Shown: piece by piece, positions 1 through 64,000 of the stretch
Numbering within the stretch: position 1 is the stretch's first letter
How the letters are laid out: each line of letters opens with the position of its first letter
NCBI GenBank assembly: GCA_934636825.1
Contig: CAKUBG010000005.1
Coordinates: forward strand, 47,491-111,490
Source of the DNA: an uncultured bacterium
Lineage (GTDB): Bacteria > Vulcanimicrobiota > Xenobia > Xenobiales > Xenobiaceae
Direction: 5' to 3'
DNA length: 64,000 nt
Program-made: the position numbers and the translations under genes
Notes under the pieces: generated by a model
Told to the model about the DNA's origin: nothing
Database searches by the model: none
Seen by the model: only the letters and a program-made list of their open reading frames with translations

Positions 1-933
<933 letters not shown>

Positions 934-946
934 TTCTACTAGATTA

Positions 947-980
947 ACCCGGCCCGGAGCTTTTTCCGGGCTTTTCTTTT
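947..980 (+). terminator. rho-independent terminator after gap
   Basis: GC stem CCCGG...CCGGG with loop agcttttt, followed by CTTTTCTTTT. Confidence 0.6.
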
Positions 981-1101
981 GTTCTAAGCTTATTTAGGAG
1001 CGTCAACTGAGGCATAGTCCAGTTTGGCACTCTTCGTCCGCAGCCCCGGGATATTTTGCACAGGGGCCCCAACAGATCTCATATAAAGAGGACGTTCGCA
1101 A

Positions 1102-2280
1102 ATGAGTAAATTTAATACTATTCGTGACATCGATGTTAAAGGTAAAAAAGTTTTAGTGCGCGTCGATTTTAACGTGCCCTTAGACGGTGAAAAAGTTACC
1201 GACGACACTCGTATTCGCGCTGCTTTGCCCACCATTAAGGCTCTTTTGGAAAACGGTGCTGCTGTTATCTTAGCTTCTCACTTAGGTCGTCCCAAGGGGA
1301 AGAAAGATCCTAAGTTCTCTTTGAAGCCCGCTGCCGTTCGTTTATCCGAGCTTTTAGGCCAGGATGTTATTATGGCTCCCGATTGCATTGGCGAAGAAGT
1401 AAGCAAGATGGCCAAAGATCTTAAGCCCGGCCAAGTCATGTTGCTCGAAAACGTTCGCTTCTATGCTCAGGAAACCGACAATGACGAAGCTTTTGCCAAA
1501 GAGTTGGCTTCTTTAGCTGATGTTTACGTAAATGACGCTTTCGGCTCCGCCCACCGTGCTCACGCTTCCACTACCGGTGTGGCTCACTTCCTTCCTTCTG
1601 CTGCCGGTTTACTCATGGAAAAAGAGCTCAACGAGTTGGGCAAACTTTTGACTTCTGCTGAGTCTCCTTTCGTCGTTATTTTGGGCGGCGCTAAAGTCTC
1701 CGATAAGATCGGTGTTATGGAAAACTTAATTGGCAAGGCCGACGCTATTTTAGTCGGTGGTGGTATGGCTTATCCTTTCCTCAAAGTGCGCGGTATGGAA
1801 ATTGGTCGTTCTCTTTGCGATGGCGATTTGTCCGTTCCTAAGTCCATTTTGGACAAGGCCGAAGGCACCAAGACTAAGATCGTTCTTCCCGTCGATGTAG
1901 TAGTGGTAGACGAAATTGCTGAAAATGCTCCTCACGCCAACGTTGACGTGACCGCTATTCCCGCTGAAAAGATGGGCGTAGATATCGGCGCCAAGACTGT
2001 AGAGAACTTCAAAGAGATCATCAGCAAAGCCAAGACTATCTTCTGGAATGGCCCTGTTGGTGTATTCGAGAAGAAACCTTTCGACTTCGGTACTCGTCAA
2101 ATTGCCGAAGCTGTAGCTGCTTCCGGTGCTCGCAGTGTAGTTGGCGGCGGAGACTCTGTGGCTGCTCTCACTCAGGCTGGTTTGGCCTCCAAGATTACCC
2201 ACGTCTCCACTGGCGGCGGGGCTTCCTTGGAATTTGTTGAGGGACGTCAACTTCCCGGTGTAGTGGCTCTTTACAAGTAA
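1102..2280 (+). CDS. pgk: phosphoglycerate kinase
   Basis: 392 aa with hallmark PGK motifs (RVDFNVP, ILASHLGRP, GGGASLE...). It follows gap as in the common gap-pgk-tpi cluster. Confidence 0.97.
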   Translation: MSKFNTIRDIDVKGKKVLVRVDFNVPLDGEKVTDDTRIRAALPTIKALLENGAAVILASHLGRPKGKKDPKFSLKPAAVRLSELLGQDVIMAPDCIGEEVSKMAKDLKPGQVMLLENVRFYAQETDNDEAFAKELASLADVYVNDAFGSAHRAHASTTGVAHFLPSAAGLLMEKELNELGKLLTSAESPFVVILGGAKVSDKIGVMENLIGKADAILVGGGMAYPFLKVRGMEIGRSLCDGDLSVPKSILDKAEGTKTKIVLPVDVVVVDEIAENAPHANVDVTAIPAEKMGVDIGAKTVENFKEIISKAKTIFWNGPVGVFEKKPFDFGTRQIAEAVAASGARSVVGGGDSVAALTQAGLASKITHVSTGGGASLEFVEGRQLPGVVALYK

Positions 2281-2355
2281 AATTGCATCTTTAGTTTTTG
2301 ATAGCTTGACCGTTTGCCTCGGTCTTGCTATCATTTTTTAGATTTTGGAGGTTTT

Positions 2356-3108
2356 ATGCGCGTTCCGCTTTTAGCAGCTAACTGGAAAATGAATATGGCT
2401 CGTAAAGATGCCAACGATTTAGTTAATGAGCTTATGGCTCAGGTAAGTGATGTCAAGGATCGCGATATCGCTATTTGTCCTCCTTTTCACCTTTTAGCCG
2501 ATATTGAAAAATTAGTTGAAGGACGCGAAAACGTCTATTTAGGAGCTCAAGATCTTTATTGGAAAGATTCCGGCGCTTTTACCGGAGAAGTCTCTGCTCC
2601 TATGCTTTTAGATGTTGGCTGTCGTATGGTCATTATCGGTCACTCAGAGCGCAGAGCTATGTTTGGCGAAACTGACGAGACTTGTGCTGCTAAAGTCGCT
2701 GCCGCAGTTTCTCACAACCTTATTCCTATTCTTTGTGTAGGTGAAAGCTTAGCTCAGCGTGAAGAAGACAAGACTGCCGAAGTTGTCACCGGTCAATTGC
2801 GCGGTGCTCTTAAAGGTCTGGAAATAAAAGACGGCAGCCAGTTGGTTATTGCTTACGAGCCTATTTGGGCTATTGGCACTGGCAAAACCGATACTCCTGA
2901 AGGCGCTAATGAGATCATGATCTTGTTGCGCAAAACTTTGGCCGAAATTTTCGGACAGGAAATCGCTGATAAAGTTCGCTTACTTTACGGCGGCAGCGTA
3001 AAACCTAACAATGTGGCTGGTTTTATGGCTTGCAGCGATATCGATGGAGCTTTAGTTGGTGGAGCTAGCTTGAAAGCTGACAGCTTTGCCCAGATCGTTC
3101 GCTATTAG
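2356..3108 (+). CDS. tpiA: triosephosphate isomerase
   Basis: The protein starts MRVPLLAANWKMN and has AYEPIWAIGTG and GGSVKPNN motifs. GGAGG RBS lies 8 nt upstream of the ATG at 2356, whereas the ORF-track start at 2314 has no SD. Confidence 0.93.
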   Translation: MRVPLLAANWKMNMARKDANDLVNELMAQVSDVKDRDIAICPPFHLLADIEKLVEGRENVYLGAQDLYWKDSGAFTGEVSAPMLLDVGCRMVIIGHSERRAMFGETDETCAAKVAAAVSHNLIPILCVGESLAQREEDKTAEVVTGQLRGALKGLEIKDGSQLVIAYEPIWAIGTGKTDTPEGANEIMILLRKTLAEIFGQEIADKVRLLYGGSVKPNNVAGFMACSDIDGALVGGASLKADSFAQIVRY

Positions 3109-3254
3109 TTTTTGATTGTGGATTAGGAATTGGAATAATGTATTTAGACGTCTGTTTGAGCATTTGGTCTTTCTTGGGCCAAGCTGTGCCCGGAGGAGCC
3201 GCCGCTGCCACTGCTGCCGCCGCTCCTGATGCTGCCGCTTCTGCTCCCGCTGTG

Positions 3255-3512
3255 ATGAAGTTGAACGCTGTGCAGTATATTTTGATGTTCCTTTACTTAA
3301 TGGTTTGCCTTTGTTTAACTGGTATCGTTATGAGCCAAGAACAAAAACAAGGCGGCTTGCAAGGCATGTTAGGTGGCGGAAGTTCTGCCGTCGATCATAA
3401 ATATCAGGGCAAAAAGAGCTTTGAAGAAAACTTGAAGACTGCCGGTAATTATTTTGCGGTTGCCTTTGTTGTTCTTTCTATTCTTGTCTCTTACGTTTTG
3501 CAGCAGCACTAA
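3255..3512 (+). CDS. secG: preprotein translocase subunit SecG
   Basis: 85 aa with two TM helices separated by a Gly-rich loop (GGLQGMLGGGSS), the typical SecG architecture, located after tpiA as in many genomes. An alternative upstream start at 3138 would add an odd Ala-rich leader, so the start is uncertain. Confidence 0.75.
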   Translation: MKLNAVQYILMFLYLMVCLCLTGIVMSQEQKQGGLQGMLGGGSSAVDHKYQGKKSFEENLKTAGNYFAVAFVVLSILVSYVLQQH

Positions 3513-3586
3513 TAGACGTCTTGTTCTAAATTTTCTCTATATCGGCATTATTAGCTTGATATTTTGAAAAGCTGCATAATTGCTAT

Positions 3587-3625
3587 AGCTCCGGCTTGTT
3601 TTAGAGTCGGAGCTATTTGTCTTTT
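3587..3625 (+). terminator. rho-independent terminator after secG
   Basis: AGCTCCG...CGGAGCT stem followed by atttgtctttt. Confidence 0.55.
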
Positions 3626-3687
3626 AAATTGGAGTTGCTTCAAGAGCAACAATATTTTTATTTGTAAATTTAGAGAAAGAAATTAAA

Positions 3688-3726
3688 AAGAGACAACCCT
3701 TTTTTAAGGATTGTCTCTTCTTTTAG
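3688..3726 (-). terminator. hairpin terminator downstream of the S8 protease gene (bidirectional)
   Basis: GAGACAA...TTGTCTC stem flanked by an A-run and a T-run. Confidence 0.55.
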
Positions 3727-3763
3727 GTAGCAGCTAAAACTGCTCCTTAGAGGCTAAGACTTA

Positions 3764-5065
3764 TTATTTACCAAGCAAGAACTCGATGTTTTCTTGAGGA
3801 TCGATAACGCCTTTACCCTGCTCGAACTTGCTTACGCCTTCGAGAGCATCAGCATTCTTCATCATGATCTCTTTGACCTGATCGGGGCTGATGTTGGGTT
3901 TTACCTGGTGCATGAGCACGTCTACGCCAGCGGCGAAAGGAGTGGCCATGGAGGTACCAGACATGGTGACATAACCTTTACCCTTGTGGGAAGCAGCGGT
4001 GATGTCTACGCCAGGAGCCAAAATGTCGGGCTTCTCGAGCTTGTCGATGCGGCTGGGGCCACGGCTGGAGAAGTAAGCCAAGTCGTCGTCGGAGCGATCT
4101 ACGGTGCCCTTGTCGTCCAAAGCGCCTACGGTGATGGCGTGAGGAGCGTTACCGGGGGAACCGATGGTGCCGGAGCCGGGGCCTTCGTTACCGGCGGCTA
4201 CTACGCAGCTGATACCAGCAGCGTGAGCGGCTTCAACGGCTTGTACCACGGGGTCATCTTTGTAGCTCTGGGAAACGTAGCCGCCCAAAGACATGCTGAT
4301 GACGTCGATGTTTAATTTCTCTTTGTTTTCAACGGCCCATTGTACGCCTTTGATAACGTTGGAGAGAGAACCGGAACCGTTGCGGTCCAAAACTTTTACG
4401 CCGACAATGCTGGCTTCGGGAGCCACGCCGGTGTATTTGCCTTTGGAGGACTTACCGCTACCAGCGCAGATACCGGTGCAGTGAGTGCCGTGACCCTGAT
4501 CGTCGTAGGGTTCGGTGCGGCCGTTGACCATATCTTTGAAGCCAACGATACGACCTTCGAAGTCGGGGTGCTGAGCAATACCGGTGTCGATAACGCATAC
4601 GGTTACGCCCTTACCGGTGATACCCTGATCGTGGAGTTTGTCCACGCCTAAAGTGACGTTGGCAGTGTCCATCAAAGGACGGAAAGTGTTCTCGAGATCG
4701 TCCATCTCGTTGCGAGGAATGCCAATCTGGGCATCCATGAAGATTCTGTTGCCTTCTTCGTTGGCTTTAGCCAAGTTGGGAAGAAGGGTGCCGTCAGCGG
4801 AAGGGTTGACGGTTACAGCAAAGCCGTTTACCAAAGGAAGCTCGGCGGTTACTTGGTTCTCGGGGTTCTGAGCGAGAATAGAAGCGCGCATCTCTTCCAA
4901 TTTAGCTTTGTCGCTGTTGGTGATGATTAAGTTTACAGGGCCGTTGTTGGAGGAAGCAACAAAAGTTTCCTCGGGCTGTTTCTCAACGGGGGCCTGGGTA
5001 GGAGCGGACTTCGCACTGGTGTAAATCTGCGAAGTAGGAGCGCTCATAGTTGGACGAATTTCCAT
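3764..5065 (-). CDS. subtilisin-like serine peptidase (S8 family) with I9-like propeptide and no recognisable signal peptide
   Basis: Asp/His/Ser triad motifs VCVIDTGI, HGTHCTG and GTSMATPFAAG. The N-terminus (MEIRPTMSAPTSQ...) lacks a hydrophobic signal segment. Confidence 0.88.
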   Translation of the reverse strand: MEIRPTMSAPTSQIYTSAKSAPTQAPVEKQPEETFVASSNNGPVNLIITNSDKAKLEEMRASILAQNPENQVTAELPLVNGFAVTVNPSADGTLLPNLAKANEEGNRIFMDAQIGIPRNEMDDLENTFRPLMDTANVTLGVDKLHDQGITGKGVTVCVIDTGIAQHPDFEGRIVGFKDMVNGRTEPYDDQGHGTHCTGICAGSGKSSKGKYTGVAPEASIVGVKVLDRNGSGSLSNVIKGVQWAVENKEKLNIDVISMSLGGYVSQSYKDDPVVQAVEAAHAAGISCVVAAGNEGPGSGTIGSPGNAPHAITVGALDDKGTVDRSDDDLAYFSSRGPSRIDKLEKPDILAPGVDITAASHKGKGYVTMSGTSMATPFAAGVDVLMHQVKPNISPDQVKEIMMKNADALEGVSKFEQGKGVIDPQENIEFLLGK

Positions 5066-5396
5066 TAGTGAAACTCCTTTCAGTAGCGGGAGAACTAATG
5101 AGATTGATTCTCAGTAGTAATCTTTTACAAAACAACTTCTTAATCATATTATCATTAGATGGGGGTCAATTCTTATTTAAAATGTGAACATTATGTCAAC
5201 AAAAGTATGATTGTGCCTACAATTTGTCTTTATCTCCATCTTTTGCTTGATTAAATATGCGGAATGAATGGTTCATTGTATATTTTCTTTGATAATTAAA
5301 CTTGATACGGGAATCAGTCAAGCCCTTTTTTGAATAGACCTATCTGTGACCTTAGGGAAGGAAAGACCGCGCTTTTTGTGCAATGTTGCGCGAACT

Positions 5397-6164
5397 ATGA
5401 ACAGCGTATCGAGTACAGAATCAAATAATAATAATCAACTTCTTTCGGTAACAGAATTTGCTGCTGCTATAGGAAAAACTGAACGCCAGGTTTATCGTTA
5501 TGTAAGTCAGGGGCGCGTAGCTTCTCAAGAAGGCGTGGGCAGAGGCGGAGTGCGTATTCCCGAAAGTGAAGTCGCCAAATTTTTAGATGGAAATAATAAT
5601 AGCGCTTCCGGAGCTTGGACACGTGTGCGCGGAGCCAGACGCAGTCGGGAAGACTACTTTGAAGACAATTTGGAAAGTATGTCTTTAGGCCGAGATGAAC
5701 TGGCCAAAGAGAGTGAAAACGAGGCTAAAAATACTTCGGAAGATAAGCCTTCAGCAGCTTCTTTTGAATATATAGAAGCTTCAGAAGAGCCTGAAGAGGA
5801 AGCTCTTAAGGAAGAGGCTCAAGATGTCGAGCCGTCTCCTGAGCCCCATTTCCCTACCAGTGTGCCTTTAGAGCGCCATGAAGCGGCCGTTATGCGTTTA
5901 GGCTATATGCAAAGTCAGCTTGAGCAAGTACAGCGTCTTTTAACTGATGGGACTCAAAAAGACAAAGAAAAAGACGAAAAGCTTCAAGCTATGGTTAAGG
6001 ATCTGGACGAAGCTCAGCGTGAAATTTTGCGTTTAGGAGCCAAAATCGAAGTGGCTAACGAAAGTAAAAAAGAAGCTGAAATGAGAGCTAATCAACTGGC
6101 TGTAAGGTTAGAAGATGCCGAGCGTAGAGCTAACTTGCCCTGGTGGAAGCGTGTATTTATTTAG
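5397..6164 (+). CDS. hypothetical protein with N-terminal excisionase/MerR-type HTH, an acidic linker and a C-terminal coiled coil
   Basis: The HTH-like segment LLSVTEFAAAIGKTERQVYRYV is followed by an E/D-rich region and heptad-like KEKDEKLQAMVKDLDEAQREILRL. Start is ambiguous between GTG at 5346 and ATG at 5397, and neither has a clear SD. Confidence 0.5.
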   Translation: MNSVSSTESNNNNQLLSVTEFAAAIGKTERQVYRYVSQGRVASQEGVGRGGVRIPESEVAKFLDGNNNSASGAWTRVRGARRSREDYFEDNLESMSLGRDELAKESENEAKNTSEDKPSAASFEYIEASEEPEEEALKEEAQDVEPSPEPHFPTSVPLERHEAAVMRLGYMQSQLEQVQRLLTDGTQKDKEKDEKLQAMVKDLDEAQREILRLGAKIEVANESKKEAEMRANQLAVRLEDAERRANLPWWKRVFI

Positions 6165-6274
6165 TAATAAATTGCAAAAAAATAAAGGTTATCTGTGCAA
6201 GGGCTTAAATAACCAACCTAGGGGGAGAGATGAAGCTATTAGCTTCTATATCTTAGGGAGGTGTCGTAAATAAT

Positions 6275-6652
6275 ATGAGCAGAGAGTTCTATATTTGCCG
6301 CGAGTGCGGAGCTATTGTAGGAACTATGGAGCCTATCAAGGCTGAACTGGTTTGCAATGGCCACCCTATGGAGCGCCTTGAAGCCGGTTCTGTAGATGCT
6401 TCTAAAGAAAAACATGTTCCGGCCGTTACTGTCGAGGGCAATAGAGTGGAAGTTCAAGTTGGCAGCGTGTTGCACCCTTCTATTCCTGCCCATTACATTC
6501 CCTGGGTCTACTTGGAAACAGAAAAAGGTGGGCAGCGCAAGTCTATTAAGCCAGGCGAAGAGCCCAAAGTCGTTTTTGAATTGGTAGATGATAAGCCTGT
6601 GCGTGTTTATGCCTATTGCAACTTACACGGTTTGTGGGTAACTGATATCTAG
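6275..6652 (+). CDS. dfx: desulfoferrodoxin-type superoxide reductase (2Fe-SOR-like with incomplete N-terminal centre I)
   Basis: 125 aa. The centre II ligand pattern H(EKHVP)...H...H...C..H (YCNLHG) is intact. The N-terminal desulforedoxin-like domain keeps only 3 of 4 Cys (CRECG...VCNG). GGGAGGTG RBS upstream. Confidence 0.82.
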   Translation: MSREFYICRECGAIVGTMEPIKAELVCNGHPMERLEAGSVDASKEKHVPAVTVEGNRVEVQVGSVLHPSIPAHYIPWVYLETEKGGQRKSIKPGEEPKVVFELVDDKPVRVYAYCNLHGLWVTDI

Positions 6653-6716
6653 TTTATTGCGAACTGTCTTTGAACAGCTTTTGAAATTATTAAAGCTGTT
6701 TTTGCTTATCAATGAA

Positions 6717-6752
6717 AAAGACCATCCTTTTTTGTGGGTGGTCTTTTTTTTA
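6717..6752 (+). terminator. bidirectional rho-independent terminator between dfx and the convergent gene
   Basis: AAAGACCA...TGGTCTTT stem followed by a T8 run. Confidence 0.65.
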
Positions 6753-6776
6753 TTGATAATTTTTTTTCTACACTGA

Positions 6777-7472
6777 CTAGAGCATAGCCACTTTACTTGA
6801 AAGCTTGGCGGAAGCTCTCTCTTTATACTGGGGTAGGTATTCTTTCAAAACTTCGCTGTTAGGATACTTGGCAGCCAGTTTGTCATAAATTTGGATAGCT
6901 TGCGCGGCTTTATTTTGAGCGTCGCAAAGGCTGTACTCAATATGGGCCAAAGCTGTAGTTACTACAAAAGAGTTGGGGTATTTGGCAATAAACTCTTGCA
7001 TAGTTTGGGGGACGCGCTTGACGTCGAGAGCTTTTTCGCTCATGTAGCCGTCCAAGTCTTTGGGGTTGCGCTTTTCGTAGGCAGTCTTAAGATCAATTTC
7101 CAAGAGCACCAAATGCTGCCAGGCTTGACGATCTGAAGGATCTACTTTTGCTACTACTGCGCTGTTGCCGAAGGTCTTCTCATTCTCTATGTAAAGAGGC
7201 TGTTCCAAAACTTCGCTCTTATAGCGGGCGAAAGTCATAGCTTTTACCAAGTCGTGAGTGGCCAAATCTTCTTGAATATATTTGTCACTTTCGTCCTTAT
7301 CTACGATGACGAGGTGGCCTTGCTTTACCTTTTGAGTTAAGTCTTTAGAGAAGAGGGCTGTTACATCCCTTTTGCCAACAAACGAACTGGTGTTCGTATC
7401 GGAACCGAAGAACATGTTGACAATCCATAGCAACACTGCAAAAACTATTATGATTTTAACAAATTTTACCAT
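6777..7472 (-). CDS. membrane-anchored periplasmic TPR-like protein (YfgM-like architecture), hypothetical
   Basis: The N-terminal TM anchor (IIIVFAVLLWIVNMFF) is followed by a helical, TPR-like soluble domain. Confidence 0.45.
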   Translation of the reverse strand: MVKFVKIIIVFAVLLWIVNMFFGSDTNTSSFVGKRDVTALFSKDLTQKVKQGHLVIVDKDESDKYIQEDLATHDLVKAMTFARYKSEVLEQPLYIENEKTFGNSAVVAKVDPSDRQAWQHLVLLEIDLKTAYEKRNPKDLDGYMSEKALDVKRVPQTMQEFIAKYPNSFVVTTALAHIEYSLCDAQNKAAQAIQIYDKLAAKYPNSEVLKEYLPQYKERASAKLSSKVAML

Positions 7473-7783
7473 AGCTCTCTCTCTTAGGCAGCATCACGCC
7501 GCATCTTGCATCTACCTGAATCGCGTTTTCGAGGGGAACCATCAAGCTAAAAACTGCTATTTCAGCTTGGGGCAAAAACGCTACAACGTGATATTATACT
7601 AATTTACATATTATCCCACTAAAAATTTAATAATCTAGGGTTAATACTAAGTTTTGCAAAGGGCCAATTCTCCCTTTTTGCTTAATTAAATCTTAAAATC
7701 GGCATAAAGCAAGAGCGCTCACCTTTTTTGGGGGAAGGACGAGCGCTCTCAAATATCAGAAAAGATCCGAAGCTTTAGACAGA

Positions 7784-9379
7784 TTAATTGCCAGCTTCCA
7801 AATTAACATCTTTGCTGTAAGAGTAGATGTGACTCTTTTCAGTAAAGTCGCTATCCCAGTTCCAGTGAGTAGTAAACAAGAACTGGACAGGATAAGAAGT
7901 TTCGGAAGCTTGACCTGTAAGAGCTATCAAGCCAAAAGGATCGACAATCTTCTCTAAGAGATCAACATCAGACTTGTTGACGATCTTTTTGCTCTTAGCA
8001 TCGTAACGGCAGAAGCTAAGGGTGCCTTGCAAGTCATCAACGTTGTATTTGGTGCTAGTTCCGGTAGTCAAATAGGCAATATCTAAATAACGTTTGTCGT
8101 TCTGATCCAAAGGATTGGTAAAGGTAACGTTAACTGGGTATTGCAACTGATCGAGGATAAGGGTGTATTTGCCGTCGTTGTTTTGCAAGTTTTGCAAACT
8201 GTCGATATATTTACTGTCAAATTTGTAAATCCAGAGAGCGCCCTTGTTGTCGGCGGAGCTGGCTTTACCGTATTTGTCTAAAGCGAAACCGCTGGCAATG
8301 GTAAGGTATTGGTTGCTCTCTCCATCATTGTCAGTTACACCGGAAGTCCAGGCAAAATCATAAGGATTTTGCAAGTCAATATTTTTATCTTCAGGTTGAA
8401 TATAGTTTACGTATTTTTTAGCAGTGGCAGCCAACGGGTATTTGCTATCGCCTCTAAAAGCTGTCAAGCTGTTATTATTGGCGAAGAAGTAGATTTTGTT
8501 GTCTCCCTGACAAGTTACGGTTACCCAGGGGCCTTCATTGGCTTTTATTACAGCTGGGTAATTTAAGGTTAATCCGGCAAATACGTTACCGCAATTGGCA
8601 AGGTTACCGCTCAGATCTGCCAGTTTACCGTTATCGAAGATCTTTTCGTCAAAAGCGACAAATTTAACTGATCCTGTCTCTGCATAATCTGTATAGAACA
8701 GAGTGTTGATGGCATCGTCTCCACGATTGAAACTGCTGCTGCCAAATGAACAGGTCAGAGGACAAGTCGCTGTTAAATTGGTTCCACAATCAAATACGTT
8801 GACGGCTCTAGCTTCTTTCCAACCTTCTTTGCGAGCGCCCAGATCCATCAAATAGACGGCTTTGGTAGTGCCTAAATCGGTGACAGCTAAATAGAGATGA
8901 TCGTCAGTCTTATCATCTGCAGTGCCCATATTATCAATAATACCGGTAATATAGTAGGGGTTAGCCAAGTCACCTTTGGTATAACCGTTGCCGTTGCGAA
9001 TTTTGATAGTTACTTCTTGGGGATCGGCCTCTTTGTCGGTAGTGCTATACTTCAAAAGCCTATATTTGCACTGCTGATCGCTCATGCCGGCGCCACCGAC
9101 GGTGAAACCTTGGACAGTGTAAACGTTGTTGCTATCGTCTACATACTGATAAACAGGGTTACGAAGATCGCCTGTATTGACGACGTCGTAGGCTTTATCG
9201 TCAGGATCGTCCGGAGTAGGAGGAACCGGAGTAGAGGTTCCTGTGGGAGTGGAGCGAGTACCGGTAGGGAAGGGATCCAGCACGCCCATACCGCTGCCTG
9301 TGCCTCCGCAACCGATTACTGAGAGAGATACCGCTGATAGAACTGAAAAGATGGCAATGCCTAATCCGTGCCTCACCAT
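7784..9379 (-). CDS. hypothetical lipoprotein with a P/T-rich linker (531 aa)
   Basis: Signal peptide with lipobox (SLSVIGCGG), then a PTGTSTPVPPTPDDPDD linker and a large domain with no recognised catalytic motif. Confidence 0.5.
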   Translation of the reverse strand: MVRHGLGIAIFSVLSAVSLSVIGCGGTGSGMGVLDPFPTGTRSTPTGTSTPVPPTPDDPDDKAYDVVNTGDLRNPVYQYVDDSNNVYTVQGFTVGGAGMSDQQCKYRLLKYSTTDKEADPQEVTIKIRNGNGYTKGDLANPYYITGIIDNMGTADDKTDDHLYLAVTDLGTTKAVYLMDLGARKEGWKEARAVNVFDCGTNLTATCPLTCSFGSSSFNRGDDAINTLFYTDYAETGSVKFVAFDEKIFDNGKLADLSGNLANCGNVFAGLTLNYPAVIKANEGPWVTVTCQGDNKIYFFANNNSLTAFRGDSKYPLAATAKKYVNYIQPEDKNIDLQNPYDFAWTSGVTDNDGESNQYLTIASGFALDKYGKASSADNKGALWIYKFDSKYIDSLQNLQNNDGKYTLILDQLQYPVNVTFTNPLDQNDKRYLDIAYLTTGTSTKYNVDDLQGTLSFCRYDAKSKKIVNKSDVDLLEKIVDPFGLIALTGQASETSYPVQFLFTTHWNWDSDFTEKSHIYSYSKDVNLEAGN

Positions 9380-9611
9380 TTACCTCCTGGCAATATATAA
9401 TGCTAAAATTTTTGTATTTTAAGCCTTCTGGCAAGCTAAATTGCCAGGGAACATTCGTGCTAAAAAGGGCGGATCTTACCGCGTGTCAAGTGAAAAAGAA
9501 AAATAAATATAAGTCACGATAAAAGCTGCCCAAAACAAAACGAGCCCGGCCTGAGCTCAGATACCCAAGCGGCCGGGCTGTATTTGCTTGAAAAGCAAAA
9601 AATAGCTTCAC

Positions 9612-9660
9612 TTTAACAAATAAAGTTTCCCCAACCTTTAGGGAAAAAGGGGAAACTTTA
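9612..9660 (-). terminator. rho-independent terminator downstream of the EF-G paralog
   Basis: AAAGTTTCCCC...GGGGAAACTTT stem, followed on the minus strand by TTTATTTGTT. Confidence 0.65.
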
Positions 9661-9681
9661 TCTGCTTGATTTATCGCAAAA

Positions 9682-11754
9682 CTACTTCTCAGCAGCAGCC
9701 TTAGCTTCGGCAATTACTTGCTCGGCTACCATGGGCGGGGTCTCTTCGTAGTGGTCAAATTCCATAATGAAGGAGCCACGACCCTGGGTGATACTGCGTA
9801 AGTCGATAGCGTAGCGCTGCATTTCAGCCAAAGGAACCTGGGCTTTAATGCACTGCAAGCCGTTACCGATAGGATCCATACCACTGATACGACCGCGTTT
9901 GGAGTTGAGGTCGCCGATTACATCGCCCATATAGGAGTCGGGAACGGTAACTTCGACATTGACGATAGGCTCTAAGATGACGGGCTTAGCCTTGGGGGCG
10001 CCGTTCTTGAAAGCTTGCATACCGGCAATTTGGAAGGCCATATCGGAAGAGTCTACTTCGTGCATCTTACCGTCGTAAAGGCGAACTTTTACGTCTACTA
10101 CAGGGTTGCCGGCCAAAATACCGCTTTCCATAGCTTTACGTACGCCTTTTTCTACAGCGGGGATGTAGTTCTTGGAAACTACGCCGCCGACGATATTGTC
10201 TTCGAAGACGAAACCGCTGCCGGAAGGAAGACCGCTGATTTCAATAGCGACTTGACCAAACTGACCGCGACCACCGGCTTGCTTCTTGTGACGGTATTCT
10301 TCGGAAACCTTACCTTTAAGGGTCTCGCGATAAGGAATCTTGCGGGCGTAAAGTTCTACGTCCACACCCATTCTCTTGAGGCGCTCTACGCAAAGATCGA
10401 GTTGCACATCGCCGATACCGGTGAGAATGCTCTGGTGAGTCTCTTCTACGCGCTCGAGTTCGAGGGTAGGATCTTCTTGGAGCAAGCGCTGCAAGTTGGC
10501 GGAAAGCTTATCTTCGTCAGCTTTGGACTTGGCTCTAATAGCTCTGGAGAAGAAAGGACGAGGCAAATCTAATCCAGGAAGAGTGACTTTGCGGGAAGCG
10601 TCGCAAAGAGTGTCGCCGGTAGCGGAAGCGCCCAAACGACCTACGGCTACGATGTCACCGGCGGGAGCTTCGGAGATCTTCTCTTGGCTCTTACCACGAA
10701 TGGAGAGCAAGTTGCCGATCTTTTCGTCGATACCGCGAGCTAAGTTGTGCAAGGTGGTATCGGGACGTAAAGTACCGGCGAAGACGCGCATATAGGAAAT
10801 CTTTCCTACGTAGGGGTCGGAACTGGTTTTGAAGATGAGAGCTACGGCGGGAGCCTTAGAATCGGCAGCAATTTCTACATCATTGCCATCAGCATCTTTA
10901 GCCACAGAAACGGCGGTAGGGGCGGGAGCGTAATTGACAACGGCGTCGGCCAATAAGCTGATGCCTTTGAGAGTTACGGAAGAACCGCACAGGGCGGGAA
11001 CTACGGAACCGTTAGCAATTAAGATCTTGAGACCGGCTTTAATCTCTTCAGTAGAGAGCTCCATGGCCTCAAAGAATTTTTCGGTGAGTTCATCAGTAGC
11101 TTCGGCGGCAGCTTCTACGAGCTGTTCGCGGTGCTCTTCTACTTCGTCAGCCATGTCGGCGGGAATTTCAATTTCGGTGGCTACACCCTTAGCGTCGAAA
11201 GAGTAGGCTTTCTGATCGATCAAGTCTACTACGCCGCTGAAACTCTCGGCAGCGCCGATAGGAAGCTGGATAGGTACTACGCGAGCGCCTTTGAGCTTCT
11301 CTTTGGCTTCATCCATTAAGTGATGGAAGTTGGCATTCTCTTTGTCCATCTTGTTGACGAACATGATGCGAGCTTTAGAGCGAGCTTCGCAAGAATCCCA
11401 AATCTTTTCCATACCTACTTCGGTGCCGGAGTTGGCAGCAGCTACCAAAATAGCGCAGTCGACAACTCTGAGGGCGCCGAGGCTCTCGGACACGAAGTCG
11501 AAGAATCCTGGGGTGTCGATAATGTTTACTTTATTTTCTTTCCACTCGATAGGAACTACGGCGGAAAATACACTCATAGCGCGTTTGATTTCGTCGGGAT
11601 CGAAGTCGGCGACGGTGTTGCCGTTTTCGACTTTTCCGAGTCTGTCAATGACGCCAGAGCAATAAAGCAAAGCTTCGGCTAAAGAAGTTTTGCCGGCTCC
11701 CTGGTGGCCGAACAATCCAATATTGCGAATCTTTTCTGTGGAATAAATGTTCAC
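9682..11754 (-). CDS. elongation factor G family GTPase (divergent EF-G paralog)
   Basis: 690 aa with five-domain EF-G architecture, but a non-canonical G1 P-loop (GHQGAGKTS instead of AHIDAGKTT). DTPG and NKMD motifs are present. GTG start with GGAGGGA RBS. Confidence 0.82.
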   Translation of the reverse strand: MNIYSTEKIRNIGLFGHQGAGKTSLAEALLYCSGVIDRLGKVENGNTVADFDPDEIKRAMSVFSAVVPIEWKENKVNIIDTPGFFDFVSESLGALRVVDCAILVAAANSGTEVGMEKIWDSCEARSKARIMFVNKMDKENANFHHLMDEAKEKLKGARVVPIQLPIGAAESFSGVVDLIDQKAYSFDAKGVATEIEIPADMADEVEEHREQLVEAAAEATDELTEKFFEAMELSTEEIKAGLKILIANGSVVPALCGSSVTLKGISLLADAVVNYAPAPTAVSVAKDADGNDVEIAADSKAPAVALIFKTSSDPYVGKISYMRVFAGTLRPDTTLHNLARGIDEKIGNLLSIRGKSQEKISEAPAGDIVAVGRLGASATGDTLCDASRKVTLPGLDLPRPFFSRAIRAKSKADEDKLSANLQRLLQEDPTLELERVEETHQSILTGIGDVQLDLCVERLKRMGVDVELYARKIPYRETLKGKVSEEYRHKKQAGGRGQFGQVAIEISGLPSGSGFVFEDNIVGGVVSKNYIPAVEKGVRKAMESGILAGNPVVDVKVRLYDGKMHEVDSSDMAFQIAGMQAFKNGAPKAKPVILEPIVNVEVTVPDSYMGDVIGDLNSKRGRISGMDPIGNGLQCIKAQVPLAEMQRYAIDLRSITQGRGSFIMEFDHYEETPPMVAEQVIAEAKAAAEK

Positions 11755-11787
11755 TAGCGGTCCCTCCGTACCGGGCGGGTTAAATAA

Positions 11788-12021
11788 TTATTCTGCTGTA
11801 GCAGTGGTTTCTTCGGCAGCAGTCTCTACAGCGGCTTCTGCGGGTTTGTTTTTGGGCTGATAACCTTCACGGTACTCAATGGGGATAAATTTGCCTTCTT
11901 TAACGGCAACTTCTCTGAGCCATCTGGCGCCGCCAATGCGGACCCAATCCTGACCTTCGATAGGAGCGCAGGATTTGCGGCATTTAGCTGGGGCGTTCTT
12001 TTTCGGCTTAGCAACAGACAT
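11788..12021 (-). CDS. small hypothetical protein (77 aa, CxxxC, Lys-rich), co-transcribed upstream of the EF-G paralog
   Basis: GGAGGT RBS 13 nt upstream of the ATG, and only a 33 nt gap to the EF-G gene. No recognisable domain. Confidence 0.45.
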   Translation of the reverse strand: MSVAKPKKNAPAKCRKSCAPIEGQDWVRIGGARWLREVAVKEGKFIPIEYREGYQPKNKPAEAAVETAAEETTATAE

Positions 12022-12233
12022 TTTAAATTAATACCTCCGTATTATAGGCGCCGACACCGCAACTCCATGCCTAGAAAGTCGGTGGGCGCAGAAACTTATA
12101 ATGAAACGATATTATTACACAAATTCAGTGAATTTTCAAAATTCCGTAAGCTTTTCTTTTAGCTCAGCTTTTATCCTTCCTAAAAGCGTAGTAATTTTAT
12201 GTCAAATCAAAGCAAAGCAAGGTACGGTTTTAA

Positions 12234-12629
12234 TTATTCGGCAGTATAGGCGATAGCTTCAATTTCCACTTTTACTCCCTTAGGCAAAGCGGCAGCCTGA
12301 ATAGCTGAGCGAGCTGGAGCGTTCTCTGTAAAAAAGCGGGCGTAGACTTGATTAAAATCGGCAAAATCGGCCATGTCGCTCAAAAAGCAAGTCGTTTTGA
12401 GGACGCAGTTTAGATTACTACCGGCTTTTTCCAAAACTTTTTGCAAATTTTTGAGAACTTGTTCTGTTTGTTCAACTGTTGTGTTACCTACAATGGCTCC
12501 ACTTTCCGGATGCAAAGGAATTTGACCTGAGCAAAAGATCAGGGAGCCCAAACGTACAGCTTGAGAATAAGGGCCAATAGCTTTGGGCGCTTGCTCGGTG
12601 GCAATAACTTCATGTTTGCTTGTGCTCAT
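12234..12629 (-). CDS. ridA: RidA/YjgF-family reactive-intermediate deaminase
   Basis: 131 aa, with APKAIGPYSQA...GQIPL and a C-terminal ...IEAIA pattern typical of the YjgF/chorismate-mutase-like fold. Confidence 0.88.
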   Translation of the reverse strand: MSTSKHEVIATEQAPKAIGPYSQAVRLGSLIFCSGQIPLHPESGAIVGNTTVEQTEQVLKNLQKVLEKAGSNLNCVLKTTCFLSDMADFADFNQVYARFFTENAPARSAIQAAALPKGVKVEIEAIAYTAE

Positions 12630-12836
12630 AATCTTTCTCCTTAAAATAAATAAGCTAATTTGTCGTCAATTTCCATGACTGGCAAGGGATACCTTTTGTG
12701 ACGTCTTGAGCCATGGGGAGTATGTCAAACTGTGCTTAAGCGTCTAGCCGCCGACAGAGTAGAAGCAATTCTCGGGGGAAGCCAGAGCTGAATTGTAGAA
12801 ATCGGCGGCCATTTTAATATGCTGTGAGCGCTTGTC

Positions 12837-14714
12837 ATGAAATGTCTGCCTGTTGAAGAATCAAATTGGCGTTGTTTAAAATCTGCTTGTCAAATTGCTG
12901 CTGTTGCCTTTATGGCAAGTTTTATTCTTTATCTTGTAACTTTGGCTCCGGCTATTCCGCCCGGCTTTGATAGTGCAGAATTGATTGGCGCTTGTGCTGC
13001 TGGCGGCATTGCCCATCCTCCCGGCTATCCGCTTTATACTATGCTGGGTTGGTTGCTTTGCTCGTTGGGGTTGGCCGCCCCGGCTCTAACGATGAATGTC
13101 TTTTCGGCTTTGTGCTCAGCTGCTGCTTGTGCTTGTTTAGCTTTCGGCTTATTTTTGACGCTTAATTCCGCTTGGGGAGCTTTGGTTGGCGCTTTCTGTT
13201 TCGCTTTTGCTTTGAGCCCTTGGCGCATGGCAGTTGGAGCTGAAGTCTTTGCTTTGCACTTATTCTTTCTCAGCTTATTGGCGGCTTTGGCGGTAGTTTA
13301 TAAAAAAATGTCTGCTTGGCGCCCTTATATGCTGTGGATTTTGAGTTTCATTCTGGGGCTTTCTTTTTGCCATCACCATACAACGGCGCTTTTTCTTCCG
13401 GGACTGGCTATATTTCTATATCTGAGCAACCAAAGCTATGATTCGTCTTCTGAAAGCAAAGCCTCAAAGCCGAAAGCCAAGCAAGGTGCCATGTTTAGCC
13501 GCTGCGCTGTTATAAGCGTTGCTTGCTTGTGCTTCGTATTGGGATTGCTCCCTTATCTTTGGCTTATAGGTAGGGCACGCTTTTTAACTGCCCAGGCCGA
13601 GCCCTTTGTGGCCTTTAATTGGGGCAATCCCTCAAGTTGGACAAATTTTTGCTGGGTTGTGACGCGCAGCGGCTACGGCAGTTTGCAACTGAGCACCAAA
13701 GGTGACGGCGCTTCCGGGGCGGCTTCACTGGCTTATTGGCTATGGTCATTGGTTTTTAAGCAATTCAAGCTTTTTGCCGCAGCACTGGGGCTGTGGGGAA
13801 TAGCCGTGGCTTGGAAGAAGCAACGGGAATTTTTTTGGCTTTTTGGTTGTCTTTTAGCTTTGGCAGGGCCTATCTGGGCTTTATATGCAGCCCAACCGGA
13901 TAGCGAAGGCTATCAAGAAATGATGGAGCGCTTTTTCTGCTCTTCATATTTGGCCTTTGGAGCCTTTATCGGCTGTGGGGCTGCAAGTTTAACCAATTTG
14001 GCGACACTTAAACAAGAAGCAAAAATAAAGAAGTGCTTGATTTACATTGCTTTGGTGGCTGCTTTGCTTTGGCCTCTGTCGTCTAATTGGAATGGAGCTT
14101 CCGAGCATGGGCAATATTTAGTTAATGATACTCTGCTCTATATGGCTACTTCTATACCTGATAAAGCTGTGGTGGTTGCTCAAAATGATGCTGTTTGTGG
14201 CGGTTTAATTTATGCCAAAGCTGTATTAAAGCGCGATTTTGTATTTATTCCGGTGGGAGTTTGCCATTCGCCCTGGTTTGTAGATTCGTTGCCATTTGCT
14301 TATGCTCAAACTTTAAAAACGCAAGGGCTGGCGGCTATGTTGGATCTGGCTTGGCGTGAAGGACGTGCCGTTTATTTTGACGACGAGCAAACAGCCGGAC
14401 AGTGCGGATTGGAATATGTGCCTTCGCATTATATTGTGCGCCAAGGATTGTTGTTTCGCTATGTAGGCAACGAAGAAAAAATATATGCTTCGGAAACAAA
14501 CCTTCGGCAATATCGCCTCCGGGCGCAGCGTGAGTTGGAAGAAGCGGTTAAGCAATATCATGCCGATTCTTACACAAAAAAGGCACGTCCATTTTGGCAT
14601 AAATTTATGCTCAACAAATGGGAACGTGCCCGCGAAGCTTTGGATGAAAACGCCGAATTAAGCAAAATCGAACAATTTTGCCTACATGCTGAAGAGGCAG
14701 CTAATGAGAATTAG
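12837..14714 (+). CDS. polytopic membrane protein, DUF2723/TMEM260-like putative GT-C glycosyl(mannosyl)transferase, with a C-terminal soluble helical domain
   Basis: About 11 predicted TM helices. The first extracytoplasmic loop carries FDSAELIGACAAGGIAHPPGYPLY (acidic D-x-x-E followed by HPPGYP), which I recognise as the DUF2723/TMEM260 signature. C-terminal ~200 aa are soluble. Confidence 0.55.
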   Translation: MKCLPVEESNWRCLKSACQIAAVAFMASFILYLVTLAPAIPPGFDSAELIGACAAGGIAHPPGYPLYTMLGWLLCSLGLAAPALTMNVFSALCSAAACACLAFGLFLTLNSAWGALVGAFCFAFALSPWRMAVGAEVFALHLFFLSLLAALAVVYKKMSAWRPYMLWILSFILGLSFCHHHTTALFLPGLAIFLYLSNQSYDSSSESKASKPKAKQGAMFSRCAVISVACLCFVLGLLPYLWLIGRARFLTAQAEPFVAFNWGNPSSWTNFCWVVTRSGYGSLQLSTKGDGASGAASLAYWLWSLVFKQFKLFAAALGLWGIAVAWKKQREFFWLFGCLLALAGPIWALYAAQPDSEGYQEMMERFFCSSYLAFGAFIGCGAASLTNLATLKQEAKIKKCLIYIALVAALLWPLSSNWNGASEHGQYLVNDTLLYMATSIPDKAVVVAQNDAVCGGLIYAKAVLKRDFVFIPVGVCHSPWFVDSLPFAYAQTLKTQGLAAMLDLAWREGRAVYFDDEQTAGQCGLEYVPSHYIVRQGLLFRYVGNEEKIYASETNLRQYRLRAQRELEEAVKQYHADSYTKKARPFWHKFMLNKWERAREALDENAELSKIEQFCLHAEEAANEN

Positions 14715-15537
14715 TTAGGCGACGGCGAGCTTGCTCTAAAGATTCGGCGTCATCGATATTATAAGCCGTTTCCGCATAAGGGCTGACCACACCGCAACAA
14801 GGCAACTTCAACAATCTGGCGGCGGCTTCTTCGGCCATAGGAATAGTCAATTTACCTATGAGCAAATAAAACAATGTTTTTAAGCCTAAAATTCTGGCCA
14901 GTTTGAAAGGGTTTTTACGTCCGGCAGTTACTGCTGCCATAGCTTGTTTTATGGCTTCGGCAATATCGGCTCTTAGACAAGTTAAGCCGCCGCCACAGAA
15001 AGTGCCTTCTACCATTTTTACCCAAGTATGGCGTACTTCAGGATATTTTGCTTGAGAAACGGCTTTGTCCAAAAAACCATACCACAAAACATTATGTGGC
15101 TTAGTACTGCATCTATCCAGAAAATCGTCAACGGCTTCTGTAGTTAAAAAAGGTAGATCGCCGGCAACCAACAGTACGGGATCGTGGCTTGAAGGCAAAG
15201 CTTGGAGTCCTGAAAACAAAGATTGTATCAGACTGGAACCAGCCGGAGCCACCTCGTCGACACCTTCCCACTCTGGCCCCAAATCTTCTTTTTTTACTGG
15301 GCTTACTAGGATAATGCGGCGGATACGCTGTGATTGGCGCAAAGCTGCCAAAGTGTAGGCGCTCATGGGTTTATTCCCCAGCATAATATGGCCTTTGCCG
15401 GGTACTTCCGGCTCTGAAGCGGGCAGATCTTTTAGTCGGCCACCTGCCAAAAGAACCGCATCGATAGGTATATCAAATTTGTCTTCGGGGTTTGCTAAAT
15501 TCTTGGGCATTGTTGAATCACTCATTCTTGCACACAT
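14701..15537 (-). CDS. MobA-like nucleotidyltransferase (NTP_transferase_3 family)
   Basis: DAVLLAGGRL...G is the N-terminal GT-A nucleotide-binding signature. Its ATG lies 1 nt after the ispE stop (translational coupling), and its 3' end overlaps the convergent 12837 gene by 14 nt. Confidence 0.6.
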   Translation of the reverse strand: MCARMSDSTMPKNLANPEDKFDIPIDAVLLAGGRLKDLPASEPEVPGKGHIMLGNKPMSAYTLAALRQSQRIRRIILVSPVKKEDLGPEWEGVDEVAPAGSSLIQSLFSGLQALPSSHDPVLLVAGDLPFLTTEAVDDFLDRCSTKPHNVLWYGFLDKAVSQAKYPEVRHTWVKMVEGTFCGGGLTCLRADIAEAIKQAMAAVTAGRKNPFKLARILGLKTLFYLLIGKLTIPMAEEAAARLLKLPCCGVVSPYAETAYNIDDAESLEQARRRLTNSH

Positions 15538-15538
15538 C

Positions 15539-16474
15539 CTAAGCGAAGCGGGTTAAATAGACTCGCCCCAATTTTTCTAAGCTATGTAGCAATTCTGGCT
15601 GAGCTTGGACTTGCTGGTAAATTTTGGGGTTGAGCATAGCAAATATCGTAGAGCCGCTACCGCAAAGTTGGGCTGCTTGGCATCCCCAGGCGAGCAAAGC
15701 TTCTCTTATGGAGGTCAGTTCAGGTTGCATACTTTGAGCGGCTGGGTAGAGATCATTTTTCAATTCGTTGAGAAATAGAACTTGCCATAGGCTGGCATCT
15801 TGGGCATGAGGTGCAGGTTGATTCTCTAAAAGCTTGACTAAATTGGCGGAACATCCCTTAGCCGGGTGGCGTTTTCCTTCAGGCAATTGATCCCAGGCTT
15901 TGTAAACTTCCGGTGTGCTTAGTCCAAAAGGCGGAATGAGCAAAAGAACTCCCCAATCTTTAAAGAGCTCGGGAGTCGGCAACTTGCTCAGTTGCTCGCC
16001 CTTACCTAAACCGCGGGCTGTATTTTCCACCAAACCAAAGGCTACATCTGCTCCCAATTTAGCTGCTTCCGATAATAATACTTCATGGGATAGTTTCAAA
16101 TCATAGAGTTCATTTAAGCCCTTTAAAGCGGCTGCGCAATCGGCACTGCCGCCTCCAAGGCCGCCGCCGGCCGGTATATTTTTATGTAATTCAAAGTGAC
16201 AGGGCAATTCTTGTCCAGTAAGTTTTTGCAAAGCATTATGGGCTTTTAGTACCAAATTGTTTTGATCGGCACTTACTTCAAAACCGCAACCTATTTCGTC
16301 AACTATTTCTAAATCAGTCTTTGGGGCTTTACTTAATAAAAGTTTATCGGCTAACTCTAAACTTTGAAAAATTGTATCTAACTGATGATAGCCATTAGGC
16401 AAAGTATCCAACAATTCTAAAGTCAAATTTATTTTGGCTAGGGCCTGATAACTTAAAACATTTTGATTTTCCAT
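15539..16474 (-). CDS. ispE: 4-diphosphocytidyl-2-C-methyl-D-erythritol kinase
   Basis: GHMP-kinase motif NIPAGGGLGGGSADCAAAL, with the N-terminal KINLTLE typical of IspE. Confidence 0.9.
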   Translation of the reverse strand: MENQNVLSYQALAKINLTLELLDTLPNGYHQLDTIFQSLELADKLLLSKAPKTDLEIVDEIGCGFEVSADQNNLVLKAHNALQKLTGQELPCHFELHKNIPAGGGLGGGSADCAAALKGLNELYDLKLSHEVLLSEAAKLGADVAFGLVENTARGLGKGEQLSKLPTPELFKDWGVLLLIPPFGLSTPEVYKAWDQLPEGKRHPAKGCSANLVKLLENQPAPHAQDASLWQVLFLNELKNDLYPAAQSMQPELTSIREALLAWGCQAAQLCGSGSTIFAMLNPKIYQQVQAQPELLHSLEKLGRVYLTRFA

Positions 16475-16551
16475 GAGAATATACCTTATTTTGCATTTAT
16501 AAGTTGATTTTTATCGCGTTTAACAAACAGCTTTGCTCAATGCGACACAAA

Positions 16552-16597
16552 CAAAAAAAATCCCCCACTTGCCGAGCGTGCCCGAATAGTGGGGGAA
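16552..16597 (-). terminator. rho-independent terminator downstream of the 16621-18663 gene
   Basis: TCCCCCACT...AGTGGGGGA stem with a T8 run on the minus strand. Confidence 0.65.
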
Positions 16598-16620
16598 TGA
16601 TGTCGAGGATTAGAATAATT

Positions 16621-18663
16621 TTACTCTTCCGAAGTTTCGTCTTTAGCCTCTTTGGTTTTTTCTGTTGGAACTTTGAGAGCCAACTTATAGGCTAAGGGAG
16701 ACTTGAAAGTGGACAGTTGAGCTTTAGCCAACTCTTCAAGTTGAGCAAACTTGTCTTTGTAAATCCAGGTAAAGTTTATCTGGGTACGGCTGTAGAACCA
16801 TACTTCCGAGCCTTTAACTACTGTTTTACAAGTGTAGGAACCTACATCATTGCTTAAAGTCATATCCTGAGGTTGAGCTACCACCTTGCTATCTTGAGGA
16901 AGAATTACATGGTAGCGTATTTCATCGATAAAAGGAGCATCAAAACGAACAGGATAGAGGCGAGAAGCGCTATTGAGGCCGGCTTGCAAAGACTGACCTT
17001 GGGTTATGGGCAAAGGAGTCTCAAAACGATCCCTTTCGCGACTGTAGCGAGCGTAGTTGGCAAATTGTACGGAAGTACCTACGGTTACCGGCGCCTGGTT
17101 GTCCATTTCGGCGGGGAAGAAGTTGGCATAGGGAATTGTTTGGAAGCAGAAGTTGCTGTTAAACTTACCTATAATCCAATTTACCATTTCTTTGCGCTGG
17201 GCATCAGTTAAAGCTTGAGCTTGTCCTTCAGCGGTAAGCAAAATGTTAGCACGGGGGCCGTTGTAGGTAATGTCGGCATTGAGCTGACCTATGCCACTGG
17301 CTTCGATACGTCCCTCCATATTGTAAGAACAAATATTGTCTTCCGGAGAACCTATAGGAGCGCTTATCAAGCGGCCGGGCTTAGAGCTATGAGGCGAAGG
17401 AAGCTCGAGCATAGCTGAGCCTTGCCAACCTAAGTTGGGCGCATTAAGAGCAGAGCCTGGCAAAGAGGGATCGATCCACCAAGTTTTGCCGCCGGGATCG
17501 GAAACTTTGAGCAAAAATTGGCTAAAATAGGTAGGTATGGGAGGTAATTCAGCCATGGTCTGCAGATCGGAACTGGCAGCCATATATACGTTAACTCTCA
17601 AACCGGCCCTTTTTAAAAGGGCTCCGGTCAGATAAGCTGCGTCTTGATAGGTGAGCAACTTGGAAGCAGTGGCTTGCTTGAAATCGACAGAACGCCAGAT
17701 ATTTTGATCTTTATCTAAGACAGAAAACTTGGACATATAACCGAGTACGTCTTGTATGCGCTGTTCGGCAGGTTTACCTACCGAAGTGATGCGGCTGCAA
17801 AGCATACTCAAAGAGGCGTCGCTGTCGGAAGTATTTTTATCCCAAACTTCGGCAGCCCATTTGCTGAGATCTTTCCAATTGGCAAAACTAGAAGCAGCTA
17901 CATATTTGTAGTAGTTGAAAGACGAGGGCATACTGACATTGCTAGTAATAGCGTCAAAAGCTTCCTTCGTTTCCCAGAAGTAGGTACGCTTTCCTTTGCT
18001 CTCGGTTATTTTGGGAGAACTCAGGTAGGACACATTGGAAAAAGTGTAGGCTTTTTCTTGTGAAGGTACGCTCACTTTGTAAGTAGAGTGCAAAATGGGC
18101 AAATCATTTTGCAAGTAAGAACAAGCCCACCATTGCTTATCTTTTCTGGGCGCATATTTAGTCTTGACGGAATATTCAATTACTGATCCCACTTCAACGT
18201 TAGGAAATTCCGCTATGTAAATTTGACGATCTTGGTAAATAGGAGCACCATTGATGGCAGCTATAGTTTTGAAATTGGCTGCTGGCACTTCGGTGACTTG
18301 TCCATTAGGACTAATCGTGCGGGCGTATTCAAATTCTATAGTTTCAAAAGAAGCGTCAAAATTTCTAGGGTAAAGACGGAAAAGTTTTACGCCTTCTTCA
18401 TTAAGAAGCTTAATAGCGTTATGCTCTGTCGCTTCAGCGGAATAATCTTCGTTGAGCTGATAAGTAAGGTCATCTTCCAGAATAAGGGCGCAAGCATTCG
18501 GATATTCTTTCAATCCTGGGGAATTAAAGAAACGACTGTCCGGTTTGGAAGGCGAATCGGCAGCTTGCACACTCAAAGGAAGTGTTGCCAATATAAATGC
18601 GGCTGCATACAAAAAGTGTTTGAACTTTTTGCTAAGAATCTGCGGCCTAAAATTAAACTTCAT
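16621..18663 (-). CDS. secreted protein with transglutaminase-like core whose catalytic Cys appears substituted (DUF3857/TGase-like), hypothetical
   Basis: Signal peptide MKFNFRPQ...LPLSVQA/AD. The segment TYQDAAYLTGALLKRAGLRVNVYMAAS resembles the transglutaminase-core G-x-C-x-x-F...ARxV motif with Cys replaced. ATG at 18663 has a GAGGA RBS, and the track start at 18681 is a non-ATG codon. Confidence 0.45.
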   Translation of the reverse strand: MKFNFRPQILSKKFKHFLYAAAFILATLPLSVQAADSPSKPDSRFFNSPGLKEYPNACALILEDDLTYQLNEDYSAEATEHNAIKLLNEEGVKLFRLYPRNFDASFETIEFEYARTISPNGQVTEVPAANFKTIAAINGAPIYQDRQIYIAEFPNVEVGSVIEYSVKTKYAPRKDKQWWACSYLQNDLPILHSTYKVSVPSQEKAYTFSNVSYLSSPKITESKGKRTYFWETKEAFDAITSNVSMPSSFNYYKYVAASSFANWKDLSKWAAEVWDKNTSDSDASLSMLCSRITSVGKPAEQRIQDVLGYMSKFSVLDKDQNIWRSVDFKQATASKLLTYQDAAYLTGALLKRAGLRVNVYMAASSDLQTMAELPPIPTYFSQFLLKVSDPGGKTWWIDPSLPGSALNAPNLGWQGSAMLELPSPHSSKPGRLISAPIGSPEDNICSYNMEGRIEASGIGQLNADITYNGPRANILLTAEGQAQALTDAQRKEMVNWIIGKFNSNFCFQTIPYANFFPAEMDNQAPVTVGTSVQFANYARYSRERDRFETPLPITQGQSLQAGLNSASRLYPVRFDAPFIDEIRYHVILPQDSKVVAQPQDMTLSNDVGSYTCKTVVKGSEVWFYSRTQINFTWIYKDKFAQLEELAKAQLSTFKSPLAYKLALKVPTEKTKEAKDETSEE

Positions 18664-18764
18664 AAACAAAATCCTCGACAAACTAAAACAGACACACTGC
18701 CGGTATTTAATCCTAACAGGCGCCTATTGTTTCGTGTATCTTCTCTTTTTCAAGAAAAAATTTG

Positions 18765-19061
18765 TTATTTGCCCTTTTTCTTATCGCCTTTAGTCTCGTC
18801 CGATTTATCGAGTGAAGTGTGACCGCTCTTCTGACTGGGCTTAGGAAGAGAAATTACTTCTTCCTCTAAGCCGGCCGCTCTGGCTACGTCATCGTCAGTC
18901 GCTCCTTGTAAATTTGCCAAAACTGTTAATAAGATGGCAGCTTTTTCCAAATTTTCTTCTATGGCGTGCAGACGAATAAGAATGATGACGGGAACGGTTA
19001 CACCGATAATTACCAGCGCAATGGCGCATAGCAGCAATGCGGTGCTAATAGTTGTAGACAT
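18765..19061 (-). CDS. small single-pass membrane protein with a Lys-rich C-terminal tail, hypothetical
   Basis: 98 aa with one TM (LLLCAIALVIIGVTVPVIILI). GGGAGG RBS 9 nt upstream. Confidence 0.5.
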   Translation of the reverse strand: MSTTISTALLLCAIALVIIGVTVPVIILIRLHAIEENLEKAAILLTVLANLQGATDDDVARAAGLEEEVISLPKPSQKSGHTSLDKSDETKGDKKKGK

Positions 19062-19245
19062 GCTTTTATCCTCCCTGTTGAATGTGGCCGCCGACTAAGC
19101 GAGTAAAATTATGTCAAACATAAAAACAATATGTTGATTTGACATACGCTATGTTGTGAAGCGCAAAAAGCTGAGCTTACTTGCACCCTTTGCCACGTAA
19201 ACTGTGAACGAATATTTTCTTCCATTACGTGAACTTACCTTCACC

Positions 19246-21336
19246 CTATTTTTGAGCTTTCGTTTTAAAGTGGCGCGTGTCATATATTTTTAATAGGTAT
19301 AATTTTGGGGTAACTTCTCCGGGAATTAGGTCTTTTTCGTAAGAATATTCCTCTATAATCTTTACCGGCGGTCCAAAAATAACTTCTAGCCTTTGACAAA
19401 TATCTTTAAAGACAGCTTGTCCCTGATCCGGGGCTACTGTATAAGCTCCACTGCGGGGGCGGTGACTACACAGCCGCTCACTTACAGCAATTAAATTGTA
19501 ACCTTCATGTTGTATAGCTTCCAAATCGTTGCGACTAAAATGACGGGGTATGTATTGACTGCCCAAGTCACTTATAAAGCCCAGAAAGCTTTGGTCTACC
19601 AAAGCTTGTTTGTCAAAGAGCCAAACGTCTTTACCGCTATTGTAAAGATGGCGCGAAAACAAACCTCTGTTGCGATCTATAACTAAGCGCAAATCCACCA
19701 AAGTAAGATCTGGGTCATAGTAAAAATTATGGTTATAATCGCTGGTCGCTTGCCAAGGTCGTCGCCCTAGAGGAACAAAGATCGCGCTTTCTGATAAATG
19801 TTGTTGTGACTGGGCGTAATTGCTTATGGCTGGAGCGAGCTTGGTAGAGGGCCAAGGCAATTGCTTGCGTTGTATGGCTTCGCCAAAAGGCAAAATAATA
19901 GCGGCAACCGTTATTATAGCTAACAATTGAGGAGAAAATTTTTTGTTATCTCGCAGTGCTTCCAGGCTCATGGCTACACAAATCGCTGCGGCAATGGCAA
20001 ATAATAATATAGTTTGGCATGGCCAGAACAACTTGTTTAGGAGCGGCATATGGTCGCAAAAAAATTTGTAAGGCAAGGGAATAGGGTGGCCTTGCCAGCA
20101 AACCAATTGGGCTTTGTGCTTGAGAAACGGCCCTAAGGGCAGCCAATAAAAGGCTGCGGCGGCCCAACACCAAAACTTCAGCCGACTCTTGTTTTTAAGC
20201 TCGGCTTGCGTGCAAAGCAACAAAAAAGCCAGCACGACCATTAGGCTGATATTGGCTGAAAATGTCGCTTCTGTGGGAACGCTTTGCGGAGGATTGATAG
20301 GAGTGCTTAAGCCTTTGGTCGGCTGAACGAAAGCGTAAAAAGCTTCACACGAATAGGCAATGCTCTGTCTGTAAAGCGTTGACACGTCGGGAACGCGCCC
20401 AGGATCGGGACGAACCAATCCGGGAATATTGTCGTGAGAAAATAGACGCGTCAAGTAAGGATGAGCAGCTGGCAAAATTATTACACTGAAGCTTAAAACA
20501 AACAGAAGCAAGCTGCTCCAAGTTTCAATATTAAATTTCAGCTTAAATGAAGGAAGCTTTTTCTCCCTTCCCCAACAAAGGGCCGCCGCTGTGGCATGAT
20601 AGAGCGCAAAGAACAACACAAAAATTACGGCAAAATGGCCATAAAACCAATAATTGCAGGCTGTCAGAGCTAGGAGGGTTCCGCAACGGGCCCATTTCCC
20701 CGGATCATTTTGTCCCCAAGCTAAAAGAAAACTGCCAATAAAAAAGACTGGCCAAAAAGTTTGCGCTTCGATAATGCGTCCTGTGCTTAACAAGAACCAT
20801 TGCCAAGGGTTAAAGGCAAAAAGGAGCCCTCCTAAAAAAGCTGAGCTGGGACGACAGCCCATTTTGCCGCAGAGCCAACGCGCAGCCAGAGCATCGGCCA
20901 CTACGATAAGGATACACTTTACGTTGTAATAGAGGGGAAAGCCAAACAATTTGGCTAGAGGCCAAGTCCAGACAAAATCCAGACCGTTAGCTACACTGCT
21001 GCGTTCTCCAAAACTGACTAAATGATTATATAGTTCCGGAAGTCTGGCTAGAGATCCGGTTAGGCCGTAATTAGTGATAAAAAAGTGGAAAGTTTGATAA
21101 TAATATTGCTCCCAGGAATGATAGATCCAGAGCGTTTGTGCTGTATTTTCGTGACCCAAATAGCCTATAACAGCTTGTTTAGCTTGCCAAATAAATGAAC
21201 CGGCGCACAAGATAGACAGCAAAACATAAAAAATCGCCGAGAAGCGAAAGTCGCAAAATGAATCCGCGTGGGCAAAAAAATCTTTTACGGCAAATGTGCT
21301 GTGGGCTGAAGTTTGGCTTTTATTTTCGTCTGGCAT
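19246..21336 (-). CDS. large polytopic membrane protein (696 aa), GT-C-like architecture, paralogous to the 22567 gene
   Basis: At least 12 TM helices. It has a W-rich first loop (TLWIYHSWEQYYYQ) and a ~200 aa C-terminal soluble domain. Family not identified. Confidence 0.5.
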   Translation of the reverse strand: MPDENKSQTSAHSTFAVKDFFAHADSFCDFRFSAIFYVLLSILCAGSFIWQAKQAVIGYLGHENTAQTLWIYHSWEQYYYQTFHFFITNYGLTGSLARLPELYNHLVSFGERSSVANGLDFVWTWPLAKLFGFPLYYNVKCILIVVADALAARWLCGKMGCRPSSAFLGGLLFAFNPWQWFLLSTGRIIEAQTFWPVFFIGSFLLAWGQNDPGKWARCGTLLALTACNYWFYGHFAVIFVLFFALYHATAAALCWGREKKLPSFKLKFNIETWSSLLLFVLSFSVIILPAAHPYLTRLFSHDNIPGLVRPDPGRVPDVSTLYRQSIAYSCEAFYAFVQPTKGLSTPINPPQSVPTEATFSANISLMVVLAFLLLCTQAELKNKSRLKFWCWAAAAFYWLPLGPFLKHKAQLVCWQGHPIPLPYKFFCDHMPLLNKLFWPCQTILLFAIAAAICVAMSLEALRDNKKFSPQLLAIITVAAIILPFGEAIQRKQLPWPSTKLAPAISNYAQSQQHLSESAIFVPLGRRPWQATSDYNHNFYYDPDLTLVDLRLVIDRNRGLFSRHLYNSGKDVWLFDKQALVDQSFLGFISDLGSQYIPRHFSRNDLEAIQHEGYNLIAVSERLCSHRPRSGAYTVAPDQGQAVFKDICQRLEVIFGPPVKIIEEYSYEKDLIPGEVTPKLYLLKIYDTRHFKTKAQK

Positions 21337-21371
21337 GATTTCACAATTGGCAAAGTGTTGGCAAAATAAGG

Positions 21372-22451
21372 CTATCTAACTTCAGGAGGTGGCGGCCCTT
21401 CTCGTTCAATGGGAGGAATGGCGGGGTTTAATTCCTTACGCAGAGCAGCCTCTGATTCCGATAAAGCAAGAGATTCTTTTATTAGGTGCAAAGTTTTAGG
21501 GTAGAGTAAATCCTGTACAAACCGTTTATCTAGTGCTTTTATTTCTGGCTCTCGAAGCAAAACTTCCCATTGCTTTTCTGGGATTAACTTGACGGCTTCG
21601 TCATGTAAAATGCTTAAACGCAATGACGATATTCTGAGTCTTTCCAGTATAATTAAGCATTCTTGAGCTTGTTGAGACTGAAGTTTTGGGTGGGCAATTT
21701 GGCAAAGGTTCTGCAGAGAAATAAGTATTCTCAGAGGATGAAGTTCCAATTGAGAGGCTTTTTTTAGCAACCGGTGACGCTCTGGCGAAAGTGCAAAACC
21801 TGGGGCGGAGGACAGTGGCAAAGGCGCTGTATTTAAGGGAGGTAAACTGAGATTGCGATATAGTCTCAATGTTTTCTCTTCAGCGGCTATATCTTTTCGA
21901 TCGCCTCGGAGCACTTCTGCAAGTGAATCCAGATCTTGCAAGCGACCATAAGCGGCCCAGTGGGCATTTTTCTTCAAAACAGAAATTGCTTTAGTATAAG
22001 TTCTTATATCCGAACCTTCGGAGCCTCCACAAGAGTAAGGAGTCAATGAATCATCTAGACTGAGAAAAACTCGCAGTTGTTCGGTAGAGAGGCGCTCATA
22101 TAACTGAGAATATAGGTTTAGACTATTATCGACTTCTTGTTCGGCCAAGTTTTCCAATAAAGCAAAATGTTGACTGTCGGCGACCGATAGCGGCCAGAGA
22201 CCTTTTTTTTGTAATAGCTTTTGACAGCGCTTAAGTCCGAGCCAGTCTAGGCAAACTTGGCTATTTTCTACATTTCTTAGCGGATTAAAACCGCTACCTT
22301 TGGTAAAAACATAGCCTTCGCGACGCATTTCATATCCGTCTACACTTTCGCGACAGCTGCAAGTGAGTAAAGCCAACTCCACTACAAGTACAAAAGTTAA
22401 ACTGACAATAGCTATAAAAACGTATTTTTTTGAAGTTTGGCTCGCCGTCAT
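21372..22451 (-). CDS. N-terminally anchored hypothetical protein (359 aa)
   Basis: Single N-terminal TM (FIAIVSLTFVLVVELALL) followed by a Leu-rich helical domain. No known motif. Confidence 0.45.
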   Translation of the reverse strand: MTASQTSKKYVFIAIVSLTFVLVVELALLTCSCRESVDGYEMRREGYVFTKGSGFNPLRNVENSQVCLDWLGLKRCQKLLQKKGLWPLSVADSQHFALLENLAEQEVDNSLNLYSQLYERLSTEQLRVFLSLDDSLTPYSCGGSEGSDIRTYTKAISVLKKNAHWAAYGRLQDLDSLAEVLRGDRKDIAAEEKTLRLYRNLSLPPLNTAPLPLSSAPGFALSPERHRLLKKASQLELHPLRILISLQNLCQIAHPKLQSQQAQECLIILERLRISSLRLSILHDEAVKLIPEKQWEVLLREPEIKALDKRFVQDLLYPKTLHLIKESLALSESEAALRKELNPAIPPIEREGPPPPEVR

Positions 22452-22566
22452 ATGAGTGCAAAGCCCTTCGTATAGGGGAAAAGGAAAACCTGCTTTAGAA
22501 ATAGCAGCCTTCTTTATGGTGGTTTAATACTGATTTGAAGCCTATTTTTTGAGCGCAGGTTAATTC

Positions 22567-24546
22567 ATGAATATTATGCAAAGCGAGTCGCCGACTAATG
22601 ATAATAAGCATATGGAGCAAATCGAAAGCCTAACCGGAAAAGCGGTTGGCCATTTCCCCGTACAAATTGAATTTATTTTCGTCGGCCTTTTTTTGGCTTT
22701 GCTTACAATTGCCGCTCTTTGGCCTGCACCAATCCATTTAGAGGAAAATTTAATAGGCGATTATCAAGGTGATTTTTGGAAGCATTTATGGGGCCACTGG
22801 TGGGTACGTGATAGTCTGGCTAAGGGACAAATACCTTTATTCTGCGATTTACTCAATGCTCCACGAGGCGGTTATTTGTTTATTGCCGATCCTTGCAATG
22901 CTATTTTCAGTTATGTCTTTTCCAACTTTGTCGGTTTAGCTGGAGCCTACAATTTAACGATAATTTTTAATTTATGGCTCGGTTTGCTGGCAGCTTGGTT
23001 ACTGGCTCGTTATTTTGTCAAGGACGGAGCTTGCGCTTTGGTGGCAGCTGTTATTTACGGTCTTTCCGCTTATGTGCTTAGTTATCCGGTCTCTTCCGGA
23101 GTAACCGAAACGTTAAATACCGCTTGGGCGCCGTTGTATATTCTTTTTTTACATCGCCTTTTGAAAAATGGTCGAATAGGAGATTTGCTTGGCGCTGCCT
23201 TATTTTTTGCGCTTACCACTTTTTCGTGTTGGTATTATGGCGAATTTATGGCGGTGTATACCAGCTTGGCTTTGGGGTGGTCTTTATTTGAGCTTTTGCG
23301 CACCTTTTGGAAAGGGCGGACTTTCTCTATATCCTCTTTAGTACGTTCGTCTAGAATGAGAAAATCTTGGCGATGTTGTTTACTTGCAAGCTGGAACGAG
23401 TGCGCATGGATATGGAAAAAGCAAATTATAAAAACTGCGGCGGCAATTGTTATAGGGGCGATTATTATTTCTCCTTTTGCTTGGCTTTTCAAGATGACCG
23501 TTTCTAATTCGGCTAATATTGTTATGCCGCGCAAAGCTCCCAAACGTTCCATATTTAACTTCAAAGATTATTTGGGCCAAGCTCCAGAAAAGAGCGTAAA
23601 TCAACATGGCGTACGTGGTTTTCACAATTATACAAATTTGTTGGGCTTAATTTTGCCGGGCAAGGGTAATGCCACAGTTACGTCTACGGTAGACAGGTTA
23701 GTCAGAGTCCATTATTTGGGATGGATAGCTTTACTGTTGGCTTTTGCAGCTTGGCGTCGCCAAACTTGGCGACGAGAATTTTTGTATTGGATAATTGTAT
23801 TCGGATTTTTTATCGCCCTTTCTTTAGGGCCGCGAGTTGTTTTTTCTGATTTTTCTGAGGCAGGCTTTGTCAATCCGTTTTACCTTTTGATGTTTCTCGG
23901 CTTTCCATTCTTTTATAATTTGGCCATTCCGTTTCGCTTTTTGATGTTGGCTCTTATAGGCTTGTCGATAGTGGCTGCTTACGGAAGTAAAGCACTTTGG
24001 GCTGAAGAAGCGCCTGCTCGCAAGTGGTTTTTTTGTTTATTGGCTTCGCTAATGATCTTTGTAGAAACTATTTTCGTATCTCCTTTACCTTGGCCGTTGC
24101 CGATGAGTCCGGCTCAAACTCCGGCTTATTATCAAATGCTAGCTGAGGATCCGCGCTCTTATGCCATAATAGACTATCCTTTCGAGAGGCCCGGAACTAT
24201 TTTGGTACCTGGCGAATATTTCTATTACCAAACTGTACATCGCAAGCGCATACCTTATCGAACCAGTGGAGTTTTGAGCCCGGAGGTAGTGCATAATGCT
24301 TTCATGGAAGAAGTCTTGTTAGCTCAGAGAGGCATTAAACCTTCTTCACAAAGTGAAAGACGATTGCGTGAAGGAGCCAAAGCTCTGTTTGATATGGGGT
24401 TTTATGCTTTTATTTTGCATGAAAATTTGCTGGCCGAATTTTCTGCTCAAGATATAGAAAGTCGTTTGACGCCGATTTTGGGAAAGCCGATGCGCTTCGG
24501 CGACGGTTTGATTGTCTATAATTTGGATTCGCTAAATGATAAATAA
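22567..24546 (+). CDS. large polytopic membrane protein (659 aa), GT-C-like architecture, paralogous to the 19246 gene
   Basis: Similar topology to the 19246 protein and the same style of first-loop motif (GDFWKHLWGHWWVRD). It is transcribed divergently from the 22451 gene. Confidence 0.5.
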   Translation: MNIMQSESPTNDNKHMEQIESLTGKAVGHFPVQIEFIFVGLFLALLTIAALWPAPIHLEENLIGDYQGDFWKHLWGHWWVRDSLAKGQIPLFCDLLNAPRGGYLFIADPCNAIFSYVFSNFVGLAGAYNLTIIFNLWLGLLAAWLLARYFVKDGACALVAAVIYGLSAYVLSYPVSSGVTETLNTAWAPLYILFLHRLLKNGRIGDLLGAALFFALTTFSCWYYGEFMAVYTSLALGWSLFELLRTFWKGRTFSISSLVRSSRMRKSWRCCLLASWNECAWIWKKQIIKTAAAIVIGAIIISPFAWLFKMTVSNSANIVMPRKAPKRSIFNFKDYLGQAPEKSVNQHGVRGFHNYTNLLGLILPGKGNATVTSTVDRLVRVHYLGWIALLLAFAAWRRQTWRREFLYWIIVFGFFIALSLGPRVVFSDFSEAGFVNPFYLLMFLGFPFFYNLAIPFRFLMLALIGLSIVAAYGSKALWAEEAPARKWFFCLLASLMIFVETIFVSPLPWPLPMSPAQTPAYYQMLAEDPRSYAIIDYPFERPGTILVPGEYFYYQTVHRKRIPYRTSGVLSPEVVHNAFMEEVLLAQRGIKPSSQSERRLREGAKALFDMGFYAFILHENLLAEFSAQDIESRLTPILGKPMRFGDGLIVYNLDSLNDK

Positions 24547-25642
24547 GCTAATCGTAAAATATCGAGAATCTGCTAGCCCTTTGCTATTACGCGAATTAAG
24601 GCTTGTTTTAGCTCAAAGCAAGCTTTGCTTTTGGGAAGCTATTTTACCTATCTTTTGGTCGCTTTATCTTGTTTGGAGTTTTTGCTTGGCTTGGGAAGGC
24701 AGCTACCAGCCTGTAATCTCTTGCTCACATATGCTATGTTGGTTGACTGCTGCTTTTATCTTAGGTCAATATCTCGGATTAGCTCCGCGTTTAGCTGCTT
24801 CAATTTGCTCAGATCGCCGCTTGGGCATATACAAAATGCTTAGCGTTACCCCAAGAGGTTGTTGCCGAAGTTTGTCCTTAAAATTGTTGGCTTTTTCAGC
24901 TCCATATCTAATTGAATGGTGCTTATTATCTTTAAGCGGTGCCATTTTCTGTATGTTTACCCCTGAACTTAACGCGGAAATTGTGCTAGCCTCTTCTATA
25001 TACAGTTTGTTGTCTTTGCTAGTAGCCACCTTTGGGGGCACTTGGTGGGGTATCTCTTTTCAAAATACTTCAGATAAGTGTACCGCTTCGTTGCGCAAAT
25101 TGTTAATTACGGCAGCTGTGGGAGCTTTTTGTTTGCACAATTTTTGGCATTTTAGTCAAATGGAAACAGTCTTAGTATTATGTAGCTTGTTAATCATCCT
25201 TTGGAGTGGATCGATACGCATATTTTGGAGTGACTTTTCTATAACTTTAGCTTTATTATTGATAGGATTGTCCTTTGTACCTTCTATAGGTCACTCAGAC
25301 TGGCCGTTGGAAGATTGTTTTAATCCAGTTCGTGTAAGTTTGGCTGGCATGTATGCTCTCGATAGAGAGGCTTTGCATAGTGATAATTTGGCTTCGGATG
25401 GTGCCTATTCTATTTTGCGCGAACATTTAGTCGGCAGCCAAGAATCTCCATATTTGAGTCAGTTGCTCCATCTCTATAACGAAGCTTCTCAAGTGAGTCA
25501 AGAACAAATTTATGCTCAAGTGCGCAGTGAAGCTGAAATCTATTTATTAAGAAGTTGTGGGGCCAATCTTGTTGCATCTGTTGTTTGCGCTCTCGGCGCT
25601 TGTTTGATGCTGCTGCGCTTACGCTCAAGCTTTGAAGTATAA
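24536..25642 (+). CDS. polytopic membrane protein (368 aa), hypothetical
   Basis: 8-10 predicted TM helices. Its start overlaps the preceding gene by 11 nt, suggesting an operon. Confidence 0.45.
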   Translation: MINKLIVKYRESASPLLLRELRLVLAQSKLCFWEAILPIFWSLYLVWSFCLAWEGSYQPVISCSHMLCWLTAAFILGQYLGLAPRLAASICSDRRLGIYKMLSVTPRGCCRSLSLKLLAFSAPYLIEWCLLSLSGAIFCMFTPELNAEIVLASSIYSLLSLLVATFGGTWWGISFQNTSDKCTASLRKLLITAAVGAFCLHNFWHFSQMETVLVLCSLLIILWSGSIRIFWSDFSITLALLLIGLSFVPSIGHSDWPLEDCFNPVRVSLAGMYALDREALHSDNLASDGAYSILREHLVGSQESPYLSQLLHLYNEASQVSQEQIYAQVRSEAEIYLLRSCGANLVASVVCALGACLMLLRLRSSFEV

Positions 25643-25828
25643 AAATGTTTACTGGTCTTTTAGTTTGTTTATTTTCTTGAATTTGTGTATATTTATAGGC
25701 GGTCGCGGCGCCGACCCGATAGAGGACTGAATTGCCGCTGAACAGGCTATGGCAAAGAATCCTTTTGAAAATTGCGCCGAGCTAGGCAAGGCTTGTTGTT
25801 GAAGCTTTGCCGTAATATGGAGTTATTT

Positions 25829-27658
25829 ATGGCCAGACAAGTTTATGCGGGTATGGATGCCCAGGAAAAGGAAAACGATCCCCTTTATAAGAGACGTCAC
25901 TCTTTGTCCCATATTTTGGCAGAGGCAGTGCAGCGTCTTTACCCCGACACTAAGTTAGGTTTCGGCCCGCCCGTAGATAATGGCTTCTACTATGATTTCC
26001 AATTTTCAACGCCAATTGATGCGGACAAGCTTCCGGAAATTGAAGCTGAAATGCGTCGCATTATCGCCGAGAAACAGACTTTCACCCATTACGATCTCCC
26101 TCTCGAAGAGGCCGTAAAGCGTTTAGAAGAAAAAGGTGAAGTTCTCAAGGCCGAATATGTACGCGACCTTGCCAGCGAGGGCAAAGATATTCACTTCTAT
26201 GAAAACGGTGAATTTACCGATCTCTGTGCCGGCCCTCACGTTGGCAATACTTCCGAAATTCCCAGCGATTGTTTCGCTCTCGACTCGGTAGCCGGAGCTT
26301 ATTGGCGTGGCGATCAATCTCGTGAAATGCTGACCCGTATCTACGGTTTAGCTTTTAATAACAAGAAAGAGCTCAAAGAGTTCTTACGTTTGCGTGAAGA
26401 AGCTCGCAAATACGATCACCGTAAGCTCAGCAAAGAATTAGAATTCTATACCATGAATGAAATGGTTGGCTTGGGTTTGCCTCTTTGGTTGCCTAACGGT
26501 ACCGTTTTGCGTGAAGAGTTAGAAAAATTTGCTAAAGAAACTGAGCAGCGTGGTGGCTACTTGCGCGTAGCTACTCCTTGCATCACCAATGAGCAACTTT
26601 TCTATACCTCCGGCCATCTTCCTTACTATAAGGACAGCATGTTCCCGCCTATGCAAATAGACGAGGGTCAGAATTACTATCTCAAGCCCATGAACTGCCC
26701 CTTCCACCATATGATCTTCAGCAGCCGTCCTCGCTCTTATCGCGAGTTACCTTTGCGTTTGGCCGAATATGGACAGTGCTATCGCTATGAAGCTTCTGGT
26801 ACGTTAGCTGGTTTGCTGCGTGTGCGCGGTATGTGCATGAATGATGCTCACATTTACTGCAGCCCTGAGCAATTAGCTGCCGAGTTCAGAGCCGTTTTGG
26901 ACATGCACCGCTTCTATTATGACAAGTTCCGCATTGAGGGATACTGGATGCGCTTGTCTATGCACGATCCTAAAAACACCAAGAAGTACGTAGACAATCC
27001 TGAAGCTTGGGCTCAGTCTGAAGATGCCATTCGTCAAGTGGTCAAGGATATGGGCGTGCAATACGAAGAAGTTCCCGGTGAAGCCGCTTTCTACGGCCCC
27101 AAAGTAGACTTCCAAATTCGCAACGTAGTTGGACGCGAAGAGACCGCTTCTACCAACCAGCTCGACTTCGCTGTACCTTCTCGCTTTAACTTGGTCTATA
27201 CAGGCAAGGATGGCGAATATCACACTCCTTATTGCATTCACCGTGCTCCTTTGGGCACTCACGAACGCTTCTTGGCTTTCTTGATGGAACACTTCAAAGG
27301 TGCTTTCCCCACCTGGATGTCTCCTACTCAAGTTATGGTCGTGCCGGTTTCCGTCGAAAAGTTTGGCGATTACGCCGAAAAGATTGCTGCTTCTTTGCGT
27401 AACGATCTTTACAGAGCTCAAGCCAACTTGGACGGTGACAGCTTCAACAAGAAGATTCGTGCTGCCGTCACTTCCAAAATTCCTAACATTTTGGTCGTCG
27501 GTGCTTCCGAAATGGAAAACGAGACGGTCACTTGGCGCCGTTATTGCGTAAAAGAGCAGCGCACTTTGAAGTTCGCTCAATTCCGCAATATTTTAGGCAA
27601 GATGTGCCACGAACGCATTATGGATAACTTCGCCGACGTGGTTTTGCCCGAAGAATAA
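25829..27658 (+). CDS. thrS: threonine--tRNA ligase lacking the N-terminal TGS domain
   Basis: The N2 editing domain HxxxH (HSLSHILAEAV) lies about 22 aa from the start, and class II catalytic and anticodon-binding domains are present. GGAG RBS precedes the ATG at 25829, with an alternative ATG at 25817. Confidence 0.9.
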   Translation: MARQVYAGMDAQEKENDPLYKRRHSLSHILAEAVQRLYPDTKLGFGPPVDNGFYYDFQFSTPIDADKLPEIEAEMRRIIAEKQTFTHYDLPLEEAVKRLEEKGEVLKAEYVRDLASEGKDIHFYENGEFTDLCAGPHVGNTSEIPSDCFALDSVAGAYWRGDQSREMLTRIYGLAFNNKKELKEFLRLREEARKYDHRKLSKELEFYTMNEMVGLGLPLWLPNGTVLREELEKFAKETEQRGGYLRVATPCITNEQLFYTSGHLPYYKDSMFPPMQIDEGQNYYLKPMNCPFHHMIFSSRPRSYRELPLRLAEYGQCYRYEASGTLAGLLRVRGMCMNDAHIYCSPEQLAAEFRAVLDMHRFYYDKFRIEGYWMRLSMHDPKNTKKYVDNPEAWAQSEDAIRQVVKDMGVQYEEVPGEAAFYGPKVDFQIRNVVGREETASTNQLDFAVPSRFNLVYTGKDGEYHTPYCIHRAPLGTHERFLAFLMEHFKGAFPTWMSPTQVMVVPVSVEKFGDYAEKIAASLRNDLYRAQANLDGDSFNKKIRAAVTSKIPNILVVGASEMENETVTWRRYCVKEQRTLKFAQFRNILGKMCHERIMDNFADVVLPEE

Positions 27659-27773
27659 GCTCTATATCTAGTTGAGTTGTAATGACGCTGCTTTTTTGCA
27701 TAGGTAGTATTTTTAGTTACTGACCTTGCAGCGGTTGTCAGTTAGCCAACTGAAAAAAGCTCAACTGGCATAA

Positions 27774-27814
27774 CAAAAAAAGAAGCTTTCCGTAAGGGAA
27801 GCTTCTTTTTTTGT
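27774..27814 (+). terminator. bidirectional terminator between thrS and the CPBP protease gene
   Basis: GAAGCTTTCC...GGGAAGCTTC stem with a T7 run, and an A-run on the other side. Confidence 0.65.
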
Positions 27815-27860
27815 TATAGAATGAAGGCTCATATAAAAGTGCAAAAATATGGCTCTAAGA

Positions 27861-29303
27861 TCAGCGTCCTATAATTAGAACATAAATGGCTACTTGGCAA
27901 TTCCAAAGAGCGTGAGCTATAACAGACGGCCACAAACTGCCTGTATAGTGACGAACTGCACAAAAGACCATACCTAAGCCGGCCAAAACTAAAATACCTT
28001 GAGGATCGCCATGCACAGAAGAAAACATTAGCGAGCTTATAAGCGCTGCACCGATTACAGTAGCTGTCTTGCCAAGTCCGGAAAAGAGTAAGCCGCGATA
28101 AATAATTTCTTCATAGAGCGGGCCGCTGATTACCAAGAAGAATAACAACCAAAAAATTGGCTCCGGAGCTTCCACAAGGAAGGTGAGCAATATATTGTTT
28201 GACTGTACGGAAGATTGAATAAAAAGCGAAGTTAGCAAAGCCATAAGGGCGGCTGTAAGGCAAGACAAAGCAAAAGCGGCGCAGCCATAGGCTAGATATG
28301 AAGCTTTAAATTCGTGTAAGTGTAAAGCTCGGAATAGCAAAACCACTGATCTTTTTATTCCTGACCAATGGTTAAGAATGGACGTTTCAGCTTCGTCAGG
28401 CTCACATACATATTTGATTGTGAAGGCCAAAATCGCAATAGAAACCACATAGACGAGCATTTGGGAGAAGAACAAAATGACAGGAATATACTGTCTACTT
28501 GGGCCTGTAAAATGGAGCAGCAGAGCAGTTAGTAAAGCACTTAAACAGGCTCCCAACCAGTTTAGAGCTACAAATAAGTATAAGGTGGGAATTGGTTTCC
28601 AAAGAAAATGATCTTCAGATTGTTTCTTTTCCTCATAGCGTTCACTGTTTTGAGAAGAAAACGCCTTGATAGCAAATGCTGCTAATAGAATAAAAGATAA
28701 AGTAACTAAAGCTCCCCAAAGACCTAATATTACCAAGAAACGATCTGCCTGTTGTTGCAAAGAGAGGATACATTCTTGCAATAGTCCGTTTTGTTTCAGT
28801 TGTGCAGTGCCTTTTTGCATAACTTGCATAATGAAACTATAAGCTAAAGGATCGCTGTAAAAATTATCGGTTTCCTTTAGTTCTATATTCAGTAGATTAA
28901 AAGCACTTTGTGTTTCTTCCGGAGTAGGTATTTGTCCATCACTTATTTTTAAGAGGACGTCGGTAACGGAGCTGGCTTCTTCGGCACGAATTTTCTTCAA
29001 AAGAGCTCCAGCTTTGTTAGGTTGGTGGCAAAGGTAATACAAGGAAGCTGCGTTGTGAAGATTAGGACTGGAAGCTTTGTCAAAGTCTATTCCATCCAAT
29101 ATCGCGGCTACTTGACCTTCCATCATGGGCAAATGCCATTTCTGGCTTACACGCATAGCTCTGCAAGCAAGTCTTATTTCTAAATTAGTATGAAAATATT
29201 GTTGCCAAGAAGTGTTGTCGGCATCTCTAAAAAAAGCCGGAATGACCAAAGGCAGCCATAAGGTTAGGGCTACCAGCACTAGTAAAATTCTCTTACCGCT
29301 CAT
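27861..29303 (-). CDS. CPBP-family (CAAX protease/Abi) intramembrane metalloprotease with a large N-terminal extracytoplasmic region
   Basis: Signal/TM at the N-terminus. C-terminal motifs EEIIYRG (motif 1), FSSVHG (motif 2) and HALWN (motif 3). Confidence 0.78.
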   Translation of the reverse strand: MSGKRILLVLVALTLWLPLVIPAFFRDADNTSWQQYFHTNLEIRLACRAMRVSQKWHLPMMEGQVAAILDGIDFDKASSPNLHNAASLYYLCHQPNKAGALLKKIRAEEASSVTDVLLKISDGQIPTPEETQSAFNLLNIELKETDNFYSDPLAYSFIMQVMQKGTAQLKQNGLLQECILSLQQQADRFLVILGLWGALVTLSFILLAAFAIKAFSSQNSERYEEKKQSEDHFLWKPIPTLYLFVALNWLGACLSALLTALLLHFTGPSRQYIPVILFFSQMLVYVVSIAILAFTIKYVCEPDEAETSILNHWSGIKRSVVLLFRALHLHEFKASYLAYGCAAFALSCLTAALMALLTSLFIQSSVQSNNILLTFLVEAPEPIFWLLFFLVISGPLYEEIIYRGLLFSGLGKTATVIGAALISSLMFSSVHGDPQGILVLAGLGMVFCAVRHYTGSLWPSVIAHALWNCQVAIYVLIIGR

Positions 29304-29451
29304 TTGTTGTTATATTTCCAGCGCAATTTGGCATATCCTTGAGTGAAAATTTTCGGGCAGCCCAACTATGCTTGGCGGGCAAACTCTTGGCGGTAATCAA
29401 CCAAATGATTGTTGAGGGGGAATCTGCCTTTTTTTGTGAAAGCTCTCCAGC

Positions 29452-31287
29452 GTGTCTATTTCCAGCAATAAAAATAAAAGTCCGCGCAGTATTTTGATCG
29501 TCGGCGCTTCCAATCTGGAGCAAGAAGCTTTTGCCAACAGTTTGGTAAGGCTTGGTTGTGATGTAAAATTGGCTTCCAGTTTTGAAGAAGCTAAAGAATA
29601 TTTGCTTTCCGGCGAAAATATACAATTTGCGGCTGTCAATACCGACTTCCCCCAGCAAAACGAAATTAGCCGTTTGCTTTTACAACATTCTTTCGATGTA
29701 GAATTATTTTTCTTATTCGATAGTTTGGCTCTAGAGCACGGCTTTACCAAACAAGTTGATGAGAAAATTGCCTCTCCTAGGGTGAGAGCGGCCTATCTTT
29801 GCTATACTTCGTTCGCTTCAGCAAAATATTCTTGTCGACTTATGCGTGCTTGTGGTACGTGGTGGGAAGTTAAAGGGCGTGAAGCTCCCGTACATGAGCG
29901 CTATCGCAAATTGCTCAATCGTGTGCGTCAGGGCGTAGTCGATACCGATAGTAAAGATATTGTGCGTTGGGCCAACAATGCGTTTAAAGGCATGGTCGGC
30001 ATGGGTAACATTGAAGGGCGTTACGTCAGCGAGTTAGTTGATGTGCGTGATATTCCTTGTTTAGATGCTGTTCAAGTGCAATTGCGTAACGGTATTATTT
30101 CTCCCTATGTAGTGCGTTTGCGCTCCAGCGGTCAAGTAGTTGAGGTTGATGCCACGCCTCGCTTCGATAAAGAAGGCAACTATATGGGAAGTGTGGCCTT
30201 AATTCGCCAGGCCCACAATATGCCTGTAGAAGAATTTGTGGCCAGCCGCAACTTAGTCAGCTTGTATAGCTTGGCCTTGCGTTTAAGCCGTGCTTTCGAT
30301 GTTTCTAAAGTTATCAATATTATTACCGAAACTGTGCGCGAGATGTGCGGCTATCGTTGCTGCGGAATTAAGCTTAAAGGTTTTGGCGAAGTTGTCGATC
30401 ATGACGTAGACGGAATAGTTTCTCCTTCAATCAAGCGGACAGTCGATTCTTTTTGCTCTCGCCTTTTGCCTCACCAATCGATTAGAGTTATCAAAGATTT
30501 AGAGCGTGATCCAGATCCTGCGGCCGCTTCGTTGCGCGAAGCAAGTCTTAGTGGCGTTGTTTGTGTGGCTCTGACCGTTGGGGTCGAACATATTGGCTGC
30601 ATTTGGGCTTTAGCCGATAAAGAAAATGCTCTTTCCAGAGAAAACAACTCTTTCCTTATTTCTGTTGGTATTCAGGCTGGTTTAGCTTTGCAAAATGCCA
30701 TCAACGTAAAGCGCCGTTTGGAAGAAGAAGCCAATCGCCGCCGTTTCTATCGTGATGCTTTAAATTCACTTACTTCCGGCAAATTGGTCTTTTGCGAGCG
30801 TGACGAGCTAGATAGTCATTGGGCTAAATGTGGCCGTGAAGTGGCAGTTCTGGCTTTAAAAGAAAAGGCAGATGTTCCTCAATCCCGCCGTATTTCCGAA
30901 AAAGTGATGGAGGAGCAGGGCTTTGGCCAAGATAGGCTCTTCGATATGGTCACTTGTGTATCTGAAGCAGCTACCAATGTAGTTAAATATGGCCCTCCCG
31001 GCAGTATGAGCATAAGAGTAGAGGATGATGGCATCCATGTTCGTTTAGATGATGTCGGCCATGGCATTGCTTTCGACAATTTGCCTAAGGCTGTACTTTT
31101 GCCCGGTTTCTCTATGGGAGAGACTCCCTCTTTGGGATTGGGCTACTCGGTTATGTTGGAAATGTGTGATTGTGTCTATTTATGCACAGGTGACGATGGT
31201 ACTTCTCTGATTTTGGAAATGAAAAAGACAAAAGCCGATCCTTTGGATGCTTTTGTGGGGTTCAGCGGCTTAGATATAAATATTTAG
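29452..31287 (+). CDS. multidomain sensor: degenerate receiver-like N-terminus, PAS, GAF and a C-terminal RsbW/SpoIIAB-type GHKL serine-protein-kinase domain
   Basis: The N-terminus ILIVGASN...AAVNTDFP is receiver-like. A PAS-like mid region is followed by a GAF-like segment (GCIWALADKENALS). The C-terminus has ATNVVKYG...DDGIHVRLDDVGHGI...GLGYSVM, the N/G1/G2 boxes of HATPase_c_2 anti-sigma kinases. Confidence 0.65.
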   Translation: MSISSNKNKSPRSILIVGASNLEQEAFANSLVRLGCDVKLASSFEEAKEYLLSGENIQFAAVNTDFPQQNEISRLLLQHSFDVELFFLFDSLALEHGFTKQVDEKIASPRVRAAYLCYTSFASAKYSCRLMRACGTWWEVKGREAPVHERYRKLLNRVRQGVVDTDSKDIVRWANNAFKGMVGMGNIEGRYVSELVDVRDIPCLDAVQVQLRNGIISPYVVRLRSSGQVVEVDATPRFDKEGNYMGSVALIRQAHNMPVEEFVASRNLVSLYSLALRLSRAFDVSKVINIITETVREMCGYRCCGIKLKGFGEVVDHDVDGIVSPSIKRTVDSFCSRLLPHQSIRVIKDLERDPDPAAASLREASLSGVVCVALTVGVEHIGCIWALADKENALSRENNSFLISVGIQAGLALQNAINVKRRLEEEANRRRFYRDALNSLTSGKLVFCERDELDSHWAKCGREVAVLALKEKADVPQSRRISEKVMEEQGFGQDRLFDMVTCVSEAATNVVKYGPPGSMSIRVEDDGIHVRLDDVGHGIAFDNLPKAVLLPGFSMGETPSLGLGYSVMLEMCDCVYLCTGDDGTSLILEMKKTKADPLDAFVGFSGLDINI

Positions 31288-31333
31288 CCACAGGCCGTTT
31301 GTTAAATAAGCTTAGTTTGGAGCGTGAAATTTT

Positions 31334-33934
31334 TTGCCAATAGTACCGCCTTTAAATACCGAAGCCTATCTTACTTATGAAGAATTGACCGCCTACTTAA
31401 ACAGCATTGCGGAAGCTGTTCCTCAGTTGGTGCGTATTTTCTCTTTGGGAAATACTATGGGCGGCCGCTCCCTGTGGGCGGCAGAAGTTACCAATACCAA
31501 TAACGGAGCCGCCTCTAGTAAGCCGGCTATTTGGATCGATGGCAACATCCATGGCAGTCAATTATCTGCTTCTACAGCTTGTTTGGCTATATTGCAGCGC
31601 CTTTCTGCTGAGTACGGACGCAGTCCCTCCATTACCGAACTGTTGGACAATAATACTTTTTATATCGTGCCCCGTCTGGCTCCCGATGGCGCTGAGTTGT
31701 GTCTGACTTCCGGTTTATCTACTTCTGCCGGTCGTCGTTTGGGATTTTTGGATGGATTACGTGAAGGTCTGGTTCCGGGTGATATTAATGGCGACGGTCG
31801 CATTTTGCAAATGCGTGTCGAAGATCCTTATGGTCAGTGGAAAGTCAGCAAAAGAGACGATCGCTTGCTTATTCCTCGTCAGCCCGGTGACGTTGGCGAT
31901 ACTTACTATCGTCTTTATCGCGAAGGTTTACTCGATAGAGAAGACGGAACTCCGATCCATTTGCGCTTAGTTAACTCTAAGCGCGAGTTGAGCCATGATT
32001 TTACTCAAGAGTGCGGCCCTATCGATCATCACTATGGTGGCAATGGCTTTGTGGGGCCTTTTTCACAAATAGAATCCCGTCTTATCAGTGCTTTTTTGCA
32101 CAGCTTAAACAATTTATGCTTGGCAATATCTTTCCGTAGCGGCTCTGGCACCATTCAAGTGACGTCAGCTCCAGAAGTGCATAGGCGTGATCAGGCCTTA
32201 ATGAAGATTTTAGCTTCAAAAGCTTCTGAACTTAGCAATATTCCCATAGAGGAAGTGAGCGAATGTAGTGACTTCGCCGACTGGGTTTATAAAGAACTTG
32301 GTGTACCTTGTTTGCGTGTTGACGGTTGGAATTTGCTGCGCGAAGCCGGTATAGAGAACCCGGCTGATAAGTCACAGGAACATGCACTGTTGGCTGTATT
32401 GCGTTGGCTTGATTACAATAATCACGGCCAAGGTTTTGCTAAGTGGGAAAAATGTGAACATCCGCAATTGGGTGAAGTTGAAGTCGGCGGCTGGGATACC
32501 TCTGTGAGTTGGAGCAATCCTCCGGTAGGCGAAATGCTGTCTACTATTTGCGAGAGCGAAGTAAATTTGGCTCTTTGCTTGGCTACAGTTGTGCCCAAGA
32601 TCGGTTTGGGTGAATGTCGCGACGAAATTGTAGGCTGGGCTGAGCCTGAAGATGGTGAGGCCGAAGAGCTGCTGCCTTTGCGTATTATTTCTGTGGAAAT
32701 ACGTAATGAAGGTTATTTGCCTACTTGGCTTACCGAAGAATTGCGCTCTAAAGACGAACCTTTAATTTCCGAAATATCCATCCCCGAGAGTGCCGAACTG
32801 CTGATTGGGCAGCATTTAAGTGAGCACGAGCAGCTCTCCGGCACAGTGTCTTTGCATTTGCGTCAAAGCTTAAATGTGCCATTTTTCAGTGGCACTTCCG
32901 AAACCGGTCGTTGTGTAGAAAATTGGCTGGTGCGCGGCAGCGGTGAGGTTGTCGTCTCTGCGGCTCATCCTCGCGGCGGCGTAGTCCAATTTATAAGTGA
33001 TGGTGGGCAAAATGCTTTGCGTCAGCGTTTCAAAGTAAGTAAGCCTAGTGCCATTATTCCCAGCACTTCGCCGGTTCCTTACGTTGTAGCTGTTACTTCT
33101 GCCGCTTTGGCCGCTGCTATTCCGCAAATGACAGGCTTAAGTGCCGCTGCCGAAACGTCTGAAGCGCCGACCTCTACTAAGGCGCCGTCTCTGCCCAGAG
33201 CTGCTTTCAAAGTGCCGTCTTCCACGAAGACAAGTGTTGGGCGCAGCTCTCTGGAGCCTACTCCCGCATCCCAAATAGCTGCAGACGAACCTACTGCGCC
33301 GCCTCGTCCTGTTGTGCGTCCGGTCAAACTGACTGAAGCTACTTCCACAACTGCCAATGAGCCTAAAGTGGAAAATACTCCTCCTGCTCAGCCCTCTGTG
33401 CGTGGAGGCTACCGTCCTATGGCTTTAGGCGGCGCCAAGCGTCCTTCGGCGGTAGAAAAGGCCAATCCACCTGCGCCTGCTCCCCAGGTCGGCGCTTCCG
33501 ATTTTGCTCGTCCTACTGCGACATCTTCTTCTGGAGGCTTACGTAAGGCCACTACTGAGCCTGCCCCTGTTCGCCATGCCGGTTCAGAAGATTCTCCTTT
33601 GCGCAAGGAGCATGCACGCCCCAGAGTACAACCTTCAGGTCGAGTTTTTGGCCAGCCACCTGCCAAAAACGGCATGGCCGCTGCTGTGCGTCAATCTGAA
33701 TCGACTGCTCGCCAGAGCCAGTCTCGCAGCGCCAGAAGCTTAGAAGAAGCAGCCGCAGCTGCCGAACGTCGTGGAGAAGTAAAGCCACATCCATTGCTTC
33801 CAAGTAAGCCTGCTCGTCCGGCTGCGCAACCTCCTGAAGCTGCCGAAAAGCAGATCTCTAGGGAAGATTTTACCGAAGATCCTTTGGCGCCGACAGCACC
33901 GTTGCTTTTGCGACGCAGCCGGGGCGATGAATAG
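31334..33934 (+). CDS. M14 carboxypeptidase-like domain protein with altered zinc-ligand motif and a ~330 aa P/A/S/T-rich disordered C-terminal tail
   Basis: The N-terminal 130 aa match the M14 fold signature (PAIWIDGNIHGSQ..., YIVPRLAPDG), but the HxxE zinc motif reads HGSQ. The C-terminal third is a low-complexity P/A/S/T/R-rich sequence of higher GC. TTG start with GGAG RBS, so the start is uncertain. Confidence 0.6.
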   Translation: MPIVPPLNTEAYLTYEELTAYLNSIAEAVPQLVRIFSLGNTMGGRSLWAAEVTNTNNGAASSKPAIWIDGNIHGSQLSASTACLAILQRLSAEYGRSPSITELLDNNTFYIVPRLAPDGAELCLTSGLSTSAGRRLGFLDGLREGLVPGDINGDGRILQMRVEDPYGQWKVSKRDDRLLIPRQPGDVGDTYYRLYREGLLDREDGTPIHLRLVNSKRELSHDFTQECGPIDHHYGGNGFVGPFSQIESRLISAFLHSLNNLCLAISFRSGSGTIQVTSAPEVHRRDQALMKILASKASELSNIPIEEVSECSDFADWVYKELGVPCLRVDGWNLLREAGIENPADKSQEHALLAVLRWLDYNNHGQGFAKWEKCEHPQLGEVEVGGWDTSVSWSNPPVGEMLSTICESEVNLALCLATVVPKIGLGECRDEIVGWAEPEDGEAEELLPLRIISVEIRNEGYLPTWLTEELRSKDEPLISEISIPESAELLIGQHLSEHEQLSGTVSLHLRQSLNVPFFSGTSETGRCVENWLVRGSGEVVVSAAHPRGGVVQFISDGGQNALRQRFKVSKPSAIIPSTSPVPYVVAVTSAALAAAIPQMTGLSAAAETSEAPTSTKAPSLPRAAFKVPSSTKTSVGRSSLEPTPASQIAADEPTAPPRPVVRPVKLTEATSTTANEPKVENTPPAQPSVRGGYRPMALGGAKRPSAVEKANPPAPAPQVGASDFARPTATSSSGGLRKATTEPAPVRHAGSEDSPLRKEHARPRVQPSGRVFGQPPAKNGMAAAVRQSESTARQSQSRSARSLEEAAAAAERRGEVKPHPLLPSKPARPAAQPPEAAEKQISREDFTEDPLAPTAPLLLRRSRGDE

Positions 33935-33935
33935 C

Positions 33936-33982
33936 AAAAAAAATAAGAACGGATTCAAAAAGAAACCGTTCTTATTTTTTTG
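33936..33982 (+). terminator. bidirectional rho-independent terminator
   Basis: ATAAGAACGG...CCGTTCTTAT stem flanked by A8 and T7 runs. Confidence 0.7.
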
Positions 33983-34012
33983 CTGCAGATTGATAAAATC
34001 GCCTTATTAGTA

Positions 34013-35047
34013 TTAGTTATAGAGGGCCGGATCGATATATTTTAACACGTGGTAAGTAATAGCCGACATAGTGGCGGCGGCGGGGAGAGTGAAGACCCAG
34101 GCTACCAAAATATTGTTGGCAATACTCCAGCGTACGGCATTTACGCGTTTAACAGCGCCTACACCCATGATACTGGCAGTAATTACGTGAGTGGTAGAAA
34201 TGGGCATGCCTAAAGCTGCAGTTGTTAAAAGGATGGTGGAAGAGGTTAAGTCGGCGGCAAATCCGTTAACAGGTTGCAAGCGAACGACTTTGGCACCTAA
34301 AGTTTTTATGATGCGCCAGCCGCCGCCGGAAGTTCCTAAGGCAATCACGGTAGCACAAGCTACTTTGGTGAACCAGCGTACTTCCAGATCGGGCTGCCAG
34401 TGGTTGGCAATTAAACCGGTGCTAGTAGCGGTCCAGAGGGCTAAAGTTATAATACCCATAACTTTTTGGGCGTCATTAGAACCATGGGAGAAAGCCATAA
34501 GACTGGAAGAGAGCCATTGAGCATACTTAAACTTGTGGCCGATGGAAGGATGCTGGTGACGCAAAATCCAGTACAGCGCGAGCATAATGCAATAACCGAG
34601 CACTAAACCAACAAGGGGGGAAACCAAGCCAGGAATGACTACGTGATCCATAACTCCCCACCACTTAACGCCGTCGGTACCAACGCGGGCTAAAGCTACG
34701 CCGACTAAGCCGCCTACCAAGGCGTGGGAAGAAGAGGAAGGCAAGCCCCAAACCCAGGTGAGTAGATTCCAGATAATGGCGCCTATTAGTGCCGATAGAA
34801 TTAGTGATTGACTATTCATGGCATCGCCTTCTACAATGCCGCTGGTAATAGTCTTGGCTACTCCGGTGAAAAGGAGGGCGCCGCAGAAGTTGCAGCAAGC
34901 TGCCATCAAAACAGCTGTTCTCGGTGATAGTGCTCTGGTAGAAACTACCGTAGCGATAGCGTTGGCTGCGTCGTGGAAACCGTTTACGTAATCGAATGCT
35001 AGTGCAATTATTACGACTGCAGCTAAAATCCAAATGGTTTCATGCAT
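34013..35047 (-). CDS. pit: inorganic phosphate transporter, PiT family
   Basis: The GFHDAANAIAT signature appears near the N-terminus and in the repeated half (GSNDAQK). About 10 TM helices. Confidence 0.92.
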   Translation of the reverse strand: MHETIWILAAVVIIALAFDYVNGFHDAANAIATVVSTRALSPRTAVLMAACCNFCGALLFTGVAKTITSGIVEGDAMNSQSLILSALIGAIIWNLLTWVWGLPSSSSHALVGGLVGVALARVGTDGVKWWGVMDHVVIPGLVSPLVGLVLGYCIMLALYWILRHQHPSIGHKFKYAQWLSSSLMAFSHGSNDAQKVMGIITLALWTATSTGLIANHWQPDLEVRWFTKVACATVIALGTSGGGWRIIKTLGAKVVRLQPVNGFAADLTSSTILLTTAALGMPISTTHVITASIMGVGAVKRVNAVRWSIANNILVAWVFTLPAAATMSAITYHVLKYIDPALYN

Positions 35048-35342
35048 TTCTTTCTTTTCTACTTTCCTATACTACGTTTCTGTATGTAAATGTGCATTTT
35101 CGAATTGAATTCATACTCTAGTTCTAAGCGATCTAATAAAAAAAGCCGTCTCTCTTTCAGCAAAGGAGCGGCCGCAGCATATTTTCGTAAATAAAATCAA
35201 CATTCCTGAACGATGGCCAGGAATGACCCGCACTTTCAGTAGCAAAACAATACAATTGTTGGAGCGTACTCAATAACATAAGGCGCGGGGAAGTTCTGTA
35301 AGGCTATTTTTTTCCCTTCTTGCTCAAAAAGAATATTTAAAA

Positions 35343-35385
35343 GGCGAGACAGATTGCTCATTTGCGATCTGTCTCGCCTTTTTCT
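35343..35385 (+). terminator. strong stand-alone terminator hairpin inside a 645 bp gene-free region (possible sRNA 3' end)
   Basis: 12 bp perfect stem GGCGAGACAGAT...ATCTGTCTCGCC followed by TTTTTCTG. No annotated CDS ends nearby on either strand. Confidence 0.45.
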
Positions 35386-35610
35386 GCAGATAAAAATGAA
35401 ACGACCCCCTTGAGTGTGAGTCATAAGGGGGACGCAAGGGATTAGGAGGAACTTTGCTTGATGCCAAAGACGGGATGACTTCGACATTTCCAGCGTTAAG
35501 ATTTCTTCAACGCTCTTAACACTTGTGATTATAAAGGCAAACATACAATAAGTCAACAATAATTTTTCAAATCATAAATTGCTAATTTACAATACTACTA
35601 CGCGTATAAT

Positions 35611-35646
35611 ACACAAAAAATGTATAAAAATATACAATTTTTGTGT
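35611..35646. promoter_or_regulatory. near-perfect 16 bp inverted repeat (candidate operator) next to a TATAAT box, upstream of the MerR-like gene
   Basis: ACACAAAAAATGTATA-AAAA-TATACAATTTTTGTGT, with 15 of 16 positions complementary. TATAAT sits at 35605-35610, immediately 5' of it. Confidence 0.45.
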
Positions 35647-35690
35647 AAAATTTACAAGGTAAAACGGATATTCAAAAGAAAACAATAATT

Positions 35691-36215
35691 GTGATAAAGC
35701 GAATTTCAGATGTAAAACAAATGGAGTTTTTGTTCAGAGCTCCTATATATCTGAGTCAGGGTGAAGCTGCCGAATTTATGCAAGTTTCTGTGAGAAATTT
35801 GCAATATTGGGAAAGCGCCGGATTGTTGCATCGAGAATCACGCCAAAGTGGGCGCGGAGCGCGTTATACCCGTTGGGATTTAATAGAAATAAACTTTATT
35901 CGGAATTTAATTTGTGAATGCGGCTTTACGGTCAATTCGCTTAAGGTCAAATTGGCTTTATTGGAAAGTCCGTATTATTACGATCCGGACGATACTATTT
36001 GGGACAACTACATGCATTGTTGGTGCAGTCGTTCTGATATAGCATGTCAAGAATTAAATAAAGTGAAGCATGCTTTCGCACCTTATGTGCGTCAAATTTT
36101 TGCAAACATGACTGAAAAAGGCGAGCCGGAGGCGGCCAAAGAAACTGTCAATATTTTACGATCTTTAGTCAGAGGACATCGCCCTAAGAAACTACGCTGC
36201 ACCGATAAGACTTAA
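35691..36215 (+). CDS. MerR-family transcriptional regulator (HTH N-terminus), hypothetical effector domain
   Basis: MQVSVRNLQYWESAGLL...ARYTRWDLIEINFIRNL matches the MerR HTH and wing pattern. GTG start at 35691 or ATG at 35721; neither has a clear SD. Confidence 0.55.
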   Translation: MIKRISDVKQMEFLFRAPIYLSQGEAAEFMQVSVRNLQYWESAGLLHRESRQSGRGARYTRWDLIEINFIRNLICECGFTVNSLKVKLALLESPYYYDPDDTIWDNYMHCWCSRSDIACQELNKVKHAFAPYVRQIFANMTEKGEPEAAKETVNILRSLVRGHRPKKLRCTDKT

Positions 36216-36512
36216 TGTTCGGAATAAGTAAAAGGCGACGGCCTTCTCAGCCTTATATGTAGGCTGTTTTTGGTTCCGAATGTTAACATGCTTAAAAAGC
36301 TAAGAATACGATAAAATCGGAATTCTGCAATTTTTCGGAAGCTATTATTAACACGTTTTTTACTTGATTGTTACAATGTATCAATAAGCTATAAATAAAA
36401 TTCAAGAGTGGGGGGCTGTACAAAAATCAGCCTGTTGGCTGCCAATATGTTACAGCCCGAACAGAACTTTTCTGCTTTGAAATTTCCACTCTTGGAAGCG
36501 AGGAGGTAGCTT

Positions 36513-37928
36513 ATGCAAATGCTGAACAGCGTATCGTCGGCTTTGTCCAATGTCGGAAAAAGCATTGCGCAATCCTCCAGTTTCGGTTCTGCGTCGTCAT
36601 TGGGAAAAGGAGCCAACGGAGCTAATACGAGCTTTACTGCCCGAGGCACTGCCACTTCTCAGTTCCAGCCCGGACAAAACCTGTTCGGTCAAGTAGTCGG
36701 ACGCGAACAGAATGGAAATTTTACTTTGCGTTTTGGCAATACAACTTTACAAGCTAGCGCCAAGTTGCCTTTCAATGTAGGACAGCAACTTAACGTGACG
36801 GTTTCCGGGCAGCAGCGTGGTATGCTCACCCTCGATATGGCAAGCACGCCGTTTTCTTCACTGAATAGCGAGACCGTTACCCAAACTTTGGTGCAACTCA
36901 ACTTGCCTATGTCCGAAGGCAACTTCATGTTAGCCAGTTCTCTAGTGGAACATGGCGCCCCGCTGGATAAAGCCACTTTTCAAAGTATGCAAAAGGCTTT
37001 AGCTCAATTGCCACCTACTTCCGATCCGGCTGTTTTCAGCTCCAGAGTTGGAGCAACTCTGTTTTTGCAAAATAGTCAATTGCCAGTTACTGGTCGCAAT
37101 ATTCTGCTTTTGAGCACTTTTCTATCGCAAAATCCTCAGGTTACTCAGCAGCTTTTCAATATCCAAAGTGAAGTCAAACGCTTGATAAATAATCCTGGCA
37201 ATATGTCTTCCAAAGCTTTGGAAATTTTGAATCAGGTGCCTGGGTTATTGGGAGAAATGGTTTTGGAGCCTGGCGGGAATTTGAAAGGTACTGGCAAGTC
37301 CAGTGGCAAGGCTGCTTTGCTCTTCGATATGGCCAAACAAGCTGGTATCGAAACCAATTTGGGCTTAGTAGGTGGAGGAAGCTCCGATTGGGAACTTTTG
37401 GCTCTGTTGCGTGAATTGCGCAAATTGACCGATGCTCAAGACGCTTCTCTGAGTGCGCTTTTCAAAAATTGTCAAAATTGTGAAGACAATTTGCAAGCCC
37501 AACGCCTGATTAACCAAGGGAAGCCCGATTCTTCTTTCGGCTTTTACTATATGCAAATTCCTTTGCGCCACGAGTTTAGCGAATCGGCTGAAGTTTGGAT
37601 TCGCTACCGTTGGAAAGAAGAAGATGGCAGTCGTGTGGTTGATATCGATGACTCTCATTTAGAATTTGTTGTCAGAACTGATTCTTTGGGAGAACTGTTC
37701 TTTAGCTTGGATATAGGTGCCGGATATGTAGAATTGACGGCTAAATCGGATGACGAATCCGTTGTCGGTTGTCTTGAAGCTTATCTGCCTGTTTTACAAG
37801 AACGTATTGAAGAGCTGGGTTGGAAGGTTGGCTTTTTTGAAGCCGTACTCAATGACAGTGTCGGGGGCCATGAGTTTGTGGGCTGTCAAGAACTTTCTTC
37901 ATTGGAGGGCGTCAATGTGCAAGCCTGA
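36513..37928 (+). CDS. hypothetical protein at the head of the flagellar rod gene block (possible FliK/hook-length-control-like), 471 aa
   Basis: Q/S/N/G-rich polar sequence. The segment GQNLFGQVVGREQNGNFTLRFGNTTLQASAKLPFNVGQQLNVTV is loosely reminiscent of Flg_hook-type beta-rich domains. AGGAGG RBS upstream. Confidence 0.35.
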   Translation: MQMLNSVSSALSNVGKSIAQSSSFGSASSLGKGANGANTSFTARGTATSQFQPGQNLFGQVVGREQNGNFTLRFGNTTLQASAKLPFNVGQQLNVTVSGQQRGMLTLDMASTPFSSLNSETVTQTLVQLNLPMSEGNFMLASSLVEHGAPLDKATFQSMQKALAQLPPTSDPAVFSSRVGATLFLQNSQLPVTGRNILLLSTFLSQNPQVTQQLFNIQSEVKRLINNPGNMSSKALEILNQVPGLLGEMVLEPGGNLKGTGKSSGKAALLFDMAKQAGIETNLGLVGGGSSDWELLALLRELRKLTDAQDASLSALFKNCQNCEDNLQAQRLINQGKPDSSFGFYYMQIPLRHEFSESAEVWIRYRWKEEDGSRVVDIDDSHLEFVVRTDSLGELFFSLDIGAGYVELTAKSDDESVVGCLEAYLPVLQERIEELGWKVGFFEAVLNDSVGGHEFVGCQELSSLEGVNVQA

Positions 37929-38217
37929 AGTTGCTAAAGTCGCTGTCAGTGTGGCTGTTTCTCCTGAAGATGGGACGACCAAAGTCGTGAGTTCGGCTGT
38001 AGGTCAAAAAGCTATCGAAATGGTCGAACAGGCTGAAAAAGAAGGTCTGAACGTTACGCAAGATCCCCAACGTGTGGGAGAATTGCTCAAAGAACAGGGG
38101 AACAAAGCAGCTATAAGCCCTCAGCTTTACGAACTTATGGCTACGGTTCTAGACTTTACTCAAGAATTGAGTGATTTAAAAGCAGGGCGCTTCGCTCAGG
38201 AGCCCGATCAAGAGTGA
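37915..38217 (+). CDS. small hypothetical protein (100 aa) between the 36513 gene and flgF
   Basis: ATG at 37915 has a GGAGGG RBS 6 nt upstream and overlaps the previous stop by 14 nt. The longer track ORF from 37750 overlaps the upstream gene and is unlikely. Confidence 0.4.
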   Translation: MCKPEVAKVAVSVAVSPEDGTTKVVSSAVGQKAIEMVEQAEKEGLNVTQDPQRVGELLKEQGNKAAISPQLYELMATVLDFTQELSDLKAGRFAQEPDQE

Positions 38218-38324
38218 GTTCTGTTAGCCGGAGGCCTTGGTAAAAAGAGGGGCTGAAGGATTTCTATAGAAACGAAAATTTGGGTTCGTATAAGGACGCG
38301 GACCACATAGTCGGAGGTGTTCTA

Positions 38325-39098
38325 ATGCTTGAAGGGATGAGAATGGCTGCTCAGGGTATGATGACCCAGGCCGCTAAACAAGATGTCATCACTAATAACT
38401 TGGCCAATGTAGGTACCGCTGGTTTCCGCAAGGAAAGTGCCCAGATTACCTCTTTTAACGAGATTCTCAATCGTGAAGTCGGTGGCATGGACGGTATGAC
38501 CCAGTCTTCTTACGAGATCTCCACCGCTCCCGGTATGGAAGTTTCCGGTAAACTTTACACCAGCTCGGTGACTCACAACGCTCAGGGTTCATTGAAGGAG
38601 ACCGGCAACCCCTTTGATATGGCCTTGGATGATAATGGACGCGGTTTCTTCACTATCCAGACCAAAGACGGAGTACGCTTTACCAGAGCCGGTAATTTCC
38701 ATCTCTCTACCAATGGCGAATTAGTCACTGCCGATGGTTCTCAGGTGATGGGTCATCGTGGCCCCATCAAATTACAGGGCAGCAATTTCACTGTATCTAA
38801 CGACGGTGTAATCTCCAGCGACGGTCGTCCCATCGACAAGATCTTGGTAGCCGTTTTTGACAATACCGACCAATTGAAGCGCACTGGCGACAACCAGTTC
38901 ACCGCCACAACCAAAGTTAGCGCTACTAACGATTTCCAGCTCAAACAGGGATATGTTGAGCAAGCTAACGTCAACGCTTTAACCGAAATGGTCGACTTGA
39001 TGATGGTGACACGTAACTACGAAGCCAACCAGAAGGTTCTTCAGGCCAACGACAAAATGTTGGAAAAGACTGTCAATAACGTCGGAACCGTTCGCTAA
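38325..39098 (+). CDS. flgF: flagellar basal-body rod protein FlgF/FlgG family (proximal rod, likely FlgF)
   Basis: The N-terminal NNLANVGTAGFRK and the C-terminal rod-protein helix (...ANVN...E..D.I...R.YEAN.K) are present. ATG at 38325 follows a GGAGGTG RBS. Confidence 0.78.
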   Translation: MLEGMRMAAQGMMTQAAKQDVITNNLANVGTAGFRKESAQITSFNEILNREVGGMDGMTQSSYEISTAPGMEVSGKLYTSSVTHNAQGSLKETGNPFDMALDDNGRGFFTIQTKDGVRFTRAGNFHLSTNGELVTADGSQVMGHRGPIKLQGSNFTVSNDGVISSDGRPIDKILVAVFDNTDQLKRTGDNQFTATTKVSATNDFQLKQGYVEQANVNALTEMVDLMMVTRNYEANQKVLQANDKMLEKTVNNVGTVR

Positions 39099-39224
39099 TT
39101 CGATTAAACTGACAGTTTGAAAAAATACAGCTTGTCCGCCCAAATAAAAACGGCGGGCAGCTGGATTATAGTAAGAGCTTCTGCTAAGCTCGTACAACAA
39201 GTCTAATTTGGAGGAACAAATATT

Positions 39225-39995
39225 ATGATGCGTTCGCTTTATACTGCTGCTTCCGGTATGATGGCCCAGCAGATGAATATGGATAATATTTCCAACAACC
39301 TGGCTAACGTACAGTCCACCGGTTTCAAGAAAACCCGCGTAGATTTCCAGGACTTGCTCTATGCTACTATGCAAGATCCCGGCACTGAAGCTACTGCTGG
39401 TACCCAGATCGGTATGGGTGTTCGCGCTTCTTCTACCGAGCGTATGTTCTCTCAAGGCTCCTTGCAGAAAACCGGCAACCCTTACGATGTAGCTATCCAG
39501 GGTGATGGCTTCTTCAAAGTCAGCATGCCCGACGGTACTTCCGCTTACACTCGTGATGGCGCTTTCAAATACGATGGCGACAAAGGCGAGATCGTAACCA
39601 GCGCTGGTCAGTCACTCGGCATTGCCGTTCCTAAAGATGTAACCAATATCGAAGTTCGCCCCAACGGTGAAGTTTTCGGTGTGCGTATCGATGGCGACGG
39701 TCAGCCCGAAAAGATCGCTCAGGTAAAACTCACCCGCTTCCTTAATCCTGCTGGCTTACAGGCTATCGGTGGCAACCTCTATGTTGAGACTCCCGTCGCT
39801 GGCGCCAAAACTGAGAGTATCCCCGGTGAAGATGGTTTAGGCGTTTTGGCTCAGGGTCACCTCGAGAAATCCAATATCAACGTAGTTGAGGAAATGATTT
39901 CTATCGTTCAGGCTCAGCGCGCTTTTGAAATGAACCAGAAGGGCGTCCAAGCTGCTGACGAAATGATGAGAATGACCAACCAGCTTCAGAGCTAG
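39225..39995 (+). CDS. flgG: flagellar basal-body rod protein FlgG
   Basis: MMRSLYTAASGMMAQQ...NNLANV.STGFK...LEKSNINVVEEMISIVQAQRAFEMNQK is near-canonical FlgG. Confidence 0.92.
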   Translation: MMRSLYTAASGMMAQQMNMDNISNNLANVQSTGFKKTRVDFQDLLYATMQDPGTEATAGTQIGMGVRASSTERMFSQGSLQKTGNPYDVAIQGDGFFKVSMPDGTSAYTRDGAFKYDGDKGEIVTSAGQSLGIAVPKDVTNIEVRPNGEVFGVRIDGDGQPEKIAQVKLTRFLNPAGLQAIGGNLYVETPVAGAKTESIPGEDGLGVLAQGHLEKSNINVVEEMISIVQAQRAFEMNQKGVQAADEMMRMTNQLQS

Positions 39996-40065
39996 TTTCG
40001 ATTGATATTTTGACCTCTGCGTCTGAATATAATCGGGCGCTTGGGGTATCTATTTGGAGGCTATT

Positions 40066-40374
40066 ATGCAGATTGAAGGCTTTACCCCTGAACCTTTAGC
40101 CCAGGCTGCCACTTCTTCTGCCCCTTCCAAGGCACAAGATGAAGCTAAGCTTCGTGAAGCTTGTCAGCAAATGGAAAGCGTTTTCCTCAACCAGATGCTT
40201 GCTCAGATGCGCAAATGCAGCGGTGCTGGCGAAGAAGGCGGACTTTTCGGAGGCAAGGATCAAGAAATGTTCCAAGGAATGCTCGATCAAGAGAGAGCTA
40301 AGGCTTGGTCGCAGAATGGCGGCGTAGGTCTGGCTAGCATCCTTTTCGAGCAAATGAAGGGACAACAAATGTAG
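40066..40374 (+). CDS. rod-binding protein (FlgJ N-terminal domain only / CheL-like), with no muramidase domain
   Basis: 102 aa. REACQQMESVFLNQMLAQMRK...GGVGLASILFEQM matches the Rod-binding domain. GGAGG RBS 5 nt before the ATG at 40066. Confidence 0.7.
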   Translation: MQIEGFTPEPLAQAATSSAPSKAQDEAKLREACQQMESVFLNQMLAQMRKCSGAGEEGGLFGGKDQEMFQGMLDQERAKAWSQNGGVGLASILFEQMKGQQM

Positions 40375-40428
40375 CCAAAGTACGGCTTTTGCCGCTGTTA
40401 GCGTCGGAGCTTCGTATCTATTTTAAGC

Positions 40429-40480
40429 AAAATGGGCTGCGCTAAGTTGTTTGACAACTCGGCACAGCCCATTTAATTTT
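40429..40480 (+). terminator. rho-independent terminator after the rod-gene block
   Basis: AATGGGCTG...CAGCCCATT stem followed by TAATTTT. Confidence 0.5.
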
Positions 40481-40618
40481 ATACTAAGTTTACTTAAAAA
40501 GTTGAAAGGAAGAAAAGGCCTTTTGGGAAATAAAACTCCCGTCGTCAGTTGATTATTGACGCTATGTTAAAGGCGCTTTTTATCTTTTTGCTAATCCATA
40601 TTTGAACGGAATCCTCGC

Positions 40619-41419
40619 TTGACAGACAAGAAAGTGGACATAGGGCTTCTGTGGCAGCAGTACAAAAATACTGGAGATCCAGAGCTGCAAGAGCGGTTGG
40701 TTGAATATTATCTGCCGCTTGTGAGAGGATTGGCCGCTAAAGTTTTTACCAAAATCAATTGCTCGGCCGAGATGGATGATCTTGTCAGCGACGGTTTGTT
40801 TGGGTTGCTAAGAGCCATTGAAGGTTTTGAACTCAGCCGCGGATTCAAGTTCGAAACCTATGCCGTTCCCGTAGTGCGCGGCGCCATATATAACGGTTTA
40901 CGTCGCATGGACTGGTTGCCAGAGCGCACCAGATGCAAAGCCAGAGCTTTGCAAAAAGCTATCGATAAAATTGCTTCTATGAGCGGTCGCCAGCCTACTG
41001 AAGAAGAGTTGGCTCAAGAACTAAAAATATCGGCTGGAGAAGTTTTTGATTTAATTTCTTGTTTGGGCTGTGTGTATCTTTTGTCGTTAGATCAGCCCTT
41101 AAACGCGTCTGATACTACCGAAGGTACTATTATGGATGTGGTACCTGCCGATCCTGGTTTTTCCGATCCTTCTCGCGAATTGGAATTTTCTGAAGAACGA
41201 AATTGCCTTTGTGCTGCCATAAACAAATTGGATGAACGTGAGCAATTTTTGATCAAAATGCATTATTTTAATGGCGTTACTTTTGAAAAAATTTCCCGTG
41301 CTCTGGGAGTTTCCAAGCAACGTATTTCACAAATGCATTCTCGGGCCGTTAAGCGTTTGCGTGATTCGCTTAAAGAAGAAGATATTTCCAGTGAAGCTAT
41401 GGCCGGCTTTTTTGTTTAG
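40619..41419 (+). CDS. fliA: flagellar sigma factor FliA/sigma-28 (sigma-70 family, group 3)
   Basis: Region 2 (YYLPLVRGLAAKV...DLVSDGLFGLLRAIEGFE...FETYAVPVVRGAI) and the region 4 HTH (ISRALGVSKQRISQMHSRAVKRLR) are both present. Non-ATG start: TTG at 40619 or a nearby GTG. Confidence 0.88.
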   Translation: MTDKKVDIGLLWQQYKNTGDPELQERLVEYYLPLVRGLAAKVFTKINCSAEMDDLVSDGLFGLLRAIEGFELSRGFKFETYAVPVVRGAIYNGLRRMDWLPERTRCKARALQKAIDKIASMSGRQPTEEELAQELKISAGEVFDLISCLGCVYLLSLDQPLNASDTTEGTIMDVVPADPGFSDPSRELEFSEERNCLCAAINKLDEREQFLIKMHYFNGVTFEKISRALGVSKQRISQMHSRAVKRLRDSLKEEDISSEAMAGFFV

Positions 41420-41552
41420 TTTAGTTCTGTACCGTGTTTGTAGAGGGAAAAGGCTTAGGGCGTTGAACGTTTTAAGCCATTTTTTGTGTCCGCTCGGCTT
41501 ATTTTTTTTGTCGCGCCGGCGGTTAGATGAACTTTTTTTAGGAGCGTAGGTT

Positions 41553-42887
41553 ATGGCCTCCAGTAGACGTAAATCTACCGATAACGTACAGCGCAAGGCT
41601 GTGCGTCAGGTGGATGCTGAAGTGCGCGAAATATCTCTACAGGAGAAGCGCAGAAATATTTTTATCCAAATCGGAGTTTGGTTTCTGGTTATCGCCTTTT
41701 GTATGACTTCCGGCATTATGTGCTTCGCTATTGGAGGTCCTGAAGATCAAGATGGCCAAGGACAAACTCAGGGTGCCGTTGATGAAATTCAAAGTGAAAT
41801 CGATCGCTACACCAAAGAAGTTGGCACCGATGCCAGCAACGTAGAAGCTTTGGCTAACTTGGGCTATTACTGGATGCAGAAGGGCGATACCCTTTCCACT
41901 GCCGAATCCCTCAAACAAGAAGCCAAAACCAAAGCCGCTATCGACAAAGATTTAGCCAGTAAAGGACAAACTCCGGCCGCCGATAAGGACGCCAAAAAGG
42001 AAATGTCCAGAGAAGAAGCTTACGCCAATGCGCGCACTTATCTCACTCAGGCTTTAGGCATCGACCAGAATTATTTGCTCGCCAAAAAGACTTTGGCTGA
42101 TTTGGAAATTCGTGAAAACCACGAAGATGCTGCCATCAAGTTATACCAAGACATTATTAAGTTCTGCGAGCAGCCTCTCAAACTCAACCCTGGCGACGAT
42201 GAGACTACTATTAAAACCAGTCGCAATGTACAAAAGGTTGAGGCTGAAGTTCAGTTAGCTCGTTTGTATGGTAGCAAAGCACAATACAAAGAAGCTATGC
42301 CTCTCCTGGATGATGCTGTCAAGATCGACCCAGGCAATATTGGCGCCTATCATGTCAAAGCGATAATCTCCTTTGAGAATAAAGATAACGCTGAAGGCGT
42401 AAAAGCTATGAACAACGCTATTCTTATTGCCAAGAATATGGGCGAAATGGATCAGGCTATCCAACTTTGTCTTGAGTTGGCTCAAATTCAGCTTAGCAAA
42501 AACAATGATAAGGCTGCAGCTAAAAAAGCTTACGAAGAAGCTCGCGATATGATCCCCGCTAATATGGGTGGACAAGCTGCGCAAATGCGCTCTGCCATGC
42601 AAGCTATGATCGATGAGCTCGATGGCAAGAAGCCTGCTGCCCCTGCCAAGGCTTCTTCCGCCAAGGCTGCTGCTTCCGCTACTGAAGCTACTCCTACTGA
42701 AGCTCCCGCTGCTGAGGCTACTCCTGCTGAAGCTCCCGCTGCTGAGGCTACTCCTGCTGAAGCTCCCGCTGTTGAAGCTACTCCTGCAGAAGCTCCCGCT
42801 GCCGAAGCTGCTCCTGCCGAGGCTCCCGCTACTGAAGCTGTTCCCATTGAAGCTCCCGCTTCCGAAGCTTCTGCAACCAATAATTAG
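41553..42887 (+). CDS. membrane-anchored TPR-like protein with a C-terminal (EATPAEAPAA)n low-complexity tail
   Basis: N-terminal TM (IGVWFLVIAFCMTSGIMCFAIGG), TPR-like helical repeats, and a C-terminus encoded by 6.5 tandem 30 bp repeats. AGGAG RBS upstream. Confidence 0.55.
   Translation: MASSRRKSTDNVQRKAVRQVDAEVREISLQEKRRNIFIQIGVWFLVIAFCMTSGIMCFAIGGPEDQDGQGQTQGAVDEIQSEIDRYTKEVGTDASNVEALANLGYYWMQKGDTLSTAESLKQEAKTKAAIDKDLASKGQTPAADKDAKKEMSREEAYANARTYLTQALGIDQNYLLAKKTLADLEIRENHEDAAIKLYQDIIKFCEQPLKLNPGDDETTIKTSRNVQKVEAEVQLARLYGSKAQYKEAMPLLDDAVKIDPGNIGAYHVKAIISFENKDNAEGVKAMNNAILIAKNMGEMDQAIQLCLELAQIQLSKNNDKAAAKKAYEEARDMIPANMGGQAAQMRSAMQAMIDELDGKKPAAPAKASSAKAAASATEATPTEAPAAEATPAEAPAAEATPAEAPAVEATPAEAPAAEAAPAEAPATEAVPIEAPASEASATNN
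42684..42878 (+). repeat. in-frame tandem repeat, 30 bp x 6.5 (15 bp sub-period), encoding E-A-T-P-A-E-A-P-A-A
   Basis: Direct reading of the sequence: gaagctactcctgctgaagctcccgctgct units with point variants. Confidence 0.85.
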
Positions 42888-42999
42888 TCAAATTTGACTT
42901 ATAATAAGAGCCTTCGGCTACGGCTTTAATTAGCTCTAGACGGAGGCTCTTTCACCTTTTAGAACATATTTGCGAGAAAGGAACTCAGAACTAAAGCAT

Positions 43000-44535
43000 A
43001 TGGCTAAAAATATTACTACCCGAGCTAAAGATTATTCTCAATGGTACCTTGATGTTATTAAAGCTGCCGAATTAGCTGACTATTCTCCGGTGCGTGGTTG
43101 CATGGTGATTCGTCCTTATGGCTATGCCATGTGGGAAGCTATTCAGCGTGATATGGATCGCCGTTTTAAAGCTACCGGCCACGTCAATGCTTATTTCCCT
43201 CTTTTAATTCCGGTGAGCTTTTTGGAAAAAGAAGCCCAGCATGTTGAGGGCTTTGCCATGGAATGTGCTGTTGTCACCCATTCTTCTTTGAAAAAAGGTG
43301 AAGACGGTCGTTTAGCAGCCAGCTCTACTTTGCCTGAACCTTTTGTGGTGCGTCCTACTTCTGAAACTATTATCGGCCATATGTACTCTCAATGGATTCA
43401 GAGCTATCGCGATTTGCCTGTATTAATTAACCAATGGGCCAATGTTATGCGTTGGGAGATGCGCACTCGTCTTTTCTTGCGCACTTCTGAGTTCTTATGG
43501 CAAGAGGGCCACACAGCTCATGAAACTGCCGAAGAAGCTGAAGAAGAAACCAAGAAAATGCTTAATGTTTATGCCAAGTTCGCTCATGATTTCTTGGCTA
43601 TGCCTGTGGTTCAGGGACGCAAAACTGAAAGCGAAAAATTCCCTGGTGCTGTAAGAACTTATGCTATTGAAGCTCTTATGCAAGATGGCAAAGCTTTACA
43701 AGCCGGTACTTCACATTTCTTAGGTCAGAATTTTGCCAAAGCCTTCGATATTAAATACTTAGACAGAGAAAATCAGTTGCGCCATTGCTGGACTACTTCT
43801 TGGGGTGTCTCTACTCGTTTAATCGGCGGTTTGATTATGACCCACTCCGATGACGAAGGTTTGGTTTTGCCTCCTAAGGTCGCTTCTACTGTTGGCGCTG
43901 TAGTGCCTATCTATCGTTCTGATGACGAAAAAGAACAAGTTATTGCCTATTGCAAACGTTTGGTCGGTGAAATTTGTGGCCAAGAGCGTTTGGAAGCTGC
44001 TTTGGAACGTGACAAGAACAGAGAGATCGTCTCCATCTTTATCGATGACTCGGCAACACAAAAGATTGTGCTCGATTTGCGTGAAGGACGCGCTGTCGAG
44101 AAGCACTTTTATTGGGAGCAGCGCGGCGTACCTTTCCGCTTTGAAGTTGGTCCTCGCGATGTGGCTGGCGAAGCCTTTGTACTCAAAGTACGTCATGACA
44201 ACAGCAAACAATTTTGCAAGATTGCTGAAGTCAGCCATCCTTGGTTCATGGCCAAAATGGACGAAGTACAAGAAGCTATGTACCAGAAAGCCCTCAAATA
44301 TCGTGAAGAGCGCACTGTCGACGTCAATACTTACGATGAATTAAAGGAAGCTCTTATTAAGGGCGGTTTTGTACGCTGCTGGTTCAAAGAGAATCTCGAA
44401 GCTGAAGCCAAGATCAAAGAAGAGACAAAAGCTGCCGTTCGCTGTGTTCCTTTCGAACAAACTGGTGAAACTGGTAAATGCATTTACAGTGGTGAAGAGA
44501 CTAACGAGAAAGTGCTTTTTGCTTTAGCCTACTAG
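43000..44535 (+). CDS. proS: proline--tRNA ligase, archaeal/eukaryotic-type class II (no bacterial INS editing domain)
   Basis: The protein is about 511 aa and begins MAKNITTRAKDYSQWYLDV...RPYGYAMWE, the ProRS 'arch' type. C-terminal zinc-binding domain ends ...CIYSGEETNEKVLFALAY. Confidence 0.92.
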   Translation: MAKNITTRAKDYSQWYLDVIKAAELADYSPVRGCMVIRPYGYAMWEAIQRDMDRRFKATGHVNAYFPLLIPVSFLEKEAQHVEGFAMECAVVTHSSLKKGEDGRLAASSTLPEPFVVRPTSETIIGHMYSQWIQSYRDLPVLINQWANVMRWEMRTRLFLRTSEFLWQEGHTAHETAEEAEEETKKMLNVYAKFAHDFLAMPVVQGRKTESEKFPGAVRTYAIEALMQDGKALQAGTSHFLGQNFAKAFDIKYLDRENQLRHCWTTSWGVSTRLIGGLIMTHSDDEGLVLPPKVASTVGAVVPIYRSDDEKEQVIAYCKRLVGEICGQERLEAALERDKNREIVSIFIDDSATQKIVLDLREGRAVEKHFYWEQRGVPFRFEVGPRDVAGEAFVLKVRHDNSKQFCKIAEVSHPWFMAKMDEVQEAMYQKALKYREERTVDVNTYDELKEALIKGGFVRCWFKENLEAEAKIKEETKAAVRCVPFEQTGETGKCIYSGEETNEKVLFALAY

Positions 44536-44577
44536 GCGTTAGCGTCTAACCTATTGTATCTATAGTTAATGAAAAGA

Positions 44578-44636
44578 GGCGTTGGCCGTATTTCAAGCTG
44601 CTTAGCTTGAAAGTTGTACGGTGGACGCCTTTTTTG
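44578..44636 (+). terminator. rho-independent terminator after proS
   Basis: GGCGTTGGCCGTA...TACGGTGGACGCC stem followed by TTTTTTGTT. Confidence 0.65.
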
Positions 44637-44918
44637 TTGAGGCAGGAGGATTCTTGATTTCGCTAGAATTTACCCAGAAGCGTTGTGAGGCCCCTTGCTT
44701 CGGTTATAGGCATATGAGGCGCGGTCAGCGGATGGGTGGGGCGTCATCCATGGCAAAGAGAGCCGGTTGAGTCTCGTTTTGGGCGAGCGAAGTTTGTTCA
44801 CTTTCCTGAATCCCCCAGTTTTTTCGTATGGGGAATACGTCCAAAAGCCGTTGCCTTTAGGTGATGGGCTGTTCACAGTTTTTTGTAGATTAAAGGGACG
44901 GATAGCGAGATTTCGTTT

Positions 44919-46361
44919 ATGTTGAAAATTATCAAAAAGCAATTGCCTGTAGAACTTAATGAAGAAATGGCCTCCAACCTGAGGCAGAGCTTGCAGGCTC
45001 GTTACAATTCTTTGCTTCACAGAGTACGTTTGGAATATCTGAATCGCTTAGGTTTAGAGCCGAACTCGTGCGATTTTATGGAAGCTTTGAAGGATGCTCC
45101 TCTCATGCTGGGAGAGCTTTACTTGCCCGAAGCCGGTACGATTTTCTACATTAAAGCCAAGCGCGGTGAGGCTTTGATTCAGGCCGGAGTTATCACTAAT
45201 GACGAAACTCGCGACGTTGACGAATTTTTCAACGAAGTACGTGATATTTTAGCCGGTATTTGCGACAACTTGCCTTCTTGGCAACTCAGCACCGACTTGC
45301 TTCCTTTGGAAATTGAAGATGCTGAAGTCGATCCCAATCCTGCTACCGAAGAGCAATTAGCTGCAGCCAAGATGCTTATGGATCGCGAATCCCGTCAGCT
45401 TTTGGAGCAGATCAAAGATGCTGGCTCGATCTTTTTAAACAAAATCGAGTGTCCCGATCGCGACCTCTTGGAGAGACGTATCCATAACTTCAAAGATTTA
45501 GGTCTTTTGAATATGGATTACGCTGTACTTTGTCATCGCACCGGTCAGCAAATATTGCGTGTAGCAGATAAGGCCACCATTGATGAGAGTTCCCAGAAAG
45601 CCTTTAAGTGCTTTATTTGTGGCAGCCCTCTTTCTGATGAAATTATTGAAGAAGTATTGGCTTGCACTGACAGCGGTGTAAATATGCTTAGCGATCGCAC
45701 TTGGTTGCTCATTTTGGTGCGTGGCATCCTGGCCGAATTGGGTATTCCCGGTAGCGCCATGAAGATTTATCGCAGCCAGAATTTGCCTGTCCAAATCTTC
45801 CTCTCTATTAACGGTTTGCGCTATCTCTTGGTTCTGTGCACCGATCCCATGACCTTGGATCAGGCTTATCTAGTAGGCGCCCACTTGGCTGCTTACAAGC
45901 TGGACAGCGCAATTATTATTTCTACCGAAAAAATTACTACTCTTATGCGCTCTCATTTGGAGCAAACCAATCCTCAGGCCAAGTTTGAGTTCTTGGACAG
46001 AATGGAAGAGCTTAGCGCTCGTTTGCAGCGCATAATTATCGATCAGCAGCGCGATTTCCTCAGTAAGCAGCTTGAGGATATGGTTTCCCTTACCAAAGTT
46101 GATATTTCTCCTTTGGTTTTGCAGCGCATGCTCCCTATTCCCGAAAATTTAAAGGACGTAGTTGTCAAAGAAGAACCCGCTGTAACTTCGGCTCCTGCTG
46201 AGATTCACATTAGTGAATCCAAGGATGTCGAGAAAACAGAAGTTGCCAACCAGGCTCCCGCTGCACCGGAAGTAGCAGTTGAGGCCGTTGCCGAGCCCGT
46301 TTCTGAGAATGTAGTTTTGGAGATACCTTCTAAGGGCGGCAAGAAAGGCAAAAAGCATTAG
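44919..46361 (+). CDS. hypothetical protein (480 aa), no recognised domain
   Basis: Long ORF with coding-like composition. It has a possible C/H...CxxC half-site (LCHRTG...CFICGS) and an acidic low-complexity C-terminus ending in KGGKKGKKH. Confidence 0.5.
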   Translation: MLKIIKKQLPVELNEEMASNLRQSLQARYNSLLHRVRLEYLNRLGLEPNSCDFMEALKDAPLMLGELYLPEAGTIFYIKAKRGEALIQAGVITNDETRDVDEFFNEVRDILAGICDNLPSWQLSTDLLPLEIEDAEVDPNPATEEQLAAAKMLMDRESRQLLEQIKDAGSIFLNKIECPDRDLLERRIHNFKDLGLLNMDYAVLCHRTGQQILRVADKATIDESSQKAFKCFICGSPLSDEIIEEVLACTDSGVNMLSDRTWLLILVRGILAELGIPGSAMKIYRSQNLPVQIFLSINGLRYLLVLCTDPMTLDQAYLVGAHLAAYKLDSAIIISTEKITTLMRSHLEQTNPQAKFEFLDRMEELSARLQRIIIDQQRDFLSKQLEDMVSLTKVDISPLVLQRMLPIPENLKDVVVKEEPAVTSAPAEIHISESKDVEKTEVANQAPAAPEVAVEAVAEPVSENVVLEIPSKGGKKGKKH

Positions 46362-46509
46362 GCTGTCTAGGCATTGTCGATATGGGGGGAAAATTGCAGG
46401 GGCTCTTCCGTTACTTTTATGAGTATCGGTGGGCTCTTGTGCTTTTTTATGGTTCTGTTGGGAAGTTCGTTCTTTAGCAAATTGATTATTTTTTTTAGAG
46501 GTGAACTTT

Positions 46510-49500
46510 ATGAAAGCAGTGATTATGGCCGGTGGTGAAGGTACTCGCTTGCGTCCTTTGACAGTAAGCAGACCTAAGCCTATGGTTCCTGTATGTAACC
46601 GCCCGGTTATGGAATATACCTTAGACTTGCTCAAGCGCTACGGAATCGATACGGTTGTAGTTACTTTGCACTATAAAGCTGAAGATATTATTTCTTACTT
46701 CGGCGATGGAACTGACTTCGGCCTTAAAATTGTTTACTCTATCGAGAGTTCCCCTATGGGCACTGCTGGTAGTGTCAAGCAAATTCAAGATACTGTTGGA
46801 GACGATACTTTTTTAGTAATTAGCGGTGATGGCTTAACCGATATAGACTTAGGACGAGCTGTCGCTTTTCATAAAGAAAAGAGATCTACAGCTACCCTGG
46901 TATTAATGCGAGTTAATAACCCCTTAGAGTACGGAGTAGTTATCACTAACGAAAATAATGCTATCGAACGCTTTTTAGAAAAGCCTTCCTGGGGTGAAGT
47001 ATTCTCTGATCAAGTCAATACCGGCATCTATATATTGGAGCCTGAAATTTTTAACTTGATGGAGAAGGGGCGCAGCTACGATTTCTCTCGTGATATATTC
47101 CCCAAACTTTTAGAGCAGAAAAAAGGCTTATACGGCTATGTGGCCGGAGGCTACTGGTGTGATATTGGTGATATTGACCACTATGCTAGCGCCCACCGTG
47201 ATATGTTTGACGGAAAAGTGCTTCAGGAAATGGTCGGTACCCAGCGTACTCCCGGTGTGTGGATTGGCGAAGGTACCAAAATAGATCCTACGGCTGTTTT
47301 AGAAGCACCTTTGATGATTGGTCGCAACTGTCGTATTGGTGCCCATACCTACATTTCTTCTTATACTTGTATTGGTGACAATTGCATTATCGAAGAAGAT
47401 GTCAATTTGCAGCGCGATATTATTTTTAATAATGTCTTTATTGGCAGCAAGAGCAATTGCGTGGGAGCGATTATCTGTCGTCAGTGCACTATAAAATCAG
47501 GGGTTACTTTAAATGACAGTTCCGTTATCGGTGAAAATGTCTTTATCGGTCGCGGAGCTACGGTGCGCAACCAAATTTCAATTTGGCCGGATAAGAATAT
47601 CCCTGATGGTTCCACTATTTCTGAAAACTTAGTTTGGGGTAAGAAAAACTCTGAAACTCTCTTCGGTCGCGATAGTATTACCGGTTTGGGCAATTTGGAA
47701 ATCACTCCCGAATTTGCTATGAAATTGGGGGCTGCTTTCGGTACGTCTTTGCCTAAGGGCTCTACAGTGACCGTTTCTCGCGATTCACGTCCCGTTAGCC
47801 GTTTGATCAACCGTGCTATTATTAGTGGTCTAAGCTCTGTAGGTGTCAATATCCTCGATTTGCGCCTTTTGCCTGCTGCTGTCAGCCGCTATATTGTCAG
47901 TGTCACCAAAGCTGTTGGTGGTATCCATACTCGCGTATATCGCGATGAGTCACGCTTAGTAGAAATTGAATTCTTCGATGAATCAGGTATCAATATTGAC
48001 AAAATCCGCCAGCGCAAAGTAGAAAACTCCTTTGTGCGCCAAGACTTCCGTCGTACCGATGTCGATGAAGTTGGTATTATCAGCTATTTGGATACTAGTA
48101 TTGATAAATATATTGAAGGATTTATCAGCCACTTAGATACCAAGAGTATAAAAGAGGCCAATTTTAAAGTCGTTATTGACTACTCTTATGGTACGGCTTG
48201 CCAAGTTTTGCCTTTCATTCTCAACCGTTTGGGTGTAGAAACCGTATCTATCAATGCCTATGTAGACTATGACAAAGCTAGAGAAGCGCAAGAAAAGAAA
48301 GATGAAGCTTTGCGCCAGCTTTCCAATATTGTTAAGCCTATTGGAGCCAACTTGGGCATTATCATGGATGCCGACGCCGAGCGTATCTACTTAGTAGATG
48401 AAGAGGGCACAGCTATAAAAGGTACTAACTTGCTGGCTTTGGTAGCTCTTATGGTTTTCAGACGTAATAAAGATGCTTTGGTCGCTGTGCCTATCAGTGT
48501 GCCTGGCATTATGGAAAAATTGGCCCAACAGCAGCATGGCAAAATTATCCGCACCAAAACGGATTATCGCTCTATTATGCACAGTGCAGTAGTCAGTGAA
48601 GGGCGTATTGCCTTGGCCGGTACCTCTTCCGGAGCTTTTGTTTTTCCCAAATTCTCTCCCGGTTTTGATGCTATGTTCCTTTTGGCTCAAATGCTGGAAA
48701 TGATGGCTTTCGATAAGCGTAAGCTTTCCGAAATAGCTAAGGCTATTCCGCCTCACTATTCACTTTCCGGCAGTGTTGAATGCAATTGGTCGGAAAAAGC
48801 TAAGGTTATGCGCCTTTTAGTAGAGCGTTATCGTGACGAAAAGTTGGAACTTTTAGACGGTGTGCGTATCGATTTTGATGATGATTCCTCTATTTTGATG
48901 GTGCCTCATCCTTCTTTGGCTCGCATTAACGTTTGGACTGACGCTTCTTCTAAAGAAAGAGCTAAAGCTCTTATGGAGCGGGCTCGCTTTGTTATTCCTC
49001 AATTGGCTAGCGCCGATGAAAATGCTGTGAAAATGGAGCGGCAAGAGGACGATCAGCACAAAATGATTAGTCCTACTACTAATATTTCGGAGGAAAGAGC
49101 TTTCCATTTTTGGATACCCGGACGCTACTTAGGAGTGCAAGTGCGCAGCTTGCGCAGTTTCGTTGATGTTTTACATTATATAGAAACTGCTTCTTTGGAA
49201 TATCACATGGAACGCAACGATTTTGCTAATTGGCTCAGAACTGAACTGGGGCGTTATTTAGTCGCTTTGGATTTGGAGCAAATAAGCAAAGCTCGCTATA
49301 AAGGAGAAGAATTACGCCGCCATATTTTGGAGTGTTTCGGAGAAGCTACTTCTTCAAGTTCTGCGACTGAGCAAGCAGAAGGCGACGAATTGGAAGAAGC
49401 CCATTTAAAAATAGATGATGCTCCGGCAGTAAAAACTATAGGAGGCATTAAGTTCGCCCCGCACTATCAGAGCGATGACAATGAAGTTGCCGACTCTACA

Positions 49501-49644
49501 AAAGGTGCAGAATCTAAAGAAGAAGTCTCAACACAAAATAATTCGGCTGTAATAGTGCATGAAGCTTCTGCTATAGAATTGAGTTCCAAGCAAGATGGAG
49601 CCTTAGAAGAAGATTCTGTATCTGGTGCTAAGGCCGAACAATAA
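46510..49644 (+). CDS. fusion protein: sugar-1-phosphate (mannose-1-P-type) nucleotidyltransferase, left-handed beta-helix, phosphohexomutase (PGM/PMM) domains and a ~220 aa acidic C-terminal extension
   Basis: N-terminal MKAVIMAGGEGTRLRPLT (NTP_transferase) followed by hexapeptide repeats. The PGM/PMM metal loop reads GIIMDADAERIYLVDEEG, but the canonical phospho-Ser loop GGIMITASHNP is replaced by GGIHTRVYRDE. GAGGTG RBS upstream. Confidence 0.78.
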   Translation: MKAVIMAGGEGTRLRPLTVSRPKPMVPVCNRPVMEYTLDLLKRYGIDTVVVTLHYKAEDIISYFGDGTDFGLKIVYSIESSPMGTAGSVKQIQDTVGDDTFLVISGDGLTDIDLGRAVAFHKEKRSTATLVLMRVNNPLEYGVVITNENNAIERFLEKPSWGEVFSDQVNTGIYILEPEIFNLMEKGRSYDFSRDIFPKLLEQKKGLYGYVAGGYWCDIGDIDHYASAHRDMFDGKVLQEMVGTQRTPGVWIGEGTKIDPTAVLEAPLMIGRNCRIGAHTYISSYTCIGDNCIIEEDVNLQRDIIFNNVFIGSKSNCVGAIICRQCTIKSGVTLNDSSVIGENVFIGRGATVRNQISIWPDKNIPDGSTISENLVWGKKNSETLFGRDSITGLGNLEITPEFAMKLGAAFGTSLPKGSTVTVSRDSRPVSRLINRAIISGLSSVGVNILDLRLLPAAVSRYIVSVTKAVGGIHTRVYRDESRLVEIEFFDESGINIDKIRQRKVENSFVRQDFRRTDVDEVGIISYLDTSIDKYIEGFISHLDTKSIKEANFKVVIDYSYGTACQVLPFILNRLGVETVSINAYVDYDKAREAQEKKDEALRQLSNIVKPIGANLGIIMDADAERIYLVDEEGTAIKGTNLLALVALMVFRRNKDALVAVPISVPGIMEKLAQQQHGKIIRTKTDYRSIMHSAVVSEGRIALAGTSSGAFVFPKFSPGFDAMFLLAQMLEMMAFDKRKLSEIAKAIPPHYSLSGSVECNWSEKAKVMRLLVERYRDEKLELLDGVRIDFDDDSSILMVPHPSLARINVWTDASSKERAKALMERARFVIPQLASADENAVKMERQEDDQHKMISPTTNISEERAFHFWIPGRYLGVQVRSLRSFVDVLHYIETASLEYHMERNDFANWLRTELGRYLVALDLEQISKARYKGEELRRHILECFGEATSSSSATEQAEGDELEEAHLKIDDAPAVKTIGGIKFAPHYQSDDNEVADSTKGAESKEEVSTQNNSAVIVHEASAIELSSKQDGALEEDSVSGAKAEQ

Positions 49645-49666
49645 CTATATTTAGTCTTTTGTTTAA

Positions 49667-49715
49667 GTTCCCATTTTTGGAGATGGCCGTCTCAAAAAAA
49701 ATGGGAACTTTTTTT
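49667..49715 (+). terminator. rho-independent terminator
   Basis: GTTCCCATTTTT...AAAAAATGGGAAC stem with a T7 run. Confidence 0.7.
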
Positions 49716-49788
49716 AGGGGGAAATTTTTAGCACTAAAAGAAGCGCCTAATAGTTTAGTTTTTTTTGTGAAAATAAGGATTATTGCTT

Positions 49789-50583
49789 ATGTCCTTTTGG
49801 GATGATTTGAGAATTGAAGCCAAAGAACGCATTACTACTGGAGATATAAGCGTAGGGCTGTTTAATACTATTACCAGCTTTGGAGTTGTGCCTTTAACCG
49901 TGGTACAACCTACTTTCTATATGGGGCGCTGCTATATACTTTGCTTCGATTATATGGATTATGTGGAGAAGCTTTTAAGTTGCCAATCTAAACCAGAAAA
50001 TGTTTTTCAACTATTGCTCTATATAAAAGAGACGGCTACAACTTTAGGTCGTTGTGTCCATCATGCTGGAGGCCCTATTGAGGAAATCTTGTCTGCCATT
50101 GACGATATTTTTGACGATAGAGTGCGCAAATTAGAAGAAAATATAGCTTCTTCTCTTATAGAAGAGGCTGAAGAAGAAGCTGAAGACGAATTAGAGAACG
50201 AAGATATTCAGGAAGGCTACGATGAACTCAAAAAAGAACGTGAGCTCATGGCAGCTTGTTTGCAAGAAAAATTGGAAGCTGTAGATATTTCTTATACTGT
50301 CGCTGTAGAACTTGCCAATCGTTTGGCGGCTTTATATGATTGCTGCACTCGCTATATACGAGATTTGCAAGATTTAAATTCACCCGAAGTATTGGGCGAA
50401 GTTGTCATTTTTATGCGTACTTTTATTGATGTGCAGCATATTCTTGATACGCAAATGCGTCAATTACTTTTAGAAGATGTCTTTTTGGAAAGAAGCCCTC
50501 TGTATCCGACAGGCGTAATGCCTTGGATTAGCCATTCCATAGGAGAACTGGTACACCAAATTAACGGTTCGGATCACGATTGA
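49789..50583 (+). CDS. hypothetical protein (264 aa) with a central acidic stretch
   Basis: ORF with an AAGGA RBS. No recognised motif. EEAEEEAEDELENED linker. Confidence 0.45.
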   Translation: MSFWDDLRIEAKERITTGDISVGLFNTITSFGVVPLTVVQPTFYMGRCYILCFDYMDYVEKLLSCQSKPENVFQLLLYIKETATTLGRCVHHAGGPIEEILSAIDDIFDDRVRKLEENIASSLIEEAEEEAEDELENEDIQEGYDELKKERELMAACLQEKLEAVDISYTVAVELANRLAALYDCCTRYIRDLQDLNSPEVLGEVVIFMRTFIDVQHILDTQMRQLLLEDVFLERSPLYPTGVMPWISHSIGELVHQINGSDHD

Positions 50584-50614
50584 GGTTATTGCAAAGCCGA
50601 AAGGGCATTTCTTT

Positions 50615-51394
50615 ATGAATGATCATATAGTTGCTTTACTCACTGATTTCGGCCAACGTGACTCTTATGTTGCTATCATGAAGGGAGTCATTTTAGGGAT
50701 CGACAGTCAGGCCAAGTTTGTTGATATTAGCCATGAAATAAAGCTTGGAGATGTACAAGCCGCTGCTTATGTGCTTTCTACTTGCATAGAGTGGTTCCCC
50801 GAAGGCACTGTGTTTTTGGCAGTAGTCGATCCCGGGGTGGGTAGTTCCAGAAAAGCTGTGGCCATTCGCACGGAAAAGCATTTTTTTATCGGTCCGGACA
50901 ACGGTATATTTACTTTAGCTTTACGCCGTGAAAAGCTGGTGTCGGCCATAGAGATCGATTGTACTGCCATTCCAACTAAAGCAATCAGCAATACTTTCCA
51001 TGGACGCGATATTTTCGCTCCCGCTGCTGCCTACTTGTCGCAAGGGCGTTGCTTCGAGGCTCTGGGAAGTAAAATATCTAGTCTGGTTCAACTCGATATA
51101 AAACCCAATCGTTTGCAAGGCAAGCTTCTGTATGGCTCTATTTTGTATATTGACAATTTCGGCAATATCATAACTTCCATACATGAAGAAGAAAGCAACG
51201 GTTTGGCAACTACCTTGTATGCGGGAAAGCGTGCCTTTCGCTTAGGTTCAACTTACTCAGATATAGCTCTAGGCCAGCCTATAGCTTATTGGGGCTCTTC
51301 CGGTTATTGCGAAGCTGCCTTGTATGGTGGCTCTGCATCTGAGCTTTTGCAGGCTAAAGTTGGCGATGAAGTTGTGCTCCAACTTAAAGCTTGA
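50615..51394 (+). CDS. S-adenosyl-L-methionine hydroxide adenosyltransferase family protein (DUF62; SalL/FlA fluorinase/chlorinase-related)
   Basis: Family-typical motifs: N-terminal ALLTDFGQRDSYVAIMKGVI...DISHEI and C-terminal ...DNFGNIIT. Confidence 0.82.
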   Translation: MNDHIVALLTDFGQRDSYVAIMKGVILGIDSQAKFVDISHEIKLGDVQAAAYVLSTCIEWFPEGTVFLAVVDPGVGSSRKAVAIRTEKHFFIGPDNGIFTLALRREKLVSAIEIDCTAIPTKAISNTFHGRDIFAPAAAYLSQGRCFEALGSKISSLVQLDIKPNRLQGKLLYGSILYIDNFGNIITSIHEEESNGLATTLYAGKRAFRLGSTYSDIALGQPIAYWGSSGYCEAALYGGSASELLQAKVGDEVVLQLKA

Positions 51395-51405
51395 ATAACT
51401 AAAGG

Positions 51406-51612
51406 CTAAAATATCTGATATTGATTATGTACTTGTACGTTAGTAAAACGTTCTAAGTAATTTATGATGCCGATTAAAGTTATAATGGCAAAAACTATCC
51501 AAAAGAAAGGGCTGGTAAATATTTTGGCCCACATATTGTGTGAAGATGTTTCAGGAGCCTTCACTGCAGGTACGTCTGTTGCGGGAAGGATATTTTTTTG
51601 CTCTTCGGCCAT
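51406..51612 (-). CDS. small single-TM protein (68 aa), hypothetical
   Basis: AGAGGT RBS 7 nt upstream. One hydrophobic helix (FFWIVFAIITLIGIINYL). It is antisense-oriented between two plus-strand genes. Confidence 0.35.
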   Translation of the reverse strand: MAEEQKNILPATDVPAVKAPETSSHNMWAKIFTSPFFWIVFAIITLIGIINYLERFTNVQVHNQYQIF

Positions 51613-51738
51613 AGCTTTTACCTCTTATAAAAATTCGGCTCGCCTTCGTTCTCATGTAAAGTTATGCCTTTAGGAAAAATACCCAAAATCCCACAAATTT
51701 GGGATTTTGGCTCTATTATTTGGGGATGAATTAAAAAA

Positions 51739-53214
51739 ATGGATTATATAACACGTCAACAAGAAGCGCCTCTATACGAGGCGTTATGTGCTTATATTGA
51801 AGAAAACAACGTACCTTTCCATATGCCTGGTCACAGTCAAGGTCGGGCTGCAGATACAAAATTAGAAAATTTAATGGGCGCTCAGGCTTTAGCTGCCGAC
51901 ATTACGCAAGTTTTAGATATGGACGATATACATCGTCCTTACAACTATACGAAGCGAGCCCAAGAATTGGCAGCCGAATGTTTCGGTGCCGAAAAAACTT
52001 GGTTTTTGGTAAATGGATCAACTTGTGGCAATCAAGCTATGCTGTTGGCCGCACTTGAACCTGAACAAGAAGTTATTTTGCCACGTTGTGCTCATCGTTC
52101 TTTGCAAGCCGGTTTAGTTTTTTCTGGGGCTATACCTCGCTATGCTGCTTCTCCTTATGACAAAGAGACTGGGGTGAGTTTGGCAGTCGAAAAAGAAGAA
52201 ATGGAGCGCTTACAAGCTTGTTATCCTAACGTAAAAGCTTGGGCTGTTACTGGAGTGACCCCCTATGGAGCTTGCGCCGATATAAAAGCTATTAGCAATA
52301 GTGCTCACGCTCATAACTTACCTTTGTTGGTTGATGAAGCTTGGGGGCCACATTTTGGCTTCCACCCTGGTTTGCCTAAATCGGCTTTATCATTGGGTGC
52401 AGATTGTGTTGTGCAAAGCGCTCATAAGCTTTTGGCCGCTCTTTCTCAAGCTTCTTTGCTTCATTTCCGAGGAAGCAGGCTTGATCCCGAGCGAATAAAT
52501 TTAACTTTACGCATGTTGCAAAGCACTAGCCCAAGTTATTTATTGCTAGCTTCTTTAGATATTGCCAGACGCCAATTAGCTTTGCATGGTAGAGAAGATT
52601 GGCAGAAAGCGCTTGAATCTGCTGAACGTATACGCTGTTTTGTGCGTCGCACCGCAGGCTTGCGTTTAATGGAGCAAGGGGCTGCTTTTGACTATGATAG
52701 AACCAGAGTTGTTATTTCAGCTTTTGATTTAGGCATTGATGGTGTTGAACTGGAGCGTACTTTGCGTTATCGCTTCCAAATTCAGCCGGAAATGTCTGAT
52801 ATGCGCAATGTAGTTTTGGTTATTACTCCCGGTCACAGTGATCAAGACTTGGCTAAATTAGAAAAAGCTCTAAGTGAAATTGCCGCTTCTCCGCATGGTT
52901 GGGTCTCGACTGAGGGAGTGAAAGCACCTTTACAAAAGGCTGCTTCTTTAGATTTCCCCGGCTTCCCCGAGCAAGTTATAAGCCCACGTCAAGCCTACTT
53001 TAGTTCGGCAAAATTTGTCGCTTGGGAGCAAGCCATAGGAGAAGTTTGTGCCGAACTGATCACGCCTTACCCTCCTGGCATACCCTTAATTTGTCCAGGA
53101 GAGCGCATAGAACGTGAGCATTGGGAATACTTAAAAGTTTTAAATGAAGTAGGTATTCCTATTGATGGTTTAAATGACTTGAGCTTGGAAAGAGTGAAAG
53201 TTATCGTTCGCTAG
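51739..53214 (+). CDS. Orn/Lys/Arg decarboxylase family (fold-type I PLP, OKR_DC_1 major domain)
   Basis: FHMPGHSQGR near the N-terminus and the PLP-lysine motif SAHKLL, with the C-terminal domain of the SpeA (Bacillus-type)/LdcC-like family. Confidence 0.85.
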   Translation: MDYITRQQEAPLYEALCAYIEENNVPFHMPGHSQGRAADTKLENLMGAQALAADITQVLDMDDIHRPYNYTKRAQELAAECFGAEKTWFLVNGSTCGNQAMLLAALEPEQEVILPRCAHRSLQAGLVFSGAIPRYAASPYDKETGVSLAVEKEEMERLQACYPNVKAWAVTGVTPYGACADIKAISNSAHAHNLPLLVDEAWGPHFGFHPGLPKSALSLGADCVVQSAHKLLAALSQASLLHFRGSRLDPERINLTLRMLQSTSPSYLLLASLDIARRQLALHGREDWQKALESAERIRCFVRRTAGLRLMEQGAAFDYDRTRVVISAFDLGIDGVELERTLRYRFQIQPEMSDMRNVVLVITPGHSDQDLAKLEKALSEIAASPHGWVSTEGVKAPLQKAASLDFPGFPEQVISPRQAYFSSAKFVAWEQAIGEVCAELITPYPPGIPLICPGERIEREHWEYLKVLNEVGIPIDGLNDLSLERVKVIVR

Positions 53215-53300
53215 CCGGGGAGCAGTCTTCGGAAGGAGAAAGGTGGCAAAAAATAAACTACTTTCCTATTTTGGAACATATAAGGGGTTCTAAGTAAAAT

Positions 53301-55154
53301 ATGGATACTGAATCAACCGAACAATTAACTATTGCCTCTGACAATATTGAAGAATTGATGTGTGTCTTTCCTCCAGCTTGGTGTGAAGGATATGAAAGAT
53401 TGGGACGTTCGGTTGACAGTTTGATTGAATTTGTGGCCGATTTAGGACGTTTGCCTATGGCTCGTTTTCAGAATGAAATTTGTACTATCGCTGAACAGCC
53501 AGTTACTTATGGCGATTTAGGCTATATCTCTTCTTATGTATCAGAATTCGGTTCTGACAATCGAGCCGGAATTGACGCTACTTTACATCGCATTTCCGCT
53601 ATACGCAATCGTCGTGGTCGTATTGTTGGCCTTACAGCCAGAGTAGGGCGAGCTGTTTACGGAGACGCCGATATTATCAAAGACGTAGTGAAGAGTGGCC
53701 GCAGTATTTTGCTTTTGGGACAGCCTGGTGTGGGTAAAACTACTGTGCTGCGCGAAATTTCCAGAGTGTTGGCCGACGAATTGCATAAGAGAGTTGTCAT
53801 AGTCGATACTTCCAACGAAATTGCTGGTGATGGCGATGTACCTCATCCTGGAGTAGGATCGGCTCGTCGCATGCAAGTTCCCGATCCAGTCTATCAGCAT
53901 AAAATTATGATTGAAGCGGTGGAAAACCATACGCCGCAAGTAGTTGTTATCGACGAAATAGGTACTGAAGCTGAAGCTTATGCTGCTCGAACTATTGCCG
54001 AACGTGGCGTAATGTTAGTTGCTACGGCTCACGGTACTATGCTGGAAAACTTAATTCAAAATCCCACTTTATGCGACTTAGTGGGAGGTATAGAGTCGGT
54101 GACTTTGTCTGATGAAATAGCTTTTAAGCGCGGGGGTGGTCACAAAGCTATTTTGGAGCGCAAGTCACCTCCCACTTTTGATGTAGTTATTGAGCTTAGA
54201 GATCGCCACACTTTTGCTATTCATAAAAATGTAGCAGATTCAGTTGATGCTATTTTGCGTGGTGCCGAAATAGCTCCTCTGGTGAGAGTGCGTCAAACAT
54301 CTTCCAATGGTAGCCAGGGCGCCACAGAAATTGGAAGCACTTCTGGAACTAAAGGCAAAAAAAAGTCCAAGAAGAGTAAGGTAGCCGCCAAAGAGTCTGA
54401 GAATGAATCAAATGTTGCGACTGAATCAGAAGGCAATGATAGCTTACAAGTAAATAACTCTGAATCAGCGGAAAAAAATAGTTTAGGGGCTTCGCCAATT
54501 TTGGCTAAATATGGCTCTCTCTTGCCAAAACGTCGCGAAAATGAAGCCTCTAGCAAGGATATTACCGAAGATCCGACCGATTTGGACGAGCGCTTTGCCT
54601 ATTTGCGCCGTGATCGCTATCGTGATGCCGAAGGCAACGTGCTTTTAGCTCAAACTGAAGAGCCTAAGCCTCACGTGGGTATGAAAACTAAAATTAGCAT
54701 TTATCCTGTGGGTGTCAGCCGCAGTCGCTTAGAAAAGCTGATTAATTTATTGGAGCTACCTGCACAAGTTGTCACTACTTGGAAAACAGCCAATGTGGTG
54801 TTGGCTTTAGAGTCTAGCTCTAAAAATGACCCTCAACTTTTCCAAGCTATCAAGCGCGGAGGTTTAAAAGTTTGTCCTTTAGAAGAAAATACTTGGCCCA
54901 AGATAAAAAGTTTCTTGGACAGCTATTTTGAAGATTCTATTTTAAGCACAGCCGAATTGGCACAGTTGGAAGTAACTGAAGCTATCGAAGAAGTGCGAAA
55001 AACGGGGCGTCCTTATAACCTTTTGCCGCAGGATCGTGCCTTGCGTCGTTTGCAAGGGCAAATTGCCGCTAAAGCTGGCGTCAAGTCGGTTATTTACGGA
55101 GTTGAACCGGAATGTTACTTGCGTTTGCAAGGGCAGAATAATACGGCAATTTAG
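53301..55154 (+). CDS. SpoIIIAA/Ycf45-like P-loop ATPase with a C-terminal R3H-like domain
   Basis: ISAIRNRRGRIVGLTARVGRAVYG...ILLLGQPGVGKTTVLREI...VVIVDTSNEIAGDGDVPHPGVGSARRMQV follows the SpoIIIAA/Ycf45 pattern. The C-terminal LLPQDRALRRLQGQIAAKAGVKS is R3H-like. A K/S/E-rich linker lies in between. Confidence 0.68.
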   Translation: MDTESTEQLTIASDNIEELMCVFPPAWCEGYERLGRSVDSLIEFVADLGRLPMARFQNEICTIAEQPVTYGDLGYISSYVSEFGSDNRAGIDATLHRISAIRNRRGRIVGLTARVGRAVYGDADIIKDVVKSGRSILLLGQPGVGKTTVLREISRVLADELHKRVVIVDTSNEIAGDGDVPHPGVGSARRMQVPDPVYQHKIMIEAVENHTPQVVVIDEIGTEAEAYAARTIAERGVMLVATAHGTMLENLIQNPTLCDLVGGIESVTLSDEIAFKRGGGHKAILERKSPPTFDVVIELRDRHTFAIHKNVADSVDAILRGAEIAPLVRVRQTSSNGSQGATEIGSTSGTKGKKKSKKSKVAAKESENESNVATESEGNDSLQVNNSESAEKNSLGASPILAKYGSLLPKRRENEASSKDITEDPTDLDERFAYLRRDRYRDAEGNVLLAQTEEPKPHVGMKTKISIYPVGVSRSRLEKLINLLELPAQVVTTWKTANVVLALESSSKNDPQLFQAIKRGGLKVCPLEENTWPKIKSFLDSYFEDSILSTAELAQLEVTEAIEEVRKTGRPYNLLPQDRALRRLQGQIAAKAGVKSVIYGVEPECYLRLQGQNNTAI

Positions 55155-55173
55155 TGGGTCGGAGACCGTAAAA

Positions 55174-55872
55174 ATGGATAATCAAGTCAAAAAACGCGGC
55201 TTATTTATAACTTTGGAAGGGCCTGAAGGGGGAGGCAAAACTTCTCAAGCTAGGGTTTTAGCGGAACGTTTGCGTCAAAAAGGTTTAGTAGTTTCGGTTA
55301 CGCGTGAACCTGGGGGTACACCTGTCAGCGATAAAATCCGTCAGTTGTTAATCGATCCTGCCAATCGTGATATGCTGCCTATGACAGAGCTTTTGCTCTT
55401 TGAAGCTTCGCGTTTTCAGCATGTGCAACAATTAATTTTACCTAAGTTGCAGCGAGGCGAAGTGGTTATTTGCGATCGCTTTTACGATTCTTCTTTAGCC
55501 TATCAAGGAGCTAGAGATTTGCCTTTGCAAGTTGTGATAGAACTGAATAATTTAGTTGCTGCCGATTGCAAACCTGATTTGACTTTACTTTTGGATTTGG
55601 ATTATGAAACCGGTCGCTCTCGTTTAACTAGACGGTATAGCCAAAATCAAGGGAATTTCGATCGTATCGAATTAGAAAAAAAAGAATTTTTTGAGCGTTT
55701 GCGTCAAAATTACTTAGATATGGCTCAAGGTCATTTAGGAGGGGTGGTCTTCAGTGCCGAGGAGCAAAAGCGTTGGCATATTATAGACGCTTCGCAAAGT
55801 TTTGAGGAAGTTTCCAAACAAATTTGGCAGTGGACAGAACCTTGGTGGCGTGCTCGCTTTTCTGTTGACTGA
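55174..55872 (+). CDS. tmk: thymidylate kinase
   Basis: FITLEGPEGGGKTSQ P-loop, DRF/DRY motif (ICDRFYDSSLAYQG) and a LID region. The ATG at 55174 has a GGAG RBS, and the longer track ORF overlaps the upstream gene. Confidence 0.9.
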   Translation: MDNQVKKRGLFITLEGPEGGGKTSQARVLAERLRQKGLVVSVTREPGGTPVSDKIRQLLIDPANRDMLPMTELLLFEASRFQHVQQLILPKLQRGEVVICDRFYDSSLAYQGARDLPLQVVIELNNLVAADCKPDLTLLLDLDYETGRSRLTRRYSQNQGNFDRIELEKKEFFERLRQNYLDMAQGHLGGVVFSAEEQKRWHIIDASQSFEEVSKQIWQWTEPWWRARFSVD

Positions 55873-55894
55873 TTCAAAAATTGAGGAGAAAGAT

Positions 55895-56905
55895 ATGCAA
55901 ATTATAGGCAATGAAACTATTTTTAAATATCTGCGCCTTTTAGCTTTTGAAGATAAACTTTCTCCCAGTTATCTTTTTGTGGGGCCTAAAGGAGTGGGCA
56001 AATATTTGGCCGCTCGTTGGTTCGCTGCGGCTGTTCTATGCGAACATAAATCTGAACATGGGCCTTGTGGTTTTTGTACAAATTGTAAGCGTATCGAATC
56101 TGGTAACCATCCTGATGTGAGCGTTTTGACCAATGCCGATAATAAAATAACTATTGGCATAGATGAAGTGCGTGAGGCTATTGCTACAACTCAAACTTGC
56201 TCTTACGAAGGCGGATACCGCTTTTGGATTATTGATGAAGCTCAACGCTTAACTGAAGAAGCCCAAAATGCTTTGCTAAAAACTTTAGAAGAGCCGCCTG
56301 ATTCACTTATAATTATTTTGGTAGCTCAACCGGAAAGACGTCTTTTGCCCACAGTAGTTTCGCGTTGCCGCCGCTTTGAGTTTAGAGCTTTGCCATACGA
56401 GTTAGTGCAAGAAAATTTATTAGCTCGTGGTTTTGAAAAAAGCAAAGCTTTAACTGCGTCCAGAATAAGTGAGGGCTCTTTGGGGGCGGCTCTAAGTTTA
56501 GTACAGAACAGCACTTTATGGGATTGTAGAGTTGCTGTTTTGGAAATTTTGGCTTCCCTTTCTTCCCCAAATCAAAGTTTGTGGGGAGCTTTAAGCTCTG
56601 CTTCAAATTTGGAAAAGCTATGTGGTGGTTCCGCACTTAAAGAAAAGGATCATTTGCTGTGGATTTTGGCTATCGCTTCTTCTTTTTATCGTGACTTGTC
56701 ACTTATAAAAGCGTCTGTTGCAGCAAACTTATTGATAAATGAAGATTATGGAGAAATATTGCATCCTATCGCTTCAGAGCACAAATTAAACTATTTCGAA
56801 AAGAATTTAGAGGCAGTCAATTTAGCCAAATATCATGTAGAACGCAATGTCAAGACGACTTTAATTTTGCAAAATTTGTGTTTGACTTTGCAAGAACAGA
56901 AATAA
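55895..56905 (+). CDS. holB: DNA polymerase III delta-prime subunit
   Basis: YLFVGPKGVGKYLAARWFA...C..C..C...GNHPDV (Walker A plus a Zn-module) and SRC motif (TVVSRCRRFEF). GAGGAG RBS before the ATG at 55895. Confidence 0.85.
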   Translation: MQIIGNETIFKYLRLLAFEDKLSPSYLFVGPKGVGKYLAARWFAAAVLCEHKSEHGPCGFCTNCKRIESGNHPDVSVLTNADNKITIGIDEVREAIATTQTCSYEGGYRFWIIDEAQRLTEEAQNALLKTLEEPPDSLIIILVAQPERRLLPTVVSRCRRFEFRALPYELVQENLLARGFEKSKALTASRISEGSLGAALSLVQNSTLWDCRVAVLEILASLSSPNQSLWGALSSASNLEKLCGGSALKEKDHLLWILAIASSFYRDLSLIKASVAANLLINEDYGEILHPIASEHKLNYFEKNLEAVNLAKYHVERNVKTTLILQNLCLTLQEQK

Positions 56906-56944
56906 AAAGAGCTTATCTTTTTTTTCTTATTGGTCTATGTAAGA

Positions 56945-56982
56945 AAAAGCCCGCCCTTCTACGAAGGGCGGGCTTTATTGTT
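56945..56982 (+). terminator. bidirectional terminator between holB and the convergent amylase gene
   Basis: GCCCGCCCTTC...GAAGGGCGGGC stem followed by TTTATTGTT. Confidence 0.7.
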
Positions 56983-57073
56983 GAAGTTGCTTTGTACCGC
57001 AGCCGCCGACAGTCGCTTCCTTCCGAAAAAATCGGCGGCCACCAGCGGCAACTGCATATATGTTTATATTCAA

Positions 57074-58813
57074 TTACTTTTTGAATTGAATATTCCCATA
57101 GTCCTTTTCAGGAACCAGCACGCGTCCCTGCTTGTCGGCAGTGCCAATGTTGAGGCAATTGTTGTTTACGGTGAATTTATCACCGGTGAGAACATCAACC
57201 ATTACATCGCCATTGTGCAAAGGACTACCTTCGCGCAGAGGAATGTTGCGAGTCTGGTGATCGTAGGAGTTATTCAAAACTGTAATGCACTCTTGACCTT
57301 CGTGGCGACGGCAGAAAGCGTAAATCTGATCATCTTGCCACATCTCCATTTGCTGACCAAACTGGAGAGCGGGCATAGCGGCACGAGTACTGGTCAATTT
57401 CTGAAGGTGCTCGGTAATATGGGGCTTAGTGCCAAATTCCATATCACGACGATTGTCGGGGTCGCCACCGCCAACCATGGCTGTCTCGTCGCCATAGTAA
57501 ACTGAAGGAATACCACGGCAAGTCATGATCAAATCCATACCCAGCTTGAGCTTGTCTTCGCCACGGCTGTTGTTGGTATTGTTCATGAAGCGCTCGAAGT
57601 CGTGGTTGTCCAATAAAGTAACCATCTTGCCAGCATCGGGATACTTATTGTCTTCAGCAAAGCGTTTGCCAATCTCTCGGGCGCTGCCGTCTTTGCCAAT
57701 GGTATCGCGAATGGTGTAATACAAAGGCATATCGAAGCAACTATCCATACCATCGCGCAAGTAACCGGAGACGACGTTGGGATCGCCATGTAAAGCTTCA
57801 CCCAAAATCATGAAGTCGTCGCCCATCTCTTTTTTGATATCGGCGCAGAACTTCTGCCAGAACTGGTGGTCGACATGTTTGATAGCGTCTAAACGAATAC
57901 CGTCGGCGCCGGTCTCTTTGACCCACCAGAGGGTGTTGTCCAATAAATATTTGTAAACTTCGGGGTTGCTCTGATTAAGGTCGGGCAAACCGCAAACGTC
58001 GCGATTTTCCAACTGCCAAGGATCATCCCAATTTTGGATGCCGCCATTGTGGTGGAACCAGTCGTGTTTGCTAGGATCGTTTACCCAAGGATGGTTGGGA
58101 GCAACGTGGTTGAGCACGGTGTCCAAAACGACTTTCATGCCTTTTTCATGGGCTTTGGAGACCAGTTCTTTAGCATCGTCCATAGTGCCCTGGTGTTCGT
58201 CTACCTTGTAGTGGTCGGTAATCCAGTAGCCGTGGTAGCCTGTGCCTTCGTAGTCACCCATTCTTACTTTGTCGGCGTTGTCATACATAGGAGCAACCCA
58301 CAAGCAAGTGGCGCCTAAGCCTTTGATATAATCTAAGTTGTTGATGACACCGCGCAAGTCACCGCCGTGATAAGCGGTGGGGTTATTTTTATCTACATCA
58401 AAGTTGTTGCTCGGATCGCCATCGCTGAAGCGGTCGGTGAGGGGGAAGTAGATAACTTGGGGGCCCCATTTGGCTTGCCAGGAGCTCACAGAATTGGTAG
58501 TAACTGCTGAAGCACTGGCAGTCTCTTCGGTTTTGGCTGCGGTGGAGCAGAAGAGAGACTTGGGGATAAGTCCGGCCGAAGAATCGGACTTGGATTTCGT
58601 GAGAGTGTCAGCGGGAAGGGCAGGCGCACTTTCGGCTGCAACGGCCTTGGCGCTACTAACTGAAACGTTGGAAACGGGCTGGTTGAAAACTCTAAAGTTA
58701 TCAGACACGCCGGAAATCATGGTAAAGCCTCCAAAAATAATGGTAAAAATATGAACTACTTTAAGCACTCCGCTTTTAGGAACACCTAATCCCAAACACT
58801 TGCGCAGAAGCAA
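57074..58813 (-). CDS. alpha-amylase family glycoside hydrolase (GH13)
   Basis: GH13 conserved regions (LWVAPMYD...DGIRLDAIKHV...EALHGD...FLDNHD). Start is either TTG at 58813 (gives a hydrophobic N-terminus) or ATG at 58720 with a GGAGG RBS. Confidence 0.88.
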   Translation of the reverse strand: MLLRKCLGLGVPKSGVLKVVHIFTIIFGGFTMISGVSDNFRVFNQPVSNVSVSSAKAVAAESAPALPADTLTKSKSDSSAGLIPKSLFCSTAAKTEETASASAVTTNSVSSWQAKWGPQVIYFPLTDRFSDGDPSNNFDVDKNNPTAYHGGDLRGVINNLDYIKGLGATCLWVAPMYDNADKVRMGDYEGTGYHGYWITDHYKVDEHQGTMDDAKELVSKAHEKGMKVVLDTVLNHVAPNHPWVNDPSKHDWFHHNGGIQNWDDPWQLENRDVCGLPDLNQSNPEVYKYLLDNTLWWVKETGADGIRLDAIKHVDHQFWQKFCADIKKEMGDDFMILGEALHGDPNVVSGYLRDGMDSCFDMPLYYTIRDTIGKDGSAREIGKRFAEDNKYPDAGKMVTLLDNHDFERFMNNTNNSRGEDKLKLGMDLIMTCRGIPSVYYGDETAMVGGGDPDNRRDMEFGTKPHITEHLQKLTSTRAAMPALQFGQQMEMWQDDQIYAFCRRHEGQECITVLNNSYDHQTRNIPLREGSPLHNGDVMVDVLTGDKFTVNNNCLNIGTADKQGRVLVPEKDYGNIQFKK

Positions 58814-58981
58814 CCGCCCAAAAATCTAATGCTGTTTCTTTGCAAACTTGCTACTGTAAATTATAGCCGAACATAAAAAAAATATGTTACCAGGAATTTA
58901 ATTAACACCTAGAAAAAAGTTGTTTAGGCATAATTTTGTGTTTTTAGGCCTAAAGAAAAATTTTAATATAGGAGTGAAGAT

Positions 58982-60994
58982 ATGAATTTCCGTTCTAAGT
59001 GGTTCCGTATGGGAGCCATCGTTTTAGGATTGGCTTGTTTGGCTTCTTCGGCGGCTGTAGCTGAGAATAATCAAGGGCAGACTTCTCCAGCTCAAAGCGC
59101 AATATCTCGTCAAGTTAAGGGTAATTTAACTATAGAGGGTGTGCCGGAAATTCCCACTTCTTTAGTTGAACGTTTAGGCCAATATTCCAATGTGCGTTCA
59201 GCTTCTGTGGCCGACTGGGATCCACAAGGACGTGGTTTGCTCGTCTTTACCCGTTTTGCTCAAACAGCGCAAATCCACCGTGTGGCCCGCCCTCAAGCTT
59301 ATCGCGAGCAAATTACTTTCTTTGACGAACCTGTCAATGATGTTATCGTGAATCCCGACAGCAGTAAAAATGAAATGGCCATTTTAAAAGATGTCGGCGG
59401 CAATGAAAATTACCAAATTTTCTTATGGAATTTAAGTGACGGCCGTTGCAAAATGCTTACTGACGGCAAGGCTCGTTACGGCTCGGTCGTTTGGAATAAC
59501 GAAGGTACCAAAATCGCCTATCAATCAACTCAACGCGATGGATCCAATTGGGATATTTGGATTATGGATCCTAAACATCCAGAGCAAGCTAAAATGGTAT
59601 ACAGCCCTGGCGGTTACTGGAATGTAATGGACTGGTCCAAGCAAGGCGACAAGTTATTACTTTATAAATACGTATCTATTACCGATTCGTCTATGGCTGT
59701 TTTAGACTTAGCTAGCGGCAAGGTTACTCCTATTGGCAATGATGGTAAAGGCACAGTTGCTCTGGGAGAATCGGCTAAATTCGCTCCCGATGGCAAAGGG
59801 ATCTTCTTTACTACTGATAATGGCAGCGAATTTCAACGTTTGGCTTATCAAAGATTGTCTACTGGCAAAGTAAGTTACATGGCTCCTGAAATAAATGCCG
59901 ACGTTGTCAGCTTGCAACTTACCAAAGATGGTCAGTTTTTAGCTTTTGTTACCAATGAAGATGGATTCAACAGAATCTATATTATGGATTTGCGCAAAGG
60001 CAATTGTAAATATCGTCGCTTAGAAAATGTGCCCGACGGTGTAGTTTATGGTTTAAAATTTGCACAAGACCATCGCTTAGCTGTCAGTATCGGTTCAGGT
60101 AATATGCCTTGCGATACCTATGTTGTCAATTTAGATAAAAAAGACGAATGTTTGCGCTGGACTTTCAGTGAGGCCGGCGGTTTGGATACAGCTTCTTTTG
60201 CTAAACCTGAATTGTTCCGTTATCCTACTTTCGATAAAGTAAACGGAAAAAATCGTCAAATTCCGGCTTTTGTCTATATGCCTAAGCGTGCTGATAACAA
60301 ACCTTGTCCTGTGCTTATTCAGATTCACGGTGGCCCTGAGAGTCAATATCAGCCTTACTTTAGCTCTCTTATTCAATATTTGGTAAACGAAAAAGGCATA
60401 GCCGTTATTGCTCCCAATGTGCGTGGCTCACACGGATATGGCAAAACCTATGTATCTTTGGATAATGGATACAAGAGGGAAGATTCTGTTAAAGATATTG
60501 GCGCTTTAATTGAATGGATAAAGAAACAGCCTCAATTTAATGGCAAAATTGCGGTTATGGGCGGATCTTACGGTGGCTACATGACTTTAGCTTCCATGAC
60601 TCACTTTAGCAAAGATCTTAGTTGCGGTGTAGACAATGTAGGTATAAGCAATTTTGTAACTTTCTTGGAAAATACCAATCCTAACCGTCAGGATTTGCGT
60701 CGAGTTGAGTATGGTGATGAGCGTGATCCAGAGATGAGAGCTTTTATGGAAAAGATCGCTCCGGCCAACAATGCTTCTAAAATTACCAAGCCTTTATATG
60801 TAGTGCAAGGATACAACGATCCGCGTGTGCCCGTTACCGAAGCTGAACAAATGGTGCGAGAAATTCGCCAAGCTGGTGGGCAAGTTTGGTATTGCTGCGC
60901 TTCTGATGAGGGGCATGGTTTTGCCAAAAAGAACAATCGCGACTACTACTGGCAATCGGTAGTGCTCTTCTTAGAAAAATATTTGCTTAAATAA
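58982..60994 (+). CDS. secreted S9 prolyl-oligopeptidase-family serine peptidase with an N-terminal beta-propeller
   Basis: Signal peptide (MNFRSKWFRMGAIVLGLACLASSAAVA). Catalytic Ser nucleophile elbow GGSYGGYMT, plus C-terminal Asp/His (YVVQGYNDPRV...DEGHGF). Confidence 0.88.
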   Translation: MNFRSKWFRMGAIVLGLACLASSAAVAENNQGQTSPAQSAISRQVKGNLTIEGVPEIPTSLVERLGQYSNVRSASVADWDPQGRGLLVFTRFAQTAQIHRVARPQAYREQITFFDEPVNDVIVNPDSSKNEMAILKDVGGNENYQIFLWNLSDGRCKMLTDGKARYGSVVWNNEGTKIAYQSTQRDGSNWDIWIMDPKHPEQAKMVYSPGGYWNVMDWSKQGDKLLLYKYVSITDSSMAVLDLASGKVTPIGNDGKGTVALGESAKFAPDGKGIFFTTDNGSEFQRLAYQRLSTGKVSYMAPEINADVVSLQLTKDGQFLAFVTNEDGFNRIYIMDLRKGNCKYRRLENVPDGVVYGLKFAQDHRLAVSIGSGNMPCDTYVVNLDKKDECLRWTFSEAGGLDTASFAKPELFRYPTFDKVNGKNRQIPAFVYMPKRADNKPCPVLIQIHGGPESQYQPYFSSLIQYLVNEKGIAVIAPNVRGSHGYGKTYVSLDNGYKREDSVKDIGALIEWIKKQPQFNGKIAVMGGSYGGYMTLASMTHFSKDLSCGVDNVGISNFVTFLENTNPNRQDLRRVEYGDERDPEMRAFMEKIAPANNASKITKPLYVVQGYNDPRVPVTEAEQMVREIRQAGGQVWYCCASDEGHGFAKKNNRDYYWQSVVLFLEKYLLK

Positions 60995-61021
60995 CCGTTT
61001 AAGCGATTTTTAAGTTGAAAT

Positions 61022-61067
61022 AAAAAAATAACTCTGTTACCAGATTAAGGGAACAGAGTTTTTTTAG
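61022..61067 (+). terminator. bidirectional terminator
   Basis: AACTCTGTT...AACAGAGTT stem with a T7 run, A-rich on the other side. Confidence 0.65.
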
Positions 61068-61076
61068 TTCGGCATA

Positions 61077-61400
61077 TTAAGGTACGCCTGGGAAACTGTC
61101 TACAAATTGGATAGTAAAATCGGGGAAGCTGTCCACAAATTGAATCTTATAATCAGGAAAACTGTCTACAAATTGCCATTTTCCCGGGCCATCTGGGAAA
61201 CTGTCTACAGTTTTTACTTTAAGATCTGGGAAGCTGTCAACAACTTTTACTTTGTAATCAGGGAAGCTATTAACGACTTGAATTTTACCATAAATGCTGC
61301 CTACTGGTGCTGTAGTTTCCGCTTGGGCATTTTGAGCGACTGCGAAAAGAAGGATGATGGCGGCACAACAAGCCACTAACATGAAACGATAGTTTTTCAA
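61077..61400 (-). CDS. small secreted protein made of six tandem VDSFPD-x-K repeats
   Basis: Signal peptide MKNYRFMLVACCAAIILLFAVAQNAQA, then VNSFPDYKVKV/VDSFPDLKVKT/VDSFPDGPGKWQF/VDSFPDYKIQF/VDSFPDFTIQF/VDSFPGVP. The underlying 33 bp DNA repeats are visible. Confidence 0.6.
   Translation of the reverse strand: MKNYRFMLVACCAAIILLFAVAQNAQAETTAPVGSIYGKIQVVNSFPDYKVKVVDSFPDLKVKTVDSFPDGPGKWQFVDSFPDYKIQFVDSFPDFTIQFVDSFPGVP
61088..61290 (-). repeat. in-frame ~33 bp tandem repeats (x6) encoding the VDSFPD units
   Basis: Repeated gggaa(a/g)ctgtc(t/c)aca... units on the plus strand. Confidence 0.7.
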
Positions 61401-61494
61401 GCTCCACCTCCAAGTATGATTTTAAACGGTTACCAATCTTAAAATTCGCAAGTGTATCTCGATCCCTTGCGACAAAAATGTCAATTTTGCCTAG

Positions 61495-61546
61495 AAAATA
61501 AAAAAGTTGCCGCCGACATACTTCAGGTGAGATGTCGACGGCAACT
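61495..61546 (-). terminator. rho-independent terminator downstream of the EEP gene
   Basis: 15 bp stem AGTTGCCGCCGACAT...ATGTCGACGGCAACT followed on the minus strand by TTTTTTATTTT. Confidence 0.7.
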
Positions 61547-61578
61547 ACTTAGTCGATAAAATTTCGACTATTCTAAAA

Positions 61579-62475
61579 TTAGTCTCTGAGGTTGAACTCG
61601 GAAGTGATCATGAGATGGTCTGAAGCGGTGGAAGATACCCAACGAGTGTCGGTGCTGTCAGACTGAGTGTAACGGTGCACTTGGGAGCTGACCAAACGGT
61701 TGGACATGGACTTCGGGAAGATCATGTGGTCGAATTGTTCGGGAGCGAAACCGTTGTTTCTCTTGGGGTTGGCAGGCCAAGTGTTGCGCTCGGAATCGGG
61801 TTTGCCAGCTAAGCTATCTACCCACTCTTCGCGGCCGCCGCCGGGATTAAGAACGGCTTGTACGGAAGCGTCGTCGGTGTTGTCATTGAAGTCGCCGGTG
61901 AGGACGAACAGACGGCCAGGGAATTGCTTCATTTCGGTTTCGGCGATGTCACGCATGGCGCGGCCTTCGCTCAAACGCTTGGTGTCGGAGCTGACGTGGC
62001 CGGGAGCGGAAGGTCTTCTGGACTTGGAGTGAGTGGTGTATAAACTGACGTCGGCGCCGGGCTTACCATCAACATCGATATCGACGCGGAGGAAGTCGCG
62101 GCTAAATTTAGTGTCGCCGCTGCCATCGGCTAAGGGGAAGGTTACGTCTTTGTGAGAGACGACTTCGGTGAAGGGGTATTTGGAAATAACAGCTACGTTT
62201 ACGCCGCGACCGTCGTTACCGGGAACGTGAGCTACATACTTGTAGTCTTTGCTTAAGCCACGAGTTTTCATGAACTCGGTTAAAGTCTCTTTGGAAGTGC
62301 ACTCTTGTAAAGCAACTACGTCGGCGTCAGCGCGTCTAATATTTTCGGCCAAAGCGTCTAAAGAGCGCTCGCTCTTGACAGGAGTGCGACCGCCGCCGGC
62401 TTTTTGCACATCGCGCTCACCGAACATGTTCTTTACATTGTAAGTACCGATAGTTACAGACGTTTTGCCTATCAT
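61579..62475 (-). CDS. endonuclease/exonuclease/phosphatase (EEP) family protein
   Basis: IGTYNVKN...DVVALQEC near the N-terminus and C-terminal SDH (ASDHLMI) are typical of the EEP fold. Confidence 0.78.
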   Translation of the reverse strand: MIGKTSVTIGTYNVKNMFGERDVQKAGGGRTPVKSERSLDALAENIRRADADVVALQECTSKETLTEFMKTRGLSKDYKYVAHVPGNDGRGVNVAVISKYPFTEVVSHKDVTFPLADGSGDTKFSRDFLRVDIDVDGKPGADVSLYTTHSKSRRPSAPGHVSSDTKRLSEGRAMRDIAETEMKQFPGRLFVLTGDFNDNTDDASVQAVLNPGGGREEWVDSLAGKPDSERNTWPANPKRNNGFAPEQFDHMIFPKSMSNRLVSSQVHRYTQSDSTDTRWVSSTASDHLMITSEFNLRD

Positions 62476-62763
62476 ATTATTTAAAACCCCGTTGGATAAT
62501 CTTTTTCTGCAACTTCATTTCTTAAGGCGCAATTGCAACACCAAAGCAGAAATGAATTCCTCCTGTTTTGAGCGCCAAGAAGAAGTACACGGACTAAAGT
62601 TTATCTTAATCTCACACTCTGACTTCTATCTCAGACTTTGCAGGAAGGGCCGAAGAAAAGAACTCAACCAACTTAAGATATTCAAGTGGTTGAAGCTCTG
62701 TATAATCTCTTCACACCCTGTAGTTTTGTTGATTATACTTCTATTTTACCGCAAACAAAACTT

Positions 62764-63993
62764 TTATTTAGGCAAATACGTGTATTTTTTGTTAATTTTC
62801 TTGTCAAAGAGATGATTTTCTTTCAGAGATTCTTCAACCAACTTAGCCATAAAGCGATGACCTTCGGGAGTAAAATGGATTGCGTCAGCAAAGAGCCGAC
62901 CGTATTTGTAATCTGGCAAAGCCGCAAAAGCTTGAGGAGCGTCTATTAAGGGAATATTGTATTTTTGGGAAAGTTTGCGTAAAGCTTCATGATACAATGG
63001 TAAGCGCGAGTTGTTGGGAATATGGCGATTGGTGGGCTCTAAAAGAAAATAGAGAGTAAAATGATCTTGTTGAGAAAGTTTATAAAAACTTTCCATATTT
63101 TCTATAAATTCTGTTAAAGGTACTCGCTCTGTGGAATTTATGTTTTGATTGGCGAAATTATATACTGAATCTGTATTGCGAAAGCGCAAAATTAGACTGC
63201 GCAATAAAAGGCAAGAGTGGCTGCGATACATCCAAGATCGTACAAAGTATAACCATTTTTTATCAGTTAAGACTGAACGATCTGTAGAAAACCCTTCATT
63301 AGAATCGTGATAACCAAAAGCTTCAACTACAAGATCTGGCTTATAAGGAGCCAAATCTGATTTGTAGAGCATTAGACCTTGCCAAGAAGAATATCCTGAG
63401 ATGGCTCCATCAATTACTTCAATTTTTTTATAACCATGAGCTTTTAAATTGTGCTTACGCAAGTTGTTTTGCAATACTTTAGGATAGCAATGGTGAGGAG
63501 CATACTGGTAGCGAAAGGCAGAAATAGCCTGTGAATCGCCGAGAAAAGCTAAGCGAAAAGTTTGAGGAAATTTGTTGTGATTGTATTCTTGATCGAAAAT
63601 GCCGCTAATAGAATTGCGAGAGGTGCCTGCCATATTGGTTCTTAAGCCTCTAGCATTGTGGGTAATTTCCGGATTGGCTTTCCAGAAAGTTAAAGGATCG
63701 GGAATAAATAGGTGATTGGAGCTATAATATGGCAAATGGAGTAGCGCTTCAAATAAAAAAAAGAAAGTGGCTACTGCTATACTGTTGCGCATTAAGGGAG
63801 AGAGCTGAGTCCAGTGTTTGAAATACTTATTGAGTATTTGGGCAATTTTACAAAGCGCAACTAAGATAAGGGCTCCTAGCAACAGACCAGCAATTATTTG
63901 GCTGTCTAGCAGTTTGGGAATGTTGCCGATTATATATTGAGAGCGCAAGGCTGTCTCTCCGCCGCTGACTATATAAAATGAACTATCTTCCAT
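62764..63993 (-). CDS. membrane-anchored SGNH/GDSL-type hydrolase family protein
   Basis: Two or three N-terminal TM segments, then a GDS block (AFLGDSQA) and a distal DxxH-like block (DAIHFTPEGH). Confidence 0.6.
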   Translation of the reverse strand: MEDSSFYIVSGGETALRSQYIIGNIPKLLDSQIIAGLLLGALILVALCKIAQILNKYFKHWTQLSPLMRNSIAVATFFFLFEALLHLPYYSSNHLFIPDPLTFWKANPEITHNARGLRTNMAGTSRNSISGIFDQEYNHNKFPQTFRLAFLGDSQAISAFRYQYAPHHCYPKVLQNNLRKHNLKAHGYKKIEVIDGAISGYSSWQGLMLYKSDLAPYKPDLVVEAFGYHDSNEGFSTDRSVLTDKKWLYFVRSWMYRSHSCLLLRSLILRFRNTDSVYNFANQNINSTERVPLTEFIENMESFYKLSQQDHFTLYFLLEPTNRHIPNNSRLPLYHEALRKLSQKYNIPLIDAPQAFAALPDYKYGRLFADAIHFTPEGHRFMAKLVEESLKENHLFDKKINKKYTYLPK

Positions 63994-64000
63994 ATGTCGG

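Follow-up and report, generated by a model that had tools for sequence, protein, structure and literature searches.

A putative sensor kinase and a neighbouring M14-fold pseudopeptidase with a motif-bearing tail share a gene neighbourhood limited to Vulcanimicrobiota

The window, that is, the whole 64-kb stretch of DNA analysed here, carries two adjacent genes that belong to a gene neighbourhood limited to the phylum Vulcanimicrobiota. The first encodes a soluble sensor composed of a pseudo-receiver, PAS and GAF domains, a signalling helix and a GHKL domain with intact ATP-binding motifs. The second encodes a protein of the M14 carboxypeptidase fold that is predicted to be inactive as a metallocarboxypeptidase and that continues into a long low-complexity tail. 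The tailed form is confined to Vulcanimicrobiota (Eremiobacterota) and constitutes a real, apparently undescribed clade of bacterial M14 pseudopeptidases. We tentatively propose that the two proteins act together, the pseudo-peptidase being a scaffold or adaptor regulated by the kinase. The features of the locus are as follows, with the strand in brackets.

27861-29303 (-): CPBP/Rce1-like intramembrane glutamic protease, 480 aa (PF02517, 77.6 bits, residues 383-469)
29304-29451 (no strand): intergenic region from which the CPBP and kinase genes diverge, 148 bp (ORF coordinates)
29452-31287 (+): putative kinase gene, ORF of 611 aa, GTG start
29482-29874 (+): pseudo-receiver, residues ~11-141 (AlphaFold topology, PDB profile search)
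29890-30210 (+): PAS domain, residues ~147-253 (PAS_8/PAS_9, AlphaFold, Foldseek)
30226-30693 (+): GAF domain, residues ~259-414 (PF01590, residues 283-414, 22.4 bits, equal to the cutoff)
30637-30783 (+): long signalling helix, with a conserved RRxFYRDAL..T.GKL linker, residues ~396-444 (AlphaFold helix 396-440)
30784-31224 (+): HATPase_c_2 domain, a GHKL domain of the RsbW/SpoIIAB type, residues ~445-591 (PF13581, residues 471-588, 35.7 bits, cutoff 27.4)
31288-31333 (no strand): gap between kinase stop and M14 start, 46 bp (printed sequence)
31334-33934 (+): M14-fold gene, ORF of 866 aa, TTG start
31334-32419 (+): M14 carboxypeptidase-fold domain, residues 1-~362
32420-32998 (+): C-terminal beta-rich domain of the M14 subfamily, residues ~363-555, with HPQLG..GGW motif
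32999-33934 (+): basic low-complexity tail, residues 556-866 (~310), then the stop codon
33407-33418 (+): tail motif GYRP, residues 692-695 (tail alignment, regex positions)
33587-33610 (+): tail motif EDSPLRKE, residues 752-759 (alignment, regex positions)
33638-33661 (+): tail motif GRVFGQPP, residues 769-776 (alignment)
33896-33916 (+): C-terminal motif APLLLRR, residues 855-861 (alignment)
34013-35047 (-): PHO4-family phosphate transporter (PF01384, 319 bits)
35691-36215 (+): MerR-family regulator (PF13411, 36.8 bits)

Both ORFs exist with the lengths, and for the M14 gene the TTG start, given in a preliminary description of this DNA; however, position 29293, where that description placed the beginning of the pair, belongs to a spurious minus-strand ORF, and the kinase gene begins at 29452. 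A GGAG sequence lies ~11 nt 5' of the M14 start codon, and a scan of the 46-bp gap revealed no terminator-like site. Because the gap is short and a terminator is absent from it, the two genes are likely to be co-transcribed. The promoter is presumed to lie in the 148-bp divergent region, where a sigma-70 consensus scan returned no above-chance site, so that its position is not assigned. The CPBP gene, correctly described as divergent from the pair, is syntenic phylum-wide; its translation shows EExxxR, FxxxH and HxxxN motifs, and NCBIfam CPBP models match it at scores below their cutoffs. An Rce1-like gene adjoins the kinase gene in loci L003, L086, L088, L089 and L090, lies a few kb upstream of it in L091 and was found by tblastn in L005-L010. 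On the other side, the PHO4 transporter gene is convergent with the M14 gene and syntenic in L001, L005 and L007 (tblastn being among the methods used), and the MerR gene directly follows the M14 gene in most relatives, with synteny kept in L003, L005-L008, L010, L086, L088, L089 and L091 (~11 kb downstream in L008 and L010).

The domain architecture first read from the 611-aa protein held when Pfam, NCBIfam, AlphaFold, Foldseek and a PDB profile search were combined. Its N-terminus folds as (beta-alpha)5 in the AlphaFold model (pLDDT 84-91 for residues 11-90) and, when searched as a profile against the PDB, matched almost exclusively receiver domains, the best at E 1.7e-6; Pfam gave no Response_reg match there. 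In the PDB alignments the phospho-Asp column pairs with Ser/Asn; Asn63 occupies the phospho-Asp place, and Gly18-Ala19 replaces the acidic pair. This pseudo-receiver is poorly conserved, with a dN/dS of 0.071, and residues 111-611 have a dN/dS of 0.009 (dS was ~0.8-1.0 for this value and for those of the M14 body and tail given below). PAS_8/PAS_9 (149-251) and TIGR00229 match under cutoff, and the PAS-GAF tandem is supported by the AlphaFold model and by Foldseek matches to PAS-GAF(-PHY) modules. No invariant His occurs among the conserved columns of homologs in residues ~396-444. The GHKL motifs are intact (N-box SEAATNVVKYG, G1 DDVGHGI, G2 SLGLGYS), their columns are invariant in 17 homologs, and we assume from the sequence that the domain has kinase activity. 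At full length the family is rare: a search of 1.84 billion proteins gave only 16 representatives at E <= 1e-30, all of them from relatives within the phylum. Residues ~412-595, the helix and the GHKL domain, are common to ~1350 representatives (E <= 1e-10, 30-43% identity) and are always C-terminal.

The second protein keeps the complete M14 carboxypeptidase fold and the beta domain of its subfamily. Its designation as a pseudo-carboxypeptidase, based at first on the altered HxxE motif, proved stronger than claimed, and alignment confirmed that the HxxE...H...E catalytic set is not intact. The nine positions that are invariant in 85 tail-less homologs (H-E-R-N-R-H-R-Y-E) read H-Q-R-S-H-R-V-I-D in the window protein. 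H73 (the H69 equivalent) and R135 are retained, whereas Q76 replaces the zinc-ligand Glu of HxxE (E72), R268 the third zinc ligand (H196), S220-H221 the pair that binds the C-terminal carboxylate (N144-R145), I303 the Tyr248 equivalent and D330 the general-base Glu (E270); V276 is the remaining change. With two zinc ligands, the carboxylate-binding pair, the Tyr248 equivalent and the general base replaced, the protein cannot act as a zinc carboxypeptidase. The gene is not decaying: the body is strongly conserved, with a dN/dS of 0.011 that places purifying selection on par with that on the kinase core. In the beta domain, G399, W435, an inserted P448-L449-R450, E455 and G537 are constrained specifically within the tailed clade and possibly mark a new interface. 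The lack of an apparent N-terminal signal peptide makes a cytoplasmic location very probable.

The tail had been described as disordered and low in complexity. Its composition agrees with this (A 53, P 44, S 34, R 27; K+R 42 vs D+E 28; rich in A/P/S/R/T), but it is not featureless: purifying selection acts on it, and it is a linker that carries short motifs conserved throughout the phylum, namely GRVFGQPP, PLLLRR, EDSPLRKE and GYRP. Every tailed homolog has APLLLRR in an intact or recognisable form, P856, L858, L859, R860 and R861 being nearly invariant, and R770 and G773 of GRVFGQPP are invariant among 24 aligned tailed homologs. EDSPLRKE, which holds a conserved Ser-Pro, is found in a subset of lineages, and its occurrence does not follow the presence of the kinase. 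One tailed member, P0028, retains the full H-E-R-N-R-H-R-Y-E set and the others show several patterns of decay, from which it follows that the tail was acquired first and that catalysis became dispensable later.

Only 36 clusters of tailed M14 proteins were found, the named ones all coming from Xenobia/Eremiobacterota-type MAGs or an unclassified 'bacterium'. The organism from which the window derives is a gut bacterium, of a phylum that has been little studied. Of 15 distinct tailed loci, 13 have a kinase homolog <=5 kb from the M14 gene (upstream and on the same strand in 12), and this holds even at 34-40% M14 identity; at the 75 tail-less loci, which come from other phyla, neither a kinase homolog nor any conserved neighbour gene was detected. 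The expectation that the gene pair would be conserved together in related genomes was therefore borne out. However, the pair is not a strict unit, because adjacency of the kinase is not universal and the M14 gene has a closer companion. In L085 and L087 no kinase was found within 8-10 kb; in the rearranged L090 the M14 gene is 4.4 kb from the kinase gene and runs in the opposite direction; and other genes are interposed between the two in L001, L006, L086 and L091, the interposed types in several lineages including lactamase_B, HEAT and M48. A zinc-ribbon gene, X, stands immediately 5' of the M14 gene in most relatives, between it and the kinase gene, with a spacing of -1 to about 80 nt. X is a tighter partner of M14 than the kinase is; the window lineage has lost it. 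The kinase, X and tailed M14 families were each recovered from this phylum only, and they are co-localised.

In the mechanism that we tentatively favour, kinase and pseudo-peptidase would be produced from one transcript and function jointly. The PAS/GAF sensor would control the GHKL domain by setting its ATP-dependent state. The GHKL domain would then bind the pseudo-peptidase and/or phosphorylate it on serine, with the tail as the most plausible site, and so alter the partners recruited by the tail motifs and by the beta-domain surface that is specific to the clade. The pseudo-peptidase would thereby serve as a regulated scaffold or adaptor rather than as an enzyme, and protein X would be a third component in most relatives with which the window lineage dispenses. 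The substrate of known RsbW/SpoIIAB kinases is a folded STAS domain rather than a disordered tail, which counts against phosphorylation of the tail.

This functional link, drawn from synteny, is weakened by the two kinase-less loci, by the rearranged one and by the housekeeping genes present in the same block. ThrRS and succinate dehydrogenase, together with CPBP and MerR, are syntenic within it, and part of the adjacency may therefore be inherited gene order. The two proteins could accordingly be unrelated in function, M14 working with X or alone and the kinase elsewhere, a reading that we consider rather unlikely though of real weight; retention of X-M14 in L085 and L087, the unrelated insertions and the shorter X-M14 spacing all speak for it. 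Against it stand the shared restriction of the three families to one phylum and their co-localisation, the persistent proximity of the kinase and M14 genes at low M14 identity and, in the window lineage, the 46-bp spacing without a terminator. It is less probable still that the kinase is a classical anti-sigma or partner-switching kinase whose sigma factor, STAS and PP2C partners are encoded elsewhere and in which M14 has no part. RsbA, SpoIIAB and RsbW are indeed the best NCBIfam matches of the HATPase_c_2 domain, but at scores far under cutoff (38 vs 210, 25 vs 135 and 17 vs 145). A group-3 sigma factor gene with regions 2, 3 and 4 is present 9.3 kb downstream (40619-41419); it belongs, however, to a flagellar rod cluster and was seen among the fetched loci only in L005, of the same genus. 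As the preliminary description had noted, no STAS or PP2C/SpoIIE domain is found in the window (Pfam, E <= 1e-3, on 46 of its 49 non-overlapping ORFs of >= 90 aa), and ten relatives of the helix and HATPase_c_2 module carry REC, PAS or GAF sensors and in no case STAS or PP2C.

Two further readings concern the M14 protein itself. It might still be an enzyme whose chemistry or metal binding has changed (perhaps through H73, H221 and D330), or a non-hydrolytic binder of peptide C-termini that docks its own PLLLRR C-terminus into the pocket. The retention of H73 and R135, the conservative E to D change of the general base in the Bruticola group and the body's very strong purifying selection would fit this, yet we regard it as quite improbable, since the nine positions vary freely in the tailed clade: the H69 position is R, N, C, K, A or Q, the H196 position R, G or S, and the E270 position D, S, R, N, Q or V. 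Such variation is the pattern expected under relaxed selection on the active site, not of a new catalytic centre. An artefactual tail, whether due to read-through, to a frameshift, to foreign DNA or to genes fused by mis-assembly, was considered because GC rises from ~0.48 to ~0.57 where the tail begins, and was rejected with near certainty. The higher GC of the tail, noted earlier, is correct (0.566, the body having 0.479). GC3, however, does not change (0.405 vs 0.432); the rise therefore stems from amino-acid composition and does not indicate a different origin. Moreover, all 36 tailed homologs, from independent assemblies, have tails (190-336 residues) that carry the same motifs in frame, tail-less homologs have none, and the tail dN/dS is 0.086. 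The tail is thus native to the M14 gene.

Among eukaryotes, M14 pseudopeptidases comprise AEBP1/ACLP, CPXM1, CPXM2, carboxypeptidase D domain III and yeast Ecm14, which have substitutions at H69/E72/H196, R127/R145 and E270 and are thought to work via protein-protein interactions; the review that treats them includes no bacterial member (PMC11266112). The window protein resembles them in keeping the M14 fold while the defining residues are substituted. They are, however, secreted or extracellular proteins of the N/E or A/B subfamilies with discoidin, transthyretin-like or pro-domains, whereas the window protein is bacterial, without a signal peptide, has a motif-bearing disordered tail, is linked to a sensor kinase and belongs to a different, bacterial subfamily of ~560 aa that possesses a beta domain of its own. 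Tail-less members of this subfamily, annotated 'M14 family metallopeptidase', occur in Chloroflexota, Rubrobacter, Burkholderiales, Cyanobacteria, Deinococcota and Armatimonadota. They share 30-36% identity with the 555-residue body and the same two-domain layout, with W371, HPQLG 376-380, GG 385-386, N395, P397 and N458 invariant, but keep the nine catalytic or binding residues, lack a tail and are linked neither to a kinase nor to X nor to any conserved neighbour. We know of no functional study of them.

Like RsbW, SpoIIAB and RsbA, the kinase has a GHKL domain of the HATPase_c_2 type in which N-box, G1 and G2 are present, and it has no phospho-accepting His domain. RsbW and SpoIIAB are single-domain proteins of roughly 140-160 aa whose genes adjoin those of a STAS antagonist and a sigma factor, whereas in the window the GHKL domain ends a 611-aa sensor and STAS, PP2C and sigma genes are not adjacent. 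The protein also belongs with the broad class of ~1350 proteins with sensor domain(s), helix and HATPase_c_2, in which helix and GHKL are shared and REC, PAS, GAF or STAND-GAF is N-terminal; a literature search found no study of this class, and to our knowledge no substrate has been assigned to it. The full pseudo-REC/PAS/GAF architecture occurs in only ~16 of its representatives. For the M14 protein, two bacterial systems offer a conceptual analogy without homology. EnvC and NlpD, degenerate LytM/M23 factors that act in a different cellular compartment, are peptidase folds that have lost catalysis and are now regulators, and in RNase E a folded N-terminal domain precedes an extended disordered region whose short, conserved microdomains bind partners.

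ORF calling recovered the kinase-like and M14-like genes as they had been placed in the preliminary description, within the following block of the window:

27861-29303, minus strand: CPBP/Rce1-like protease, upstream of the kinase gene and divergent from it
29452-31287, plus strand: kinase-like gene, 611 aa, GTG start
31334-33934, plus strand: M14-like gene, 866 aa, TTG start
34013-35047, minus strand: PHO4 transporter, downstream of the M14 gene
35691-36215, plus strand: MerR regulator, downstream of the M14 gene

A gap of 46 bp separates the kinase and M14 genes. A GGAG precedes the TTG start, a scan of the gap for terminator-like sites found none, and the two genes are likely to be co-transcribed. 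The divergent gene encodes a CPBP (Rce1-like) intramembrane protease, with PF02517 at 77.6 bits and with YEEIIYR, FSSVH and HALWN in its translation as the EExxxR, FxxxH and HxxxN motifs. A sharp GC trough (0.287 versus ∼0.45 regionally) lies in the intergenic sequence upstream of the MerR gene, at 35450-35750. The nearest named homologs belong to Candidatus Bruticola, of the class Xenobia and the phylum Vulcanimicrobiota, the former Eremiobacterota, very few members of which have been cultured.

Homologs of the M14 protein split into tailed proteins, 730-890 aa long, and a tail-less subfamily of ∼560 aa that is found in many phyla. The 85 tail-less homologs all share nine invariant columns (H-E-R-N-R-H-R-Y-E). 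From the motifs around them (HxxE; DLNRNF; H-[ST] following a strand; Y-P...DW.Y; E-x-W), we matched these columns to carboxypeptidase A residues H69, E72, R127, N144, R145, H196, Y248 and E270, with the seventh column as an additional Arg. At these columns the window protein, which has the M14 alpha/beta-hydrolase-like fold, reads H-Q-R-S-H-R-V-I-D, and the proposal that its zinc motif is degenerate is thus upheld by the alignment. The zinc ligands H69, E72 and H196, which are H, E and H in 85 of 85 tail-less proteins, are H73, Q76 and R268 in the window protein; the H196 column was assigned because it is invariant and reads H-[ST] behind a beta strand, not by residue-level superposition. The carboxylate-binding N144 and R145 are replaced by S220-H221, and Y248 by I303. 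The general base E270, Glu in all tail-less homologs and D, S, R, N, Q, V or E in the tailed clade, is D330. The R127 equivalent, R135, is retained, but within a low-confidence loop of the model. Such an active site would be expected to lack catalysis, and there is only a slight chance that residual enzymatic activity persists. The M14 pseudopeptidases are defined (PMC11266112) by the fold, by lost catalytic residues and by their retention under selection. All three features are found here, and we class the window protein as a predicted bacterial pseudopeptidase.

Active-site patterns differ by lineage within the tailed clade, as seen at the same nine columns in these homologs:

P0028 (L085:10001-12604): HERNRHRYE, full set in a tailed protein
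P0032 (L089:8001-10343): HERNRHRYV, general base alone lost
P0021-P0025 except P0024: HERDRHH(F/I)R, with Y at the seventh position in P0025; zinc ligands retained, general base gone
P0017: CGRTRRTCS, dead
P0029: RD---GLTN, dead
P0034: KERERGYYQ, dead

In P0021 (L003:10001-12277), the zinc ligands are present and the equivalents of N144, Y248 and E270 are lost. This spread of patterns looks like relaxed selection on catalysis, and the tailed form appears to derive from an active ancestor that already bore the tail. Selection on the fold is not relaxed. The M14 body of the window protein has a dN/dS of 0.011 at a dS of 0.82 when compared with L005, the same-genus locus, and dozens of non-catalytic columns are invariant across tailed and tail-less proteins. 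Fourteen positions are invariant in the tailed clade only, including W435 and the inserted P448-L449-R450, an insert missing from at least 80 of the 85 tail-less proteins. The clade-specific residues 399-400, 435-450 and 537 (window 32531-32533, 32636-32683 and 32942-32944) cluster in the C-terminal beta domain, where they may mark a new interaction surface.

The tail itself comprises residues 556-866, is rich in A, P, S, R and T and is net basic. Its low complexity and higher GC had been pointed out beforehand, and both stand; the GC step, however, comes from amino-acid composition, since the rise is confined to codon positions 1 and 2 and GC3 is unchanged (0.405 in the tail, 0.432 in the M14 body and 0.406 in the kinase gene). 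A foreign origin of the tail was rejected on the same unchanged GC3. Each of the 24 aligned tailed proteins has two motifs in intact or still recognisable form, GRV[FL]G-x-PP (window residues 769-776) and, at the C-terminus, [AT]PLLLRR (residues 855-861), whereas G[YF][RK]P, [ED]DSPLRKE, VRPVxL and KPHPLL are found in subsets only. The dN/dS of the tail in the window is 0.086. A hydrophobic stretch, VPYVVAVTSAALAAAIP, occurs in the Bruticola subgroup only, other members having poly-Pro there, and the C-terminal LLL has too few residues to form a membrane helix; a role of the tail as a transmembrane or sorting signal was rejected on these grounds. The M14 protein is probably cytoplasmic, as its translation shows no N-terminal signal peptide and the tail alignment contains no conserved hydrophobic segment.

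The AlphaFold model of the kinase-like protein (mean pLDDT 77.7) consists of a (beta-alpha)5 domain, PAS, GAF, a 45-residue helix and a GHKL domain, and its Foldseek matches are PAS-GAF photosensory modules. HATPase_c_2 (PF13581) scores 35.7 bits against a cutoff of 27.4, GAF falls exactly at its Pfam cutoff and PAS under it, and the N-terminus has no match to Pfam Response_reg. Searched against the PDB, a profile of this N-terminus built from 12 homologs nevertheless matches receiver domains almost exclusively (best E 1.7e-6), which together with the topology of the model identifies a CheY-like (beta-alpha)5 receiver fold. Both phosphoacceptor features are missing from it: the phospho-Asp column holds Asn63 (Ser in the family consensus), and Gly18-Ala19 stands in place of the acidic Mg-binding Asp-Asp pair. 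This pseudo-receiver is the least conserved region of the protein, with a dN/dS of 0.071 versus 0.009 for the rest. A histidine kinase was considered and rejected, as there is neither a HisKA-type Pfam match nor an invariant His at residues 396-470 among 17 homologs. In these 17 homologs the N-box, G1 and G2 motifs are invariant, which, with the lack of a linker His, places the protein among the GHKL ATPases of RsbW/SpoIIAB type, with putative serine kinase activity towards a partner protein. An exhaustive search of 1.84 billion representatives returned 16 for the full-length family at E <= 1e-30, and ∼1350 cluster representatives that share only the helix and GHKL part (residues ∼412-595; window 30637-31224). 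In 10 sampled relatives of the latter kind, REC, PAS, GAF, STAND-GAF or Pkinase-AAA_16-GAF modules precede the C-terminal module, and HisKA, STAS and PP2C are found in none. These proteins, P0153-P0286 among them, look like a large sensor class with no known output partner.

To place the pair in a wider context, we compared 15 distinct tailed loci (the window and fetched homologous loci L001/2, L003/4, L005, L006, L007, L008, L010 and L085-L091). In 13 of them a kinase homolog lies at most 5 kb from the M14 gene, and 12 of these homologs are encoded upstream on the same strand.

Arrangement of the kinase and M14 genes in the tailed loci
Directly adjacent: window, L005, L007, L088
Zinc-ribbon gene X alone in between: L003/4, L008, L010, L089
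Opposite-strand lactamase_B gene in between, with or without X: L001/2, L006, L091
HEAT-repeat and M48 genes in between: L086
Rearranged, opposite strand, 4.4 kb apart: L090
Kinase absent within 8-10 kb of M14: L085, L087

The locus without an adjacent kinase that encodes the full catalytic set is L085 (P0028). No kinase homolog was found near the tail-less M14 gene in 75 loci of other phyla. ORF clustering of these 75 loci revealed no recurrent neighbour either, the best family being present in just 7, and thus gave no lead to function. The tailed M14 form is restricted to Vulcanimicrobiota, and the pseudo-REC/PAS/GAF/GHKL sensor beside it belongs to an equally restricted family.

Gene X directly precedes the M14 gene in seven distinct loci, with a spacing of -1 to about 80 nt. 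Its product is helical and 311-352 aa long; it has a single CxxC...CxxC zinc ribbon, and several members of the family end in an acidic C-terminus. Examples of the gene are:

L001:8983-9963
L003:8942-9997
L085:8966-9997
L087:7012-8001
L089:6953-7918

It forms a family of 23 clusters, whose named members all come from Xenobia/Eremiobacterota-type MAGs and are annotated as hypothetical proteins; the family search returned no Bruticola member. X was searched for and is absent from the window, L005, L006, L007, L086 and L088, and no gene of its size was called next to M14 in L090 and L091. A hidden copy in the window was rejected by tblastn and by an HMM search of six-frame ORFs, both without a hit; the window lineage has lost X.

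Other genes accompany the module in some lineages. A minus-strand lactamase_B/HAGH_C (glyoxalase II-like) gene, which has no homolog in the window, lies directly upstream of X or M14 in four lineages:

L001:8106-8858, minus strand
L006:∼9016-9762, minus strand
L085:8019-8756, minus strand
L091:8822-9574, minus strand

A CHAT-domain (caspase-like) protein of 1050-1180 aa is encoded within a few kb of the module (L003:1159-4317, L085:2661-6194 and L087:11799-15230), and S66 and CHAP peptidase genes lie nearby in L085 and L087; none of the three is found in the corresponding part of the window. Four ORFs without a Pfam match (696, 359, 659 and 368 aa) occupy window 19246-25642, and in L090 (8886-15248) a four-gene block alike in size, orientation and lack of Pfam matches is found across the kinase gene. 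On this likeness, the L090 rearrangement may have swapped the four-gene block with the M14 gene.

We tentatively favour a coupled model, in which the two genes are co-transcribed and the GHKL domain of the kinase would bind or phosphorylate the pseudo-peptidase, most plausibly at its tail; the pseudo-peptidase would then be a regulated scaffold, with X as a third component in most lineages. That the kinase and the M14 protein are functionally unrelated neighbours is in our view somewhat less likely. The ThrRS, succinate dehydrogenase, CPBP and MerR genes are also often syntenic with the pair in the same block, so that gene order inherited without a functional tie may account for part of the adjacency. 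A small probability is also left to an artefact.

A classical partner switch with remotely encoded partners appears improbable. The window contains 49 non-overlapping ORFs of at least 90 aa, and none of the 46 scanned with Pfam has a STAS or PP2C/SpoIIE domain, which bears out the earlier remark that neither a STAS antagonist nor a PP2C partner is encoded there. The Pfam-annotated neighbourhoods of the relatives' loci likewise contain no STAS or PP2C gene, and the set of STAS, PP2C and sigma genes encoded alongside RsbW/SpoIIAB is seen neither here nor in the window. The kinase also stays far below the curated NCBIfam scores (RsbA, 38.4 versus 210 bits; SpoIIAB, 25.1 versus 135; RsbW, 17.3 versus 145). 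The only sigma factor of the window (40619-41419; regions 2, 3 and 4) lies 9.3 kb away with the flagellar rod cluster, and among the fetched loci it is found only in L005. As it is not syntenic beyond the genus, it was set aside as a kinase target and is kept only as a low-probability rival. The coupled model could be extended to a phylum-specific partner switch without STAS, in which a PAS/GAF-gated RsbW-type kinase would bind or phosphorylate the M14 tail and thereby control a scaffold that includes X where present, and possibly CPBP or MerR. We regard this version as a long shot; if true, it would for the first time give an M14 pseudopeptidase of bacteria a part in signalling, and assign a first substrate to the large orphan class of sensor-HATPase_c_2 proteins.

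Pseudopeptidases that act as binding proteins are an established concept. The M14 members in a 2024 review of metallopeptidase pseudoenzymes (AEBP1, CPXM1, CPXM2, CPD-III and Ecm14) are eukaryotic and extracellular only (PMC11266112), whereas the clade reported here is bacterial and apparently cytoplasmic. A literature search on Xenobia/Eremiobacterota, bacterial pseudopeptidases, GAF/PAS partner switching and HATPase_c_2 returned no description of the clade or of the gene pair. The apparent novelty lies in the bacterial setting, the motif-bearing tail, the linkage to the kinase and X and the visible series of catalytic decay. This series, from P0028 through P0032 and P0021 to the dead forms, with the fold under very strong constraint, makes the clade a good system for studying the change from enzyme to scaffold. 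The pair also offers a concrete candidate partner for one member of the sensor-HATPase_c_2 class with its ∼1350 representatives, and the CPBP, kinase, X, tailed M14 and MerR genes form a conserved, Vulcanimicrobiota-specific block.

Three further regions of the window deserve mention. The flagellar cluster at 36513-41419 encodes a FliK-like protein (weak Flg_hook match), two FlgF/FlgG-type rod proteins, a FlgJ-like rod-binding protein and the group-3 sigma factor, which is probably FliA-like; it suggests that this gut-associated Xenobia bacterium is motile. A 617-aa protein (53301-55154) joins a SpoIIIAA-like AAA ATPase with PTPase and R3H domains. Finally, a 1047-aa fusion (46501-49644) combines a nucleotidyl transferase, a hexapeptide repeat, phosphoglucomutase/phosphomannomutase domains I-III and DUF5752, an unusual architecture predicted to be all-in-one for sugar-nucleotide synthesis.
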